Shown one piece after another: positions 1-47,672 of a DNA stretch of 47,672 nt. Every line of letters begins with the position of its first letter. Within the stretch, counting starts at the first letter, position 1. Below the pieces are notes generated by a model. It made no database searches. It was not told where the DNA came from and saw nothing but the letters and a program-made list of their open reading frames with translations. Source of the DNA: Acidimicrobiia bacterium (lineage in GTDB: Bacteria; Actinomycetota; Acidimicrobiia; IMCC26256; PALSA-555); NCBI GenBank assembly GCA_035650535.1, contig DASRHL010000174.1, positions 1 through 47,672 of the forward strand, given 5' to 3'. A program made the translations under genes and the position numbers.

Positions 1-274
1 GCCACAGCGCCAGGAGCCGTGCGTCGAGGGTTCGGGCCTGCGACAGGTCCACCGAGATGGCGGTGGAGACCTCGTTCCGCCACGTCTCCAGCAGGTCGAG
101 CAGCAGGCCCTCCTTGCTGCCGAAGTGCGCGTACAGCGCGCCCGAGGTCCGGCCGGCTTCCTCGGCGATCGCGTCCACCGACGCGCCCTCGACCCCCCGA
201 TCCGCGAAGACCGTCGCCGCGGCCGCGAGCAGCCGGGCACGCGTCTCGTCCCTGCGCTCCGCCTGCGTCGCCAC
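1..274 (-). CDS. TetR/AcrR-family transcriptional regulator. Only the N-terminal part is in the window; the gene runs off the left edge.
   Basis: My reverse-strand translation from GTG (274-272) gives VATQAERRDETRARLLAAAATVFADRGVEGASVDAIAEEAGRTSGALYAHFGSKEGLLLDLL, a canonical TetR N-terminal HTH. It is missing from the ORF track because there is no stop inside the window. It starts 10 nt after the P450 stop on the same strand. Confidence 0.8.
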   Translation of the reverse strand, partial: MATQAERRDETRARLLAAAATVFADRGVEGASVDAIAEEAGRTSGALYAHFGSKEGLLLDLLETWRNEVSTAISVDLSQARTLDARLLALW

Positions 275-283
275 GGTCGGGTG

Positions 284-1528
284 CTACCGGGGGGTGAGCA
301 CGACCGGGAGGTGCTTCAGGCCGCCCACGAAGTTGGAACGGACGCGCACAGCGTCGCCGGCCAGCTCGAAGGTGCGAAAGCGCCGGAACAGCTCGTCGAA
401 CTCGACCTTCAACGTGAGGCGGGCGAGGTGCACGCCGAGGCAGTAGTGCTCGCCGTAGGCGAAGGAGAGATGGCGGTTCGGCTGCCGGCGGATGTCGAAG
501 CGGAACGGCTCGTCGAAGTGTGCCTCGTCGCGGTTGCACGACGGCGACCACATCACGACGCGATCGCCCTCGCGCAGGCGTTGCCCTCCGAGCTCCGTCT
601 CCCCCGTGACGGTTCGGGCCTCCGACGTGATCGGGCTCGCCCAGCGAACGAACTCGTCGACGGCCGTCGACAGGAGCGACGGGTCCTCCTGCAGGTCGCG
701 AAGCTGATCGGGGCGCTCGAGGAGCGGGAGCATCCCGCCGGCCGACGCGGCTGCCCGGGTCGTGTCGAGCCCGCCCGCGAGCAACAGCCCGGCCTCCGCC
801 ACGACCTGCTGCCACGGCAGCTTCTCGCCCCGGACGTGGCCGGCGAGGAGCTGGCTCAACAGGTCGTCGCCCGGCTCCTTCGCCCGCTCCTGGATCAGCT
901 CGGCGAAGTAACCGAACAGCTCCCCGCTGGCGGCGGCCGCCGCCTCGGACGCGGACTTGCCGTGCGTGAACTCGGGATCGCTCGACGACACCGTCATGTG
1001 CTCGAGCTCGGCGAGCCGGGCCCATCGGTCTTCGGGGACGCCCATGAGCGCGAACGCGATCGCGGCGGGGATGCGATGTGCGATGTCGTTCACGAAGTCG
1101 ACGGCGCGCCGCTCGGCCGCCTCGTCGAGGCACCTCGTGGCGAAGCCACGAAGCTGGTCCTCGAGCTGCGCGATGGCGCGCGGCGTGAAGTTGTGCGAGA
1201 TGACCTTCCGGAGGGGTGCATGCCGCGGCGGATCGGTGTGGATCATCGGGTTGAACCCGAGCGAACCCACGTCGTCGTTGCGCAGCTGCTCGTCCGTCCG
1301 GATCACGATCCCGTCACGTTCGGAGCTGAACAACCTCGGATCCGCGTGAACCGCGTGGCAATCGTCGTAGCGGGCGATGCTCCAGAAGGGTTCGCCGCCG
1401 GGCCGCTCGTGCCACCACACCGGCGCCTGGTCGCGCTGCAGCTTCCATGCCGCGTGCGGATCGCCGAACTCGAACATGTCGAGGTCCCAGAAGTCGATCT
1501 CGTCGAGCGACGTCGGTACCAGTGCCAT
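284..1528 (-). CDS. Cytochrome P450 monooxygenase (about 414 aa)
   Basis: ORF 284..1612(-). Heme-binding loop FAYGEHYCLGVHLAR (FxxGxxxCxG), I-helix-like LLLAGGLDTT, and an ExxR region. I prefer the ATG at 1528 (MALVPTSLDEIDF), which is preceded by GAGAGGTGAG. The upstream 28 codons look like junk. Confidence 0.9.
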   Translation of the reverse strand: MALVPTSLDEIDFWDLDMFEFGDPHAAWKLQRDQAPVWWHERPGGEPFWSIARYDDCHAVHADPRLFSSERDGIVIRTDEQLRNDDVGSLGFNPMIHTDPPRHAPLRKVISHNFTPRAIAQLEDQLRGFATRCLDEAAERRAVDFVNDIAHRIPAAIAFALMGVPEDRWARLAELEHMTVSSSDPEFTHGKSASEAAAAASGELFGYFAELIQERAKEPGDDLLSQLLAGHVRGEKLPWQQVVAEAGLLLAGGLDTTRAAASAGGMLPLLERPDQLRDLQEDPSLLSTAVDEFVRWASPITSEARTVTGETELGGQRLREGDRVVMWSPSCNRDEAHFDEPFRFDIRRQPNRHLSFAYGEHYCLGVHLARLTLKVEFDELFRRFRTFELAGDAVRVRSNFVGGLKHLPVVLTPR

Positions 1529-1560
1529 GGATCTCACCTCTCGCCCGTTCCGGCCGCAAC

Positions 1561-1582
1561 AAATATAGCGATCGCTAGATTT
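1561..1582. promoter_or_regulatory. AT-rich near-perfect palindrome (candidate TetR operator) in the P450/HAD divergent intergenic region
   Basis: AAATATAGCGATCGCTAGATTT has a perfect 12-nt core palindrome, TAGCGATCGCTA, and 20 of 22 positions are symmetric. It lies 33 nt upstream of the P450 start in otherwise GC-rich DNA. Confidence 0.5.
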
Positions 1583-1611
1583 CTCGGCGCGGCGCAGCCG
1601 GCCCGGGTCCA

Positions 1612-1650
1612 CGTCCCGAGTCGACGGGTGCCGTCCGTAGACTCGGGACG
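1612..1650 (+). promoter_or_regulatory. Long stem-loop ending on the first base of the HAD start codon (possible translational or leader structure)
   Basis: CGTCCCGAGTC (1612-1622) pairs perfectly with GACTCGGGACG (1640-1650). An inner helix GACGG-gtg-CCGTC adds about 16 bp in total. The 3' arm covers the GGGA Shine-Dalgarno-like bases and the G of the GTG at 1650. Confidence 0.4.
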
Positions 1651-2348
1651 TGCCGACGGCCGTTCTGCTCGACTTCTACGGGACGCTTGCGCACGCGACG
1701 GGGTGGGTGTCGATCGACGCGGTCCTTGCCGAGCACGGCTACGACATGCCCGACGAACTGCGCGAGCGCTGGTGGTCGCAGAGCGAACAGGACGGACTCG
1801 AACACGTCGAACACTCCCGCGACCGCGACGCGTACGCAGCGTGGCAACGGCAGCGCCTGCTCTCGATGCTCGCGGAGACCGACGTGCACCCCGGCGAGTA
1901 CGAGCTGATCGTCGAGAAGCTGCGCGCCGGCACCGCGACGCGGGTCATGAACCGCTACGACGAGGTGGTCGACGTCCTGCGCGAGCTCCGCGCCCGCGGG
2001 CTGCGTCTCGGGATCTGTTCGAACTGGGACTGGAACCTCGCCGAGGCGATCGACGAGGTCGGCCTGACTGGCATGGTCGACACCGTCGTGTCGTCGGCGT
2101 GGGCGGGCGCCCGCAAACCGCATCCGTTGATCTTCGAGCACACGCTCCAGAAGCTCGGGGCCCGCGCCGACGAGACGCTGTTCGTCGGCGACACCTGGGG
2201 GCCCGACGTCGTGGGCCCGCGCAACGTGGGCATGACGCCGGTGTACCTCATGCGCGACGGCCACTGGCCCGATCCGACGGCGCCGCCCGACCCCGAGGCC
2301 CAGTGCGCCTGCGCGCCCACGCTCGAGGGTCTGTTCGCACACCTGTGA
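1650..2348 (+). CDS. HAD-superfamily hydrolase, DxYGTL subgroup (2-haloacid dehalogenase-like)
   Basis: ORF 1650..2348. The N-terminal motif I is LLDFYGTL. The distal motifs are SNWD and FVGDTWGPDV (motif IV-like). Confidence 0.8.
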   Translation: MPTAVLLDFYGTLAHATGWVSIDAVLAEHGYDMPDELRERWWSQSEQDGLEHVEHSRDRDAYAAWQRQRLLSMLAETDVHPGEYELIVEKLRAGTATRVMNRYDEVVDVLRELRARGLRLGICSNWDWNLAEAIDEVGLTGMVDTVVSSAWAGARKPHPLIFEHTLQKLGARADETLFVGDTWGPDVVGPRNVGMTPVYLMRDGHWPDPTAPPDPEAQCACAPTLEGLFAHL

Positions 2349-2356
2349 GGAGCGCG

Positions 2357-3733
2357 ATGGACGCGACCGACATCCCGGCCCTGGTCAAAGGGCTGCGGGC
2401 GAGCTTCGACGCCGGGCGGAGCCGGCCGCTCGAGTGGCGCCGCGCGCAGCTCGACCGGATGCGCACGATGCTGCGTGAGCAGGAGGGTGCGTTCCTCGGC
2501 GCGCTCGCGGCCGATCTGGGGAAGCCCGCGACCGAGGCGTACGCGGCCGACGTCGGCTTCCTCTACGCGGACCTCGACATGGCGCGGAGGAACCTCGGGC
2601 GGTGGACGAGACCGCGTCGGGTGCGCACGCCATTGGTCGTCCAGCCGGCGAAGGCGTACGTGGTGCACGAGCCGCTCGGCGTGGTGCTGGTGATCGGGCC
2701 GTGGAACTACCCGGTCCAGCTCGTGCTCGCGCCCCTCGTCGGCGCGATCGCGGGCGGGAACTGCGCGGTGCTGAAGCCGTCGGAAGTGGCACCGCGAACG
2801 TCGGAGGTGATCGCGCGCGTCGTCCCCCGCTACCTCGACCCCGACTGCGTCGCGGTGGTCGAGGGCGGGCCCGACGAGACCGCGACGCTGCTCGCCGAGC
2901 GCTTCGACCACATCTTCTACACGGGGAACGGGCGCGTCGCCCGCGTGGTCATGGAAGCGGCGGCGAAGCACCTGACGCCGGTCACGCTCGAGCTGGGCGG
3001 GAAGAGCCCGGTGATCGTCGACGACGACGTCGACCTCGACGTCGCGGCGCGCCGGATCGCCTGGGGCAAGTTCCTCAACGCGGGGCAGACGTGCATCGCG
3101 CCCGACTACGCGCTCGTCACGCGCAGCGTCGCGTCCGAGCTGATCGATCGCATCACGACGGCGATCCGCGGCTTCTACGGGCCGGACCCGAAGGCGAGCC
3201 CCGACTACGCCCGCATCGTGAACGACCGCCACTTCGAACGCGTCGTGCGCCTGCTCGACGGCGCCGAGATCGCGGTCGGGGGCGATCACGACGCCTCGGA
3301 GCGCTACATCGCACCGACCGTGCTGGCCGACGCCACGCCCGACATCCCGGCCATGCAGGAGGAGATCTTCGGGCCGGTGCTGCCCGTGCTCCCCGTCGAC
3401 GGCATCGACCACGCCGTCGAGCTCGTCAACGAGCGCGACCGCCCGCTCGCGCTCTACGTCTTCTCACGCCGCCGCGACGTGGCCCGCGACGTGATCGCCC
3501 GCACGTCGTCGGGGGGCGCGTGCGTGAACGCGACGATGTTCCACGTCGCGGTGCCGGCGCTGCCCTTCGGCGGTGTCGGCCCGAGCGGGATGGGCGCCTA
3601 CCACGGCCGTGCCGGGTTCGAGACGTTCAGTCACGCGAGGAGCGTGCTGACCCGCTCCACCCGTGTCGACCCGAAGATCGGGTACCCGCCGTACTCGCCC
3701 CTCAAGGACCGCCTCATCCGGCGGTTCCTCTGA
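2357..3733 (+). CDS. Class-3 (fatty/aromatic) NAD(P)+ aldehyde dehydrogenase (about 458 aa)
   Basis: This is the 3' part of the artefactual ORF 125..3733. ATG at 2357, preceded by GAGGAG. Motifs: GPWNYP, catalytic Glu in LELGGKSP, catalytic Cys in NAGQTCIAPDY, and EEIFGPVLP. Confidence 0.9.
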   Translation: MDATDIPALVKGLRASFDAGRSRPLEWRRAQLDRMRTMLREQEGAFLGALAADLGKPATEAYAADVGFLYADLDMARRNLGRWTRPRRVRTPLVVQPAKAYVVHEPLGVVLVIGPWNYPVQLVLAPLVGAIAGGNCAVLKPSEVAPRTSEVIARVVPRYLDPDCVAVVEGGPDETATLLAERFDHIFYTGNGRVARVVMEAAAKHLTPVTLELGGKSPVIVDDDVDLDVAARRIAWGKFLNAGQTCIAPDYALVTRSVASELIDRITTAIRGFYGPDPKASPDYARIVNDRHFERVVRLLDGAEIAVGGDHDASERYIAPTVLADATPDIPAMQEEIFGPVLPVLPVDGIDHAVELVNERDRPLALYVFSRRRDVARDVIARTSSGGACVNATMFHVAVPALPFGGVGPSGMGAYHGRAGFETFSHARSVLTRSTRVDPKIGYPPYSPLKDRLIRRFL

Positions 3734-3736
3734 CGG

Positions 3737-3940
3737 TCAACCGACGACGCGAACGTCCTTGGCCTCGTCGCCCTTGCGCCCCGGGCCCACCTCGAACTCG
3801 ACCCGCTGACCCTCGGCGAGCGTCCGGCGCCCGTCCATCAAGATCGCGCTGTGGTGAACGAACACGTCGGGTTCGCCGTCACGTGCAATGAAGCCGTAAC
3901 CCTTTTCGTCGTTGAACCACTTCACGGTCCCCGTTGCCAC
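3737..3940 (-). CDS. cspA: Cold-shock protein (CspA family, CSD)
   Basis: ORF 3737..3946. [15 protein letters not shown] (RNP-1) and DVFVHHS (RNP-2). I prefer the GTG at 3940 (MATGTVKWF), with AAGGGAG 8 nt upstream. The TTG at 3946 sits too close to that SD. A leader of about 100 nt follows, up to 4051. Confidence 0.9.
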
Positions 3941-4051
3941 AGTCAACGCTCCCTTTGTTCTTCGATCGAGGGAGCACTGCGACTTCGCGACGACACACCC
4001 TCGGACCTACCGGCCGCAAAACTAGTCGCGTCGGATACCCCGAAAGCAACA

Positions 4052-4456
4052 TCAGCGTGCGCCCCCGCCCCGAGGATCCGGCGCGTAACTGCGCAGCTCG
4101 ACGGTGTTGCCGTCGGGGTCGCGCACGTAGAGGCTCGTGGCGTAGCCCCGGGCGCCGAAGAGCCCGTCCACCGGGCCCGCACCGACGACGTCGAAGCGCC
4201 CGGTGCCCGCGAGCTCGGCCAGGTCGGCCCCGTCGATCACGAGGCAGAGGTGGTCGACGTTCGAGCCCGTCCGTTCGCCGGCCACCAGGTCGATCAACGT
4301 GTGCTCGTCGACGCGCACCGACGGGAACGGCACTTCCCCCCGCCGCCACTCGTCGACGCGCTCGCCGGGAAGGCCCAGCTCGCCGCCGTACCACGCGAGC
4401 GCGCGCTCGACGTCCCCGACCACGAGCACGAGATGGTCGAACCCGACGACGCGCAC
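4052..4456 (-). CDS. VOC/glyoxalase-family protein (about 134 aa)
   Basis: ORF 4052..4528. FDHLVLVVGDVERALAWY...VDHLCLVI...YVRDPDGNTVEL is a typical glyoxalase/bleomycin-resistance/dioxygenase fold. The GTG at 4456 lies just after the TAG of the upstream acyl-CoA dehydrogenase (4464). Confidence 0.75.
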   Translation of the reverse strand: MRVVGFDHLVLVVGDVERALAWYGGELGLPGERVDEWRRGEVPFPSVRVDEHTLIDLVAGERTGSNVDHLCLVIDGADLAELAGTGRFDVVGAGPVDGLFGARGYATSLYVRDPDGNTVELRSYAPDPRGGGAR

Positions 4457-4463
4457 GGCTCCC

Positions 4464-5627
4464 CTATCCCCTGGGAAGCCCCAGGATGCGTTCGGCGACG
4501 ATGTTCTTCTGCACCTCCGACGTGCCACCGGCGATCGACGCCGCCTTGCTCCACAACCACTGCCGCTGCCACCTGCCGCCGGCCGGATCGCCCGCGGCGC
4601 CGCGCCACAGCGGCGCCGCGGGACCGAGCAGATCGACCGCGCGCGCCGAGAGGTGCTGGGTCATGTCGGTCCACGCGAGCTTCACCCAGCTCGACTCCGG
4701 ACCGGGTTCGATGCCACGCGAGAGCCTCGAGAGCGTTCGCCAGTTGTGCAGCCGCAACACCCGCAGCTCGACGAACGACTGCGCGAGGCCGTCGGCCACC
4801 TCCACCTCGTCGAGGCGGCCGAGCTCGTGCGCGAGCCCGAACAGCTCGTCGAGGTACACCTCGTGGACGACCTGTTCCTTGAACGGGAACGCGGTGCCCC
4901 GTTCGTGGGCGAGGGTCGTGTTCGCGACCGCCCAACCCTGGTGGAGCCCGCCCACGAGGTGGTCGTCGGGCACGAACACGTCGTCGAAGAACACCTCGTT
5001 GAACTCGGCTTCACCGGTGATCTGCACGAGCGGGCGGATCTCGATCCCGGGTGCCGCCATGTCGACGACGAGGTACGAGATGCCCTTGTGCTTCGGGAGC
5101 TCGGGATCCGTGCGGGCGAGGCAGATCCCCCAGCGCGCGAACTGCGCGTAGCTCGTCCACACCTTCTGCCCGTCGAGCACCCAGCCGCCTTCGACCGGTG
5201 TCGCCGCCGTCCGCAACGACGCGAGGTCGGAGCCCGCCTCCGGCTCGCTGAAGAGCTGGCACCAGATCTCGCGCGCGTCGAGGATCGCGGGGAGCCAGCG
5301 CTGCTTCTGCTCCTCGGTGCCGTGCGCGAGGAGCGTCGGCCCGGCCAGGTTGATGCCGACCCGGTTCACCGGTTGCAGCGCGCGCGACCGCGCGTACTCC
5401 ATGTTGAAGATCGCGACCTGCACCGGCGAGGCGCCGCGCCCTCCGTACTCGGCCGGCCAGTGGATACCGACCCAACGGTCGGCGGCGAGCTTCGCCTGCC
5501 AGGCCTGGCCCCACTCGATCTCGTCCGCGAGCGAGTCGAACGCGGGTGGCAGCTCGAGGTTGGCGTCGAGCCACCCGCGTATCTCGTGGGCGAAGGCGAG
5601 CTCTTCGGTGGTGAACGAGAGATCCAC
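4464..5627 (-). CDS. Acyl-CoA dehydrogenase (FadE-like)
   Basis: ORF 4464..5627, GTG start. QLFSEPEAGSDLASL, VLDGQKVWTSYA and the C-terminal GGTSEVQKNIVAERILGLP are diagnostic for the ACAD family. Confidence 0.9.
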   Translation of the reverse strand: MDLSFTTEELAFAHEIRGWLDANLELPPAFDSLADEIEWGQAWQAKLAADRWVGIHWPAEYGGRGASPVQVAIFNMEYARSRALQPVNRVGINLAGPTLLAHGTEEQKQRWLPAILDAREIWCQLFSEPEAGSDLASLRTAATPVEGGWVLDGQKVWTSYAQFARWGICLARTDPELPKHKGISYLVVDMAAPGIEIRPLVQITGEAEFNEVFFDDVFVPDDHLVGGLHQGWAVANTTLAHERGTAFPFKEQVVHEVYLDELFGLAHELGRLDEVEVADGLAQSFVELRVLRLHNWRTLSRLSRGIEPGPESSWVKLAWTDMTQHLSARAVDLLGPAAPLWRGAAGDPAGGRWQRQWLWSKAASIAGGTSEVQKNIVAERILGLPRG

Positions 5628-5639
5628 GCGGTGACGACC

Positions 5640-7361
5640 TCAGAGGTCCCAGAAGCGGTCGCGCTGGAAGTGGACGAAGCGGTCGTGCAGCGCCCGCTCG
5701 TCGTCGGGCGTGAACGGACGGTACGCCGTCTCACCCCGTTCGCGCACGTACACCGCGTCGCCGCCGGTCCGGTCGGCCCGCCACTTCTGGTGCACCAGGG
5801 TCCGCTTGACGACCTTGTTGGTTCCGGTCGTCGGCGGATCGCCCAGCAGGCGCACGTAGCGCGGCCGCCACTTGGGCCCGACGTCGGCGATGCCGTCGAT
5901 CCACGCGCCGAACGCCACCGGGTCGAACGGGGCGCCGTCGCGCAACACGAGGCCGGCCATGACCTGGTCGCCGGCCTGGTCGTCGGGCACGCCGTACACA
6001 ACGGCGAGCACGACGTCGGGGTGCTGGGAGATCGCGCGTTCGATCGGCCCCGCGGGGAAGTTCTCGCCGTCGACCCGGATCCAGTCCGCGTTGCGACCCG
6101 CGAAGTAGAGATAGCGGTCGGTGTCGAGGTAGCCGAGGTCGCCCGACCAGTACCAGCCGAACCGCAGCGTGCGCGCGTTCGCCTCGGGGTTGTTGTAGTA
6201 CCCCTCGAACGGGCCCGCGCCCGCGGTGTTGACGATCTCGCCCACGCACTCGGCGGCGTTCAGCAGCCGGCCCGTGTCGTCGAAGCGGGCGGGCGGCCGC
6301 GGGTTGCCGTCCTCGTCGACGACCTGCACGTTGTCGCCCGCCCGGCCGAGCGCTCCCGGGCGCGCCTCGACGTCGCGGTTGACGGCGACGCCGCCCTCGG
6401 TCGCGCCGTACGCGTCGACGACGTCGACGCCGAAGCGGCGCGCGAACGCGTCGACCACCTCCGGTGACCCCTCGTTCCCGAACGCGACCCGCAACGGGTT
6501 GTCCGCGTCGTCGGGTCGCTCGGGCGTCGACACGATGTACGCGAGCGGCTTCCCCGTGTAGTTGAAGTACGTGGAGCCGTAGTGCCGGATGTCGGCCAAC
6601 CAGCGGGACGCGCTGAACCGCCGGGCCAGCCCGATCGACGCGCCGTAGACGATCGACGGCGCCCACCCGCACATCAGAGCGTTCGAGTGGAACAACGGCA
6701 TGCAGACGTAGCCGACGTCGTCGGGGCCGAGGTCCATGATGATGCCCATCCGGTTGCCGGTGACCAGGAACCGGCGGTGGGTGCAGATCACGGCTTTCGG
6801 CGCGTCGGACGTGCCCGACGTGAAGATCAGCGCCCAGAGCGTGTCGGCTCCGGGTTCGCACCCGGGATCGGTCGCGTCGAACGCGCCGAGCGCGTCGTCG
6901 AGGTCGTCGGGGAACACCGACGGTCCGTCCTCGATGCCCGGCTCCGGGAAGCGGTGCGACACGAGGACGGGTGGGAGCGCGGCGGCGATCGGCTCGAGCA
7001 GCGCCTCGTGACGCGGCTCGGTGACGACGAGCCCGCAGTGCGTGTGCTCGGCGTCGCGCCGGAGGTTCTCACCGCGCCGGGTGTGGTTGAGCCCGACCAC
7101 CGCGGACCCCGAGAGCGCGGCTCCGCCCAGCGCGAACAGGTAGTCGGGCGTGTTGTCGAGCAGGACGGCGACGTGCAGCGCGCCGTCGGGCGCGGCGGCG
7201 CGCGCCGCGTGCGAGCGGAAGAGGTTCGCCCAGCGCATGCACTCGGCGACGTACTCGCCGTGGGTCCACACCCGGTCCTCGAAGCGGACGGCCGGGCGGT
7301 CCCGGCGCTCCGGCGCGGCCGCGTTGGCCCGGAGCAGCGCGGCGGCGTCCGCCGCCGGCAT
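5640..7361 (-). CDS. AMP-forming acyl-CoA synthetase / fatty-acid-CoA ligase (about 573 aa)
   Basis: ORF 5640..7640. AMP-binding motifs FTSGTSDAPKAV, DAYGATEGG and GDLGYLDTDRYLYFAGRNADWIRVDGENF. I prefer the ATG at 7361 (MPAADAAALL), preceded by GGGGAGG. The further upstream part of the ORF is low-complexity. Confidence 0.85.
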   Translation of the reverse strand: MPAADAAALLRANAAAPERRDRPAVRFEDRVWTHGEYVAECMRWANLFRSHAARAAAPDGALHVAVLLDNTPDYLFALGGAALSGSAVVGLNHTRRGENLRRDAEHTHCGLVVTEPRHEALLEPIAAALPPVLVSHRFPEPGIEDGPSVFPDDLDDALGAFDATDPGCEPGADTLWALIFTSGTSDAPKAVICTHRRFLVTGNRMGIIMDLGPDDVGYVCMPLFHSNALMCGWAPSIVYGASIGLARRFSASRWLADIRHYGSTYFNYTGKPLAYIVSTPERPDDADNPLRVAFGNEGSPEVVDAFARRFGVDVVDAYGATEGGVAVNRDVEARPGALGRAGDNVQVVDEDGNPRPPARFDDTGRLLNAAECVGEIVNTAGAGPFEGYYNNPEANARTLRFGWYWSGDLGYLDTDRYLYFAGRNADWIRVDGENFPAGPIERAISQHPDVVLAVVYGVPDDQAGDQVMAGLVLRDGAPFDPVAFGAWIDGIADVGPKWRPRYVRLLGDPPTTGTNKVVKRTLVHQKWRADRTGGDAVYVRERGETAYRPFTPDDERALHDRFVHFQRDRFWDL

Positions 7362-7492
7362 CGGCGCCTCCCCCGGCGCGGGGACCGCTTTCAGGCGGAG
7401 ACCGCTCTCCCCCGGCTCGCCCGGCTCCCCCCGCTCGCCCGGCACCCTCGGCTCGCCCGGCGCGCCCGTGCGGCGCGCCCCACTCCTCGGTA

Positions 7493-7508
7493 CTGACACG
7501 TCCGTCAG
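7493..7508. promoter_or_regulatory. CTGAC-N6-GTCAG palindrome (site 3 of a recurrent motif)
   Basis: CTGACacgtccGTCAG lies in the 230-bp divergent region between the acyl-CoA synthetase and the histidine kinase, about 85 nt upstream of the kinase start. Confidence 0.45.
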
Positions 7509-7591
7509 GTTACCGATCGGCCTCGCGCCGCCGGGGTCCGGTCGGGAGGACCGCGGCCGCGCCCGTTTGCGCTGGTACATTCGCCCGCAGC

Positions 7592-8458
7592 GTGCGAAAC
7601 CTCTTCGCGGGGCTGCGCGGGATGGCCGCTCTCGCCGCACTCGTCGCCGTGCTCCCGCTGCTGGTGGTGGCCCTCGTCGTCACGAGCGACGGCCACCAGG
7701 ACTCCGACGTGATCGTGGTCGGTGTCGCCGGCGGCCTCGCCGTGCTGCTCGCCTACGCCGCCGCCGACCGGCTCGTGATCCGCAGCCTGGCGCTCCGGGC
7801 CGAGGAGGCGGAGCGGGCCGCCGGCGACCGGGCCCAGCTCGTCGGCGCGCTCGTGCGCGCGGCCGAGGACGAGCGGGAACGGATCGCGGGCGAGGTGCAC
7901 GACGACGCCATCCAGGCGATGGTCGCGGTCGGCATCCGCCTGCGCATGCTCGCGAACCGGATCGACGATCCCGAACAGCGGGAGCTCCTGGCCACGCTCG
8001 AGCAGACGGTGGAGACGACCATCCAGCGCGTCCGGACGCTGCTGTTCGAGCTCCGGCCGCCGGCCCTCGACCGCGCCGGTCTGCGCGAGGTTCTCGAGGA
8101 GCTCCTCGACGAGACCTTCGGCGACGACAGCGTGGACTGGAACCTCGTGACGAACTACGACGCCGAGCCCTCGGACGCGACGCGGATCGTGCTCTACCGC
8201 ATCGCGCAGGAGGCGCTGGCCAACGTGCGCCGGCACGCGCGTGCGTCACGCGTCGACGTCGTGGTCGAGACGCGCGACCGTGGTTTCGTCACCCGCGTGA
8301 GCGACGACGGTGTCGGTTTCGAGCTCGGCGGCGCGAACAGCGGTTCGTCGCCGCTCGGGCTCACGAGCATGCGCGAGCGGGCGGCGATGACCGGCGGAAC
8401 GTTCCAGATCCGGAGCACTCCCGGCGGCGGCACCGTCGTCGAGTGGTGGCTGCCCTGA
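7592..8458 (+). CDS. Sensor histidine kinase, HisKA_3 (NarL-partner) type, with two predicted TM helices and almost no extracytoplasmic loop
   Basis: ORF 7592..8458. H-box ERERIAGEVHDDAIQ, ATPase motifs SDDGVGF and GLTSMRERAAMTGGTFQIRSTPGGGT. The N-terminus has two hydrophobic segments separated only by TSDGHQDSD. Confidence 0.85.
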   Translation: MRNLFAGLRGMAALAALVAVLPLLVVALVVTSDGHQDSDVIVVGVAGGLAVLLAYAAADRLVIRSLALRAEEAERAAGDRAQLVGALVRAAEDERERIAGEVHDDAIQAMVAVGIRLRMLANRIDDPEQRELLATLEQTVETTIQRVRTLLFELRPPALDRAGLREVLEELLDETFGDDSVDWNLVTNYDAEPSDATRIVLYRIAQEALANVRRHARASRVDVVVETRDRGFVTRVSDDGVGFELGGANSGSSPLGLTSMRERAAMTGGTFQIRSTPGGGTVVEWWLP

Positions 8459-8488
8459 TGCCTCACCGACCGAACGAGGATCGTCGGC

Positions 8489-8869
8489 TCAGCCGCGGCC
8501 CGCGACGGAATGGATCGAGTCGAGGATCTCGCCCGGCGACTGGCCTTTGACGACGTAGCGCACCGCGCCCGCCGCGAGCATCTCCGCCTTCGCGGTCTCG
8601 TCGTCGTACGCAGAGAAGGCGATGACGCTCGTCCCGGGCGCGCGCGTCGTGATGGCACGCGTCGCGCTCGGGCCGCCGCCGGGCATCCGGACGTCGATGA
8701 TGGCGACGTCGGGCCGGAGTCGTTCGACGAGGTCGACCGCGCCGTCGGCATCGGTCGCCGTCGCCACCAGCTCGACGCCGGCATCGGTCGCGAGGTACGC
8801 GCTCAGCGCATCCCGCAGGATCGACTCGTCCTCGGCCAGCACCACCCGGATCGGGCGGGCGGCCGTCAC
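8489..8869 (-). CDS. Stand-alone receiver-domain response regulator (CheY-like, no output domain)
   Basis: ORF 8489..8869. IRVVLAEDE...DVAIIDVRMPGG...VVKG. The GTG start overlaps the stop of the upstream regulator (GTGA at 8866-8869). Confidence 0.8.
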   Translation of the reverse strand: MTAARPIRVVLAEDESILRDALSAYLATDAGVELVATATDADGAVDLVERLRPDVAIIDVRMPGGGPSATRAITTRAPGTSVIAFSAYDDETAKAEMLAAGAVRYVVKGQSPGEILDSIHSVAGRG

Positions 8870-9561
8870 TTGGCGCCGCCCGCGCGCACGATGCCGAGCC
8901 GCACTGCGACGGCGACGGCCTCGAGACGCGAGTGCGCCTGGAGCTTGGCCAAGATGCTGCGGATGTGGTTCCGGACGGTGTGCGTGCTCAACATCAGCGT
9001 CTGGACGATCTGATCGGTCGAGCGGCCCTCGGCGAGCATCGTCAGGACCTCGACCTCCCGCGGGGTGAGATCGTCGCCGAGCTCGGGACGCCGGGGCCGC
9101 AGGCGCGACACCAGCCCGTCGAGCAGCTCCGGCGGCACGACGATCTCGCCCGCGACCGCGCCGCGGATCGCGCGCACGAGATCGTCGACCTGGCGCTCCT
9201 TCGGCACGAAGCCGCTACACCCCGCCTCGAGCGCTTCCGCCGCGGTCTTCGCGTCGGCGTGTGCGGTGAGCATGACGACGTCGAGATCGGGGTTCTCCTC
9301 GCGGATGCGCGTCGTCGCGTTCGCGCCCGTGCCGTCGGGCAGGCGGTAGTCGACGACGACGACGCGCGGCCGGCGGATTCGCGCCATCTCGACGGCTTCC
9401 TCGACCGTGCCGGCACGCCCGACGACGTGGAAGTCGGGCACCTCGTTCAGCGCCAGGACGAGCGCCTCGGCGACGAGCTCGTGGTCGTCGACGATCAGGA
9501 CGGCGATGGACTCGCCCGTGTCGGTGAGACTCGGACCACCGGTCGGGGTCGTGTTCGCCAT
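8866..9561 (-). CDS. NarL/LuxR-family response regulator (REC + HTH_LuxR)
   Basis: ORF 8866..9693. VLIVDDHELV...VVVVDYRLPDG, and a C-terminal LTPREVEVLTMLAEGRSTDQIVQTLMLSTHTVRNHIRSILAKL. I prefer the ATG at 9561 (MANTTPTGG). Confidence 0.85.
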   Translation of the reverse strand: MANTTPTGGPSLTDTGESIAVLIVDDHELVAEALVLALNEVPDFHVVGRAGTVEEAVEMARIRRPRVVVVDYRLPDGTGANATTRIREENPDLDVVMLTAHADAKTAAEALEAGCSGFVPKERQVDDLVRAIRGAVAGEIVVPPELLDGLVSRLRPRRPELGDDLTPREVEVLTMLAEGRSTDQIVQTLMLSTHTVRNHIRSILAKLQAHSRLEAVAVAVRLGIVRAGGAK

Positions 9562-9793
9562 GTTGCCGTCCCACGCGGTCGGGCGCCGAGGCGCCGGTGT
9601 CGCGTCCGCCGGGGCCACGGGCCCCGGCGTCCTCCCGGGGCGCAAGGGTACTGCACCCTTCGCGCGGTCGGTATCTTCGTCGCCACGCTGCATGGCACGG
9701 GACCTTGGTCCGCGCGCCGGTGGCCCGGCTGGATCACGCGGATTCGACCCGTCCGTGTCTCCGTGGCCCGGGCGCGTCCTCCGATGCCATCAC

Positions 9794-10108
9794 ATGACTC
9801 GGCTCGAGCTCACCGGGGCGGACGACCGCACTGGGCGGTGGGCCCCGGCCGAGTCGGAAACCGTCGGTTCGACCGAGACCCTGGGCCTGCTCGTGCCGAT
9901 CCGGAGCGCGCGCGGGAGACGCCCGGGGCGGCGGTCGCCCGCAGGATCCTCCCCCGAGCGGCCCGGGCCGATCTCGTCCCCCGCGAATGGCTGCAGCTCG
10001 TCCTGCTACGCGCTGCGCTCGATCGGACCCTCGGACGGTGGTGGGGAGCACGTCGTCGTGCGACTGATCCATGTCGACGACGACGGACCGGACGGTGAGG
10101 CGGCCTGA
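9794..10108 (+). CDS. Hypothetical small protein (105 aa). Weak call.
   Basis: This is the internal ATG of ORF 9407..10108. Third-codon positions are mostly G/C by my hand count, much higher than in the same-register antisense frame. The stop codon is embedded in hairpin 10102-10119. The protein is R/G/S/P-rich with no motif I recognise. Confidence 0.25.
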   Translation: MTRLELTGADDRTGRWAPAESETVGSTETLGLLVPIRSARGRRPGRRSPAGSSPERPGPISSPANGCSSSCYALRSIGPSDGGGEHVVVRLIHVDDDGPDGEAA

Positions 10109-10178
10109 CCCATCAGGCCCTCCGCGGCAGGTCGCCTCACCGCCCCGGTAGCTCGCGAGTTCCCTAGACTCCGCGGCC

Positions 10179-10823
10179 GTGGAGGGCCGCGATACGCGGG
10201 GGCTGTGGCTCGAGATGACGAGCCGCGCGCCCGAGTCGTACGCGGCGGAGCGCGTGCCCGATGTGCTCTCCTTGCCCGGCGTCGAGCGCGCGACGTGGTG
10301 GGAGAACGTGCACGTCGACCGGGCCGACCTCCCCCGCGTCCTCCCCGAGTTCACGCTGCTCGGCGTCTACGAGGTCGGCGACGGGTTCGCGCCGCCGCCG
10401 ACGCCCGCGGACGTCGACGGGCTGCACTTCCGGCGCACCCCACGGCCCGGTCAGGGCAGCCTCTCGGGCCGGCCGACCATCGGTCTCTCGCTCGTCCTCA
10501 TCAGCCCGAACGACCCGGCCGACGCGCAGGCGCTGCGCGACTGGGGCGACTTCGTCCACATCCGCCGCATCGCGCAGGTCGGCGTCCCCGGCTACACGAT
10601 GATCACGCCCTACGAGAACGCGACCGGCGGCGACCCCCGGTACCTGCACTTCTACGAGATGGACACCGACGAGCCCGAGCTCGCGTTCAAGTCCATGACG
10701 CCGCTCGTCGAGGAGCGCTTCGGCCGTCAGGGCACACCCGAGTTCGCGGAGTGGGGTTGGCACGACGCGCTGCGCATCATGTACGTCAACACGTTCAAGC
10801 GGCTCGGCGAACGGCGCGCGTGA
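10179..10823 (+). CDS. Hypothetical protein (214 aa), function unknown
   Basis: ORF 10179..10823. Balanced composition (WWENVHVD, YLHFYEMDTDEPELAFKSM, WHDALRIMYVNTFKRL). I recognise no catalytic motif. Its stop overlaps the nitroreductase start (GTGA at 10820-10823). Confidence 0.6.
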   Translation: MEGRDTRGLWLEMTSRAPESYAAERVPDVLSLPGVERATWWENVHVDRADLPRVLPEFTLLGVYEVGDGFAPPPTPADVDGLHFRRTPRPGQGSLSGRPTIGLSLVLISPNDPADAQALRDWGDFVHIRRIAQVGVPGYTMITPYENATGGDPRYLHFYEMDTDEPELAFKSMTPLVEERFGRQGTPEFAEWGWHDALRIMYVNTFKRLGERRA

Positions 10824-11431
10824 CCGACGACGAACCCGGCTTCTTCGACGTCGTCCGCCGCCAGCGCGCCCACCGCGCGTTCGCACCCACACCCGTCGAG
10901 GACGCTGTCGTCGAACGGGTGCTCGAGTGCGCGACGTACGCGCCGAGCGCCGAGAACCGCCAGCCCTGGGTCTTCGTCGTCGTGCGTGACGACACGACCC
11001 GCGCCGCGATCGCCGACCTGACCGAGCGCGCCTGGGCCGCGGGCGGCAGGGCGTTCGCGGAGCAGCGGCTCGACCCGAAGCTGCTCGCCGAGGTCGACGA
11101 GGGGATCGCCGGTGGCGGCTACCGGGCCGCACCCGTGCTCGTCGTCGTGTGCGCCGACCTCGAGCGGTGCCTGCGCCAGACGGTGGCGTCGTCGATCTTC
11201 CCGGCCGTCCAGAACCTCCTCCTCGCCGCCGGCGCGCTGGGACTCGGATCGGCCCTCACGACGCTCGGGATCCAGGACGGCGCCGAGCTCACCGAGCTGC
11301 TCGCCCTCCCCGACCCGGTCGTTCCGCAGGCGGTCGTCCCCCTCGGCTACCCCGCCCGCCCGCTCGGCCTGTCGCGCCGCGACCCGGTCGCCACCCGCAC
11401 CCACCGCGACCGCTACGGCACCCCCTGGTAA
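10820..11431 (+). CDS. Nitroreductase-family (FMN-dependent) oxidoreductase (about 203 aa)
   Basis: This is the 3' part of ORF 10205..11431. VVRRQRAHRAFAPTPVEDAVVERVLECATYAPSAENRQPWVFVVV is the typical nitroreductase N-terminus. GTG at 10820. Confidence 0.85.
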   Translation: MTDDEPGFFDVVRRQRAHRAFAPTPVEDAVVERVLECATYAPSAENRQPWVFVVVRDDTTRAAIADLTERAWAAGGRAFAEQRLDPKLLAEVDEGIAGGGYRAAPVLVVVCADLERCLRQTVASSIFPAVQNLLLAAGALGLGSALTTLGIQDGAELTELLALPDPVVPQAVVPLGYPARPLGLSRRDPVATRTHRDRYGTPW

Positions 11432-11439
11432 TCCGCGAA

Positions 11440-12513
11440 TCAGAGGCGGACGGTCGCGCCGTCGTGGGCGGCCGACTCGCGGACAGCGTCGAGGACGACC
11501 ATCTCGGCGAGGCCGTCCGCGAAGGTCGGGACGGGCACCGAGGCGGAGGGCGGACGGCCGTCGACCCCGGCGCGCAGGCACTCGCAGAGCCGCGTGTACG
11601 GGCCGAGCTCGAGGTGCGTGAAGCGGTGGCGCGGGTCGTCGGTCGCCTCGGGAGCCGGTGGCAACGCGAGATCGGCCGGCGGTTCGAGGCGGCGCGTTCC
11701 GTCGCGGTCCGCCAGCCAGGCCTCGTCGCCGTCGATCCACACCGTGCCGTCGGTCCCGGCGACGCGGGTGGCGCCGGCCATGGGCCCCCAGGCGGCGGCG
11801 GTCTGCTGGAGGACGCCGTCGACGCCGGAGGCGAGGCGGAACCGGATCGTGAACGAGTCCTCGGCGACGGCGTCCCGCGCCGACACGACGGCGAGACGGG
11901 CGCTCACCTCGGCGAACTCGCCCAGCCACACCCGGATCTGGTCGACGACGTGCGATCCCGACGCGCCGAGCCATCCGCCACCCGCCCGCGGGTCGAACCA
12001 CCACGTGGGCACCGCCGCGGCCGGATCGGCGACGAGCGGCACGTACGAGAGGAACGTCGCGAAACGGGGCTCGCCGATCCGGCCCTCGGCGATGGCGCGC
12101 CCGACGGTCGCGCGGTCCGTCGCCCAGCGGAACTCGTGCCCGACGAGATGCGTGACGCCGGCACGCTCGGCGGCACCGAGCATCGCGCGCGCCTCTCCGG
12201 TGTCGAACGCGAACGGCTTCTCGCACAGCACGTGACGGCCCGCCTCCGCGGCGCGGATCGCGAGCTCGGCGTGCCCGGCCGGCGGCGTCGCGATCGTGAC
12301 CGCTTCCACGCCCACGATCGCGAGCGCGTCGTCGAGCGACGTGCACGCGCGCGCCACGCCGAGCCGGTCGGCACGCCGGCGCGTGCGGTCGGGATCGCGA
12401 CCGACCAGTGCCTCGACGGTGAAGCCGGCGGCGCGCAGGGCCGGGACGTGCACACGCGTCCCGAACCCGGTGCCGACGACGACGGCGCCCGGCGAGCGCT
12501 CCGGGCCGGCCAG
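11440..12513 (-). CDS. Gfo/Idh/MocA-family NAD(P)-dependent oxidoreductase. Start codon uncertain.
   Basis: ORF 11440..12615. Rossmann motif VVVGTGFGTRVHVPAL and the EKP motif HVLCEKPFA. The only in-frame start candidates upstream of the GxGxxG are the ATG at 12615 (101-nt overlap with the upstream gene) and the CTG at 12513 (preceded by GAGGGG). Confidence 0.75.
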   Translation of the reverse strand: MAGPERSPGAVVVGTGFGTRVHVPALRAAGFTVEALVGRDPDRTRRRADRLGVARACTSLDDALAIVGVEAVTIATPPAGHAELAIRAAEAGRHVLCEKPFAFDTGEARAMLGAAERAGVTHLVGHEFRWATDRATVGRAIAEGRIGEPRFATFLSYVPLVADPAAAVPTWWFDPRAGGGWLGASGSHVVDQIRVWLGEFAEVSARLAVVSARDAVAEDSFTIRFRLASGVDGVLQQTAAAWGPMAGATRVAGTDGTVWIDGDEAWLADRDGTRRLEPPADLALPPAPEATDDPRHRFTHLELGPYTRLCECLRAGVDGRPPSASVPVPTFADGLAEMVVLDAVRESAAHDGATVRL

Positions 12514-12514
12514 C

Positions 12515-13459
12515 TCAGTACCCCTCGTCGGCGTCCACGATGTCGTGCAGCGGCTGCCCCGCGAGGTAGCGCTCGAGGTTGTCGGCGAACAGCGCCACCA
12601 TCCGCTCGAAGCCACGCGGGGTGCTCCACGACACGTGCGCGCTCAGCCTGATCTTCGGGTGGGTGTACATCCAGTGGCCGGCGGGCAGCGGCTCGGGGTC
12701 GACCGTGTCGAGGCTCGCCATCGCGACGCGGCCGTCGTCGAGCGCGGCGCGCAGGGCGTCCTGGTCGATCAGCGCACCGCGGGCGATGTTCACGATGTGG
12801 ACGCCGGGCTTCACGAGCTTCAGCGAGTCCGCGTCGAGCATGCGCTGCGTCGCCGGCGTCGCCGGTGCGGCGACGACGACGTGGTCGGACGTCCCGAGCA
12901 GGTCGGGCAGGTCACGGGCGAGCTCGACCCCGGCGAGCGCCTCGCGGGCCGGGCGTCGGCGCAGCGCGCGCACGCGCATGTCGAAGGCCAGGGCGCGGCG
13001 CGCCACGGCCGTCCCGATGCCGCCGAGCCCGATGAGGCCGAGGGTCTGCCCGCAGAGCTCGTCGAGGTGCGCGACGTTCCAGCGCTCCGGCGGCTCCGTG
13101 ATCCAGACCTCGGGGAACTGCTTCGCGTACGCGAGGATCTCGCCCATCACGAACTCTGCGATGGGGATCGCGCTCGCGCCCCGCGCGCACGTCACCGTCC
13201 GTCCGCCGAGCAGCTCACGGGGCCACGCGTCGACGCCCGTTCCGGGGATGTGCATCCACTGCACCCCGAGCTCGTCGAGATGGTCGAAGATCGGGTGTCC
13301 GAGCCAGGACGCGAGGAGGATCTCGCCCGAGAGACCGTCGGCGAGCGCGTCCGCGAACTCCTCGGCGGGCGGGACGGCCACCACCTCGGCGTCCGGGTCG
13401 ACGGACAGCACCGCCTGCTCGCCGAGCTCGCGCATCATGTTGAGCACCCTGAGCGCCAT
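12515..13459 (-). CDS. D-isomer-specific 2-hydroxyacid dehydrogenase family protein
   Basis: ORF 12515..13459. NAD-binding GLIGLGGIGTAVARRA, VNIARG, and a catalytic His region. Confidence 0.85.
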   Translation of the reverse strand: MALRVLNMMRELGEQAVLSVDPDAEVVAVPPAEEFADALADGLSGEILLASWLGHPIFDHLDELGVQWMHIPGTGVDAWPRELLGGRTVTCARGASAIPIAEFVMGEILAYAKQFPEVWITEPPERWNVAHLDELCGQTLGLIGLGGIGTAVARRALAFDMRVRALRRRPAREALAGVELARDLPDLLGTSDHVVVAAPATPATQRMLDADSLKLVKPGVHIVNIARGALIDQDALRAALDDGRVAMASLDTVDPEPLPAGHWMYTHPKIRLSAHVSWSTPRGFERMVALFADNLERYLAGQPLHDIVDADEGY

Positions 13460-13558
13460 CCCCTGAACCTATCCGCGTCTGTTGGGAAACCTGCGCGTAC
13501 GGCGGAAGATGGCACAGACGCGATCACCGGCGTCGGAGGCACGCCAAGGTGGCACGGT

Positions 13559-14194
13559 TCAGGGGAGGAGTGTGCGCACCGCCGCGGCGAGGTCGTTGGC
13601 CCAGGCGACCGGATCGGCGAGGGGCCAGCCGCGGTCGGGGAGGTCGAAGTACTCGACCGACAGGCGGCCGCGGTAGCCCAGCGCGTCGAGGCGCGCGAGC
13701 ACGGCCGCGAAGTCGACGACGCCGGTCGGGTCGTCGACGTGGAGCTGCGTCGACCCGGGCCGTCCCTGGCGCAGCTGGACGTGTCCCGCGTACTCGAGCA
13801 GCTCGAGCGGGTCGCCGCCCCAGTCGGCCACGTGGCCGGTGTCGACCAGCAGGCGCAGGCCCGGTACCTCGGCCATCATCGCCCGCGCCGAGTCGAGCGA
13901 GTTCACCGCCGCGCCCGCCCACGGCTCCATGAGCGCGCCCGGCGCGGCCCGCCACCGCTTCACGCACCACTCCCACATGCCCTCGCCGGCCACGGGTGCC
14001 GGCGTCGAGCACCAGCCCGGCACCGGGCGCGGGAAGGCGGTCGGGCACCCGACGGGCAGGGCCAGGGTCGCCGGGTCGACGTCGACGGCGACGTCGACGT
14101 GGTCGAACCCGTCGGCCCGGGCGTGCTCGGCCCGGGCGACAACGTCGCCGTCGCTCCAGTAGACGACGTCGACGACCCCGAGCGGGTACCGCAC
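13559..14194 (-). CDS. Sugar-phosphate isomerase/epimerase-like (xylose-isomerase-like TIM barrel) protein
   Basis: ORF 13559..14194. LLVDTGHV...GHVQLRQ...SVEYFD is the pattern typical of the AP_endonuc_2/TIM-barrel family. It is shorter than usual at 211 aa. Confidence 0.5.
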   Translation of the reverse strand: MRYPLGVVDVVYWSDGDVVARAEHARADGFDHVDVAVDVDPATLALPVGCPTAFPRPVPGWCSTPAPVAGEGMWEWCVKRWRAAPGALMEPWAGAAVNSLDSARAMMAEVPGLRLLVDTGHVADWGGDPLELLEYAGHVQLRQGRPGSTQLHVDDPTGVVDFAAVLARLDALGYRGRLSVEYFDLPDRGWPLADPVAWANDLAAAVRTLLP

Positions 14195-14219
14195 GCCGAC
14201 GCGCCCGACCGACCGGCGC

Positions 14220-15122
14220 CTACGACTTGCCCGTGTACTCCATGCCGCTCGGCATCACCATCCCGACCGTCTGGAGGTGCTGACCGAGGGTCTGGTCGAA
14301 GTACTGGGCGACGAGCTCGGGCGTCCAGCCCCCGTCGCGCCACATCCACGCGATCTGCTTGGGGTGCTGGAACAGGGTGAACGCGTAGTCGGTGCGGCCG
14401 AGGATCTGGCCGTTCACATGCCCGGCCCGCTCCGACGCGAGGAACGCGACGAGCGGCGCGTTGTGCGCCGGGTTCTGCTCGGGCGGCGGCTCGGTGCCGG
14501 CACGCTCGTAGAGGCCTGCGGTCATCCGGGTCGCGCCGGCGGGCGCGACCGCGTTGACGGTGATGCCGTGGCGCCCGAGCTCGAGCGCCCAGATGAAGGT
14601 CAGGCCCATGAGCGCGGCCTTCGCCCCGCCGTAGTTGGTCTGCCCGAAGTTGCCTCGCAGCCCGGCCGACGAGGTGATGTTGATGATGCGGCCGTACCCG
14701 GCGTCCTTCATGCGGATCGCGGCGTGGTGCGCGCAGTTGAACGAGCCCTTGAGGTGGACGGCCATGACGGCGTCGAAGTCCTCTTCGGTCATCTTCACGA
14801 GCGTGCGGTCGCGCACGATCCCCGCGTTGTTGACGAGGATGTCGATCTTGCCGAACGCGTCGACGGCGGTTCCGACGATGCGTTCCGCGGCGGCGAAGTC
14901 GCTGACCGAGTCGTAGTTGGGGACGGCCTTGCCGCCGGACGCCTCGATCTCCTTGCAGACCTGCGCCGCCGGGTCGGCCTCGGTGCCCCGGCCGTCGACG
15001 CTGCCGCCCACGTCGTTGACGACGGTGCTCGCGCCCTCGCGCGCCATGCACAGGGCGAGCTCCCGGCCGATCCCGCGGCCGGAGCCGGTGACGACGGCGA
15101 CGCGTCCGTCGAGCAGCCCCAT
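14220..15122 (-). CDS. SDR-family oxidoreductase, 3-hydroxyacyl-CoA dehydrogenase-like (MFE-2/Hsd4A-type)
   Basis: ORF 14220..15122. VVTGSGRGIG, NNAG, and the catalytic YGGAKAA. It follows the MaoC gene with a 1-nt gap. Confidence 0.85.
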   Translation of the reverse strand: MGLLDGRVAVVTGSGRGIGRELALCMAREGASTVVNDVGGSVDGRGTEADPAAQVCKEIEASGGKAVPNYDSVSDFAAAERIVGTAVDAFGKIDILVNNAGIVRDRTLVKMTEEDFDAVMAVHLKGSFNCAHHAAIRMKDAGYGRIINITSSAGLRGNFGQTNYGGAKAALMGLTFIWALELGRHGITVNAVAPAGATRMTAGLYERAGTEPPPEQNPAHNAPLVAFLASERAGHVNGQILGRTDYAFTLFQHPKQIAWMWRDGGWTPELVAQYFDQTLGQHLQTVGMVMPSGMEYTGKS

Positions 15123-15123
15123 G

Positions 15124-15558
15124 TCAGCCTCCCACCGCGGCCGTGGCGGACCCGGTGAGCACCTCGACCCCGTCCTGGTTCTTCGCCGTCAGCTCGAGGT
15201 CGACGAGGGACTCGCCGCCCTCCTCCCGCTTGCCGGTGACCGTGGCGTCGAAGGTCAGCGTGTCGCCGGGCCAGACCTGCTTCGAGAACCGGACGTGGTA
15301 GCGGCGCATGGACTCCGGCCCGAACCAGTCCTTCACGACCCGGGCCATCAGCGCCGCGGTCAGCATGCCGTGCCCGAAGACCGACGGGTTGCCGACGGAG
15401 GTGGCGATCGTCTCGTCGTGGTGCATCGGGTTGAAGTCGCCGGACGCGCCCGCGTAGCGGACGAAGTTCGTGCGCGTCAGCTTCTCGACGACGAGCGGCG
15501 GCGCGGTGTCGCCGACCTCCAGGTCGGCGAACGACGGTGCGGTCGAGGCAGTGGTCAT
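15124..15558 (-). CDS. MaoC-like (R)-specific enoyl-CoA hydratase (hot-dog fold, 144 aa)
   Basis: This is the C-terminal part of ORF 15124..16320, with ATG at 15558. YAGASGDFNPMHHDETIA is the hydratase-2 motif. Confidence 0.85.
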   Translation of the reverse strand: MTTASTAPSFADLEVGDTAPPLVVEKLTRTNFVRYAGASGDFNPMHHDETIATSVGNPSVFGHGMLTAALMARVVKDWFGPESMRRYHVRFSKQVWPGDTLTFDATVTGKREEGGESLVDLELTAKNQDGVEVLTGSATAAVGG

Positions 15559-15589
15559 GTTTCGGAGCGTATCGCGAGCGGCCCGAAAC

Positions 15590-15605
15590 GTGACACAGGC
15601 GTCAT
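15590..15605. promoter_or_regulatory. TGAC-N6-GTCA palindrome (weaker site 4 of the recurrent motif) in the MaoC/TetR divergent region
   Basis: GTGACacaggcGTCAT lies 20 nt upstream of the TetR ATG. A TACCCT (-10-like) follows 17 nt after TGACA. A second inverted repeat, TTTCGG-N17-CCGAAA, lies at 15560-15588. Confidence 0.35.
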
Positions 15606-15624
15606 CTCCCTCTACCCTCGTCGG

Positions 15625-16263
15625 ATGGCCCAGAGACCGGCCGGAACCGGCGCGTCCCGGGTCGGCACCCCCGCGCAGGGCCGCGAGCTGCGCGCCCGCG
15701 GTCGCCGCACGCTCCGCCGCCTCCTCGACGCGGGCGTGGCGGTGTTCGCCGAGCGCGGGCTGCACGCGGCCCGGGTCGACGACATCGTGAAGGCGGCCAA
15801 GACCTCCCACGGCACCTTCTACCTCTACTTCGCCAACAAAGAGGACCTCTTCCGGGCCCTGGCCGTCGACGTGGCCGAGCACATGGTCGAGCTCGCGTCG
15901 GAGTTCCCCGCGTTCACGCCCGACGGCGACGGGCGCGGGGCGTTGCGCGACTGGCTCGGGCGCTTCGCCGACCTCTACGACCAGTACGGCCCCGTGATCC
16001 GGGCGTGGACCGAGGCGGAGATCGTCGACAGCGAGTTCGGCCGCATCGGCGGGGAGCTCGTCGTGCGCTTCGCGGCCTGCCTGGCCGAGCGCATCGGCGC
16101 CGCGGCCCCCGACGTCGACCCGGAGGTCGCCGCCCTCGCGATCGTCGCCATGATCGAGCGCAGCAGCTACTACGTGCTCTCGCGCCAGCTCGAGGTCGGC
16201 CGCGAGGAGATGCTCGACACGCTCGCGACCGTCACTCGCGCCGCGGTCTACGGACCGGCATGA
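15625..16263 (+). CDS. TetR/AcrR-family transcriptional regulator (212 aa)
   Basis: This is the 3' part of ORF 14917..16263, with ATG at 15625. LLDAGVAVFAERGLHAARVDDIVKAAKTSHGTFYLYFANKEDLF is the TetR HTH. It is divergent from the MaoC-SDR pair. Confidence 0.85.
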   Translation: MAQRPAGTGASRVGTPAQGRELRARGRRTLRRLLDAGVAVFAERGLHAARVDDIVKAAKTSHGTFYLYFANKEDLFRALAVDVAEHMVELASEFPAFTPDGDGRGALRDWLGRFADLYDQYGPVIRAWTEAEIVDSEFGRIGGELVVRFAACLAERIGAAAPDVDPEVAALAIVAMIERSSYYVLSRQLEVGREEMLDTLATVTRAAVYGPA

Positions 16264-16307
16264 GACCTCGGAGGCGACACCCGCCGGCGGAGACGCCGGG
16301 TTATATT

Positions 16308-16330
16308 CCCTGACAGTCACGTCAGCTTCG
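16308..16330. promoter_or_regulatory. CCCTGAC-N6-GTCAGCTTCG extended palindromic motif (site 1)
   Basis: CCCTGACagtcacGTCAGCTTCG is preceded by the AT-rich TTATATT and lies about 47 nt upstream of the poly-Lys protein start. It is identical at 17 fixed positions to site 22686-22708. Confidence 0.5.
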
Positions 16331-16376
16331 AACCCGGGCGGACGGCGTCGGGGACGACAAGGGGATGGGGGGGACC

Positions 16377-16937
16377 ATGCGGAGACGAGCGCTCGTGCTG
16401 CTGGTCGCCGCCCTGGCTGCGGGCGCGCTGACGCTCGAGGCCACGGCGACGACGGCGGGCGCGTCGGTGAACGGGAAGAGCCACCACAGCGTCGTCGAGA
16501 AGAAGAAAAAGAAGAAGAAGAAGGCGAAGTGCGACGAGGCCGCGATCCGCAACGCCTACGACTACTTCCTGAACGGCACCAAGGGGTACACGCCTCAGCA
16601 GAAGGAGGCGTACATCCAGTTCATGGACACGAACGCGGCCTTCAAGGCCCAGTTCGAGGCGAGCGCGGCGGCCAACGCGGCCGCGGCCGCGACGACGAGC
16701 ATCCAGATCAACTCGATCACCTGCGCCAAGAACGGCAAGTCGGCCCAGGTCGCCTACGACCTCGTCCTGAACGGGCAGGTCGCGAAGGGTCTCGTCACCG
16801 CACCCGGCGGCGCGATCCTCGACCACGGCAAGTGGAAGGTGACCGCCGAGACCGTCTGCAACCTGCAGGCGCTCGGCGACCCGAACGTGCTCGCGAGCGG
16901 CCCCTGCGCCGACATCATCAACGGCACCGCCAAGTAA
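16377..16937 (+). CDS. Secreted hypothetical protein with a K8 tract immediately after the signal peptide region
   Basis: ORF 16365..16937. I prefer the ATG at 16377 (MRRRALVLLVAALAAGALTLEATA), preceded by GGGGGG. It has a signal-peptide-like N-terminus, then EKKKKKKKKAK (16497-16529), then a domain with four Cys. Confidence 0.75.
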   Translation: MRRRALVLLVAALAAGALTLEATATTAGASVNGKSHHSVVEKKKKKKKKAKCDEAAIRNAYDYFLNGTKGYTPQQKEAYIQFMDTNAAFKAQFEASAAANAAAAATTSIQINSITCAKNGKSAQVAYDLVLNGQVAKGLVTAPGGAILDHGKWKVTAETVCNLQALGDPNVLASGPCADIINGTAK

Positions 16938-16992
16938 CCGTCCACCTCACGCGCGCAACGGGCCGCCCCCACGGAGCGGCTCGGCGGATGGA

Positions 16993-17020
16993 GCAGCGCC
17001 GCCCTTCGGGGCGGCGCTGC
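16993..17020. terminator. Bidirectional intrinsic-terminator-like hairpin between convergent genes
   Basis: GCAGCGCCGCCC-TTCG-GGGCGGCGCTGC is a perfect 12-bp GC-rich stem with a TTCG tetraloop. It lies between the stop of the poly-Lys protein gene (16937) and the stop of livF (17063). Confidence 0.7.
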
Positions 17021-17062
17021 CGCGTCCGGCGCGGGTGCCCACGGCCTGCGGCCTGCTCCCCC

Positions 17063-17839
17063 CTAGTGCTGGCCGTTGGGGTGGGGAGCCTCGTGGGCCG
17101 CGGGCAGGAGGCGCTCGGTGATGTCGCCGAGCTCCGCCGCCGGGCCCGAGAGCGTGACCGTGCCCTTGGCGAGCACGACGACGTCGTCGGCGAGGCCGAG
17201 CGCCTGGCGGACGTGCTGCTCGACGATGAGCAACGCCGTCCCCGCGTTGCGGATCGTGGCCAGCGTCTCGTAGACCTCGTCGATCACGACCGGGGCGAGT
17301 CCGAGCGAGAGCTCGTCGGTGATCAGCAGCTTGGGGGCCCGCACGAGCACGCGTGCGAGTGACAGCATCCGCTGCTCCCCGCCCGAGAGCGTGCCGGCCA
17401 TCTGGCGGCGCCGCTCCCCCAGCCTCGGGAAGAGGTCGTACGCCCGCTGCAGCGCGCCCTGCGTCCCGCGCCGGCCGAACACCTGACGGAAGGTGAGCGC
17501 GAGGTTCTCCTCGACGGTGAGCGACGCGAACACCGAACGCCCCTCGGGTGCATGGATGACCCCGAGGCGGGCGAGCTTGTACGCGCGCTTGCCGGTCACG
17601 TCGGTGCCCTCGAACAGCACGCGACCCGAGGTGGGCTTGAGCAGCCCGGAGCAGACGCGCACGACCGTCGTCTTGCCCGACCCGTTCGATCCCAGCAGCG
17701 CCATCACCGAGTGCGGCCGGATCGCGAACGACACCCCGAACAACGACCGGAACGGCCCGTACCCGGCGTCGACGTCGCGCAGCTCGAGCAACGGCGCCGC
17801 ACCGTTCACGCCGCTCGCTCCGTCCGGTTGCTCGGTCAC
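17063..17839 (-). CDS. livF: Branched-chain amino acid ABC transporter ATP-binding protein, LivF-type
   Basis: This is the C-terminal part of ORF 17063..18631. GSNGSGKTT (Walker A), LSGGEQRML (signature), LLITDELSLGL (Walker B). The GTG at 17839 overlaps the livG stop (GTGA). Confidence 0.85.
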   Translation of the reverse strand: MTEQPDGASGVNGAAPLLELRDVDAGYGPFRSLFGVSFAIRPHSVMALLGSNGSGKTTVVRVCSGLLKPTSGRVLFEGTDVTGKRAYKLARLGVIHAPEGRSVFASLTVEENLALTFRQVFGRRGTQGALQRAYDLFPRLGERRRQMAGTLSGGEQRMLSLARVLVRAPKLLITDELSLGLAPVVIDEVYETLATIRNAGTALLIVEQHVRQALGLADDVVVLAKGTVTLSGPAAELGDITERLLPAAHEAPHPNGQH

Positions 17840-18615
17840 ACCACGTCTCCCAGGTAGGCCTTGCGGACGGCCTCGTCGCCGAGCACGTCGTCGGTGGGGC
17901 CGGACGCGATGAGCGTGCCGAAGTCGAGGACGTAGAGCCGCGACACGAGGCGCTGCACCATCTCGACGTCGTGCTCGACGAGGAGCACGGCGAAGCCACG
18001 CTCCTGCTTGACCGAGGCGAGCCGCTCCGAGAGCGCCGCCGTCTCCCGCATGTCGAGGCCCGACGACGGCTCGTCGAGCAGCAGGAGCTTGGGCTGCATC
18101 ATCAGGGCGCGCCCGAGCTCGACGAGGCGGCCGCGGCCGAGGCTCAACGCCTCGACCGGCCGGTCGGCCTCGTGCTCGAGGCCGAGCAGCTCGATGATCT
18201 CCTCGCACGCCGCGAGCTCGTCGGCTCGCGGCTTCGACAGGTTCAGCAGGTCCTTCCACAGACGCCCGTCGCCGCGCCGCGACCGCTCGGTCACGAGCAG
18301 GTGCTCGCGCACGCTCATCCCCGAGAACAGCTCGAGTCGCTGGAAGGTGCGGCCGAACCCGAGGCGCGCCCGCTTGTACACGGGGGACCCGCCCAGGTCG
18401 CGGCCGTCGAACTCGATCGTGCCCTCCTCGGGACGCAGCATGCCGAGGAGGCAGTTGAAGAACGTCGTCTTCCCGGCGCCGTTCGGGCCGATCAGGCCGA
18501 CCATCTCCGCGTACCCGACCTGCAGGTCGACGGCGCTGAGCGCCGTGATCCCCGCGAACCGCTTGGTGACGCCCCGGGCGTCGAGGAGGCTGGTCGTGGC
18601 CGGCGCGAGCGTCAT
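17836..18615 (-). CDS. livG: Branched-chain amino acid ABC transporter ATP-binding protein, LivG-type
   Basis: This is the C-terminal part of ORF 17836..21264. GPNGAGKTTFFN, LSLGRGRLVELGRAL, LLLLDEPSSGLD. The ATG at 18615 overlaps the permease stop (ATGA). Confidence 0.85.
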   Translation of the reverse strand: MTLAPATTSLLDARGVTKRFAGITALSAVDLQVGYAEMVGLIGPNGAGKTTFFNCLLGMLRPEEGTIEFDGRDLGGSPVYKRARLGFGRTFQRLELFSGMSVREHLLVTERSRRGDGRLWKDLLNLSKPRADELAACEEIIELLGLEHEADRPVEALSLGRGRLVELGRALMMQPKLLLLDEPSSGLDMRETAALSERLASVKQERGFAVLLVEHDVEMVQRLVSRLYVLDFGTLIASGPTDDVLGDEAVRKAYLGDVV

Positions 18616-21278
18616 ACCTGCATCCCCCCACCCACCGGGGTCGCCGCGGGAACCTCGGCGGCGACGGGGGCGGCCTCGACCGCCGCCTCGTCCTCGCCGC
18701 CCACCGGGCCGAGCCACAGCTCGTTGCACGCCCCCTGGACCGCCGCGACCCACTGCAGCCATGTGATCACCGACACGGCGGCGACGAAGTACACCGGCCA
18801 GCCGCCGGGCGGGTTGTCGGTCGTGACGCGGTGGAACAGGTAGACGCCGGCCAGCACGAACCCGCTCGGCGTCCGCCCGTCGCGCCACGTGACCCACGGG
18901 TCCCGCCAGTCGCGCGCGGCGGCGATCCGCTCGTAGTGGCACGGCAGCAGCGTGAACGCGACGAGCGCGATCCCCACGGGCAGACCGACGAGGGCGTCGT
19001 CGAGCGCGCTGCCCTGCGCCCAACCCTGGCTGTTGAACAGCAGTCCGACGAGCGCGCCGACCACGCCGCCGGCGAGCAGCAGCTGCGGACCGCGCGCGTA
19101 GCCGCCGGCGCGGCGCAGCAGGAGGTCGGTGCGGAAGATCCACGCGAGCAGGAAGGCGACGCTGGGCAGGACGAACGCGAGCAGGGTCGGCGAGTGGACG
19201 GTCACCCAGTGGCCCTGGCCGAGGCTGCGACCGAACACGTACAGCGTGTACAGCACCGGCCCGGCCGCGACCGGGACGACGACCAGCGCGCTGGGCGTGA
19301 ACTCCCTCGGCACCCGTCCCGCGGCCGCCATGGCCTTCGCCCGCACGTTGAAGGCCCGCCCGCGGACCTGCGCCAGGATGGCCTTCCGCGTCTGCAGCTC
19401 GACGATGCCCTCGGGATGGCGGGCATAGGTGATCGCGCCCAGGCCGAACAGGATGAGCGGGAAGCTGCCCGGGAGCTGCAGCGCGTCGGTCAGCAGCCAC
19501 TGGAACACGACGAAGCCGATGGCGGCGTTCACCGCGCCGTCGACGGTCCGTGTGCCGAGCGTGACGACGAGGACGACCCACGCGGCGCCGAGCAACACCG
19601 GGTAGGTCGACGGATAGATCGTGCCGTCGTGCATGGCGAGGAGACCACCGCCCAACCCGGCGATCCCCGACGACAGCGCGAACAGCACGATCCGCTGGCG
19701 CGTCGCGTTGATCCCGATCGACGCGGCGGCGGTCTCGCTGCCGCGGAGCGCGGCGAAGAAGCGGCCCGTCGTCCCCTTCCGTATGAAGATCACCAGGAAG
19801 CCGACGATCGCGAAGATCCCGAACACGAGCAGGAACCACGCGCGGTCGCCGCGCGCGAACTCGGGTCTCGACACGCCGAGGCCGAACTCGCCGTTCGACA
19901 CGTCCTCGCGGTTGAAGACGACCTGCTCGACCATGAGCCCGAAGGCGAGGGTCGCGAGCGTGAGGTAGATGCCGCCGAGGCGCAGGGCGGGGACGGCGAG
20001 CAGCGCGCCGACGGCGGCGGCGAGCACCGCGCCCATCAGCGTCGCCAGCAGCACCGGTATGCCCCAGTCGTGGGCGAGGTTCGCCATCGTGAAGCCGCCG
20101 ATGCCGGCGAACGTGGCCTGCGCGAGCGAGATCTGACCACCGAAGCCGGTGAACACGGTGATCGAGAGGAAGATCACCGCGAGCACGAAGCCCAACGTCA
20201 GGCGGTTGACCCACAGCGGCGTGACGAGCGTCATCATCACGACGAGGAACCCCGTGATGAAGATCGGGAACATGATCTTCGTCGTCCGTTGCAGCTCTGC
20301 GTTCTTGTACTCGGCTGCGACCGCGGGGGGCGGCGGGTCGACCCCCGCGAGCGGGTCGGTGACCTCCCGCCGGTTGCGCAGCGCGGGCCAGAAGATGAGG
20401 AGCAGGAACAGGAGGAGGAACGGGAACGCGGGTCGCAGGTCCTGAGAGAGCGAGCTGTCGACGCCGATCCCGAACTGGCTCAGCACGTCGGGGAGCGCGC
20501 GCTGGCCGATGCCGAGGATGAGCCCGCCCAGCAGGGTCATCGGGATGCTGTTGAGCCGGCCGACGGCGGCCGCGGCGATCGCGGCGACGATGAGCAGCGT
20601 GTAGTTGTTGGCGTCGAGCGTGGCGAACAGCGGGGCGAGCAGGACGCCGGCGAGCCCGGCGAGGAAGCTCGAGAGCATCCACGACATCGTCCCCGTGCGT
20701 TCCGAGTCGACACCCGCCAGCTCGACCATGCGGGGGCTCTCGACGACTGCCCGCATGCGCAACCCGATCGCGGTGTACCGGAACAGCAGGCCGAGCGCAA
20801 CGACGACGACGAGCGTGACGATCACGGTCGTCATCCGGTCCGCGGCGACCACGTAGTCGCCGATGTGGAACACCTTGTTCTTGGCGATCCCGATCAGCGG
20901 GGCGACGCTCGGCGGGCCGTACTGCGCCTGCTCGTCGAAGACGGCCTTCACGATCTCGGGGATGGCGACGAACAACCCGAGCGCCGTGACGAGCTTCACC
21001 ACGCCCGATGCCGTCCGCATGTAACGGAACAGCGCGCGGTCGAGCACGAAGCCCAGCGCGGGCGCCGCGATCAACACCGAGACGACGAAGCCCAGCCACA
21101 ACGGCCGGTGGTTGAGCTCGACGAAGTCGTACATCACCCAGGCGGAGAAGAACGCCTGGGCGCTGAACGCGAGGTTGAACACACCGGTCGTCTTGTACGT
21201 GAGGACGAGACCGATGGCCACGAGCGCGTACACGCAGCCGACCGGGAACCCCTCGATGAGCCACTGGATCACGTCCAC
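18612..21278 (-). CDS. Fused LivH-LivM-type ABC permease with an extra C-terminal membrane domain of about 250 aa (888 aa)
   Basis: ORF 18612..21278. The N-terminal third resembles LivH (GCVYALVAIGLVLTYKTTGVFNLA). The middle resembles LivM (GFGGQISLAQATFAGIGGF). The last 250 aa or so are further hydrophobic segments with no transporter motif. Confidence 0.8.
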   Translation of the reverse strand: MDVIQWLIEGFPVGCVYALVAIGLVLTYKTTGVFNLAFSAQAFFSAWVMYDFVELNHRPLWLGFVVSVLIAAPALGFVLDRALFRYMRTASGVVKLVTALGLFVAIPEIVKAVFDEQAQYGPPSVAPLIGIAKNKVFHIGDYVVAADRMTTVIVTLVVVVALGLLFRYTAIGLRMRAVVESPRMVELAGVDSERTGTMSWMLSSFLAGLAGVLLAPLFATLDANNYTLLIVAAIAAAAVGRLNSIPMTLLGGLILGIGQRALPDVLSQFGIGVDSSLSQDLRPAFPFLLLFLLLIFWPALRNRREVTDPLAGVDPPPPAVAAEYKNAELQRTTKIMFPIFITGFLVVMMTLVTPLWVNRLTLGFVLAVIFLSITVFTGFGGQISLAQATFAGIGGFTMANLAHDWGIPVLLATLMGAVLAAAVGALLAVPALRLGGIYLTLATLAFGLMVEQVVFNREDVSNGEFGLGVSRPEFARGDRAWFLLVFGIFAIVGFLVIFIRKGTTGRFFAALRGSETAAASIGINATRQRIVLFALSSGIAGLGGGLLAMHDGTIYPSTYPVLLGAAWVVLVVTLGTRTVDGAVNAAIGFVVFQWLLTDALQLPGSFPLILFGLGAITYARHPEGIVELQTRKAILAQVRGRAFNVRAKAMAAAGRVPREFTPSALVVVPVAAGPVLYTLYVFGRSLGQGHWVTVHSPTLLAFVLPSVAFLLAWIFRTDLLLRRAGGYARGPQLLLAGGVVGALVGLLFNSQGWAQGSALDDALVGLPVGIALVAFTLLPCHYERIAAARDWRDPWVTWRDGRTPSGFVLAGVYLFHRVTTDNPPGGWPVYFVAAVSVITWLQWVAAVQGACNELWLGPVGGEDEAAVEAAPVAAEVPAATPVGGGMQV

Positions 21279-21355
21279 GGCGTCACGTCCCCACGAGGTC
21301 GCAAGATCGTCAAAGCCTACGCATCCTTTGCCGCGTCTTCACTGGCTCCGTGACC

Positions 21356-22633
21356 TCAGCGGTAGGTCGGCGCGTCGACCGTCGCCGGGTCGGGATACTG
21401 CGGGAAGCAGACGAAGGGCTTTCCGGGCTGCCCGAACCGCGCGACGTAGGCGCCCTTCACGACCTCGACGTACGCGGAGCACCCGGTTCGCGCCGGCCCG
21501 TGCCCGGCGGCGCTCCAGTCGAGCCCGGGGAGGATGCCGTCGGCGGTGTCGTCCGTCATCGCGTTGATCGCGTCGACCACCCGCGCCCGCGTCGGCTCGG
21601 CGCCGGCCGCGCGCAGCCCGGCGACGAACAGGGCGGCGTTCAGCCACCCGGCCAGCGCCTGCTCGTCCGCCGCGACGTGCACCGCCTTCATCGCGGCGAC
21701 GAACTGCCGCATGCCCGGCACCTTCGAGGCGGGGTCGACGGGGAGGAACCCGGTGGCCGTGTACACGCCGTCGAGGCTGGCGCCGAGCCGTCTGGCGGCC
21801 GCGGGCGCGTACCCGTCGGTGACGAAGAGGTGGGCGTCCTGCGTGCCGGCACCGCGGAGCGCGTCGGCGAGCCGGGCCGCGGCACCGACGTCGCCGCACA
21901 TCGCGACGAAGTCGACGCGGAGGTCGTGCAGCTTCTGTGCGTCGTTCGCGCCCGCGGTCGCCCCCGAGTCGACGAGCTCCACCGGCGGCCCGTACCGGGC
22001 GAAGGCCGCCTGCAGCCCGCGGGCGCACGCCGCCGCACCGGGCGTCGGGCCGGCGACGACCGCGACGCGGGTCGCTCCGACCTCGTGGGCGACGAACGCC
22101 GCCGGCAGCCGCGCACAGGTCAGGCACTCGTACGAGCCGGCGTCGCCGAAGAGCGTCGGCCCGGCGCTCCACGCGGTCGTGGCTCCGCCGGGCGCCGTCC
22201 AACCGAAGGTGGGCACCGCGTTCGTCGCGAGGTAGCCGGCCGCCGCGAAGCTCGGCGTGGCGACGGGCAGGACCGCGAACACGCCGCGGCGCTCCACCAG
22301 CTCGCGCACCGACGCGACGTCACGCGCCGGGTCCCCCGCGTCGCCGGCCGTCGCGACGAGGCGGATCCGCCGCCCGCCCACGCCACCCGACCGGTTCACG
22401 AGGTCGAAGTAGGCACGCGCCCCGGCGAGGGCGTGCTCGTAGACCCGCCCGTCGGCGCCGGTGCGCGCCGCGACGCCCCCGACGCGGATCGTGGTGGCCG
22501 TGACCCCGGGCGTACCCGGGTCGGTCGGCGGCGGAACCGCGGCGCCGGCCGGCGCCGCGCCGAGGCCGGCGACGAGGCCGATCGCGAGCAGCAGCGCGGC
22601 GGCACGGGATGCCCCCCATCCGCCATTCCGCAT
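21356..22633 (-). CDS. ABC transporter substrate-binding protein, type-1 periplasmic-binding fold (LivJ/amide-binding-like)
   Basis: ORF 21356..22633. Signal/lipobox-like N-terminus (AAALLLAIGLVAGLGAAPAGA), then TIRVGGVAARTGA...YFDLVNRSGGVGGRRI, typical of Leu/Ile/Val-binding-family proteins. It is the first gene of the liv-like operon. Confidence 0.8.
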   Translation of the reverse strand: MRNGGWGASRAAALLLAIGLVAGLGAAPAGAAVPPPTDPGTPGVTATTIRVGGVAARTGADGRVYEHALAGARAYFDLVNRSGGVGGRRIRLVATAGDAGDPARDVASVRELVERRGVFAVLPVATPSFAAAGYLATNAVPTFGWTAPGGATTAWSAGPTLFGDAGSYECLTCARLPAAFVAHEVGATRVAVVAGPTPGAAACARGLQAAFARYGPPVELVDSGATAGANDAQKLHDLRVDFVAMCGDVGAAARLADALRGAGTQDAHLFVTDGYAPAAARRLGASLDGVYTATGFLPVDPASKVPGMRQFVAAMKAVHVAADEQALAGWLNAALFVAGLRAAGAEPTRARVVDAINAMTDDTADGILPGLDWSAAGHGPARTGCSAYVEVVKGAYVARFGQPGKPFVCFPQYPDPATVDAPTYR

Positions 22634-22685
22634 CGGCGTTGGAACCCCCCGGAGCCGGCGACCTCGGGAGGACTCTAGCGTCGAT

Positions 22686-22708
22686 CCCTGACTTGCGTGT
22701 CAGCTTCG
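22686..22708. promoter_or_regulatory. CCCTGAC-N6-GTCAGCTTCG extended palindromic motif (site 2)
   Basis: CCCTGACttgcgtGTCAGCTTCG lies in the 109-bp divergent region between the liv-like SBP gene (start 22633) and the PIG-L gene (start 22743). Confidence 0.5.
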
Positions 22709-22742
22709 CGAACGCCGCGGCGCGGCGCGCGAGCATGCGGCG

Positions 22743-23540
22743 ATGGCCGGCACGCTCGTGGTGTTCCACGCCCATCCCGACGACGAGGCGATCCTGACCG
22801 CAGGGACGATGGCCCGGGCCGCCGCCGAGGGCCACCGGGTGGTGCTGGTCGTCGCGACGCGGGGCGACCACGGCGAGGTCGCCGACGGTGTGCTCGCGCC
22901 GGGCGAGACGCTGGCCGACCGGCGGGTGGCCGAGACCCGGCGGGCCGCGGAGATCCTGGGCGTGGCCCGGGTCGAGTACCTCGGCTACTCGGATTCGGGG
23001 ATGGAGGGCGAGCCGCTCAACGACGCCGCCGGCTCGTTCTGGTCGGCCGACGTCGACGAGGCGGCGGCGCGCCTGGCCCGGATCCTCCGGGAGGAGGCCG
23101 CGGACACGCTCACGATCTACGACGAGCGGGGCGGGTACGGGCACCCCGACCACGTGCAGGTGCACCGGGTCGGTGTGCGGGCGGCCGAGCTCGCCGGGAC
23201 GGCGCGGGTGTACGAGGCGACCGTCGACCGCGAGCACGTCCGCGACCTCATCCGCGCCACCCGCGACGAGCTGGCGCTGGAGCCGCCGCCCGACGACATG
23301 CCCGACCCCGAGACCTTCGACGTGGGGGTCGACGCCGACCGGATCACCACGACCGTCGACGTCCGCGCCTTCGCCGAGCAGAAGCGGGCCGCGATGGCGG
23401 CGCATGCGAGCCAGATCCCGTCGGACTCGTTCTTCCTGGCCGCACCGCCCGACCTCTTCGCCCACAGCTTCGGGACCGAGTGGTTCATCCGGCGCGGGGC
23501 GCCGCCGAGCCTCCGCGAGACGTGGCTGTTCGGACCCTGA
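22743..23540 (+). CDS. PIG-L/LmbE-family N-acetylglucosaminyl deacetylase
   Basis: ORF 22743..23540. VVFHAHPDDEAI and GYGHPDHVQVH are the zinc-binding motifs of the family. Confidence 0.85.
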   Translation: MAGTLVVFHAHPDDEAILTAGTMARAAAEGHRVVLVVATRGDHGEVADGVLAPGETLADRRVAETRRAAEILGVARVEYLGYSDSGMEGEPLNDAAGSFWSADVDEAAARLARILREEAADTLTIYDERGGYGHPDHVQVHRVGVRAAELAGTARVYEATVDREHVRDLIRATRDELALEPPPDDMPDPETFDVGVDADRITTTVDVRAFAEQKRAAMAAHASQIPSDSFFLAAPPDLFAHSFGTEWFIRRGAPPSLRETWLFGP

Positions 23541-24609
23541 GGATCGGCGGGCGCCGGACCCGCAGCGACCGGTCGGACGACCAGGGCGCGTACGGCGCCA
23601 TCGTCAACCCGGCGAGCGCGAGCAGCACCGAGTCGTAGTTGACGCGCCATCCCGCGAAGTCGCGCCACGCCCGTTCCCGGTCGGGCCGGATCGGGACGCC
23701 GGCCCCGCCGAGCCGGCGGTACGCGTCGTCGAACTCGTCCCGGCTGATGCTGATCGGCCCGTCGGGTGCGGGATCCGGGTCGTAGGGGATGCCGAACAGG
23801 TCGGCCAGCTCGCGAAGCGCCAAGTAGCCGGCCCGGATGCACAGGCCGGCCTCGGGGGACCACGGGATCGACAGCGCGGAGTTCGCGAGCGCGGCGCCGT
23901 CGAGCACGGCGCCCGCCGCCGTGATCCACGACCGGTTCGGGTTCGGCGAGCGGAAGAACGGGAGGACCGCGAACGTCGTGTGCGTCTCCGCGAGCTCCGC
24001 GAACCACTCCTCCCACGTCGACCAGAGCTCGGGCAACTGGTCGGTCCAGCCGATGGCGTGGAACCGCTCGAGCAGCTCGACGGCGGTCGGCGGCGTCCCC
24101 GCCCGCACCGCGAGCTTCGCGACGAGCAGCTCCCGGCGCGAGAACGACGAGTAGATCGTCGGCAGGTACGCGATCAGCAGCGCGAGCACCGCGAGCCCGG
24201 ACGCCGACTCGGCGAACGACAACGCGTAGCCGGCCGCGGTCCGGGGCGGGACGACGAACCCCAGCGTGAACAGCGACGAGCCGCTGAGCTCGAACGCCCT
24301 GGCCCAGTCGTGCACGACCGCGCCGCGGAGCACGAACGCGTACGCGGCGATGAGGATGACGAGCCAGCTGACGACGAGGAGGAGCAGGCCGAAGGGCGCG
24401 TACAACGCCATGACGCGGTCACGGCCCTCGTAGGTCTTGAAGCGCCGGGCGATGGCGTCGAAGAGCACCCGCAGGCTGCGGAACACGATGCGCGTGAGCC
24501 GTGACACGACGGCGCGCGGCAGCACGAAGGTTCGCATCGCCGAGTCGAGGACGATGCACACCAACGTGACCCCGGCGAGCACCAGGACGACGTCGACAAC
24601 GGTGCCCAT
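23485..24609 (-). CDS. Hypothetical integral membrane protein with a cytoplasmic C-terminal domain of about 200 aa
   Basis: ORF 23485..24609. It has three or four hydrophobic helices in the first 150 aa or so and a short re-entrant-like segment, SGSSLFTLGFVVP, between helices. The R-rich tail overlaps the PIG-L 3' end by 56 nt. Confidence 0.6.
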   Translation of the reverse strand: MGTVVDVVLVLAGVTLVCIVLDSAMRTFVLPRAVVSRLTRIVFRSLRVLFDAIARRFKTYEGRDRVMALYAPFGLLLLVVSWLVILIAAYAFVLRGAVVHDWARAFELSGSSLFTLGFVVPPRTAAGYALSFAESASGLAVLALLIAYLPTIYSSFSRRELLVAKLAVRAGTPPTAVELLERFHAIGWTDQLPELWSTWEEWFAELAETHTTFAVLPFFRSPNPNRSWITAAGAVLDGAALANSALSIPWSPEAGLCIRAGYLALRELADLFGIPYDPDPAPDGPISISRDEFDDAYRRLGGAGVPIRPDRERAWRDFAGWRVNYDSVLLALAGLTMAPYAPWSSDRSLRVRRPPILRVRTATSRGGSAAPRAG

Positions 24610-24644
24610 TGGTGCGCCAGCTTCGCAGATCTCGCGTTCTCGGC

Positions 24645-24675
24645 ACGCCGGGCCGGGACGATCCCAGCCCGGCGT
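24645..24675 (-). terminator. GC-rich hairpin between the multicopper oxidase stop and the membrane-protein start (terminator or attenuator candidate)
   Basis: ACGCCGGGC-c-GGGA-cga-TCCC-a-GCCCGGCGT has 13 bp in two stacked helices. There is no U-tract. Confidence 0.4.
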
Positions 24676-24691
24676 CCGAAGAGATGCCGGA

Positions 24692-26032
24692 CTACTGCAC
24701 GACGAAGGCCGTCACCATCCCGAACATGCCGCTGTCACCTTCGGCGTGGTTGAGGATGTGGCAGTGGAACGCCCACACGCCCTTCTCGGTCGCGTGGACG
24801 AGCACCGTGAAGCGCTGGCCGGGCGCGATCATCAACGTGTCGACCTGGTACGGGTTCGGGACCGCGAAGCCGTCCTGTCCGATGACGAGTTGCGGGAGCC
24901 CGTGCAGGTGCATCGGGTGGATCTGCAGTCCCTCGTCGAAGTAGTTGATCTCGACCCAGTCGCCCAGCTTCGCGACGATCGGCGCCGTCGCCGGGAAGGA
25001 CTTGCCGTTCAGGCTGAGGCCGACCACGCCGGCGTCGTTGAGGACCATCGGGATCTGCTGGGTCACGATGACCCCGGCCGGCACGGGCGGGTCGCCGACC
25101 TGGAACACGCCCATCAGCCCGTCGGGCACCTGGTGCTCGGCGTGGTGGTGCGAGTGGTACATGCCGAGCTCGGAACCGTGGGCGGTGAACTGGTAGGTGA
25201 ACGTCTCACCGGGCTTGATCGGCGGCTGGGTGATGTCGGGGACGCCGTCCATCGCGTTCGGAACGGTGATGCCGTGGAAGTGGATCACGGTCGACTCGGG
25301 CAGTTCGTTCTTGAGGACGACCTTGACGTTGTCGCCGTCGTCGACCTTGATCAGCGGTCCCGGAACGGTGCCGTTGTAGGTCCACGCCTTGACGGTCTTG
25401 CCGGGCTCGACCTCCCAGTCGGCGATCTTGGCAGTGAGGTCGAACTCCTTCGTCCCGTCGGGCAGCACCGTCGGTGCGAGGGGCTGGTTGCCGACACCGG
25501 CGGTCTTCGCGGGGAACGCCTTGGTCCGGTCGGCCATCGTCTTGTCGATCGCGTCGTTGGCCGCGGTGTCGGTCCCGCCGGTTGCCGTGGCGGCGCCGCT
25601 CGTGCCGCCGCCGACCATCAGCATCGCGACCATGCCCGCGCCCTTGTGGCCCGGAATCGCGCAGTAGACGGTGTACGAGCCTGCCTTGAGGCTCGAGACG
25701 TCGAGGCTCTCGGTCGCTCCGGGGGCCAGGTCGGACGTCTTCAGGCTCGTGCCTTGCACGGTGAGGTTGTGCGTGACCTTGCCCGCGTTGTGCACGCTCA
25801 GCGTCGCGCCGACGTCGACGTTGATCATCTTCGGCGAGATCGAGAACTCGCTCAGCGTGACCTCCGTCCCCGCGGAGGCCTGGACGCGGTTGCTCGCGTC
25901 GTTGCTCTTCGACAACGCCCGCCCGGCGATCGCGAGCGCGGAGAACGCGAGCACGACGATCATGAGCGTAAACACCATCGTCGCAGCCCCGAATCCGCGG
26001 TCGTCGGGGTTCCTCCGTCGCACGCGCACCAT
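24692..26032 (-). CDS. Membrane-anchored multicopper oxidase: an N-terminal cupredoxin (type-1 Cu) domain fused to a two-domain laccase-like MCO
   Basis: ORF 24692..26032. N-terminal TM helix. Cupredoxin ligand pattern THNL...YCAIPGHKGAGM. MCO motifs HFHG, YHSHHH, HPMHLHG and HCHILNHAEGDSGM. Confidence 0.85.
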   Translation of the reverse strand: MVRVRRRNPDDRGFGAATMVFTLMIVVLAFSALAIAGRALSKSNDASNRVQASAGTEVTLSEFSISPKMINVDVGATLSVHNAGKVTHNLTVQGTSLKTSDLAPGATESLDVSSLKAGSYTVYCAIPGHKGAGMVAMLMVGGGTSGAATATGGTDTAANDAIDKTMADRTKAFPAKTAGVGNQPLAPTVLPDGTKEFDLTAKIADWEVEPGKTVKAWTYNGTVPGPLIKVDDGDNVKVVLKNELPESTVIHFHGITVPNAMDGVPDITQPPIKPGETFTYQFTAHGSELGMYHSHHHAEHQVPDGLMGVFQVGDPPVPAGVIVTQQIPMVLNDAGVVGLSLNGKSFPATAPIVAKLGDWVEINYFDEGLQIHPMHLHGLPQLVIGQDGFAVPNPYQVDTLMIAPGQRFTVLVHATEKGVWAFHCHILNHAEGDSGMFGMVTAFVVQ

Positions 26033-26154
26033 GACCTCCCAGGAGCGGGGAACCGGACTCGACCGCCATCATCGGCGGCGCCGCGGCCACGCCAGTAGGG
26101 CCCTTCGACCCCCAACGCGGGGCCCTCCGACTTCCTCGCCGACAGGCGACGCGT

Positions 26155-26604
26155 TCAGTCGCCGCGTGGAGGCGGGCGTCGGGTGCGCTTGAGCTCCCCC
26201 CGGCGGCGCTTCGCCTCGACCCGCTCGCGTGCGGCCGCCGGGCCGGGACGCGTGGGCCGGCGCGGCGGGCGGACGGCCAGGCCGGCGCGGAGCCGGGCGA
26301 CGAGGCGCTCGAGCGCGAGCTCGCGGTTGCGGGCCTGCGACCGCGTGTCGGCCGCGACGGCGCGGACGACCGGGCCCAGGCGGGCCCGGAGCCGCTCCCG
26401 CTGGCGGGGCCCGAGCGCGCGCGACGCCGCCACGTCGAAGCTGACCTCGACCCTCGTGTCGGAGGTGTTGGCGTGCTGGCCGCCCGGTCCGCCCGACCGG
26501 CTGACGCGAATGCGCAGTTCGGAGACCGGGATGCGGCAGCTCGGGGTCACCCGCACGAACCGTTCCGGCCCGCCGGCGCGGGCGCCGTCACCGGCCATGA
26601 CCAC
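26155..26604 (-). CDS. arfB: Alternative ribosome-rescue factor ArfB (peptidyl-tRNA hydrolase, GGQ)
   Basis: ORF 26155..26604. SRSGGPGGQHANTSDTRVE (GGQ motif) plus the basic C-terminal tail KRRRGELKRTRRPPPR that is characteristic of ArfB/YaeJ. Confidence 0.85.
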   Translation of the reverse strand: MVMAGDGARAGGPERFVRVTPSCRIPVSELRIRVSRSGGPGGQHANTSDTRVEVSFDVAASRALGPRQRERLRARLGPVVRAVAADTRSQARNRELALERLVARLRAGLAVRPPRRPTRPGPAAARERVEAKRRRGELKRTRRPPPRGD

Positions 26605-26669
26605 GGACCGTAGAGCCGTTTGACCTGTTCAGCGCGTTACCGGCTGGTAGATATGTTGCCGGAGCGCGA

Positions 26670-26697
26670 TTGACAGGGGGTCGAGCGCTTCTATTCT
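26670..26697 (+). promoter_or_regulatory. Sigma-70/SigA-like promoter for the peptide ABC operon
   Basis: TTGACA (26670-26675), 16 nt, TATTCT (26692-26697). This would give a leader of about 125 nt before the GTG at 26826. Confidence 0.5.
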
Positions 26698-26825
26698 GGC
26701 GGTTCGAGGTGAACGTGACCGGCGTCACAGTCGCTTCGGCGGGAACCGCGACCACGCCGAGACAACCGAACAGGCAACGTCCGGACGGGCCCGCCGTGGC
26801 CCGGTACCAGCACCGGGGGGAGAAC

Positions 26826-28481
26826 GTGAGCGACCGAGGGCACGGATCGCGCCGTCATGCGAGGCGGGCGCTCGCCGCGATCGGGGTTGTGGCCGTGACG
26901 GCGGTCGGGCTCCTCGGGGTGGGTGCGACCGGCGCCGGGGCGGCGGCGAAAGGTCCGAAGCAGGGCGGCGAGGTCCGCTTCGGGCTCGAGGCCGAGACGA
27001 CCGGCGGCTACTGCCTCAACCAGGCGCAGCTCGCGATCTCGGGTATCCAGGTGGTGGCGGCGATCTACGACACGCTCACGGTCCCGAACGCGAAGGGTCA
27101 GTACGTCCCCTACCTGGCGAAGTCGGTCACCCCGAACGCGGACTTCACGCAGTGGACGATCACGCTGCGCGACGGCGTCAAGTTCCAGGACGGCGAGGCG
27201 CTCGACGCCAACGCCCTCAAGCTGAACCTCGACTCGTACCGGGGGGCGAACCCGAACCTGCCCGCGCGGTTGTTCACGTTCGTGTTCACCAACATCGCGG
27301 ACGTCTCGGTCGTCGACCCGCTGACCGTGAAGGTCACGACCAAGGTGCCCTGGCCGGCGTTCCCGGGCTACCTCTACAGCACGGGCCGGCTCGGGATCAT
27401 GGCGCCGGCGCAGATCAACAACCCGGCCACGTGCGCCACGAACATGATCGGTACCGGTCCGTTCAAGCTCGTCGACTGGAAGCAGAACGAGAGCCTCGTC
27501 GTCGAGCGCAACCCGAACTACTGGCAGAAGGACGCCAAGGGCAACCAGTTGCCCTACCTCAACAAGATCACGTTCGTGCCGGTCGTCGACGCCTCGGCCC
27601 GCGACAACCAGCTCGAAGGAGGGCAGCTCGACCTCGAGCACACCTCGACCGCGCTCAGCATCGACAAGCTCCAGCAGCTCGGCTCCGGGCAGGTGACGTT
27701 GTTGCGCGACCAGAGCGGCACCCGCGACGAGCGCTACTACATGTTCAACGTGGCCAAGCCGCCGTTCGACGACCTCACGGCCCGCCAGGCGGTCGCCTAC
27801 GCCATCAACCGGCAGGAGATCAACCAGATCCGGAACAAGAACATCTTCCAGCTGGCGGCCGGCATCTACGACAAGGGCGCGACCGGTTACGTCAAGAACA
27901 GCGGGCTCCCCAAGTTCAACCTGAAGAAGGCGCAGCAACTCGCCACGCAATACAAGGCAGCCCACGGCGGGCAGTTCAACGTCACGCTGCTCAGCACACC
28001 CGACCCCGACAACGCCGCCGAGGCCCAGCTCATCCAGCAGGAGCTCAGCCAGGCCGGGATCACGGCGAACATCTCGGCGATCGAGCAGAGCGCCGAGATC
28101 AACGACGCGCTGTCGGGCAACTTCAGCCTGCTGCTCTGGCGCAACATCCACAGCGACCCGCAGTACACCGACACGGCGAGCTACGTGTGGTTCTACACGG
28201 GCTCGCCCGTGAACTTCGGGAAGTTCAACGACCCGCAGTTCCAGTCGCTGCTCGACCAGGGCCGGGCCGCGTCGACACCGGAAGCCCAGGTCGCGGCCTA
28301 CACGCAGCTCAACAAGCGGATGTCGCAGCAGCTCTACAACCTGCCGATGTGGTACGTCGACTGGGTCATCGCCGCGAAGCCGAACGTCAAGGGGCTGCTC
28401 GGCCCGCCCCTGCCCGACAACGGTGGGAAGGCCCGCTTCTACTACGGCCGGATCCCGGTCGTCGGCCTCTACAGGTCCTGA
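26826..28481 (+). CDS. ABC transporter substrate-binding protein, family 5 (peptide/nickel; DppA/OppA-like)
   Basis: ORF 26670..28481. I prefer the GTG at 26826, preceded by GGGGGGAGAA. It has a signal region (RRALAAIGVVAVTAVGLLGVGATGAGAA) and family-5 hallmarks (TGPFKLVDWKQNESLVVERNPNYW). Confidence 0.85.
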   Translation: MSDRGHGSRRHARRALAAIGVVAVTAVGLLGVGATGAGAAAKGPKQGGEVRFGLEAETTGGYCLNQAQLAISGIQVVAAIYDTLTVPNAKGQYVPYLAKSVTPNADFTQWTITLRDGVKFQDGEALDANALKLNLDSYRGANPNLPARLFTFVFTNIADVSVVDPLTVKVTTKVPWPAFPGYLYSTGRLGIMAPAQINNPATCATNMIGTGPFKLVDWKQNESLVVERNPNYWQKDAKGNQLPYLNKITFVPVVDASARDNQLEGGQLDLEHTSTALSIDKLQQLGSGQVTLLRDQSGTRDERYYMFNVAKPPFDDLTARQAVAYAINRQEINQIRNKNIFQLAAGIYDKGATGYVKNSGLPKFNLKKAQQLATQYKAAHGGQFNVTLLSTPDPDNAAEAQLIQQELSQAGITANISAIEQSAEINDALSGNFSLLLWRNIHSDPQYTDTASYVWFYTGSPVNFGKFNDPQFQSLLDQGRAASTPEAQVAAYTQLNKRMSQQLYNLPMWYVDWVIAAKPNVKGLLGPPLPDNGGKARFYYGRIPVVGLYRS

Positions 28482-28555
28482 GTCGAGGGGGAGAGCCAGG
28501 GGGGTGCGGACGAGGCCGACACGGCCATGAGCGGAGAAGGTAGAGAGGCGGTCCC

Positions 28556-29536
28556 GTGCAGCTGATCCTGCGGCGGCTCGTGCAGCTCGCGGTGGTGCTG
28601 CTGATCGTCAGCTTCTTCGCCTTCTGCCTCGTCCGCATCCTCCCCGGCGACCCGACGAAGACGATCATCCCGTTCGGCACCGACCAGCAGCGGGCGCAGC
28701 TCAAGAAGGACCTCGGCCTCGACAAGCCGTTCTTCACGCAGTACGTCGACTACCTGGGCAACGTCGTCCAGGGCGACTTCGGTCACCAGTACTCCACGAA
28801 CACCCCCGTGAGCGACCTGATCAAGCAGTCGCTCCCGGTCTCGCTCGAGCTCATCGTCTACGCGCAGATCCTCGCGCTGGCCCTCGCGATCCCACTGGGT
28901 GTGCTCGCCGCCTACCGCGCCGGCACGCGCACCGACGGCGCCATCAACACGACCTCGTTCGCGATGCTCGCACTCCCCAACTTCGTGCTCGCCCTGCTCA
29001 TCAGCTACTTCCTGGGAGCGCAGCTCAAGATCCTCCCGACCGGGGGCTACGCCCCCGGATGGCTCGATCCGCTCTTCGACGGCAGCCGGCACATGCAGCT
29101 CGGCAACCACCTCGAGTTCATGTTCTGGCCCGCGCTCACGCTCGCGGTCGGGCAGATCGCGATCTACATGCGCCTGCTGCGCAGCGACATGGTCGCGACC
29201 CTGCAGGAGAACTTCATCACGATGGCGCGCGCCAAGGGCATCCCGAACCGGCGCATCCTGTGGCGTCACGCGCTGCGGCCGTCGAGCCTCACGCTGCTGA
29301 CGGTCGCCGGGCTCAACATCGGCACGCTCATCGGCGGCGCCGTCGTCGTCGAGGTCATCTTCAACGTGCCGGGGATGGGCCTGAAGATCTACCAGGCCGT
29401 CGTCGCCAACGAGTACGTCGAGCTGCAGAGCTACATCCTGGTGTTCGGCGCGCTCTTCGTGATCGTGAACTTCCTCGTCGACTTCCTGTACGCCGTGCTC
29501 GACCCGAGGATCCGCCGTGCCCGAACCGCCGCGTGA
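28556..29536 (+). CDS. Peptide ABC transporter permease (DppB/OppB-like)
   Basis: ORF 28556..29536. N-terminal ILRRLVQLAVVLLIVSFFAFCLVRILPGDP and an EAA-loop region ITMARAKGIPNRRILWRHALRPS. Confidence 0.9.
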   Translation: MQLILRRLVQLAVVLLIVSFFAFCLVRILPGDPTKTIIPFGTDQQRAQLKKDLGLDKPFFTQYVDYLGNVVQGDFGHQYSTNTPVSDLIKQSLPVSLELIVYAQILALALAIPLGVLAAYRAGTRTDGAINTTSFAMLALPNFVLALLISYFLGAQLKILPTGGYAPGWLDPLFDGSRHMQLGNHLEFMFWPALTLAVGQIAIYMRLLRSDMVATLQENFITMARAKGIPNRRILWRHALRPSSLTLLTVAGLNIGTLIGGAVVVEVIFNVPGMGLKIYQAVVANEYVELQSYILVFGALFVIVNFLVDFLYAVLDPRIRRARTAA

Positions 29537-30548
29537 CCTGCTGCCCGGCACGCCGGGCGACGTCGCCGACGAGCTCGTCGCGGACTCGCTCGCCGGCGGC
29601 ACCGCCATCGGCGGGTTCGAGACCGAGCTCGCGGCCGTGGCGCTCGGGCCCGAGGGTCGCCGCCGCAAGGGCCTCGGGATCGGCGCCTGGATCGCCATCG
29701 GCTGGATGGTGTTCATCGTGGGCGTCGCCGTCCTGGCGCAGCTCGGCCTCCTCCCGGTCGGGAGCCCGACGAACGTCGTCGCGTCGTGCGCGCGGAAGGG
29801 CCCGTTCGCGAACGACGGAACCGCCTCCGGATACCTGCTCGGCTGCGACGGCAACGGGCGCGACATGGTCGCCCGGCTCGCCTACGGATCGTGGAGCTCG
29901 CTGGTGGTCTCGACCGGTGCGGTCACGTTCGGGTTCCTGATCGGCGGCTTCCTCGGCCTGATCGCCGGCTACGTCGGCGGCAAGATCGACACGGTGATCA
30001 GCGGCGCGTTCAACGTGCTGCTGTCGATCCCGGCGATCGTGCTCGCCCTCGCGCTCGTCGCCTACCTGCAGGCGTCGACGAAGGGCGTGTCCGGGAACCA
30101 GAGCGGCTTCTTCCACGACCCGAAGGTGATCCTGATCCTGGCCATCGGCGTCGTGTCGGTGCCCCTGCTCGGGCGCATCACGCGCGCGAGCGCCCTGTCG
30201 TGGTCGCAGCGCGAGTTCGTGCTCGCGGCCAAGGCCCAGGGGGCCAGGAACGGGCGCATCATGGTCCGCGAGGTGCTCCCCAACGTGCTGCCGGCGATGT
30301 TCTCGATCGCGCTGCTCGGCATCGCCGTCGCGATCGTCGCCGAGGGGACGCTCGCCATCCTCGGGGTCGGCGTGAAGCCGCCGACGCCGTCGTGGGGAAA
30401 CATCATCGCCCTTGAACGCGGAAACCTGAACAGCTCACCGCACATCGTCTTCGAGCCGGCCATCCTCATCTTCCTGACCGTGCTCGCGCTCAACTACCTC
30501 GGCGACGTGGTGCGCGCTCGCCTCGACGTCCGTGAGGCCGGCATATGA
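29517..30548 (+). CDS. Peptide ABC transporter permease (DppC/OppC-like)
   Basis: ORF 29517..30548. EAA loop EFVLAAKAQGARNGRIMVREVLPNV. 20-nt overlap with the preceding permease. Confidence 0.85.
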   Translation: MPEPPRDLLPGTPGDVADELVADSLAGGTAIGGFETELAAVALGPEGRRRKGLGIGAWIAIGWMVFIVGVAVLAQLGLLPVGSPTNVVASCARKGPFANDGTASGYLLGCDGNGRDMVARLAYGSWSSLVVSTGAVTFGFLIGGFLGLIAGYVGGKIDTVISGAFNVLLSIPAIVLALALVAYLQASTKGVSGNQSGFFHDPKVILILAIGVVSVPLLGRITRASALSWSQREFVLAAKAQGARNGRIMVREVLPNVLPAMFSIALLGIAVAIVAEGTLAILGVGVKPPTPSWGNIIALERGNLNSSPHIVFEPAILIFLTVLALNYLGDVVRARLDVREAGI

Positions 30549-31684
30549 CCGCGGCCGGCGACGGCCACGCGCCGGTCGCGTCGAGCCCCGCGCCCCCGCT
30601 CCTCGACGTGCGCGACCTGCGGACCGGGTTCGAGACCGACCGCGGGCTCGTCAAGGCCGTCGACGGCGTCTCGCTGTCGCTCGAGGCCGGTCGCACGCTG
30701 GGCGTCGTCGGCGAGTCGGGGTCGGGCAAGACCGTCCTCTCCCGCTCGATCATGGGCCTGCTCCCCCGCCGCGGGACGGTGCGCGAGGGGTCGGTCCGCT
30801 TCGAGGGGACCGAGATCTCGCACCTCTCGCCGAAGGAGATGCGCGCCTACTGGGGCGCGCAGATGGCGATGATCTTCCAGGACCCGATGACGTCGCTGAA
30901 CCCGGTGATGAAGATCGGCGCGCAGATCACGGAGTCGATCCGCGAGCACCTGGACGTGAGCCGCGACTTCGCCGACGACCTCGCCGAGAACCTGCTCGCG
31001 TCGGTCCGGATCCCCGAGCCGCGCCGGCGGCTGAAGGAGTACCCGCACCAGCTCTCGGGTGGTATGCGCCAGCGGGTGTGCATCGCGGTCGCGCTCGCGT
31101 GCGGTCCCAAGCTACTGTTCGCCGACGAGCCGACGACCGCCCTCGACGTCACCGTCCAGGCCCAGGTCCTCGACCTGATCCGCCAGCAGCAGGACGAGCG
31201 GTTCATGGCGATGGTGCTCATCACCCACGACCTCGGGGTGGTCGCCGGGCGCGCCGACGAGATCGCGGTCATGTACGCGGGCCGGATCGTGGAACGCGCC
31301 TCGACGTCGGTGCTGTTCGCGGACATGAAGATGCCCTACACCGAGGCGCTGCTCTCGTCGATCCCGAAGCTCGGCGAACCGCCCCACAGCCGGCTCGCGA
31401 CGATCCCGGGCCGGCCACCCGACCTCGTCAACCCACCGCCGGGCTGCAAGTTCGCGCCCCGTTGCGCCTACGTGCAGGACCGCTGCCGCGAGGAGGAGCC
31501 GCCGTTGCTCGACGCGTCGCCCGGGCACCAGTACCGGTGCTGGTTCCCGGTGGGCACTCCCGAGGGCGCGGCCGCCTTCGAACGCAACCGCCGCGCGGGG
31601 CTCGTGGCGGCGGCCGCGATCGCCGCCGAGCCGGTCGCCGCGGGCCCGGCTGCCGCCCCACCGTCCGACGCGGCGGGTGGCTGA
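30545..31684 (+). CDS. Peptide ABC transporter ATP-binding protein (DppD/OppD-like)
   Basis: ORF 30545..31684. GESGSGKT, LSGGMRQRV, LLFADEPTTALD, and a C-terminal oligopeptide-ABC extension (PGCKFAPRC). ATGA overlap with the permease. Confidence 0.9.
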   Translation: MTAAGDGHAPVASSPAPPLLDVRDLRTGFETDRGLVKAVDGVSLSLEAGRTLGVVGESGSGKTVLSRSIMGLLPRRGTVREGSVRFEGTEISHLSPKEMRAYWGAQMAMIFQDPMTSLNPVMKIGAQITESIREHLDVSRDFADDLAENLLASVRIPEPRRRLKEYPHQLSGGMRQRVCIAVALACGPKLLFADEPTTALDVTVQAQVLDLIRQQQDERFMAMVLITHDLGVVAGRADEIAVMYAGRIVERASTSVLFADMKMPYTEALLSSIPKLGEPPHSRLATIPGRPPDLVNPPPGCKFAPRCAYVQDRCREEEPPLLDASPGHQYRCWFPVGTPEGAAAFERNRRAGLVAAAAIAAEPVAAGPAAAPPSDAAGG

Positions 31685-32739
31685 TGGCCGGGAGCGGGAC
31701 CGCGCACCTCCGCGACCCGCAGGGCGCGCTCCTGCGGGTCGAGCATCTCGTAGTCGAGTTCCCGGCCGGTCACGGCCTCAAGGTGCACGCGGTGTCCGAC
31801 GTCAGCTTCGACATCGTCGAGGGCGAGACACTCGGGCTGGTCGGCGAGTCGGGCTGCGGGAAGTCGACGACGGGCCGTGCCGTCGTCCAGCTTCCGCGAC
31901 CGACCTCGGGCTCCGTCACGTTCGAGGGGCGCGACCTCACGCAGCTCTCGGGCGAGCAGCTCCGCCGCATCCGCCCCCGCATGCAGATGATCTTCCAGGA
32001 CCCGATCTCGTCGTTGAACCCGCGGCGACGGGTGCGCGACATCGTCGCCGAGGGCCTCGAGATCTGGTCGATCGGCGACAAGGCGTCGCGCGCGGCGAAG
32101 GTGGACGAGGTCCTCGAGTCCGTCGGCATCGATCCTGCGAACGGCGGCCGGCGGCCCCACGAGTTCTCGGGCGGGCAGTGCCAGCGGATCTCGATCGCCC
32201 GCGCGGTGATCACCGAGCCCAAGCTCATCATCTGCGACGAGCCGGTCTCCGCGCTCGACGTGTCGGTCCAGGCGCAGATCCTGAACCTGCTCGAGGACAT
32301 GAAGGCCCGCTACGGCCTGACCCTCGTCTTCATCGCGCACGACCTCGCGGTCGTGAAGAACGTGAGCGACCGCGTGCTCGTGATGTACCTCGGCAAGACC
32401 TGCGAGGTGGGCGCGCCCGACGACCTGTACGCCGCGCCCGCCCACCCCTACACCGCGGCCCTGCTCGCCGCCATTCCCGTCCCCGACCCGGGCGTCCGCC
32501 CCGACACCGAGCAGGTGCTCGGCGGCGAGATCCCGTCGCCGGTGCACCCGCCGACGGGGTGCCGGTTCCGCACCCGCTGCCCGAAGGCCGACGTCCGCTG
32601 CGCCGAGGAGGAGCCGCAGATCCGCCCCGTCGCGGACGGCGCCGGGCGCGACCACTTCGTGGCCTGCCACTTCCCGCTCACCCCGGGCGAGACCCTCGAC
32701 TTCAGCCACGCCGGGAGAGGCGCCGAAGTCGAGGTGTAG
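31684..32739 (+). CDS. Peptide ABC transporter ATP-binding protein (DppF/OppF-like)
   Basis: This is the 3' part of ORF 30532..32739. The ATG at 31684 overlaps the previous TGA by 1 nt. GESGCGKSTT, FSGGQCQRI, LIICDEPVSALD, PTGCRFRTRCP. Confidence 0.9.
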   Translation: MAGSGTAHLRDPQGALLRVEHLVVEFPAGHGLKVHAVSDVSFDIVEGETLGLVGESGCGKSTTGRAVVQLPRPTSGSVTFEGRDLTQLSGEQLRRIRPRMQMIFQDPISSLNPRRRVRDIVAEGLEIWSIGDKASRAAKVDEVLESVGIDPANGGRRPHEFSGGQCQRISIARAVITEPKLIICDEPVSALDVSVQAQILNLLEDMKARYGLTLVFIAHDLAVVKNVSDRVLVMYLGKTCEVGAPDDLYAAPAHPYTAALLAAIPVPDPGVRPDTEQVLGGEIPSPVHPPTGCRFRTRCPKADVRCAEEEPQIRPVADGAGRDHFVACHFPLTPGETLDFSHAGRGAEVEV

Positions 32740-32744
32740 CTCGC

Positions 32745-32777
32745 CTCGGGTCGGGCTCGGGTCGGGCTCGGGTCAGG
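32745..32777. repeat. Three tandem copies of an 11-mer (CTCGGGTCGGG x2, then CTCGGGTCAGG)
   Basis: Read directly in the 33-bp gap between the convergent dppF-like and lon stops. The third copy contains the lon stop codon (32773-32775). Confidence 0.6.
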
Positions 32778-35169
32778 CCGCGACCGTCCGGGCCGGCGAC
32801 GCGTCGAGCGCCAGGCGCAGGACGTCGGCCACGTCGTCGACGAGGTGGAACGTCATCTGCGCGCGCACGACCTCGGGCACGTCCTCCAGGTCGGGCCCGT
32901 TGCGGGCCGGAAGGATGACCGTCGTCAGCCCCGCCCGCTGCGCCGCGAGCACCTTCTGCTTCACGCCGCCGATCGGCAGCACGCGCCCCTGGAGCGTGAC
33001 CTCCCCGGTCATGCCGACGTCCGCGCGGACGGGCCGTCCGGTCAACAGGCTGACCAGCGCGGTCGTCATCGTCACACCCGCCGAGGGCCCGTCCTTGGGG
33101 ACGGCACCGGCCGGGACGTGCAGGTGGAACCGGCGCCGGGCCGCATCGGGGTCGACTGCGAGCTCGGGTGCGTGCGACTGCACGTACGACAGCGCGATCT
33201 GCGCCGACTCCTTCATGACGTCGCCGAGCTGACCGGTGAGCGTCAGGCCGGCGTCGCCGTCCATCGCGGTCGCCTCGATGAAGAGGACGTCGCCGCCCGT
33301 GCCGGTGACCGCCAGACCGGTGGCCACACCGGGCGCGCCCGTGCGGTCGGCGACCTCGTTGAAGAACTTCGCTCGCCCGAGGAGCGAGCGCGTCTCGTCC
33401 GCGTCGAGCGCGACCGGAGGCGCGACCGTGCCGGACGCGATCCGGGCCGCGACCTTGCGCAGGACCTTGCCGAGCTCGCGCTCGAGGTTCCGCACGCCCG
33501 CTTCGCGGGTGTAGTCGGTGACGATGGCGCGGAGCGCGTCGTCGTCGATCGTCACCTCGCCGTCCGCGAGGCCGTTGCGCTCGCGCTGGCGCGCGAACAG
33601 GTGCTCGCGGGCGATGACGACCTTCTCCTCCTCCGTGTAGCCGTCGAGACGGATGACCTCCATCCGGTCGAGCAGCGGACCCGGCACCGTGTCGAGCACG
33701 TTGGCGGTGGCCAGGAACAGCACCTCCGACAGGTCGAGGTCGACCTCGAGATAGTGGTCACGGAACGTGTGGTTCTGCGCGGGGTCGAGGACCTCGAGCA
33801 ACGCGGACGACGGGTCGCCGCGCCAGTCGGCGCCGAGCTTGTCGACCTCGTCGAGCAGCACGACCGGGTTCATCGAACCGGCTTCGGTCAGCGCCCGCAC
33901 GATGCGGCCCGGCCGGGCCCCGACGTAGGTGCGCCGGTGCCCGCGGATCTCGGCCTCGTCGTGCACGCCGCCCAGCGCGACGCGCACGAACTTCCGGTCG
34001 AGCGCGCGCGCCACCGACTCGCCGAGCGACGTCTTGCCGACGCCCGGCGGGCCGACGAGGGCGAGGATCGCGCCGGCGCCACGGCGAGCGCCGGCGTCCG
34101 CGTCCGCACGGGCCTCGTCGAGCCCACGCTCCGCCCGCAGCTTGCGCACGGCCAGGAACTCGACGATGCGGTCCTTCACGTCGTCGAGGCCGGTGTGGTC
34201 GGCGTCGAGCACACCGCGCGCGGCGACGACGTCGAGGCGGTCCTCGGTGCGCGTCGCCCACGGGACCTCGAGGAGCGTGTCGAGGTAGGTGCGGATCCAA
34301 CCGTGCTCGGGGCTCTGCTCGCTCGTGCGCTCCAGCCGGTCGACCTCGCGCGTGGCCGCGTCGCGGATGGCCTCGGGCAGCCCGGCCTCCGCGATCTTCG
34401 TGCGGTATTCGGCGACGACGTCCTCGCCGTCGCCGCCTTCGCCCAGCTCCTTCCTGATCGCCTCGAGCTGGCGGCGCAGCAGGAACTCCCGCTGCGTCTT
34501 CTCCATGCCGTCGGCCACCTCGGTACGGATGCGCTCGGTCACCTCCAGCTCCTCGAGCGCGTCACGGGCCCACGCGACGACCTTCTCGAGCCGCGCCTCG
34601 ACGTCCAACGTCTCGAGGAGCTCGACCCGCCGCTCCACGGCCAGGTCGGGCCACCAGCCGGCGGTGTCGGCCAGCGCCCCCGGGTCGACGACGCCCTGGA
34701 GCGCCTCGGTGAGCCGGCCCGCGCGCAGCTTCTCGGCGATGACCGCGACCGTCGCGCGGTACTCGCGAGCCAGCTCGCGGGCGCGGTCGGTCGGCTCGCC
34801 CTCGACCACGGGCTCGGCCTCGACCCACAGCCCGGCGCCGGTGCCGACCACACCGGCCCCGACGACGGCGCGGTGCAGCCCGCGCAGCACCAGGGCCCGC
34901 ACCCCGTTGGGGAGCTCGCCCGCGTTCTCGATCCGGGCGACGGTTCCCACGCGGGCGTAGCGCCCGTCCACCTTGGGGACGAGGAGCAGCAGCCGGTCGC
35001 CGCCGGTGGCGGCCTCGGCCGCGGCCGCGGCGGTCCGGGCCTCGTCGGTCTCGAGGGCGAGGGTCACCACCATCTGGGGCAGGACGACGCCCGTGGTGAG
35101 GGCCAGGAGCGGCAGGACGGGCGCCTGGCGGGTGTTGCGATCGGGTGCGCTTGCGGTCGTCTCGGTCAC
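32773..35169 (-). CDS. lon: ATP-dependent Lon protease (LonA, about 798 aa)
   Basis: This is the 3' 2.4 kb of ORF 32773..36426. GTG at 35169 (VTETTAS). LON N-domain ([17 protein letters not shown]), Walker [12 protein letters not shown], catalytic DGPSAGVTM and [10 protein letters not shown]. Confidence 0.9.
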
Positions 35170-35241
35170 GCGTCCTCGCTCGGTGCCGGGCCCCGAGCCG
35201 TCGGCGCGGGGCCGGATTACACGATTACGCGAGGACAGAAC

Positions 35242-35259
35242 AGGGGCCGATCGGCCCCT
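35242..35259 (-). terminator. Perfect 18-nt palindrome / hairpin downstream of fumC
   Basis: AGGGGCCGATCGGCCCCT (7-bp stem, GATC loop) lies 54 nt after the fumC stop. On the minus strand it is followed by GTTCTGTCC. Confidence 0.55.
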
Positions 35260-35312
35260 ATTCCCGGGTGATCCGGTCGGATTTCCCGGCCGGCTCGCCG
35301 AGGGTCCGGAGC

Positions 35313-36719
35313 TCAGCCGGGCCGGGTCATGCGCTCGGGGCGCACGAGCTCGTCGAACTTCTCGGCGGTGAGGTGGCCGAGCTGCACCGCCGCCTCCTTG
35401 AGCGTGAGCTTGTTCTTGTGGGCGTGCTTGGCGATGGCGGCCGCGTTGTCGTAGCCGATGTGCTGGTTGAGGGCGGTGACGAGCATCAGGGAGCTGCCCA
35501 CGTGCTCGGCGATCCGCTCCAGGTCGGCCTCGATCCCCTCGACGGCGAACTGGCGGAAGTTCGTGCACGCGTCGGTGAGCAGGTCGACCGAATGGAGGAA
35601 GTTGAAGATCATCACCGGCTTGAACACGTTGAGCTCGAAGTTGCCCTGCGACCCGGCGATCGCGACCGCGGCGTCGTTGCCGAGCACCTGGACGCAGACC
35701 ATCGTCATGGCCTCGCTCTGGGTCGGGTTCACCTTGCCGGGCATGATCGACGAACCCGGTTCGTTCTCGGGCAGCACCAGCTCCCCGAGACCCGCTCGCG
35801 GCCCGGACGCGAGCCAGCGGATGTCGTTGGCGATCTTCATCAGCGACACGGCGAGCGTCTTGACCGCTCCGCTCGCGAACACGAGCGCGTCGTGGGCCGC
35901 GAGCGCCGCGAACTTGTTGTCGGCGTCGTCGAAGGGAAGGCCGGTGAGCTCGGCGATCCGGTCCGCGACCCGGTCCGCGAACTCCGGATGCGTGTTGAGC
36001 CCGGTGCCGACGGCCGTCCCGCCGATCGCGAGCTCGTAGAGGCCGGGCAGCGCCTGCTGCAGCCGCTCGAGGTCGGCGTCGAGCTGGGCCACGTATCCCG
36101 AGAACTCCTGGCCCAGCGTCAGGGGCACCGCGTCCTGGAGGTGGGTCCGCCCGATCTTGACGATGTCGCGGAACTCCTCGGCCTTCGCCGCGATCGCGTC
36201 CCGCAGCGCCTGCACCGAGGGGATCAGGCGGTGGACGACCTCCTCGACCGCCGCGATGTGCATCGCGGTCGGGAACGTGTCGTTCGACGACTGCGACATG
36301 TTGACGTCGTCGTTGGGGTGGATGGGCTGCTTCGAGCCCTTCTCGCCGCCGGCCAGCTCGATGGCGCGGTTTGAGATCACCTCGTTGACGTTCATGTTCG
36401 TCTGCGTGCCGCTGCCCGTCTGCCACACGAAGAGCGGGAACTCGCCGTCGAGCTTGCCGGCGAGGATCTCGTCGGCCGCGGCGACGATGAGGTCGGCCTT
36501 CTCGGCGGCGAGCTTGCCGAGGTCGCGGTTCGTCAGCGCCGCGGCCTTCTTCAGGATCGCCATCCCGCGGATGACCGCGGGCGGCATGTGGTCGTTGCCG
36601 ATCGAGAAGTGGTGCAGCGAGCGCTGCGTCTGCGCGCCCCAGTACCGGTCGTCGGGGACCTCGATCGGCCCCATGCTGTCCGTCTCGGTCCGCGTCGGAC
36701 CACCGTTCGGGTTCGCCAT
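35313..36719 (-). CDS. fumC: Class II fumarate hydratase
   Basis: ORF 35313..36758. I prefer the ATG at 36719 ([17 protein letters not shown]). YWGAQTQRS and the signature [16 protein letters not shown]. Confidence 0.9.
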
Positions 36720-36753
36720 GTCGCGAACGGTACCGCGCCCCCCTCGCGTTCTT

Positions 36754-36790
36754 GGCACGCTGGACGCCGCATAGCGACGTCCAGCGTGCC
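36754..36790. promoter_or_regulatory. Long near-perfect hairpin / inverted repeat between the SDR stop and the fumC start
   Basis: GGCACGCTGGACG-c-CGC-ata-GCG-a-CGTCCAGCGTGCC has 13 + 3 bp. It is flanked by GAAAAA on the plus strand (TTTTTC precedes it on the minus strand). It lies 35 nt upstream of the fumC ATG. Confidence 0.5.
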
Positions 36791-36815
36791 GAAAAACCCG
36801 GGATCGGCCGCGCCC

Positions 36816-37628
36816 TCAGCCCGCTGCGCGGCGGACGACCCGGTCGAGGGAACGGCGCAGGTAGGGGCCGAGCAGGCCGGCCACGCGGGCGAGCGCGGCG
36901 GTCTGGACGTCGGCGGTGACGGTCAGGCGGTCGCGCTCGATGCCCCGCACGATGGCGGCGGCGACGGCGTCCGCCGTCCGGGGCTTGATCTTCGCGGAGT
37001 AGCTCGCCGTCGCCGCCGGCATCATCGCCCGTTCCCGCTCGAGCGCGGGCGTCTCGGTGTCGGGCGGGTACGCGCAGGCGACCACGATCCCGTGCGGGCG
37101 CAGCTCGGAGCGCAGCGACTCGGCGAGGCCCCGGACCGCGAACTTCGTCGGTGCGTAGGCGGCGTACCCGTAGAGCCCGATCAGCCCGACCGTCGACGAC
37201 ACCATGAGGAGGTGCCCGCGGCGCCGGTCCACCATCGTCGGCAGGACGGCCCGGATCGCGTTCACCGTGCCCAGGTAGTTGACGGCGACCTGGCGCCGGA
37301 AGACCTCGTCGTCGAGGTCGACGAACAGACCCGGATGCGCGTAGCCGGCCGACGTGACGAGCACGTCGACGGGCCCGAGCCTCTCAACGCCCTGCGCGAC
37401 CGCTTCGCGTAACGCGTGACCGTCCGCGACGTCGGCGGTCGCGCTCGCGACACGGCCCGCCGCGCCGGCGACACCGTCGAGCTCGGTTTGCGCGGCACGC
37501 AGGCGCGCGGCGTCCCGGGCCACGATCGAGACGCGCCCGCCGCGCGCCACCACGGCGCGGGCCACCGCGAGCCCGATCCCGCTCGACCCGCCCGTGACGA
37601 GAACGTGGGAACCTGAGAGGACCGTCAC
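36816..37628 (-). CDS. SDR-family oxidoreductase (about 270 aa)
   Basis: ORF 36816..37775. I prefer the GTG at 37628 (VTVLSGSHVLVTGGSSGIG). TGGSSGIG and the catalytic YAPTKFA. Confidence 0.8.
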   Translation of the reverse strand: MTVLSGSHVLVTGGSSGIGLAVARAVVARGGRVSIVARDAARLRAAQTELDGVAGAAGRVASATADVADGHALREAVAQGVERLGPVDVLVTSAGYAHPGLFVDLDDEVFRRQVAVNYLGTVNAIRAVLPTMVDRRRGHLLMVSSTVGLIGLYGYAAYAPTKFAVRGLAESLRSELRPHGIVVACAYPPDTETPALERERAMMPAATASYSAKIKPRTADAVAAAIVRGIERDRLTVTADVQTAALARVAGLLGPYLRRSLDRVVRRAAG

Positions 37629-37645
37629 GCGTCGGATCGTGCCAC

Positions 37646-39922
37646 GTGCTGCGGTACGGTCGCCCGGTGCGGCGTCTGGTCCACGTCGGAGTGCTCGCCG
37701 CCCTCCTCGGCGGCCTGCTCGCCGTAGCCGCCGGGCCCGCCGCGCCGGGCGCGCAGGCGTCGGCGACGACGTCACTCGACCAGCGCATCCGCGAGGCGGC
37801 CGGGCCGCTGAACGTCGCCGGCAGCGTCGACCAGGTGTACGTCACCGGTGCAGCCCCGAAGACCCGCCTCGAGCTGATCGACCGCTCCGCCCGCCGGGTG
37901 GCGACGGCGCGCGCCGACGCCCTCGGGAGCCACCTGTTCCGCGGCATCCGACCGGGTGACGGCTACCGCGTGAAGGTCGGATCACGGGTCGCGGCGCCGA
38001 GCGTGCACGTCGCGAACCCGGACGAGACCCCGCCGCCGACGCTCTACACGTCGCAGAAGCTGACCGACGGCTTCCAGTACCTCCGCACGCGCGACGGCAC
38101 CCTGCTCTCGATCAACGTCCACCTGCCCGGCCCGATCGACGCGGGCCCCTACCCCACGGTCGTCGAGTACTCCGGCTACGACCCGTCCAACCCCGACGGC
38201 AACCAGGCCGCGTCACGTCTTGCGCAGACGCTCGGCTACGCGACGGTCGGGGTCAACATGCGCGGGACCGGCTGCTCGGGCGGTGCGTGGCAGTACTTCG
38301 AGACCCTCCAGTCGCTGGACGGCTACGACGCGATCGAGACCGTGGCCGCCCAGCCGTGGGTCGCGTTCGGCAAGGTCGGAATGGTCGGGATCTCCTACCC
38401 CGGCATCACGCAGCTGTTCGTCGCGCAGACCCGGCCCCCGCACCTCGCCGCGATCACCCCGCTCTCGGTCATCGACGACACCTACCGCGGTGTCATGTAC
38501 CCGGGTGGCATCTTCAACAACGGCTTCGCCCTCCAGTGGGCAACCGAACGCCAGTCGGACGCACGTCCGGCCGGTCAGGGCTGGGCGAGGAAGCGCATCG
38601 ACGACGGCGACCGGACGTGCACCGCGAACCAGGCGTTGCGACTGCAGACGCCGAGCGTGCTCGGGGAGATCCGCGCCTACCGCTACTACGACCCCGCCAC
38701 CCTCGACCCGCTCGCGCCCTCCACGTTCGTCGACCGGATCCGCGTCCCGACCTTCCTCGCCGGCGCATGGCAGGACGAGCAGACCGGCGGCCACTTCCCC
38801 GACATGCTGGCGAACTTCCCGAAGGACGTGCCCCACAGGTTCACGTTGACGAACGGCACCCACTTCGACTCGTTCGGCCCCGAGCTGATCACGCGATGGG
38901 GCGAGTTCCTCGACTTCTACGTCGCGCATCGCATCCCGCACATCACGGCGGCATCCCGGGTCAGCGCGACCTTCGTCTACTCGAGGATCGTCGGCGTCCC
39001 CGGCCTGCAGCTGCCACCCGACCGCTTCGACGGCTCCACGAGCTACGCCCAGGCGCTCGCCGTGTACGAGGCCGAACCGCCGGTCCGGGTGCTGTTCGAC
39101 AACGGAGCGGGAGCCCAGCCCGGCGCGCCGGTGCCGGGGTTCGAGCGCAGCTTCGCGTCGTGGCCGGTGCCGGGGCTCACCCCCACCGCCTTCTACACCG
39201 GAGCCCACGGCACGCTCACCGAGACGAAGCCGACCGGTCCGGACGGCGCCAACGTGGTCGACCGGTACCACTACGACCCGAAGTCCGTGCCCCGCACGGA
39301 CCACCCGACGAACCTCGACGACTTCTTCCGCGCGCGCCCGTCGTACGACTGGAAGCCGTTGCCGAACGGCGACGCCGTCGCCTGGGTCACCCCGCCGCTG
39401 ACGTCGGACGTCGTCGCGCTCGGGCCCGCGAGCGCCGACCTCTGGCTCGAGTCGACCGCGCCCGACACCGATCTCGAGGTGACGATCACGGAGGTCCGCC
39501 CCGACGGGAAGGAGACCTACGTCCAGAGCGGTTGGCTGCGGGCCAGCCGCCGGAAGCTCGACCCGAGAACGTCGACGGACCTGGAACCGCGCCCGACCTT
39601 CACGCGCGCCGACGCCGCGCCCCTGCCCGCCGGTCGGTTCTCCCTCGTCCGCGTCGAGCTGTTCCCGTTCGGCCACGTCTTCCGGGCCGGGTCGCGCATC
39701 CGTCTCGCCGTGCAGGCGCCCGGCGGGAACCGCCCGCGCTGGGAGTTCCAGTCGCTGGGCGCCCGGGGGCGGGTGATCAACGGGGTCGCGCGATCGGCCC
39801 TGCATCCCTCACGGGTCGTGCTGCCCGTGGTACCCAATGTCCCGGTAGCGACCCCGCTCCCCGCGTGCGGCGCGTTGCGCGGGCAACCCTGCCGCGACTA
39901 CGAGGTACCGAAGTCGCCCTGA
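37646..39922 (+). CDS. Secreted CocE/NonD-family (S15, X-Pro dipeptidyl-peptidase-like) hydrolase
   Basis: ORF 37646..39922. Signal-like N-terminus, TRDGTLLSINVHLPG, YPTVVEYSGY, nucleophile elbow GISYPG, and a C-terminal beta-sandwich-like region. Confidence 0.75.
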   Translation: MLRYGRPVRRLVHVGVLAALLGGLLAVAAGPAAPGAQASATTSLDQRIREAAGPLNVAGSVDQVYVTGAAPKTRLELIDRSARRVATARADALGSHLFRGIRPGDGYRVKVGSRVAAPSVHVANPDETPPPTLYTSQKLTDGFQYLRTRDGTLLSINVHLPGPIDAGPYPTVVEYSGYDPSNPDGNQAASRLAQTLGYATVGVNMRGTGCSGGAWQYFETLQSLDGYDAIETVAAQPWVAFGKVGMVGISYPGITQLFVAQTRPPHLAAITPLSVIDDTYRGVMYPGGIFNNGFALQWATERQSDARPAGQGWARKRIDDGDRTCTANQALRLQTPSVLGEIRAYRYYDPATLDPLAPSTFVDRIRVPTFLAGAWQDEQTGGHFPDMLANFPKDVPHRFTLTNGTHFDSFGPELITRWGEFLDFYVAHRIPHITAASRVSATFVYSRIVGVPGLQLPPDRFDGSTSYAQALAVYEAEPPVRVLFDNGAGAQPGAPVPGFERSFASWPVPGLTPTAFYTGAHGTLTETKPTGPDGANVVDRYHYDPKSVPRTDHPTNLDDFFRARPSYDWKPLPNGDAVAWVTPPLTSDVVALGPASADLWLESTAPDTDLEVTITEVRPDGKETYVQSGWLRASRRKLDPRTSTDLEPRPTFTRADAAPLPAGRFSLVRVELFPFGHVFRAGSRIRLAVQAPGGNRPRWEFQSLGARGRVINGVARSALHPSRVVLPVVPNVPVATPLPACGALRGQPCRDYEVPKSP

Positions 39923-39947
39923 GGCGAGAGGGCCAGGAGACGCCATC

Positions 39948-41627
39948 ATGACCACGGCCGTGGCCGCGCTGAGTGACCGCTACGTCGAACGCGTCGCCGT
40001 CCTCGATCCCGTCGCGGCGACGTTCGAGGGGCTCACCGGACACGACGCGGAGATGACCGACTACTCCCCGGACGGCATCGAGGAGCGCCACACGTTCGAC
40101 CGCACGACGTTGCGCGAGCTGCGCGGGACCGCGCCCGAGGACGACCGCGACCGCATCGCGGCGGAGGTCATGTCCGAGCAGCTCGCACGCGGGCTCGCCC
40201 TCGCCGACGCCGGGGAGTCGTACCGCGACCTCAACGTCCTCGCGTCGCCGGTACAACTCGTGCGGCAGTGCTTCGACCTGATGCCGAGCGCGACGCGTGA
40301 CGACTGGGAGGTGATCACGGCCCGGGCGGCGCTCGTCCCGCAGGCGCTCGCCGGCTTCGAGGACACGCTCACCGAGGGCCGCCGCCAGGGGCTGGTCGCG
40401 GCAGCGCGACAGGCCGTCGCGTGCGCGCAGCAGGCGGACGTCTGGGGCGGTGTGAAGGGCGGCTCCCGGCCGTTCTTCCTCGCGCTGGCCGACCGGTTCG
40501 CGGCGAGCGGTATCGACGAACCCGCACTTCACACGCGCCTCGAGCAGGTCGCACAGCGCGCGACCGACGCGTACGCGGCACTCGGCCGCTACCTCGTCGA
40601 GGAGTACCTGCCCGACGCGAGCGAGCACGACGCGGTCGGCCCGGAGCGTTACGCCCGCTGGGCCTCGGTGTTCAACGGCATCGACCTCGACCTGCACGCC
40701 ACCTACGACTGGGGTTGGCAGGAGCTGCACCGCATCGAGCACGCGATGGGCAACGTCGCCGAGCGGATCCTGCCCGGCGAAGCGGTCGACGACGTCGTCG
40801 CGTACCTCGACCGCGATCCCGACCGGTCGATCGAGGGCGTCGAGCCGTTCCGGCGCTGGCTGCAGGACCTGCTCGACACCACTGTCGCCGAGCTGGACGG
40901 CGTGCACTTCGACATACCGGAGCCGGTCCGCCGCGTCGAGGCGATGATCGCACCCGAGGGTGGCGCAGCCGCCATGTACTACACGGGCCCGTCGGAGGAC
41001 TTCAGCCGCCCGGGCCGGACGTGGTACCCGACGCTCGGCAAGACGCGCTTCCCGCTGTGGCGTGAGGTGTCGATCTGCTACCACGAGGGTGTCCCCGGCC
41101 ACCACCTGCAGATCGCGCAGGTCCGGTACCTCGCCGACACGCTCACGCGCTTCCAGCGCACGCTCGCGGGCTGCTCCGGGCACGCGGAGGGTTGGGCACT
41201 GTACGCCGAGCGCCTGATGGGCGAGCTCGGCTACCTCGACGACCCGGCCAGCGAGCTCGGCATGTTGGCGGCGCAGTCGATGCGCGCGGCGCGCGTCGTC
41301 GTCGACATCGGTCTCCACCTCGAGCTCGCGCTCCCGCCCGGTCAGCGCTACCACCCGGGCGAGACCTGGACTCCCGAGCTCGCGCTCGCGTTCATGATCG
41401 AACGCTCGAAGATGCCGGCCGACTTCGTCAGGAGCGAGATCGACCGCTATCTCGGGTTCCCCGGGCAGGCGATCTCGTACAAGGTCGGCGAACGCGAGTG
41501 GCTCGCCGCGCGCGACGACGCCCGCCGCGCCGCCCGCGACGGCTTCGACCTCAAGGCGTTCCACGCCCGCGCGCTCGACCTCGGCCCCATGGGCCTCGCC
41601 CAGCTCCGGCGGGAGCTCGCCCGGTGA
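39948..41627 (+). CDS. DUF885-family protein (putative metallopeptidase-like)
   Basis: ORF 39948..41627. The length, the conserved YHEGVPGHHLQ and the C-terminal EIDRY...PGQAISYKVGE pattern are typical of DUF885. Confidence 0.7.
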   Translation: MTTAVAALSDRYVERVAVLDPVAATFEGLTGHDAEMTDYSPDGIEERHTFDRTTLRELRGTAPEDDRDRIAAEVMSEQLARGLALADAGESYRDLNVLASPVQLVRQCFDLMPSATRDDWEVITARAALVPQALAGFEDTLTEGRRQGLVAAARQAVACAQQADVWGGVKGGSRPFFLALADRFAASGIDEPALHTRLEQVAQRATDAYAALGRYLVEEYLPDASEHDAVGPERYARWASVFNGIDLDLHATYDWGWQELHRIEHAMGNVAERILPGEAVDDVVAYLDRDPDRSIEGVEPFRRWLQDLLDTTVAELDGVHFDIPEPVRRVEAMIAPEGGAAAMYYTGPSEDFSRPGRTWYPTLGKTRFPLWREVSICYHEGVPGHHLQIAQVRYLADTLTRFQRTLAGCSGHAEGWALYAERLMGELGYLDDPASELGMLAAQSMRAARVVVDIGLHLELALPPGQRYHPGETWTPELALAFMIERSKMPADFVRSEIDRYLGFPGQAISYKVGEREWLAARDDARRAARDGFDLKAFHARALDLGPMGLAQLRRELAR

Positions 41628-41687
41628 CTCCGGCGACGGTTCGTCTCTCCCTCGATCGCGCGGGAACCGGCACCATCGCGGGAGGCG

Positions 41688-43508
41688 TCAGAGGCGGCCG
41701 GCCTCCCGCGCCGCGGCTTCGGCGGCCTCGAGCTGCTCGGCGACGATCGCGAGGCCGCCGTCCCAGAACGAGGGATCGGCGAGGTCGACGCCGACGACAC
41801 GGCCGAGGGCCTCGGGGGTGTCGGAACCGCCGCGCGCGAGCAGCTCGAGGTAGCTGGGAACGAACTCGGCGCCGCGCTGCTCGTACTGGCGGTACACCGA
41901 CAGCGCGAGGAGCTGACCGTACGCGTACGCGTACACGTAGCCGGGGGTCCCGATGAAGTGCGGGATGTACGACCACCACGTCCGGTACCCGTCGGTGATC
42001 TCGACGGCGTTGCCGAGCATGTCGGCCTGGGTCGCCGCCCACAGCTCGTTGAACCGCTCGACCGAGAGCTCGCCCGCCCCGCGCCGTTCGGTGTGGACGG
42101 CGTCCTCGAATCGATTCATCGCGATCTGGCGGAACACCGTCGCGATCTGGCCCTCGAGGCTCTCGGCGAGCAGCGCGAACCGGTCGGCGGGATCCGAGGT
42201 GGCCTCGAGGAGGCGGCCGAACGTCACCGTCTCGCCGAACACCGACGCCGTCTCGGCCAGCGTCAGGGGCGTCGTCTGGTGGAAGATCCCCTGACCGCGC
42301 GCGAGGTACGCGTGCAACCCGTGACCGAGCTCGTGCGCGAGCGTGAGCACGTCGCGCCGGCGCGCCGTCCAGTTGAGCAACAGGTACGGATGATGTGACG
42401 GGACGGTGTAGGCGCAGAACGCGCCGGGCCGCTTGGCCGGGCGGACGGGCGCGTCGATCCAGGGCTGCTCGAAGAAGTTGCGCGCCGCGTCGGCGAGCTC
42501 GGGCGAGAACGACGCGTAGGCGTCGAGCACCAGCGCACGCGCCTCGCTCCAACGGAACTCCGACTCGCTCGCGGCGACCGACGCCATGCGGTCGTAGTCC
42601 GCGATCCGGTCGACCCCGAGGAGCCGGGCCTTCAGCGCGTACCACCGCTGCGGGATGTCGTAGCGCTTCACGACGGCTTCGACGAGGGCCTGCACCGACT
42701 CGTCGCTCGCCTCGTTGTCGAGGTTGCGGCTCGCGAGCCAGCCGTCGTAGTGGCGCAGCCGGTCGTCGGTCGCCTTGTCGGCGAGCAACGTGTTGAACAC
42801 GAACGCGCGCGTCCGCAGCCCGGGCGCGAGCGCGCCCGTCACCGCTTCCGCGGCCGTGCGGCGGACCTCGCGTTCGGGGTGCTGGAGCCGCGAGAGGCCC
42901 TCCTCGAGTGAGACCGACGTACCGTCGAGCTCCACCGTGATCATCGACGAGAGCTCGCTGAACAGCCGGGCCCACGCGCTCCGCCCCGTGACCGACTTCT
43001 CGGCCATGAGCCGTTCCTCGGGCTCGCTCAGGAGGTGCGGCCGGTAGCGGCGGGCCGACGCGAGGTAGTGCCGGCAGAACGCGAGGTCGTCGGCGGCGAG
43101 GATGCGCTCGACGTGCTCGTCGGGGAGCTCCGCCCATTCGAGCTCGAGGAACAACAGCTCGTTGCCGATCGCCGTCGAACGCTCCTCGACCGCGGCCAGC
43201 AGCTTGCCGCGCTCCGGGTCGGAGGTGTCGACGGAGAAGGCGAGGCTGGCGTACGAGCCCACCTTGCCGACGAGCTCGGACACGGCCGCGACCTCGCGCA
43301 TGACGGCGGCCAGCGCCGGCGCGTCGAGCTCCGCGACCCTGCCGCGGTGCACCTGCAGTGCCGCCGCCCGTTCGGCGGCGTCGTCGAGCATCGCGTCGAC
43401 GCCGTCGATGCCCCGGCCCTCGACCAGCGGCTCGAGGTCCCAGGCGACGCCGGCCGCCCGGAGGTCGTCGTCGAGCTCGCCGGTGCGGGCGTCAGCGCCG
43501 ATCGTCAT
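41688..43508 (-). CDS. pepF: M3B-family oligoendopeptidase F (PepF-like)
   Basis: ORF 41688..43508. Zinc motif HELGHGLH and the downstream ETASVFGE third-ligand region. Confidence 0.85.
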   Translation of the reverse strand: MTIGADARTGELDDDLRAAGVAWDLEPLVEGRGIDGVDAMLDDAAERAAALQVHRGRVAELDAPALAAVMREVAAVSELVGKVGSYASLAFSVDTSDPERGKLLAAVEERSTAIGNELLFLELEWAELPDEHVERILAADDLAFCRHYLASARRYRPHLLSEPEERLMAEKSVTGRSAWARLFSELSSMITVELDGTSVSLEEGLSRLQHPEREVRRTAAEAVTGALAPGLRTRAFVFNTLLADKATDDRLRHYDGWLASRNLDNEASDESVQALVEAVVKRYDIPQRWYALKARLLGVDRIADYDRMASVAASESEFRWSEARALVLDAYASFSPELADAARNFFEQPWIDAPVRPAKRPGAFCAYTVPSHHPYLLLNWTARRRDVLTLAHELGHGLHAYLARGQGIFHQTTPLTLAETASVFGETVTFGRLLEATSDPADRFALLAESLEGQIATVFRQIAMNRFEDAVHTERRGAGELSVERFNELWAATQADMLGNAVEITDGYRTWWSYIPHFIGTPGYVYAYAYGQLLALSVYRQYEQRGAEFVPSYLELLARGGSDTPEALGRVVGVDLADPSFWDGGLAIVAEQLEAAEAAAREAGRL

Positions 43509-43553
43509 CGTTCCCCACTCCCGTGCGCGTCTCGCGGGCGTCTCCTGCGCGCC

Positions 43554-45833
43554 TCACGCGTGCGAGCCTACGGCGCGACCCACGTCGACCCGGCCGTCCG
43601 GCGCGAGCGCCTCGGGAAGCGGCCGGGCGTGCACGACGAGCAACGCCTGGGTCGCGCGGGTCAGCGTGACGTAGAGCAGGCGCAGACCGGGCGGGTCGGG
43701 CCGCACGAGCTCGGCCGGCTCGACGACGATCACCTCGTCGAACTCGAGACCTTTCGCGTCCATCGCGGCAAGGACCGCCACCGGCGCGTCGAGCGCGTCC
43801 GCCGTCCCCGCGATCGCCCCGACGTCCGCCAGCTCCGCGACCAGTTCCGCGTGGAGGCGGGTCGGCGCGATGACCGCGACCGTGCCGTCGCGCGCGGTTG
43901 CGCGCCGCGCCGCGGCCGCGGCGGAGCGGACCAGGTCGTCGGCGGCGACCGGCTGGAAGCGCGGCTCACGACCCGCCGAGCGGACCGCCCGTGCGGGCCG
44001 GACGCCCGGCGCCGCAGCCGCGAGGACCCGGTCGGCGACGGCCATGATCTCGGCCGGGGTGCGGTAGTTGACCGAGAGCTCGACGACACGGGCACCCGCG
44101 TGCCCGGGCAGGTTCGCGAGGACGTCGTTCCATCCGGCGGGCGCGCCGGGGCGGCTGGCCTGGCCGAAGTCGCCCACGAGCGTCATCGACCCCGACGGGC
44201 ACCGCCGGGCGAGGACGCGCCACTGCATGGGCGAGAGGTCCTGTGCCTCGTCGACGAGGATGTGCCCGAACGTGCGCGGCTCGTCGGGCTCGTCGCCGGC
44301 GCCGCTGCCGTTGCTCCCCGCGTAGCGGGCGGCGATCTCGGCCCCGGTGACGAACCCGCCGACACCGAGGTCGGCGACCACCCGTGACGCGGCGTCGTCG
44401 GCGGACCGGCGCCGCGCCCGGCGCCGGCGGGGACGGGCCGACTCGGGCGGGCCGAGCAGCGCGTCGGCCTCGTCGATGAGCGCGAGATCGGGTTCGGTCC
44501 ACGCGACGTCGCGCACGTCCTTCGAGCGGGGCCGGTGGAGGAGCGCCTGCTCGTCGCGTGTCAGGACGCCGTCGGAGGCCGAGCGCACGAGCGCGGTGAA
44601 GCTGAACAGATCGTGGACGAGCTCGCCGCCGGTCAGGACCGGCCACATCCGTTCGAGCGCGGCCTGCACCTCGGGGAGACGACGGATGCGGGAGTCGAGC
44701 TCGCGGTCCCAGTCGGCGTCGTCGGGCGCGGCGGCACCCATCGCGCGCCGGTACTGCGTGCGCAGGTGCTCGACGACCGCGCGCACCACGAAGGGGCGGC
44801 GCTCGTTGTGGGTACCGCGCCGCGACCGGGTGCGGTCGACGATGCGCCGCGTCTCGCTCCGGCGGAGACGCAGGACGGTGCCGTCGAGGACGGTGACCAT
44901 GTCGCGCGGGAGGGGATGCTCGCGGTCCCGCACCGCCCGCCGGATCACCTCGGCCATGCGGGCGTCGCCCTTCAGGGCGGCGGCCGCCGGGCTGTCGTCG
45001 GCGCGGACGCGGTACTGGGGCTTCAGCCCGGCCGGGGTCGAGAGCTGCACGTCGGCCTCGCCGAGCGACGGGAGGACCTGGTCGATGTAGCGCAGGAAGA
45101 TCGTGTTCGGCCCGACGAGCAGGACGCCCTGCGACGCGAGCCGCTTCCGGTGCGTGTAGAGCAGATAGGCGGCGCGGTGCAGCGCCACCGCGGTCTTCCC
45201 GGTGCCCGGGCCGCCCGCCACGATGAGGACGCCGGCGATGTCGGCCCGGATCGCCTCGTCCTGCTCGACCTGGATCGTGGCGACGATGTCGCCCATGCGG
45301 CCGGTGCGGGCCCGCTCCAGGCTCGCCAGGAGCGCGCCCTCCCCCACCACGGTGAGCCCGGCGGCGCCGGCGGCGCCGGCGTCGAAGACCTCGTCGTCGA
45401 GCCCGATCAGCTCGCGGCCGTGGCCGGGGCGGGTGATGAAGTGGCGGCGGCGGACGACCCCCATGGGCGACACGCCGGTCGCCCGGTAGAACGGCTCGGC
45501 GACCGGGGCCCGCCAGTCGACCACCAGGGGGGCCTGCTCGTCGTCGAAGACCGCGATGCGCCCCACGTAGAACCGCCGGTCGGCGGTCTCGGCCCGGAGG
45601 TCGAGGCGCCCGAAACACAGGGGAGCCTCGCCGATGTCGAGGGCGGCGAGGCGGCGCCGGGTGAGCGCGTCGGCCGCGTCGCGCTCGAGCCGGGCCTGGT
45701 GGGTGCCTCCCTGACCCACCTCCGAGTACCCCTCGGCGACGCGGGCCGCGGCCCGGCGCATGGCGTCGAGGCGCGCGTAGGCGGCGTCGACGTACTGCTG
45801 CTCGGCGGCGAGCTCGGGGTGCTGATCGGCCAA
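43554..45833 (-). CDS. helD: HelD/HelR-like UvrD-family ATPase (RNA-polymerase-associated helicase IV type)
   Basis: ORF 43554..45833, TTG start. The N-terminal coiled region (AAEQQYVDAAYARLDAMRRAA), then VIVAGGPGTGKTAVALHRAAYLLY (Walker A), ILVDEAQDLSPMQW (Walker B), and the terminal YVTLTRATQ match actinobacterial HelD architecture. Confidence 0.8.
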   Translation of the reverse strand: MADQHPELAAEQQYVDAAYARLDAMRRAAARVAEGYSEVGQGGTHQARLERDAADALTRRRLAALDIGEAPLCFGRLDLRAETADRRFYVGRIAVFDDEQAPLVVDWRAPVAEPFYRATGVSPMGVVRRRHFITRPGHGRELIGLDDEVFDAGAAGAAGLTVVGEGALLASLERARTGRMGDIVATIQVEQDEAIRADIAGVLIVAGGPGTGKTAVALHRAAYLLYTHRKRLASQGVLLVGPNTIFLRYIDQVLPSLGEADVQLSTPAGLKPQYRVRADDSPAAAALKGDARMAEVIRRAVRDREHPLPRDMVTVLDGTVLRLRRSETRRIVDRTRSRRGTHNERRPFVVRAVVEHLRTQYRRAMGAAAPDDADWDRELDSRIRRLPEVQAALERMWPVLTGGELVHDLFSFTALVRSASDGVLTRDEQALLHRPRSKDVRDVAWTEPDLALIDEADALLGPPESARPRRRRARRRSADDAASRVVADLGVGGFVTGAEIAARYAGSNGSGAGDEPDEPRTFGHILVDEAQDLSPMQWRVLARRCPSGSMTLVGDFGQASRPGAPAGWNDVLANLPGHAGARVVELSVNYRTPAEIMAVADRVLAAAAPGVRPARAVRSAGREPRFQPVAADDLVRSAAAAARRATARDGTVAVIAPTRLHAELVAELADVGAIAGTADALDAPVAVLAAMDAKGLEFDEVIVVEPAELVRPDPPGLRLLYVTLTRATQALLVVHARPLPEALAPDGRVDVGRAVGSHA

Positions 45834-45927
45834 ACGGGGGTCCTGCTTCCCGAGGGGGAACAGTGCAGTCTAGTTGGCCGCTCGCCACCCCGATTCCCAC
45901 CCGGTCCTCCACCACGCCACGCCGCGC

Positions 45928-46551
45928 TCAGAGCTGCCGCGGGATCGTGACCTCCGTGGCGGCGTCGAGCAGCAGCACCGTCTCGCCGAGCACGAGCCCG
46001 CCCGCCTCGGCGAGGAGCCGGCGGCCGCCCAGGTTGGGAACGACCTCGCCGGGGCCACCGAGGGCGCGCTCGACCGAGCGGATCACGCCGCCGTGGGTGA
46101 CGACCAGGGCGGTCGCGCCGCCGGGAAGGGTGGCCGCGCACTCGGCCAGCGCGGCCAGGGCCCGGGCCGCGAGCCGGTCGTCGGGCTCGAAGCCGGGCGG
46201 GCGGCGCCCGTCGCGGAGCGCGCCGGGGTCGCGGGCCTCGATCTCGCGGCGGGTCAGGCCCGTCCACTCGCCCGCGTCGCGCTCGCGAAGCCGGGGGTCG
46301 CAGACCACGCCCGTCCGACCGTCCGCGAGCACGCTCGTCGCGATGATCTCCGCGGTCCGCACGGCGCGTTCGAGGTCCGACGAGAAGACCGCGTCGCACC
46401 CATGGAGCGTGCGGCCCGCCGCGGCAGCCTGCTGCTCGCCGAGCGCCGAGAGGGGCGGGTCCGCCTGGCCCTGCCAGCGGCCGTCGGCGTTCCACGTCGA
46501 CTGCCCGTGCCGGACGACGAGCAGGGCACGCGGGCTGGGCATCACCGGCAA
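45928..46551 (-). CDS. Histidine phosphatase family protein (phosphoglycerate-mutase-like)
   Basis: ORF 45928..46551. LLVVRHGQSTWN (RHG motif), SDLERAVRTAEI, and VVTHGGVIR. Confidence 0.85.
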   Translation of the reverse strand: MPVMPSPRALLVVRHGQSTWNADGRWQGQADPPLSALGEQQAAAAGRTLHGCDAVFSSDLERAVRTAEIIATSVLADGRTGVVCDPRLRERDAGEWTGLTRREIEARDPGALRDGRRPPGFEPDDRLAARALAALAECAATLPGGATALVVTHGGVIRSVERALGGPGEVVPNLGGRRLLAEAGGLVLGETVLLLDAATEVTIPRQL

Positions 46552-46577
46552 CGTAGCTTCCCGGTACAGTCCTGCCC

Positions 46578-47624
46578 GTGGAACCGGCGGTGCTGACCCT
46601 GGTCGCCGACGACGCGGTGCACGAGGTCGGGGCCGCCGTCGGCGCCGACGGCACGATCACGATCCGCCCCGCCGACCTCGCGCGGGCGACGGGCTGGGAG
46701 CTGCGCGACGAGGGCCTCTGCCGCCGCGACGTGTGCGTGCCGGTGCGCGATCGCGGGGCCCTGGCCGGCGACGCGGGGATCTCGCTCGGCGCGTTCGCCG
46801 GCGCGCTCCGCCGGGCGCTCGCGGTGGAGCCGGCGGCGCGTTTCGCCGTGCTCGGCGACGCCGCCGGCGGCGCGGCGCCGGGCGGCGAGCTCGTCGCGCC
46901 GGACTTCACGCTGCCCGACGTGGACGGGCGGCCGGTCTCGCTGGCCGACTTCGCGGGGCGCAAGCGGCTGCTCGTGTTCTGGTCGTCGTGGTGAGGCTGC
47001 CGCTGGGACCTGCCGGTCTGGCAGGAGCTGCACGAGGAGCTCGGACCGGCGGGCCTGGCGACGATCGCCGTCGCGCTCGACGAGGACGCCGACGCCGTGC
47101 GCCAATGGGCCGTCGACGAGCCGCCGGTGCCGCTCACGTACCCGGTGCTCGTCGACCGTGACCACGTGCTCGCCGAGTCGTACGGCGTCGTCAACGTCCC
47201 GACGACGGTGTGGATCGACGAGGCGGGCCGCATCGCCCGACCACCGGCCATCGCCCTGGCCGACGACAAGTTCAAGGAGTTCACCCGGATCGAGTCGGGC
47301 GCCCACCACGCGGCGCTCCGCCGCTGGGTCCGCGACGGCACGCCACCGATGACGGCCGCCGAGATCCGCGCGCACGCCGATCCCCCGACCGACGAGCTCC
47401 GCCTCGCCCGCGCCGAGCGTCGGCTCGCGATGTACCTGTTGCGCGCCGGAGCGCCTGACCTCGCCGCCGCGCACCTGGCCCGCGCGCTCGAGCTCGCGCC
47501 GATGGACTTCACCATCAACCGCGGCTCGATGCCGGTGCGCGGGCTCGATCCGTTCGGGCAGGAGTTCTTCGACTTCTGGCAACGCTGGGAGGACGCGGGC
47601 CGTCCCGGCTACGGCGCGGACTGA
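46578..47624 (+). CDS. ResA/TlpA-like thioredoxin-fold protein with an in-frame TGA (46992-46994) at the redox-active position. Candidate selenoprotein (348 aa including U).
   Basis: Track ORFs 46578..46994 and 47097..47624 are in the same frame, and the only stop between them is TGA 46992-46994. The read-through translation is [48 protein letters not shown]...[31 protein letters not shown]. This aligns with ResA (FWGTWCEPCKKEFP ... PLPTT), with the TGA at the first Cys. A SECIS-like hairpin follows. Confidence 0.7.
47009..47025 (+). promoter_or_regulatory. Bacterial SECIS-like stem-loop downstream of the in-frame UGA
   Basis: CCUGCC-GGUCU-GGCAGG is a 6-bp stem starting 15 nt after the UGA, with apical loop GGUCU. 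A further helix, G06-C28/G05-U29/U04-G30, is possible below a 2x2 internal loop. Confidence 0.6.
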
Positions 47625-47672
47625 CCGGCGCGGCGCACGGTGAGCCGGGGCGTCGAGGTCGTCGCGACCGGG

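Follow-up and report, generated by a model that had tools for sequence, protein, structure and literature searches.

The 47.7-kb window (the whole stretch of DNA analysed, 47,672 nucleotides) holds at 46578-47624, on the forward strand, a reading frame of 348 codons plus a terminal stop, and translation reveals a single internal stop, the TGA at 46992-46994 (Table 1). The ORF list gives 46578..46994 and 47097..47624 separately, in an identical frame, and the original prediction, that these are two parts of one frame parted by one TGA, is borne out by the translation. The GTG at 46578 is the first start available past the in-frame upstream stop, and the N terminus of the joined protein aligns with that of full-length homologues.

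Table 1 Features of the predicted selenoprotein gene in the window
Feature	Coordinates	Strand	Basis or details
Predicted complete selenoprotein gene	46578..47624	+	348 codons; TGA terminator 47622-47624; Sec at codon 139
N-terminal beta-rich domain, residues 1-100	46578..46877	+	Invariant W40, G46, C48, C53
ResA/TlpA-type thioredoxin-fold domain, residues 107-220	46896..47237	+	Pfam, Foldseek, invariant columns
UGA, almost certainly read as selenocysteine, residue 139	46992..46994	+	Nucleophilic position of U-G-C; TGA at 70 loci, TGC/TGT at 10 loci
Putative resolving Cys141	46998-47000	+	U-G-C redox motif
Candidate bacterial SECIS hairpin CCUGCC-GGUCU-GGCAGG	47009..47025	+	Codons D-L-P-V-W-Q-E
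C-terminal all-helical domain, residues 236-348	47283..47621	+	Invariant columns, helices in homologue model

Coding signal across the internal TGA

GC content at codon positions 1/2/3 was 0.83/0.57/0.98 upstream of the TGA, 0.85/0.47/0.97 over the 34 codons that separate it from the following start codon, and 0.76/0.51/0.93 past that second start. With GC3 at 0.93-0.98 on both sides of the TGA, the coding signal is continuous. Comparison with the nearest Sec-form relative (locus L001) gave a dN/dS of ~0.29 downstream of the TGA (0.147/0.509), a sign of purifying selection, and 0.40 in the 34 codons directly after it, so that this short stretch does keep the coding character earlier ascribed to it. 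The TGA at codon 139 is the only one in the whole 47.7-kb window with coding-type composition over 40 codons on either side. TGA is the ordinary stop in 28 of 36 window genes, and therefore shows no genome-wide reassignment. The gene, TGA included, is matched at 100% identity by two independent metagenome assemblies (Logan SRR5581483 and ENA ERZ27279688, over 912 and 804 nt).

Conservation of TGA and replacement by Cys

Orthologues carry both TGA and Cys codons in the aligned column. TGA is found at 70 orthologous loci in at least five phyla (Actinomycetota/Acidimicrobiia, Binatia, Thermodesulfobacteriota, Chloroflexota, and Alpha- and Gammaproteobacteria), and TGC or TGT, verified on DNA, at ten loci from five independent lineages (Streptomyces and four others). 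True Cys homologues thus have TGC/TGT at exactly the codon that had been assigned to the first Cys of the redox motif, and in a neighbor-joining tree the Cys forms are scattered among the Sec forms. Downstream frames are intact, and 68 of the 70 TGA loci are free of any other stop or frameshift, which speaks against decay of the locus. An extra TAG stop in two distant relatives (L023 and L025) may be a sign of decay.

Over 100 homologues exist as one undivided protein of ~345 aa. Among the matches listed, 119 of 120 homologues have W[A/S]xW-C-G-C-R, so the motif one residue shorter than CxxC is a trait of the family, in which both WASW and WSSW occur. The downstream Cys and the cis-Pro loop, both said earlier to be conserved, are present in the window protein (C141 and N206-V207-P208). 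The TGA within the frame almost certainly encodes selenocysteine, which would be inserted at it in the source organism.

A candidate SECIS hairpin tied to the TGA

Downstream of the UGA lies a small hairpin (−10.0 kcal/mol, z = −3.27) whose 6-bp stem carries a loop of 5 nt (GGUCU); the loop begins 20 nt past the UGA. It agrees with all four published bSECIS criteria (bSECISearch-type, as quoted in PMC13188914: loop of 3-9 nt, stem of 4-16 bp, G within loop positions 1-2, 16-37 nt from the UGA, MFE ≤ −7.5 kcal/mol). Precisely this stem is the consensus that RNAalifold found for 37 Sec-form sequences. All five stem pairs (5/5) are present in 74/74 TGA-bearing loci and an N-GU-N-U loop in 73/74, and no Cys form keeps both stem and loop. 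The window hairpin is identical to that of L001.

In Sec forms, Leu+6 is encoded by CTG or TTG only, with CTC at Leu+12 in 46/70; similarly, Gln+10 is CAG in 70/70, with a CAA:CAG ratio of 11:4 where Gln stands at +11. The peptide DLPVWQ occurs in 69/70 Sec forms vs. 10/119 Cys-form proteins, and one Cys form that retains it (P0004) has the Leu codon CTC, which breaks the stem. Going by codon choice, the hairpin is preserved through a synonymous-codon constraint specific to Sec forms. Because four of six pairs never vary and 54 of 500 shuffles reach the observed score (i.e., there is no significant compensatory covariation in a stem that hardly varies), support for the hairpin comes from conservation, not covariation. 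The 5-bp stem by itself reaches only −4.7 kcal/mol in the Reyranella clade.

The fold of 72 nt (46989-47060) contains a competing, longer, window-specific hairpin (MFE = −42.6 kcal/mol, z = −2.95). We rejected it as the SECIS because its 3′ arm is unconserved even in L001 and RNAalifold did not recover it. Rfam returned no match at gathering threshold in the whole window, and none, SECIS models included, at E up to 10 in 46900-47150.

The short hairpin agrees with the bacterial SECIS model, whose prototype is E. coli fdhF, in lying within the ORF directly 3′ of the UGA, in its 5-nt loop, 20-nt spacing and 6-bp stem, and in having G at loop positions 1-2 ahead of a U. In its GGUC, the loop is similar to the apical loop of fdhF. 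In contrast to the bacterial prototype, it is very short and has neither a bulged U nor a lower stem shared across clades; SelB binding is predicted. This SECIS-like hairpin, which the original prediction had overlooked, is the strongest mechanistic evidence for the selenoprotein reading. The family offers a compact natural case of a candidate SECIS written in a five-residue peptide (L-P-V-W-Q), and its Cys-form lineages act as an internal control, for in them the constraint on the RNA has visibly been lifted.

Domain architecture

Three domains were delimited with the aid of columns invariant in a 45-sequence alignment (Table 1). In the N-terminal domain, C48 (46719-46721) and C53 (46734-46736) make up a C-x4-C pair on a beta-hairpin. 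The AlphaFold2 model of this domain (pLDDT 93.9) has strands from residue 2, and a fold search against the PDB gave no significant match (best E = 0.52, TM = 0.43). Neither a signal peptide nor a membrane anchor could be made out on inspection of the N terminus, which shows no hydrophobic segment and forms a beta-strand of the folded domain from residue 2. The protein is probably cytoplasmic.

The middle domain matches Pfam AhpC-TSA (E = 8.1e-21) and Redoxin (E = 1.2e-17) over residues 107-220, with 74.7 bits for PF00578 against a cut-off of 26, and contains W138-U139-G140-C141-R142 as well as the cis-Pro loop. Structure was modelled for a 65%-identical Cys homologue standing for the window protein (pLDDT 94.4), and the top PDB matches of this homologue model in Foldseek were B. 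subtilis ResA (1su9/1st9) and DsbE (3gl3) (target TM-score 0.83-0.86, E = 2.5e-11, rmsd 2-3 Å). The ResA/TlpA-like fold of the original prediction is thereby upheld.

The C-terminal domain is strongly conserved, its conserved residues including R282, A307, P308, D310, R315, D324, F326, G327, F330, W337, G341, and P343. Its weak TPR-like similarity consists of sub-threshold TPR_12/TPR_2 Pfam matches over residues 274-308. Foldseek found no PDB chain spanning both the thioredoxin-fold and C-terminal domains (query TM-score ~0.35).

Relationship to known families

The best NCBIfam match of the window protein, scored with U replaced by C, is NF041054 (WAxxUGC_long, ResA-like WAxxUGC motif-containing protein; E = 1.6e-63, profile positions 7-315 of 354), an equivalog model used by PGAP with a curated cut-off of 300 bits. 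The RefSeq family named in the original prediction does exist and is the closest one, but the window protein scores 215.2 bits, below that cut-off, and is therefore a relative rather than a certified member. The two have in common a length of ~350 aa, the three-domain layout, the W-[A/S]-x-W-U-G-C motif and the Sec column. The window's W-S-S-W-U-G-C has Ser for the Ala of the family name, which stands at position −3 in most of the WAxxUGC family; the change is conservative, and W, U, G, and C are in register. The "long" architecture is matched by the 348 aa and by the invariant residues of the N- and C-terminal domains.

When representatives of ten clades were scored, only that of Chloroflexota (370 bits) passed the NF041054 cut-off. 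The single Reyranella representative reached 287 bits. Scores were 252-256 for Binatia and Thermodesulfobacteriota, 215-233 for the actinobacterial clade of the window (221-233 for the window protein's closest relatives) and 198 for the Cys form of Streptomyces. For most members of the actinobacterial clade the model fits the C-terminal domain poorly, the best stretch being about positions 6-205.

A UGC-containing TlpA/Prx-like selenoprotein family has also been listed (PMC2398784, PMC13188914), and a "Prx-like (UGC-containing)" family was named by Zhang & Gladyshev 2008. It has a thioredoxin fold (pfam00578/cd02966), a single Sec in U-G-C and many Cys homologues, and was reported to be commoner in non-marine samples (PMC2398784, PMC13188914). 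Compared by description with this family, whose published exemplar is MDE0950781.1, the window protein likewise has the PF00578 fold, the UGC motif and Cys homologues aligned at Sec. The literature family is itself a computational prediction. The descriptions (PMC2398784, PMC13188914) come without domain architecture, SECIS or function. A literature search found no report of selenium incorporation in any family member, and a search on "WAxxUGC" found no papers. The family is already catalogued, and the window gene is a correct call on a split gene, not a new kind of system.

NCBI names of the homologues include "TlpA disulfide reductase family protein," and the window protein shares with ResA, TlpA, CcmG(DsbE), and StoA the fold, the W-x-x-W-C before the nucleophile and the cis-Pro loop. 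It differs from ResA, TlpA, and DsbE in its active site, U-G-C (or C-G-C in the Cys forms), which is shorter by one residue than their C-x-x-C, and its scores against all four models are below the cut-offs (bits/cut-off: ResA 72.4/170, StoA 51.6/210, TlpA 45.6/230, DsbE 22.4/123). Unlike these extracytoplasmic proteins, it has no evident signal peptide or anchor, and it has two extra conserved domains. It also differs from peroxiredoxins (AhpC/TSA): the peroxidatic motif P-x-x-x-[T/S]-x-x-C is absent, the context being L-L-V-F-W-S-S-W-U with no Pro at −7, and PrxQ/BCP models gave 12-28 bits vs. cut-offs of 140-260.

Sec machinery in the window and related loci

The ~40 Pfam-annotated genes of the window include no selA, selB, or selD and no second selenoprotein. 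In ARAGORN searches, the window yielded no tRNA of any kind and 60 related loci yielded no tRNA-Sec, and tblastn with approximate E. coli SelD and SelA queries gave no match in 1.4 Mb of window plus flanks, which is a weak negative. At least one order of Acidimicrobiia is documented to possess the full Sec machinery (bioRxiv 10.64898/2026.04.03.716425).

Alternative explanations

The internal TGA could mark a pseudogene, i.e., a recent TGC/TGT-to-TGA nonsense mutation in a Cys-type redoxin whose downstream part is decaying. TGA is indeed one nucleotide from TGC and TGT, close Cys forms exist, and the additional TAG in L023 and L025 would be in keeping with decay. The comparative data effectively refute this reading, which we regard as highly improbable: TGA is conserved at loci in several phyla, nearly all of them otherwise uninterrupted, the window gene itself has low dN/dS downstream with GC3 of 0.93-0.97, and C141, R142, the cis-Pro loop and the C-terminal invariants are all intact. 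An error of sequencing or assembly has a negligible chance of explaining the TGA, given its presence in both independent assemblies and at the 70 other loci. The same can be said of two separate genes, of 138 aa and 175 aa, a reading for which one can cite that the L001 orthologue is called as products of 139 and 198 aa and that public collections contain the C-terminal fragment as a product of gene calling. The division would fall in the middle of the thioredoxin-fold domain, at its active site, the 34 start-less codons separating the two pieces are conserved coding sequence, and the homologues are single proteins; domain continuity thus refutes it.

It is improbable, but less so than the preceding readings, that the UGA is decoded otherwise (as Trp, Cys, or Arg by near-cognate tRNAs, or as Cys delivered by tRNA-Sec), or that the Sec machinery has been lost and only the 138-residue fragment is made. 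No Sec machinery was found in the window or any flank, and switches between Sec and Cys forms are frequent among family members. However, the SECIS-like hairpin of the window is fully intact, whereas in lineages that abandoned Sec the codon switched to TGC/TGT and the hairpin or its loop drifted; moreover, TGA is the normal terminator of most window genes.

Proposed mechanism and function

Very probably, then, 46578-47624 encodes one 348-residue cytoplasmic selenoprotein in which UGA-139 is recoded through SelB/tRNA-Sec and a SECIS hairpin. The hairpin, within the CDS and 15 nt past the UGA, would recruit SelB/tRNA-Sec, which would recode UGA-139 to selenocysteine. The product would have three tightly packed domains: the N-terminal beta domain with its C-x4-C, the ResA/TlpA-type fold with W-S-S-W-U-G-C-R, and the helical C-terminal domain. 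On the model of ResA/TlpA, the U139 selenolate would attack an oxidised substrate, and the intermediate might be resolved by C141 in the form of a strained U-G-C selenenylsulfide.

Only SDR recurs as a neighbour in more than two clades, which is too weak for pathway assignment, and no neighbourhood examined shows a link to cytochrome c maturation genes. In the actinobacterial clade, SDR, SGL, Zn-ADH, and PIG-L neighbours are conserved.

We consider it rather unlikely that the protein, instead of being a ResA-like disulfide reductase, is a new type of cytoplasmic selenoenzyme, with the strained U-G-C selenol/thiol pair and the invariant C48-x4-C53 hairpin working together, either in an intramolecular redox relay or to hold a metal or metalloid through four ligands (Se,S,S,S), and with the helical C-terminal domain binding substrate. 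If that were so, the SDR/SGL/Zn-ADH/PIG-L neighbours might indicate a small-molecule pathway, e.g., one of a low-molecular-weight thiol. We prefer the reading as a ResA/TlpA-like selenoprotein. The family joins a U-G-C redox centre of unusual, one-residue spacing to two conserved domains that are uncharacterised. Current concepts of selenoprotein biology are left unchanged.

Consequences for annotation

Gene callers do split such genes in two, as had been supposed: the window gene, its L001 orthologue and most of the 70 TGA-bearing orthologues are cut into meaningless fragments. Annotation pipelines split the gene in the window's clade because the clade lies below the NF041054 cut-off. The model also misses the Binatia and Thermodesulfobacteriota representatives, and the one Reyranella representative tested is just under the threshold. 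A lower NF041054 cut-off, or added seed sequences, would mend many annotations.

Reading frame and conservation of the in-frame TGA

The gene reads through as a single frame of 348 codons whose sole interruption on translation is one TGA (codon 139, U139; ...[27 protein letters not shown]...), and the ORF list gives its two halves as separate same-frame ORFs, as the original prediction had it. Genuine genes in the window (GC 72%) have GC3 >0.9 and GC2 ~0.5. GC1/GC2/GC3 was 0.83/0.57/0.98 5′ of the TGA, 0.85/0.47/0.97 over the 34 codons 3′ of it that contain no start, confirming the coding character predicted for that stretch, and 0.76/0.51/0.93 in the remainder of the gene. We scanned all six frames for stop codons with 40 coding-type codons on each side; this was the only TGA found, together with one TAG at an ordinary gene junction. 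Two independent metagenome assemblies match the window sequence at 100% identity, TGA included, and both assembly artefact and chance are ruled out as its origin. TGA terminates 28/36 window genes, and is therefore not reassigned genome-wide.

We read the active-site codon in 80 orthologous loci (one genome per species). TGA occupies the column in 70 loci (Sec forms: Actinomycetota/Acidimicrobiia MAGs, Binatia, Thermodesulfobacteriota, Chloroflexota, one gammaproteobacterium, and many Reyranella/Rhodospirillales), and TGC or TGT in 10 loci from five independent lineages (Cys forms, including five Streptomyces genomes and the genes of homologues P0001, P0035, and P0060, all TGC, and P0004, TGT; all checked on DNA). 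In a neighbor-joining tree, the Cys form L083 is embedded among the Sec forms of the actinobacterial clade, and Streptomyces groups as sister of the Sec forms from Binatia/Thermodesulfobacteriota; this scattering of Cys forms among Sec forms indicates that Sec/Cys exchange happened repeatedly. The nearest relative of the gene, L001 (GCA_936417725.1), carries TGA, is syntenic with the window (UvrD-like helicase, His-phosphatase, redoxin), and is split by its annotation into 139-aa and 198-aa fragments. The dN/dS between the two genes 3′ of the TGA (0.147/0.509) shows that this region is translated and under selection. Decay, which the original prediction had named as counter-evidence, was thus not seen here; an additional in-frame TAG was present only in two distant TGA loci, L023 (a gammaproteobacterial MAG) and L025 (a Rhodospirillaceae MAG with U-R-C in place of U-G-C), which are possibly decaying copies or MAG errors.

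Coordinates of features (window positions unless a locus is named)
Feature	Position	Strand	Remark
Selenoprotein gene	46578-47624	+	GTG start at 46578
In-frame TGA	46992-46994	+	codon 139
N-terminal domain	46578-46877	+	100 residues
Candidate SECIS hairpin	47009-47025	+	CCUGCC-GGUCU-GGCAGG; z -3.27
Long GC-rich hairpin	47002-47059
72-nt fold	46989-47060		MFE -42.6 kcal/mol; z -2.95
Gap to divergent His-phosphatase start	46552-46577		26 nt
SDR gene	36816-37841
Region of five-gene block	36816-46551
ORF	10152-10823	+	GC3 0.93-0.95
ORF	16314-16937	+	GC3 0.93-0.95
ORF	23485-24711	-	GC3 0.93-0.95
Branched-chain amino-acid ABC permease	18612-21338	-	908 residues
RF-1-domain protein	26155-26628	-	ArfB-like
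Streptomyces stem, L018-L022	~10427-10445
In-frame TAG, L023	4944-4946
In-frame TAG, L025	10214-10216

A SECIS-type hairpin that accompanies the TGA

Every Sec form shares the string [C/U]UGCC-N-GU-N-U-GGCAG, starting 15-16 nt 3′ of the UGA. In the window it forms a candidate SECIS hairpin, which fits the published bSECIS model, as quoted in PMC13188914, on every criterion.

Window hairpin and the bSECIS criteria quoted in PMC13188914
Criterion	Required	Window hairpin
Apical loop	3-9 nt	5 nt (GGUCU)
Upper stem	4-16 bp	6 bp
G in first two loop positions	required	G-G, then U
UGA to loop	16-37 nt	20 nt
MFE	<= -7.5 kcal/mol	-10.0 kcal/mol

Exactly this stem, and no other, was returned by RNAalifold for 37 non-redundant Sec-form sequences, and among the TGA-bearing sequences 5/5 stem pairs are kept in 74/74 and the N-GU-N-U loop in 73/74. 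No formal covariation was detected in the stem (a single G-C to G-U change; 54/500 shuffles score at least as well), because the stem hardly varies, and no Rfam model matched the hairpin. The stem alone is weak in the Reyranella clade (-4.7 kcal/mol).

Judged from sequence comparison, the support for the predicted hairpin is constraint that tracks the TGA rather than the protein. For Leu +6, Sec forms use only CTG or TTG (70/70), whereas CTC encodes Leu +12 in 46/70 of these genes; Gln +10 is CAG in 70/70, with Gln at +11 being CAA in 11 and CAG in 4. Of the Sec forms, 69/70 encode the peptide DLPVWQ, vs. 10/119 Cys-form proteins among the homologues listed; in Cys forms Pro +7 is often Gly/Ala, Val +8 mostly Ala/Ser, and Gln +10 often Arg/Glu/Asp. 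The Cys form P0004 is a natural control, retaining DLPVWQ but encoding Leu by CTC, which places a C.C mismatch in the stem. Stem and GU loop are both retained in 0/5 independent Cys lineages. We judge the original selenoprotein call correct, and careful.

In the Streptomyces loci L018-L022 (TGC; five closely related genomes, hence one event), a 5-bp stem is kept at the SECIS position by a two-sided change from CUGCC/GGCAG to CUCCC/GGGAG, with a CGAAU/CGAGU loop lacking GU; it may be the remnant of a SECIS, or Leu/Glu codon choice may have produced it by coincidence. The long GC-rich hairpin overlaps the SECIS stem and is its competitor in the 72-nt fold. It is window-specific: its 3′ arm is not conserved in L001, and the hairpin is not recovered by RNAalifold. 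It probably just reflects the high GC content of the coding sequence, but could still modulate Sec insertion in the source organism.

Protein family and domain architecture

The window protein (U replaced by C) matches Pfam AhpC-TSA/Redoxin at residues 107-220, and its top NCBIfam match is NF041054, ‘ResA-like WAxxUGC motif-containing protein’ (E 1.6e-63, 215 bits vs. a curated cut-off of 300), so that the family named in the original prediction does exist. A protein search returned 448 homologues, the full-length ones among the matches listed being ~345 aa; W-x-x-W-C-G-C-R is present in 119/120 of those listed, so the CGC spacing, rightly described as one residue short of CxxC, is a family trait. 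Invariant positions are W40, G46, C48, and C53 in the N-terminal domain, W138-[U/C]139-G140-C141-R142 at the active site, N206-V207-P208 in the cis-Pro loop, and ~20 within the C-terminal 110 residues.

The AlphaFold2 model of P0001, the closest true Cys homologue (65% identical), has three packed domains and very high confidence (pLDDT 94.4, pTM 0.91). The central one aligns with the structures of B. subtilis ResA, DsbE, StoA, and TlpA (target TM-score 0.83-0.86), consistent with the predicted ResA/TlpA-type fold; no PDB chain spanning beyond this domain was found (query TM-score ~0.35). The N-terminal domain of the window protein, modelled alone (pLDDT 93.9), had no significant Foldseek match in the PDB (best E 0.52); it contains an invariant G-x-C-x4-C-[V/I]-P hairpin. 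Because a modelled beta-strand begins at residue 2 and a hydrophobic leader is absent, the protein, in contrast to ResA and TlpA, appears to be cytoplasmic.

Without CxxC or anchor, and far below the family cut-offs, the window protein is not a ResA/TlpA/DsbE proper, and peroxiredoxin identity was also rejected. The gene belongs to the UGC-containing selenoprotein kind, outside the curated NF041054 equivalog. A ‘Prx-like (UGC-containing)’ selenoprotein family described in 2008 from ocean metagenomes comprised 46 Sec sequences, alongside 855 Cys homologues, and is reported as commoner in non-marine samples (PMC2398784); PMC13188914 also lists a UGC-containing TlpA/Prx-like family. NF041054 scores were 370 bits in Chloroflexota, 288 in the gammaproteobacterium, 287 in Reyranella, 252-256 in Binatia and Thermodesulfobacteriota, 215-233 in the actinobacterial clade including the window, and 198 in Streptomyces (Cys form). 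The cut-off thus excludes most TGA-bearing representatives tested (L001, L003, L016, L017, L024, L028), only Chloroflexota passing, which probably explains the persisting split annotation.

The analysis shows one gene in which UGA occupies the nucleophile position of a ResA-type fold; a resolving Cys follows two residues on, and the SECIS-type hairpin is suitably spaced. From established Sec biology, SelB-GTP-Sec-tRNA(Sec) would bind the hairpin and deliver Sec at the UGA; by analogy with ResA/TlpA chemistry, the selenolate would attack an oxidised substrate and C141 would resolve the intermediate as a selenenylsulfide spanning one Gly. Disulfides of the C-x-C type are under strain and comparatively oxidising. 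We speculate that the invariant C48-x4-C53 provides a relay and that the conserved helical C-terminal domain provides a surface for substrate binding. The selenoprotein call would not surprise a specialist; what remains of interest is the gap in annotation, a compact SECIS that is encoded within a peptide and has natural controls, and a three-domain architecture that is uncharacterised.

Sec machinery and gene neighborhood

No tRNA was found in the 47.7-kb window, nor selA, selB, or selD among its ~40 annotated genes; no tRNA-Sec was found in the flanks of related loci, nor any SelD/SelA-like gene, the latter a weak negative given approximate queries. Within Acidimicrobiia, the order Actinomarinales is documented to have the complete Sec machinery (bioRxiv 10.64898/2026.04.03.716425), which is background support at class level only.

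The window encodes regulators (TetR, a two-component system), metabolic enzymes (P450, aldehyde dehydrogenase, acyl-CoA enzymes, fumarase, SDRs), two ABC transporters, proteases/peptidases (Lon, PepX, M3 peptidase), and a multicopper oxidase, RF-1-domain protein, DUF885, UvrD-like helicase, and His-phosphatase. An SDR lies divergently upstream of the redoxin in four clades, and SGL, Zn-ADH, and PIG-L genes lie downstream in the actinobacterial clade; in the related actinobacterial loci L089 and L083 the SDR is directly upstream. Five genes (PepX-type S15 peptidase, DUF885, M3 peptidase, UvrD-like helicase, His-phosphatase) separate SDR and redoxin in both the window and L001, which suggests an insertion or rearrangement in this sub-lineage. 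The neighborhoods give little help on selenoprotein function, and the window ends 48 nt past the gene.

The GTG start has no obvious Shine-Dalgarno sequence ahead, and the transcript may be leaderless. Three high-GC3 ORFs, whose codon composition is strongly of the coding type, have no Pfam match at E up to 1e-5. The permease, with two BPD_transp_2 stretches, is apparently a LivH-LivM fusion, and the small RF-1-domain protein, an ArfB-like peptidyl-tRNA hydrolase, adjoins an oligopeptide ABC operon.

Follow-up and report, generated by a model that had tools for sequence, protein, structure and literature searches.

A conserved hairpin behind an in-frame UGA as a probable SECIS element in a UGC-type thioredoxin-fold gene of an Acidimicrobiia bacterium

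The TGA-interrupted gene and its hairpin

In the window, which here means the whole stretch of 47,672 nucleotides that was analysed, two open reading frames (46578-46994 and 46995-47624) lie in the same frame and are joined by a single TGA, and a small hairpin with a GGUCU loop is found shortly downstream of it. This arrangement raises the question whether the TGA is a true stop codon or whether the UGA is read as selenocysteine (Sec), with the hairpin serving as its SECIS element. The initial annotation had proposed the latter, and the positions on which it relied (the TGA, CCTGCC, GGTCT, GGCAGG, a loop start at nt 24 and a second CTGCC at 46997-47001, which lies upstream and is called the first copy below) were all found to be exact in the sequence. 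The features discussed are as follows.

46578-47624, + strand: candidate selenoprotein gene (348 codons, a single UGA in frame); the start (GTG at 46578) is provisional
46992-46994, + strand: UGA codon, predicted to encode Sec; TGA in 103 distinct orthologous loci, TGC/TGT in 42
46998-47000, + strand: UGC codon; its Cys is the redox partner in the U-G-C motif and is invariant in Sec and Cys forms
47009-47025, + strand: predicted SECIS hairpin, with CCUGCC at 47009-47014, loop GGUCU at 47015-47019 and GGCAGG at 47020-47025
47010-47014, + strand: 5' arm (CUGCC) of the conserved core stem, alignment columns 19-23; changes only from C-G to U-G
47015-47019, + strand: apical loop GGUCU; G47016-U47017 is the putative SelB contact, and G47015 covaries with C47018
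47020-47024, + strand: 3' arm (GGCAG) of the same core stem (alignment columns 29-33), identical in all 70 orthologues aligned
47001-47060, + strand: competing long hairpin, specific to the window sequence and outside the conserved element

GC3 is 0.93-0.95 in both reading frames, and the read-through product matches the Pfam families AhpC-TSA (8e-21) and Redoxin (1e-17), both of which span the UGA. The product of 348 residues is of the Prx-like/TlpA/ResA-like thiol-disulfide oxidoreductase type with the active site FWSSW-U-G-C-R, in which the UGA corresponds in the alignment to the first CxxC cysteine of classical TlpA-like proteins. The orthologues of the gene are full length, and WASWUGC forms the active site of most of them.

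These orthologues were collected from two scans of species-representative genomes (best 80-120 matches each) and from individual protein look-ups, which together gave at least 145 distinct orthologous loci, 103 with TGA and 42 with TGC or TGT at the active-site codon. In the first genome scan, the in-frame TGA was present in 69 of the 74 orthologous loci listed. The TGA forms are found in Actinomycetota (Acidimicrobiia and others), in proteobacteria (Reyranella and other Alphaproteobacteria as well as Gammaproteobacteria) and further in Binatia, Myxococcota, Thermodesulfobacteriota and Tepidiformaceae (Chloroflexota). The closest relative among the matches listed, L166, has 77% identity over the C-terminal part, the same helicase and His-phosphatase neighbours and an identical TGA and hairpin.

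The hairpin begins at the 15th nucleotide past the UGA (a 14-nt spacer) and its loop at nt 24 (the U of the UGA being nt 1), with 20 nt separating the A of the UGA (46994) from the first loop base (47015). A scan for perfect hairpins recovered 47009-47025 with its 6-bp stem and 5-nt loop, and the calculated free energy of the isolated 17-mer is -10.0 kcal/mol, or -11.8 kcal/mol with flanks. Such a hairpin is found downstream of other TGA codons too: among the 395 plus-strand TGAs, 6 (1.5%) have a 6-bp Watson-Crick hairpin with GU in its loop at 16-37 nt, and hairpin density gives an expectation of 0.019 (72% GC window, + strand). Taken alone, without comparison, the hairpin is modestly unusual.

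A real stop, due to a nonsense mutation or to the presence of two genes, with the hairpin beside it by coincidence, would agree with this chance background, with TGA being the commonest true stop codon in the window and with the public annotation of L166, where that gene appears as one ORF of 139 aa and another of 198 aa. Against it, 103 distinct loci of several phyla have the same in-frame TGA in place of the catalytic Cys, the coding signal (GC3 ~0.95) and the protein conservation persist past the TGA, and the Pfam domains run across it. A real stop is thus an extremely improbable explanation, the least probable of those considered. The initial annotation had held that the structure is hard to explain beside a simple nonsense TGA; given the chance frequency, the hairpin by itself is only mildly unusual, and it is the comparison of orthologues that decides the question.

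The surroundings of the gene are unremarkable. The 28 window ORFs annotated with Pfam are ordinary metabolic, transport and regulatory genes, and none of them is selA, selB or selD. ARAGORN predicted no tRNA-Sec in the 47.7-kb window (nor any other tRNA) and none within 3 kb of 60 related loci, and the window holds no second TGA-interrupted gene; three other pairs of same-frame ORFs split by TGA were considered and are simply adjacent genes. No Rfam match was obtained at gathering thresholds for the whole window, and none at E <= 10 for 46900-47150; no curated bacterial SECIS model covers the hairpin at 47009-47025. The host genome would be expected to carry selA, selB, selC and selD.

Conservation of the hairpin and the competing folds

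An ungapped alignment of 70 TGA forms was used for the comparative analysis, in which 69 distinct sequences served for the pair counts. RNAalifold recovered a sole helix from the 70 forms, formed by columns 19-23 with 29-33 around a 5-nt loop; past the UGA, no structure other than this hairpin is conserved. The five pairs of this core stem can form in every one of the 69 distinct sequences (100% paired), with changes limited to C-G becoming U-G, and the distance from the UGA to the loop is invariant in all aligned orthologues. The stem of six base pairs claimed at the outset is present in the window, but only the five pairs between 47010-47014 and 47020-47024 are conserved; the outer pair 47009:47025 is lineage-specific and can form in roughly every second orthologue. 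In Alphaproteobacteria the hairpin is weak, with -4 to -6 kcal/mol.

The stem shows almost no double-compensatory change. One Sec form found later, L219, has TTG and CAA at the two ends of the motif, which amounts to a fully compensated U-A pair. In the loop, 61 of the 69 distinct sequences combine C at position 1 with G at position 4, the other 8 have G and C there, and no other combination occurs. A lack of conservation and covariation among the orthologues with TGA had been named beforehand as an observation that would speak against the element; the hairpin was instead found to be conserved, and its loop pair 1:4 covaries. The published consensus carries no description of such a covarying N1:N4 loop pair in this form.

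Thermodynamic folding of the window sequence gives a different picture. The minimum free energy (MFE) structure of 46992-47060 is a long hairpin at 47001-47060 (-41.6 kcal/mol, z = -3.4; none of 200 shuffled sequences reached this stability), and it is the centroid structure as well. Enforcing the small hairpin gave -33.8 kcal/mol as against -42.8 kcal/mol without constraint, a cost of about 9 kcal/mol, and when the first 15 nt were masked as ribosome-occupied the corresponding values were -21.5 and -29.8 kcal/mol, a cost of about 8. The initial annotation had counted a fold favouring another structure as evidence against its reading, and for this one sequence the calculation does come out that way; the alternative is not conserved.

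It may be asked, then, whether the long hairpin is the operative structure here, serving as a SECIS of unusual kind, for pausing or for regulation, while the small hairpin does not form. Its stability, including the advantage of about 8 kcal/mol that remains after masking, speaks in its favour. Across the 69 distinct orthologues, though, 49.5% of its cells are paired, which equals the slid and shuffled controls; its 3' partner is non-complementary in L166, whose own MFE structure contains the small hairpin; and neither of the first two bases of its apical loop, ACGA, is G, so that it misfits the bSECIS model described below. Moreover, the binding energy of SelB could plausibly offset the difference of about 8 kcal/mol. 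Unconserved and absent in L166, the long hairpin has been rejected as a conserved element, and it is very improbable as the operative structure in the window. In free RNA it would, as modelled, sequester an arm of the SECIS, and it may lower the efficiency of Sec insertion unless SelB binding or unwinding by the ribosome shifts the equilibrium.

Another possible pairing partner was named in the initial annotation, the first CUGCC copy at 46997-47001. It can pair with GGCAG in 96% of the 69 sequences, with non-pairing variants at two positions; this pairing has been rejected, as its disruptions are tolerated across orthologues. The first copy would probably sit inside the ribosome while the UGA occupies the A site. 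When six orthologues were folded singly, their MFE structures all differed and the z-scores were close to 0, and for this reason the MFE is uninformative here.

Sec forms and Cys forms of the family

The comparison of the 103 Sec forms with the 42 Cys forms carries the main evidence, and it is from this contrast, not from classical covariation, that the strength of the evidence comes. The full signature, taken as the 5-bp stem with a loop N1-G-(U/G)-N4-U in which N1 and N4 are complementary, is found in all 103 Sec forms and in 0 of the 42 Cys forms. The bare 5-bp stem is less discriminating (103/103 as compared with 13/42). The Sec-form loops are GGUCU (39), CGUGU (61) and CGGGU (3), with G always at position 2 and either U (100) or G (3) at position 3.

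The contrast extends to the encoded peptide and to its codons. The peptide L-P-V-W-Q is present in 98 of the 103 Sec forms and in only 4 of the 42 Cys forms, so that the RNA constrains the protein. The Leu codon CTC, which is absent from the 103 Sec forms, is used in 17 of the 42 Cys forms, and the Gln codon CAA likewise in none of the former (L219, found later, is not included in this count) and in six of the latter. The four distinct Cys-form sequences that encode L-P-V-W-Q, in each of which the stem and/or the loop complementarity is broken, read as follows.

CTC CCG GTG TGG CAG
CTG CCG GTG TGG CAA
CTC CCG GTG TGG CAA
CTG CCC GTC TGG CAG

These data bear directly on the suggestion that the hairpin is a by-product of coding, the codons that a high-GC genome favours for the conserved L-P-V-W-Q (CUG CCG GUC UGG CAG) being self-complementary by chance, with no role for the RNA. 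The peptide L-P-x-W-Q is common even in Cys forms, 13 of the 42 have the 5-bp stem, Trp has a single codon while CAG and CTG are favoured, and double-compensatory substitutions in the stem are hardly seen, all of which would fit. Yet the Cys forms with L-P-V-W-Q vary freely at synonymous sites (CTC, CAA, CCG-GTG, CCC-GTC), none of the 103 Sec forms has such variation, loop positions 1 and 4 stay complementary in them, and the peptide itself is near-invariant only together with TGA. An origin in coding alone is very unlikely. The synonymous sites of the hairpin are held fixed only together with a TGA codon.

A neighbour-joining tree built without the motif columns and analysed by parsimony gave about nine switches between Sec and Cys and at least three swaps of the N1:N4 pair, which indicates that the RNA signature tracks TGA repeatedly. 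Some Cys forms are a single loop mutation and a change of TGC to TGA removed from the Sec form; L115, for instance, has TTG CCG GCC TGG CAG (LPAWQ), where the loop mutation would be GCC to GTC.

In view of these results, the hairpin is very probably a bacterial SelB-dependent SECIS of the canonical type, as the initial annotation had supposed: the TGA is conserved in 103 loci, the hairpin is the sole structure given by RNAalifold, the signature separates 103/103 from 0/42, and its apex is shared with FdhA genes (below). With the UGA at 46992-46994 in the A site, the stem 47010-47014/47020-47024 would form just outside the mRNA entry channel, where the C-terminal winged-helix domains of SelB, with GTP and Sec-tRNASec, may bind the exposed G-U at 47016-47017. 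The Sec-tRNA would thereby be tethered beside the A site and the UGA would be read as selenocysteine, not by release factor 2. The predicted product is a thioredoxin-fold oxidoreductase of 348 residues with a U-G-C selenenylsulfide active site.

A wider reading can be offered tentatively, and we hold it to be possible, at slightly less than an even chance. According to it, the SECIS of the family may be a near-minimal module of 15 nt placed in the L-P-V-W-Q codons and essentially invariant in at least six phyla, in which the covarying N1:N4 pair would leave the G-U (and the 3' U) exposed, and which may be pre-encoded in Cys forms. The acquisition of a SECIS is normally viewed as the hard step in the evolution from Cys to Sec. 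If the reading is true, pre-encoding in Cys forms would explain the roughly nine Sec/Cys switches, and the family would form a natural test case for the acquisition of a SECIS by a coding sequence.

Relation to known SECIS elements and selenoproteins

The bSECIS model (Zhang & Gladyshev, summarised in PMC13188914) describes an upper stem of 4-16 bp that carries a 3-9 nt loop, in which the first or second base (or both) is G and the next one usually G or U. The element lies at 16-37 nt from the UGA and has a free energy of at most -7.5 kcal/mol. The hairpin agrees with all four constraints (a 5-nt loop on a 6-bp stem, GGUCU, 20 nt and -10.0 kcal/mol). Further, the UGA aligns with Cys and is conserved as TGA in orthologues (103 TGA, 42 TGC/TGT), and the structure is under selection only where the UGA is present (103/103 against 0/42, with about nine switches).

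The element of E. coli fdhF was given in the initial annotation as the model for this hairpin, and its sequence proved correct: fdhF carries TGACACGGCCCATCGGTTGCAGGTCTGCACC and the 46-mer TGACACGGCCCATCGGTTGCAGGTCTGCACCAATCGGTCGGTAATG with 100% identity in 5419 of the 5426 complete E. coli genomes. The mimicry claimed for the window hairpin is overstated. The minimal fdhF SECIS (GGUUGCAGGUCUGCACC) likewise has GGUC in its apical loop and an essential G-U, directly 3' of the Sec-UGA, where G23 and U24 are the SelB determinants (PMC8659212). On the other hand, its tetraloop is closed by an A-U pair whereas the window hairpin has a 5-nt loop, and its bulged U17 on the 5' arm, needed for SelB binding, has no counterpart in the window, where the stem is perfectly paired. 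Between the UGA and the base of the hairpin there are 11 nt in fdhF and 14 nt in the window, and the G-U is placed at +23/+24 in the former and at +25/+26 in the latter, 2 nt further from the UGA.

A closer likeness is seen with the FdhA genes. A genome scan with GTTGCCGGTCTGGCAAC gave at least 120 matches, and in 75 of the 120 listed an in-frame TGA was present with the loop starting exactly at nt 22. The TGA context in these matches, IDHCAR-U-HAPTVAGLATxFGSG, is that of FdhA, one example scoring 760 bits on TIGR01591 (formate dehydrogenase alpha), and the SECIS of the GUUGCC-GGUCU-GGCAAC type is widespread in the FdhA genes of Bacillota, Desulfobacterota, Spirochaetota and others. Its apex, GCC-GGUCU-GGC, is identical to that of the window hairpin (a closing stem of C-G/C-G under the 5-nt loop GGUCU), the stem continuing with U-A, and like the window hairpin it lies inside the coding sequence just downstream of the in-frame TGA at a fixed distance. 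The two differ in the loop start from the U of the UGA (nt 24 in the window, nt 22 in FdhA), in the reading frame of the hairpin (P-V-W in the window, A-G-L in FdhA) and in the host proteins; the CGUGU loop variant, which is also used by the family of the window gene, is a further difference from the FdhA type. L219, a family member, carries the full 17-mer GUUGCCGGUCUGGCAAC.

This 17-mer is probably the core of the Moorella thermoacetica fdhA hairpin that was co-crystallised with the WH3-4 part of SelB in PDB 1WSU, the crystallisation RNA being presumably GGCGUUGCCGGUCUGGCAACGCC. No Moorella record is among the listed FdhA matches of the 17-mer core, and the assumed 1WSU RNA sequence was not found in a full-text literature search. 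The 21-mer GCGTTGCCGGTCTGGCAACGC had no genomic match, from which either the outer bases are non-natural or our assumption about 1WSU is off.

At the protein level, the top NCBIfam match is NF041054 (WAxxUGC_long, 'ResA-like WAxxUGC motif-containing protein') with E = 1.6e-63, spanning profile positions 7-315 of 354, in an architecture of about 350 aa with N- and C-terminal extensions. With Cys substituted for Sec, the window protein scores 215.2 bits and does not reach the curated equivalog cut-off of 300 bits; by this score it belongs to a divergent actinobacterial (Acidimicrobiia-like) branch, formally outside the model. Its relatives among alphaproteobacterial and Binatia members, one Cys form included, score 241-285 bits, and the Enhydrobacter/Reyranella-type members, at 285 bits at most, are also below 300. 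The W-A-x-x-U-G-C motif is present within the thioredoxin fold, with Ser at its second position in the window (W-S-S-W-U-G-C).

This study adds modestly to what is known. There is little here to surprise specialists, since the family is known and the standard model of SelB binding accommodates the hairpin. The added value is that of a natural experiment, in which 103 Sec and 42 Cys forms with about nine switches between them are accompanied by frozen synonymous sites and a constrained L-P-V-W-Q, and further that of the covarying loop pair and of an apex, GCC-GGUCU-GGC, that is reused in another frame by FdhA genes. The gene is best annotated as a single selenoprotein of 348 residues, and its presence would imply that UGA is decoded as selenocysteine in the Acidimicrobiia-like host.

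The nearest known system is the UGC-containing Prx-like/TlpA family, listed in the GOS data under 'Prx-like (UGC-containing)', where 46 selenoproteins stand beside 855 Cys homologues (Zhang & Gladyshev GOS 2008, PMC2398784) and modelled as NF041054. The window protein has the same Sec-Gly-Cys site in a W-A/S-x-W-U-G-C context and the same AhpC-TSA/redoxin fold, and it differs in its score of 215 bits as against the equivalog cut-off of 300. The family has been on record since 2008, the SECIS type was already known, and the window gene is an unannotated new member of both.

Protein architecture and gene neighbourhood of the selenoprotein

The features of the window considered here, apart from the SECIS hairpin itself, are:

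43554-47624: UvrD-like helicase gene (-), histidine phosphatase gene (-) and UGC-family gene (+), in this order
46704-46733 (+): G-L-C-x4-C-x-P motif, at residues about 43-52, in the N-terminal extension of the selenoprotein
47001-47060: strong long hairpin of -41.6 kcal/mol (z = -3.4)

The N-terminal motif is invariant, and the alignment A2 has shown it to be common to Sec forms, which carry TGA at the active-site codon, and Cys forms, which carry TGC or TGT. It may constitute a second redox or metal site. The order of the three genes is kept in Acidimicrobiia-like genomes (the window, L082 and L166), where it surrounds either the selenoprotein gene or a Cys form of the family. In relatives, an SGL (SMP-30/gluconolactonase) gene comes next after the UGC-family gene, and its counterpart in the source genome would be located just past the window end. 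In L166, the closest relative (GCA_936417725.1, CAKYVQ010000057.1), the public record splits the selenoprotein gene into two genes flanking the TGA, of 139 aa (2548-2967) and 198 aa (3001-3597), and the selenoprotein is therefore unannotated there.

Variation of the hairpin among UGC-family genes

The long hairpin shares part of its sequence with the SECIS stem (CUGCC/GGCAG, loop GGUCU) and competes with it. This long structure is specific to the window sequence; the orthologues do not conserve it. In all 47 of the 47 alphaproteobacterial Sec forms (L024-L074, from Reyranella and other Alphaproteobacteria), the rare Leu codon TTG lies directly 3' of GAC, so that the lowest base pair of the stem is a U-G wobble. 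At -4 to -6 kcal/mol, the resulting hairpin falls short of the usual bSECISearch energy threshold, but it is invariant despite its weakness. A fully compensated U-A pair was seen only in L219 (3352-3423), a Sec form from a MAG labelled Ferrithrix thermotolerans, whose hairpin GUUGCC-GGUCU-GGCAAC employs TTG for Leu and CAA for Gln; elsewhere the same stem position is C-G or U-G.

Five Streptomyces Cys-form orthologues (L016-L020) were observed to write LPEWE as CTC CCC GAA/GAG TGG GAG (about 3430-3444 of each locus), and in their RNA CUCCC and GGGAG pair into a perfect 5-bp hairpin whose loop is CGAAU or CGAGU. Its position is identical to that of the SECIS stem; a G-C pair is replaced by C-G through a double change, and the loop is without GU. 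This hairpin could be a codon-bias coincidence or a decayed SECIS, and it counts as a single event because all five loci belong to one clade.

Comparison with the SECIS of formate dehydrogenase

The search of genome contigs with GTTGCCGGTCTGGCAAC (L168-L287) returned at least 75 formate dehydrogenase alpha (FdhA) genes among the 120 matches listed. In these genes the exact 17-mer stands 3' of the Sec-TGA, its loop is located at nt 22, and the protein context is IDHCAR-U-HAPTVAGLA. Among the matches listed, they are distributed over Bacillota (Neobacillus, Priestia), Desulfobacterota, Spirochaetota, Nitrospirota and others; hence, the FdhA SECIS is strikingly invariant across these phyla.
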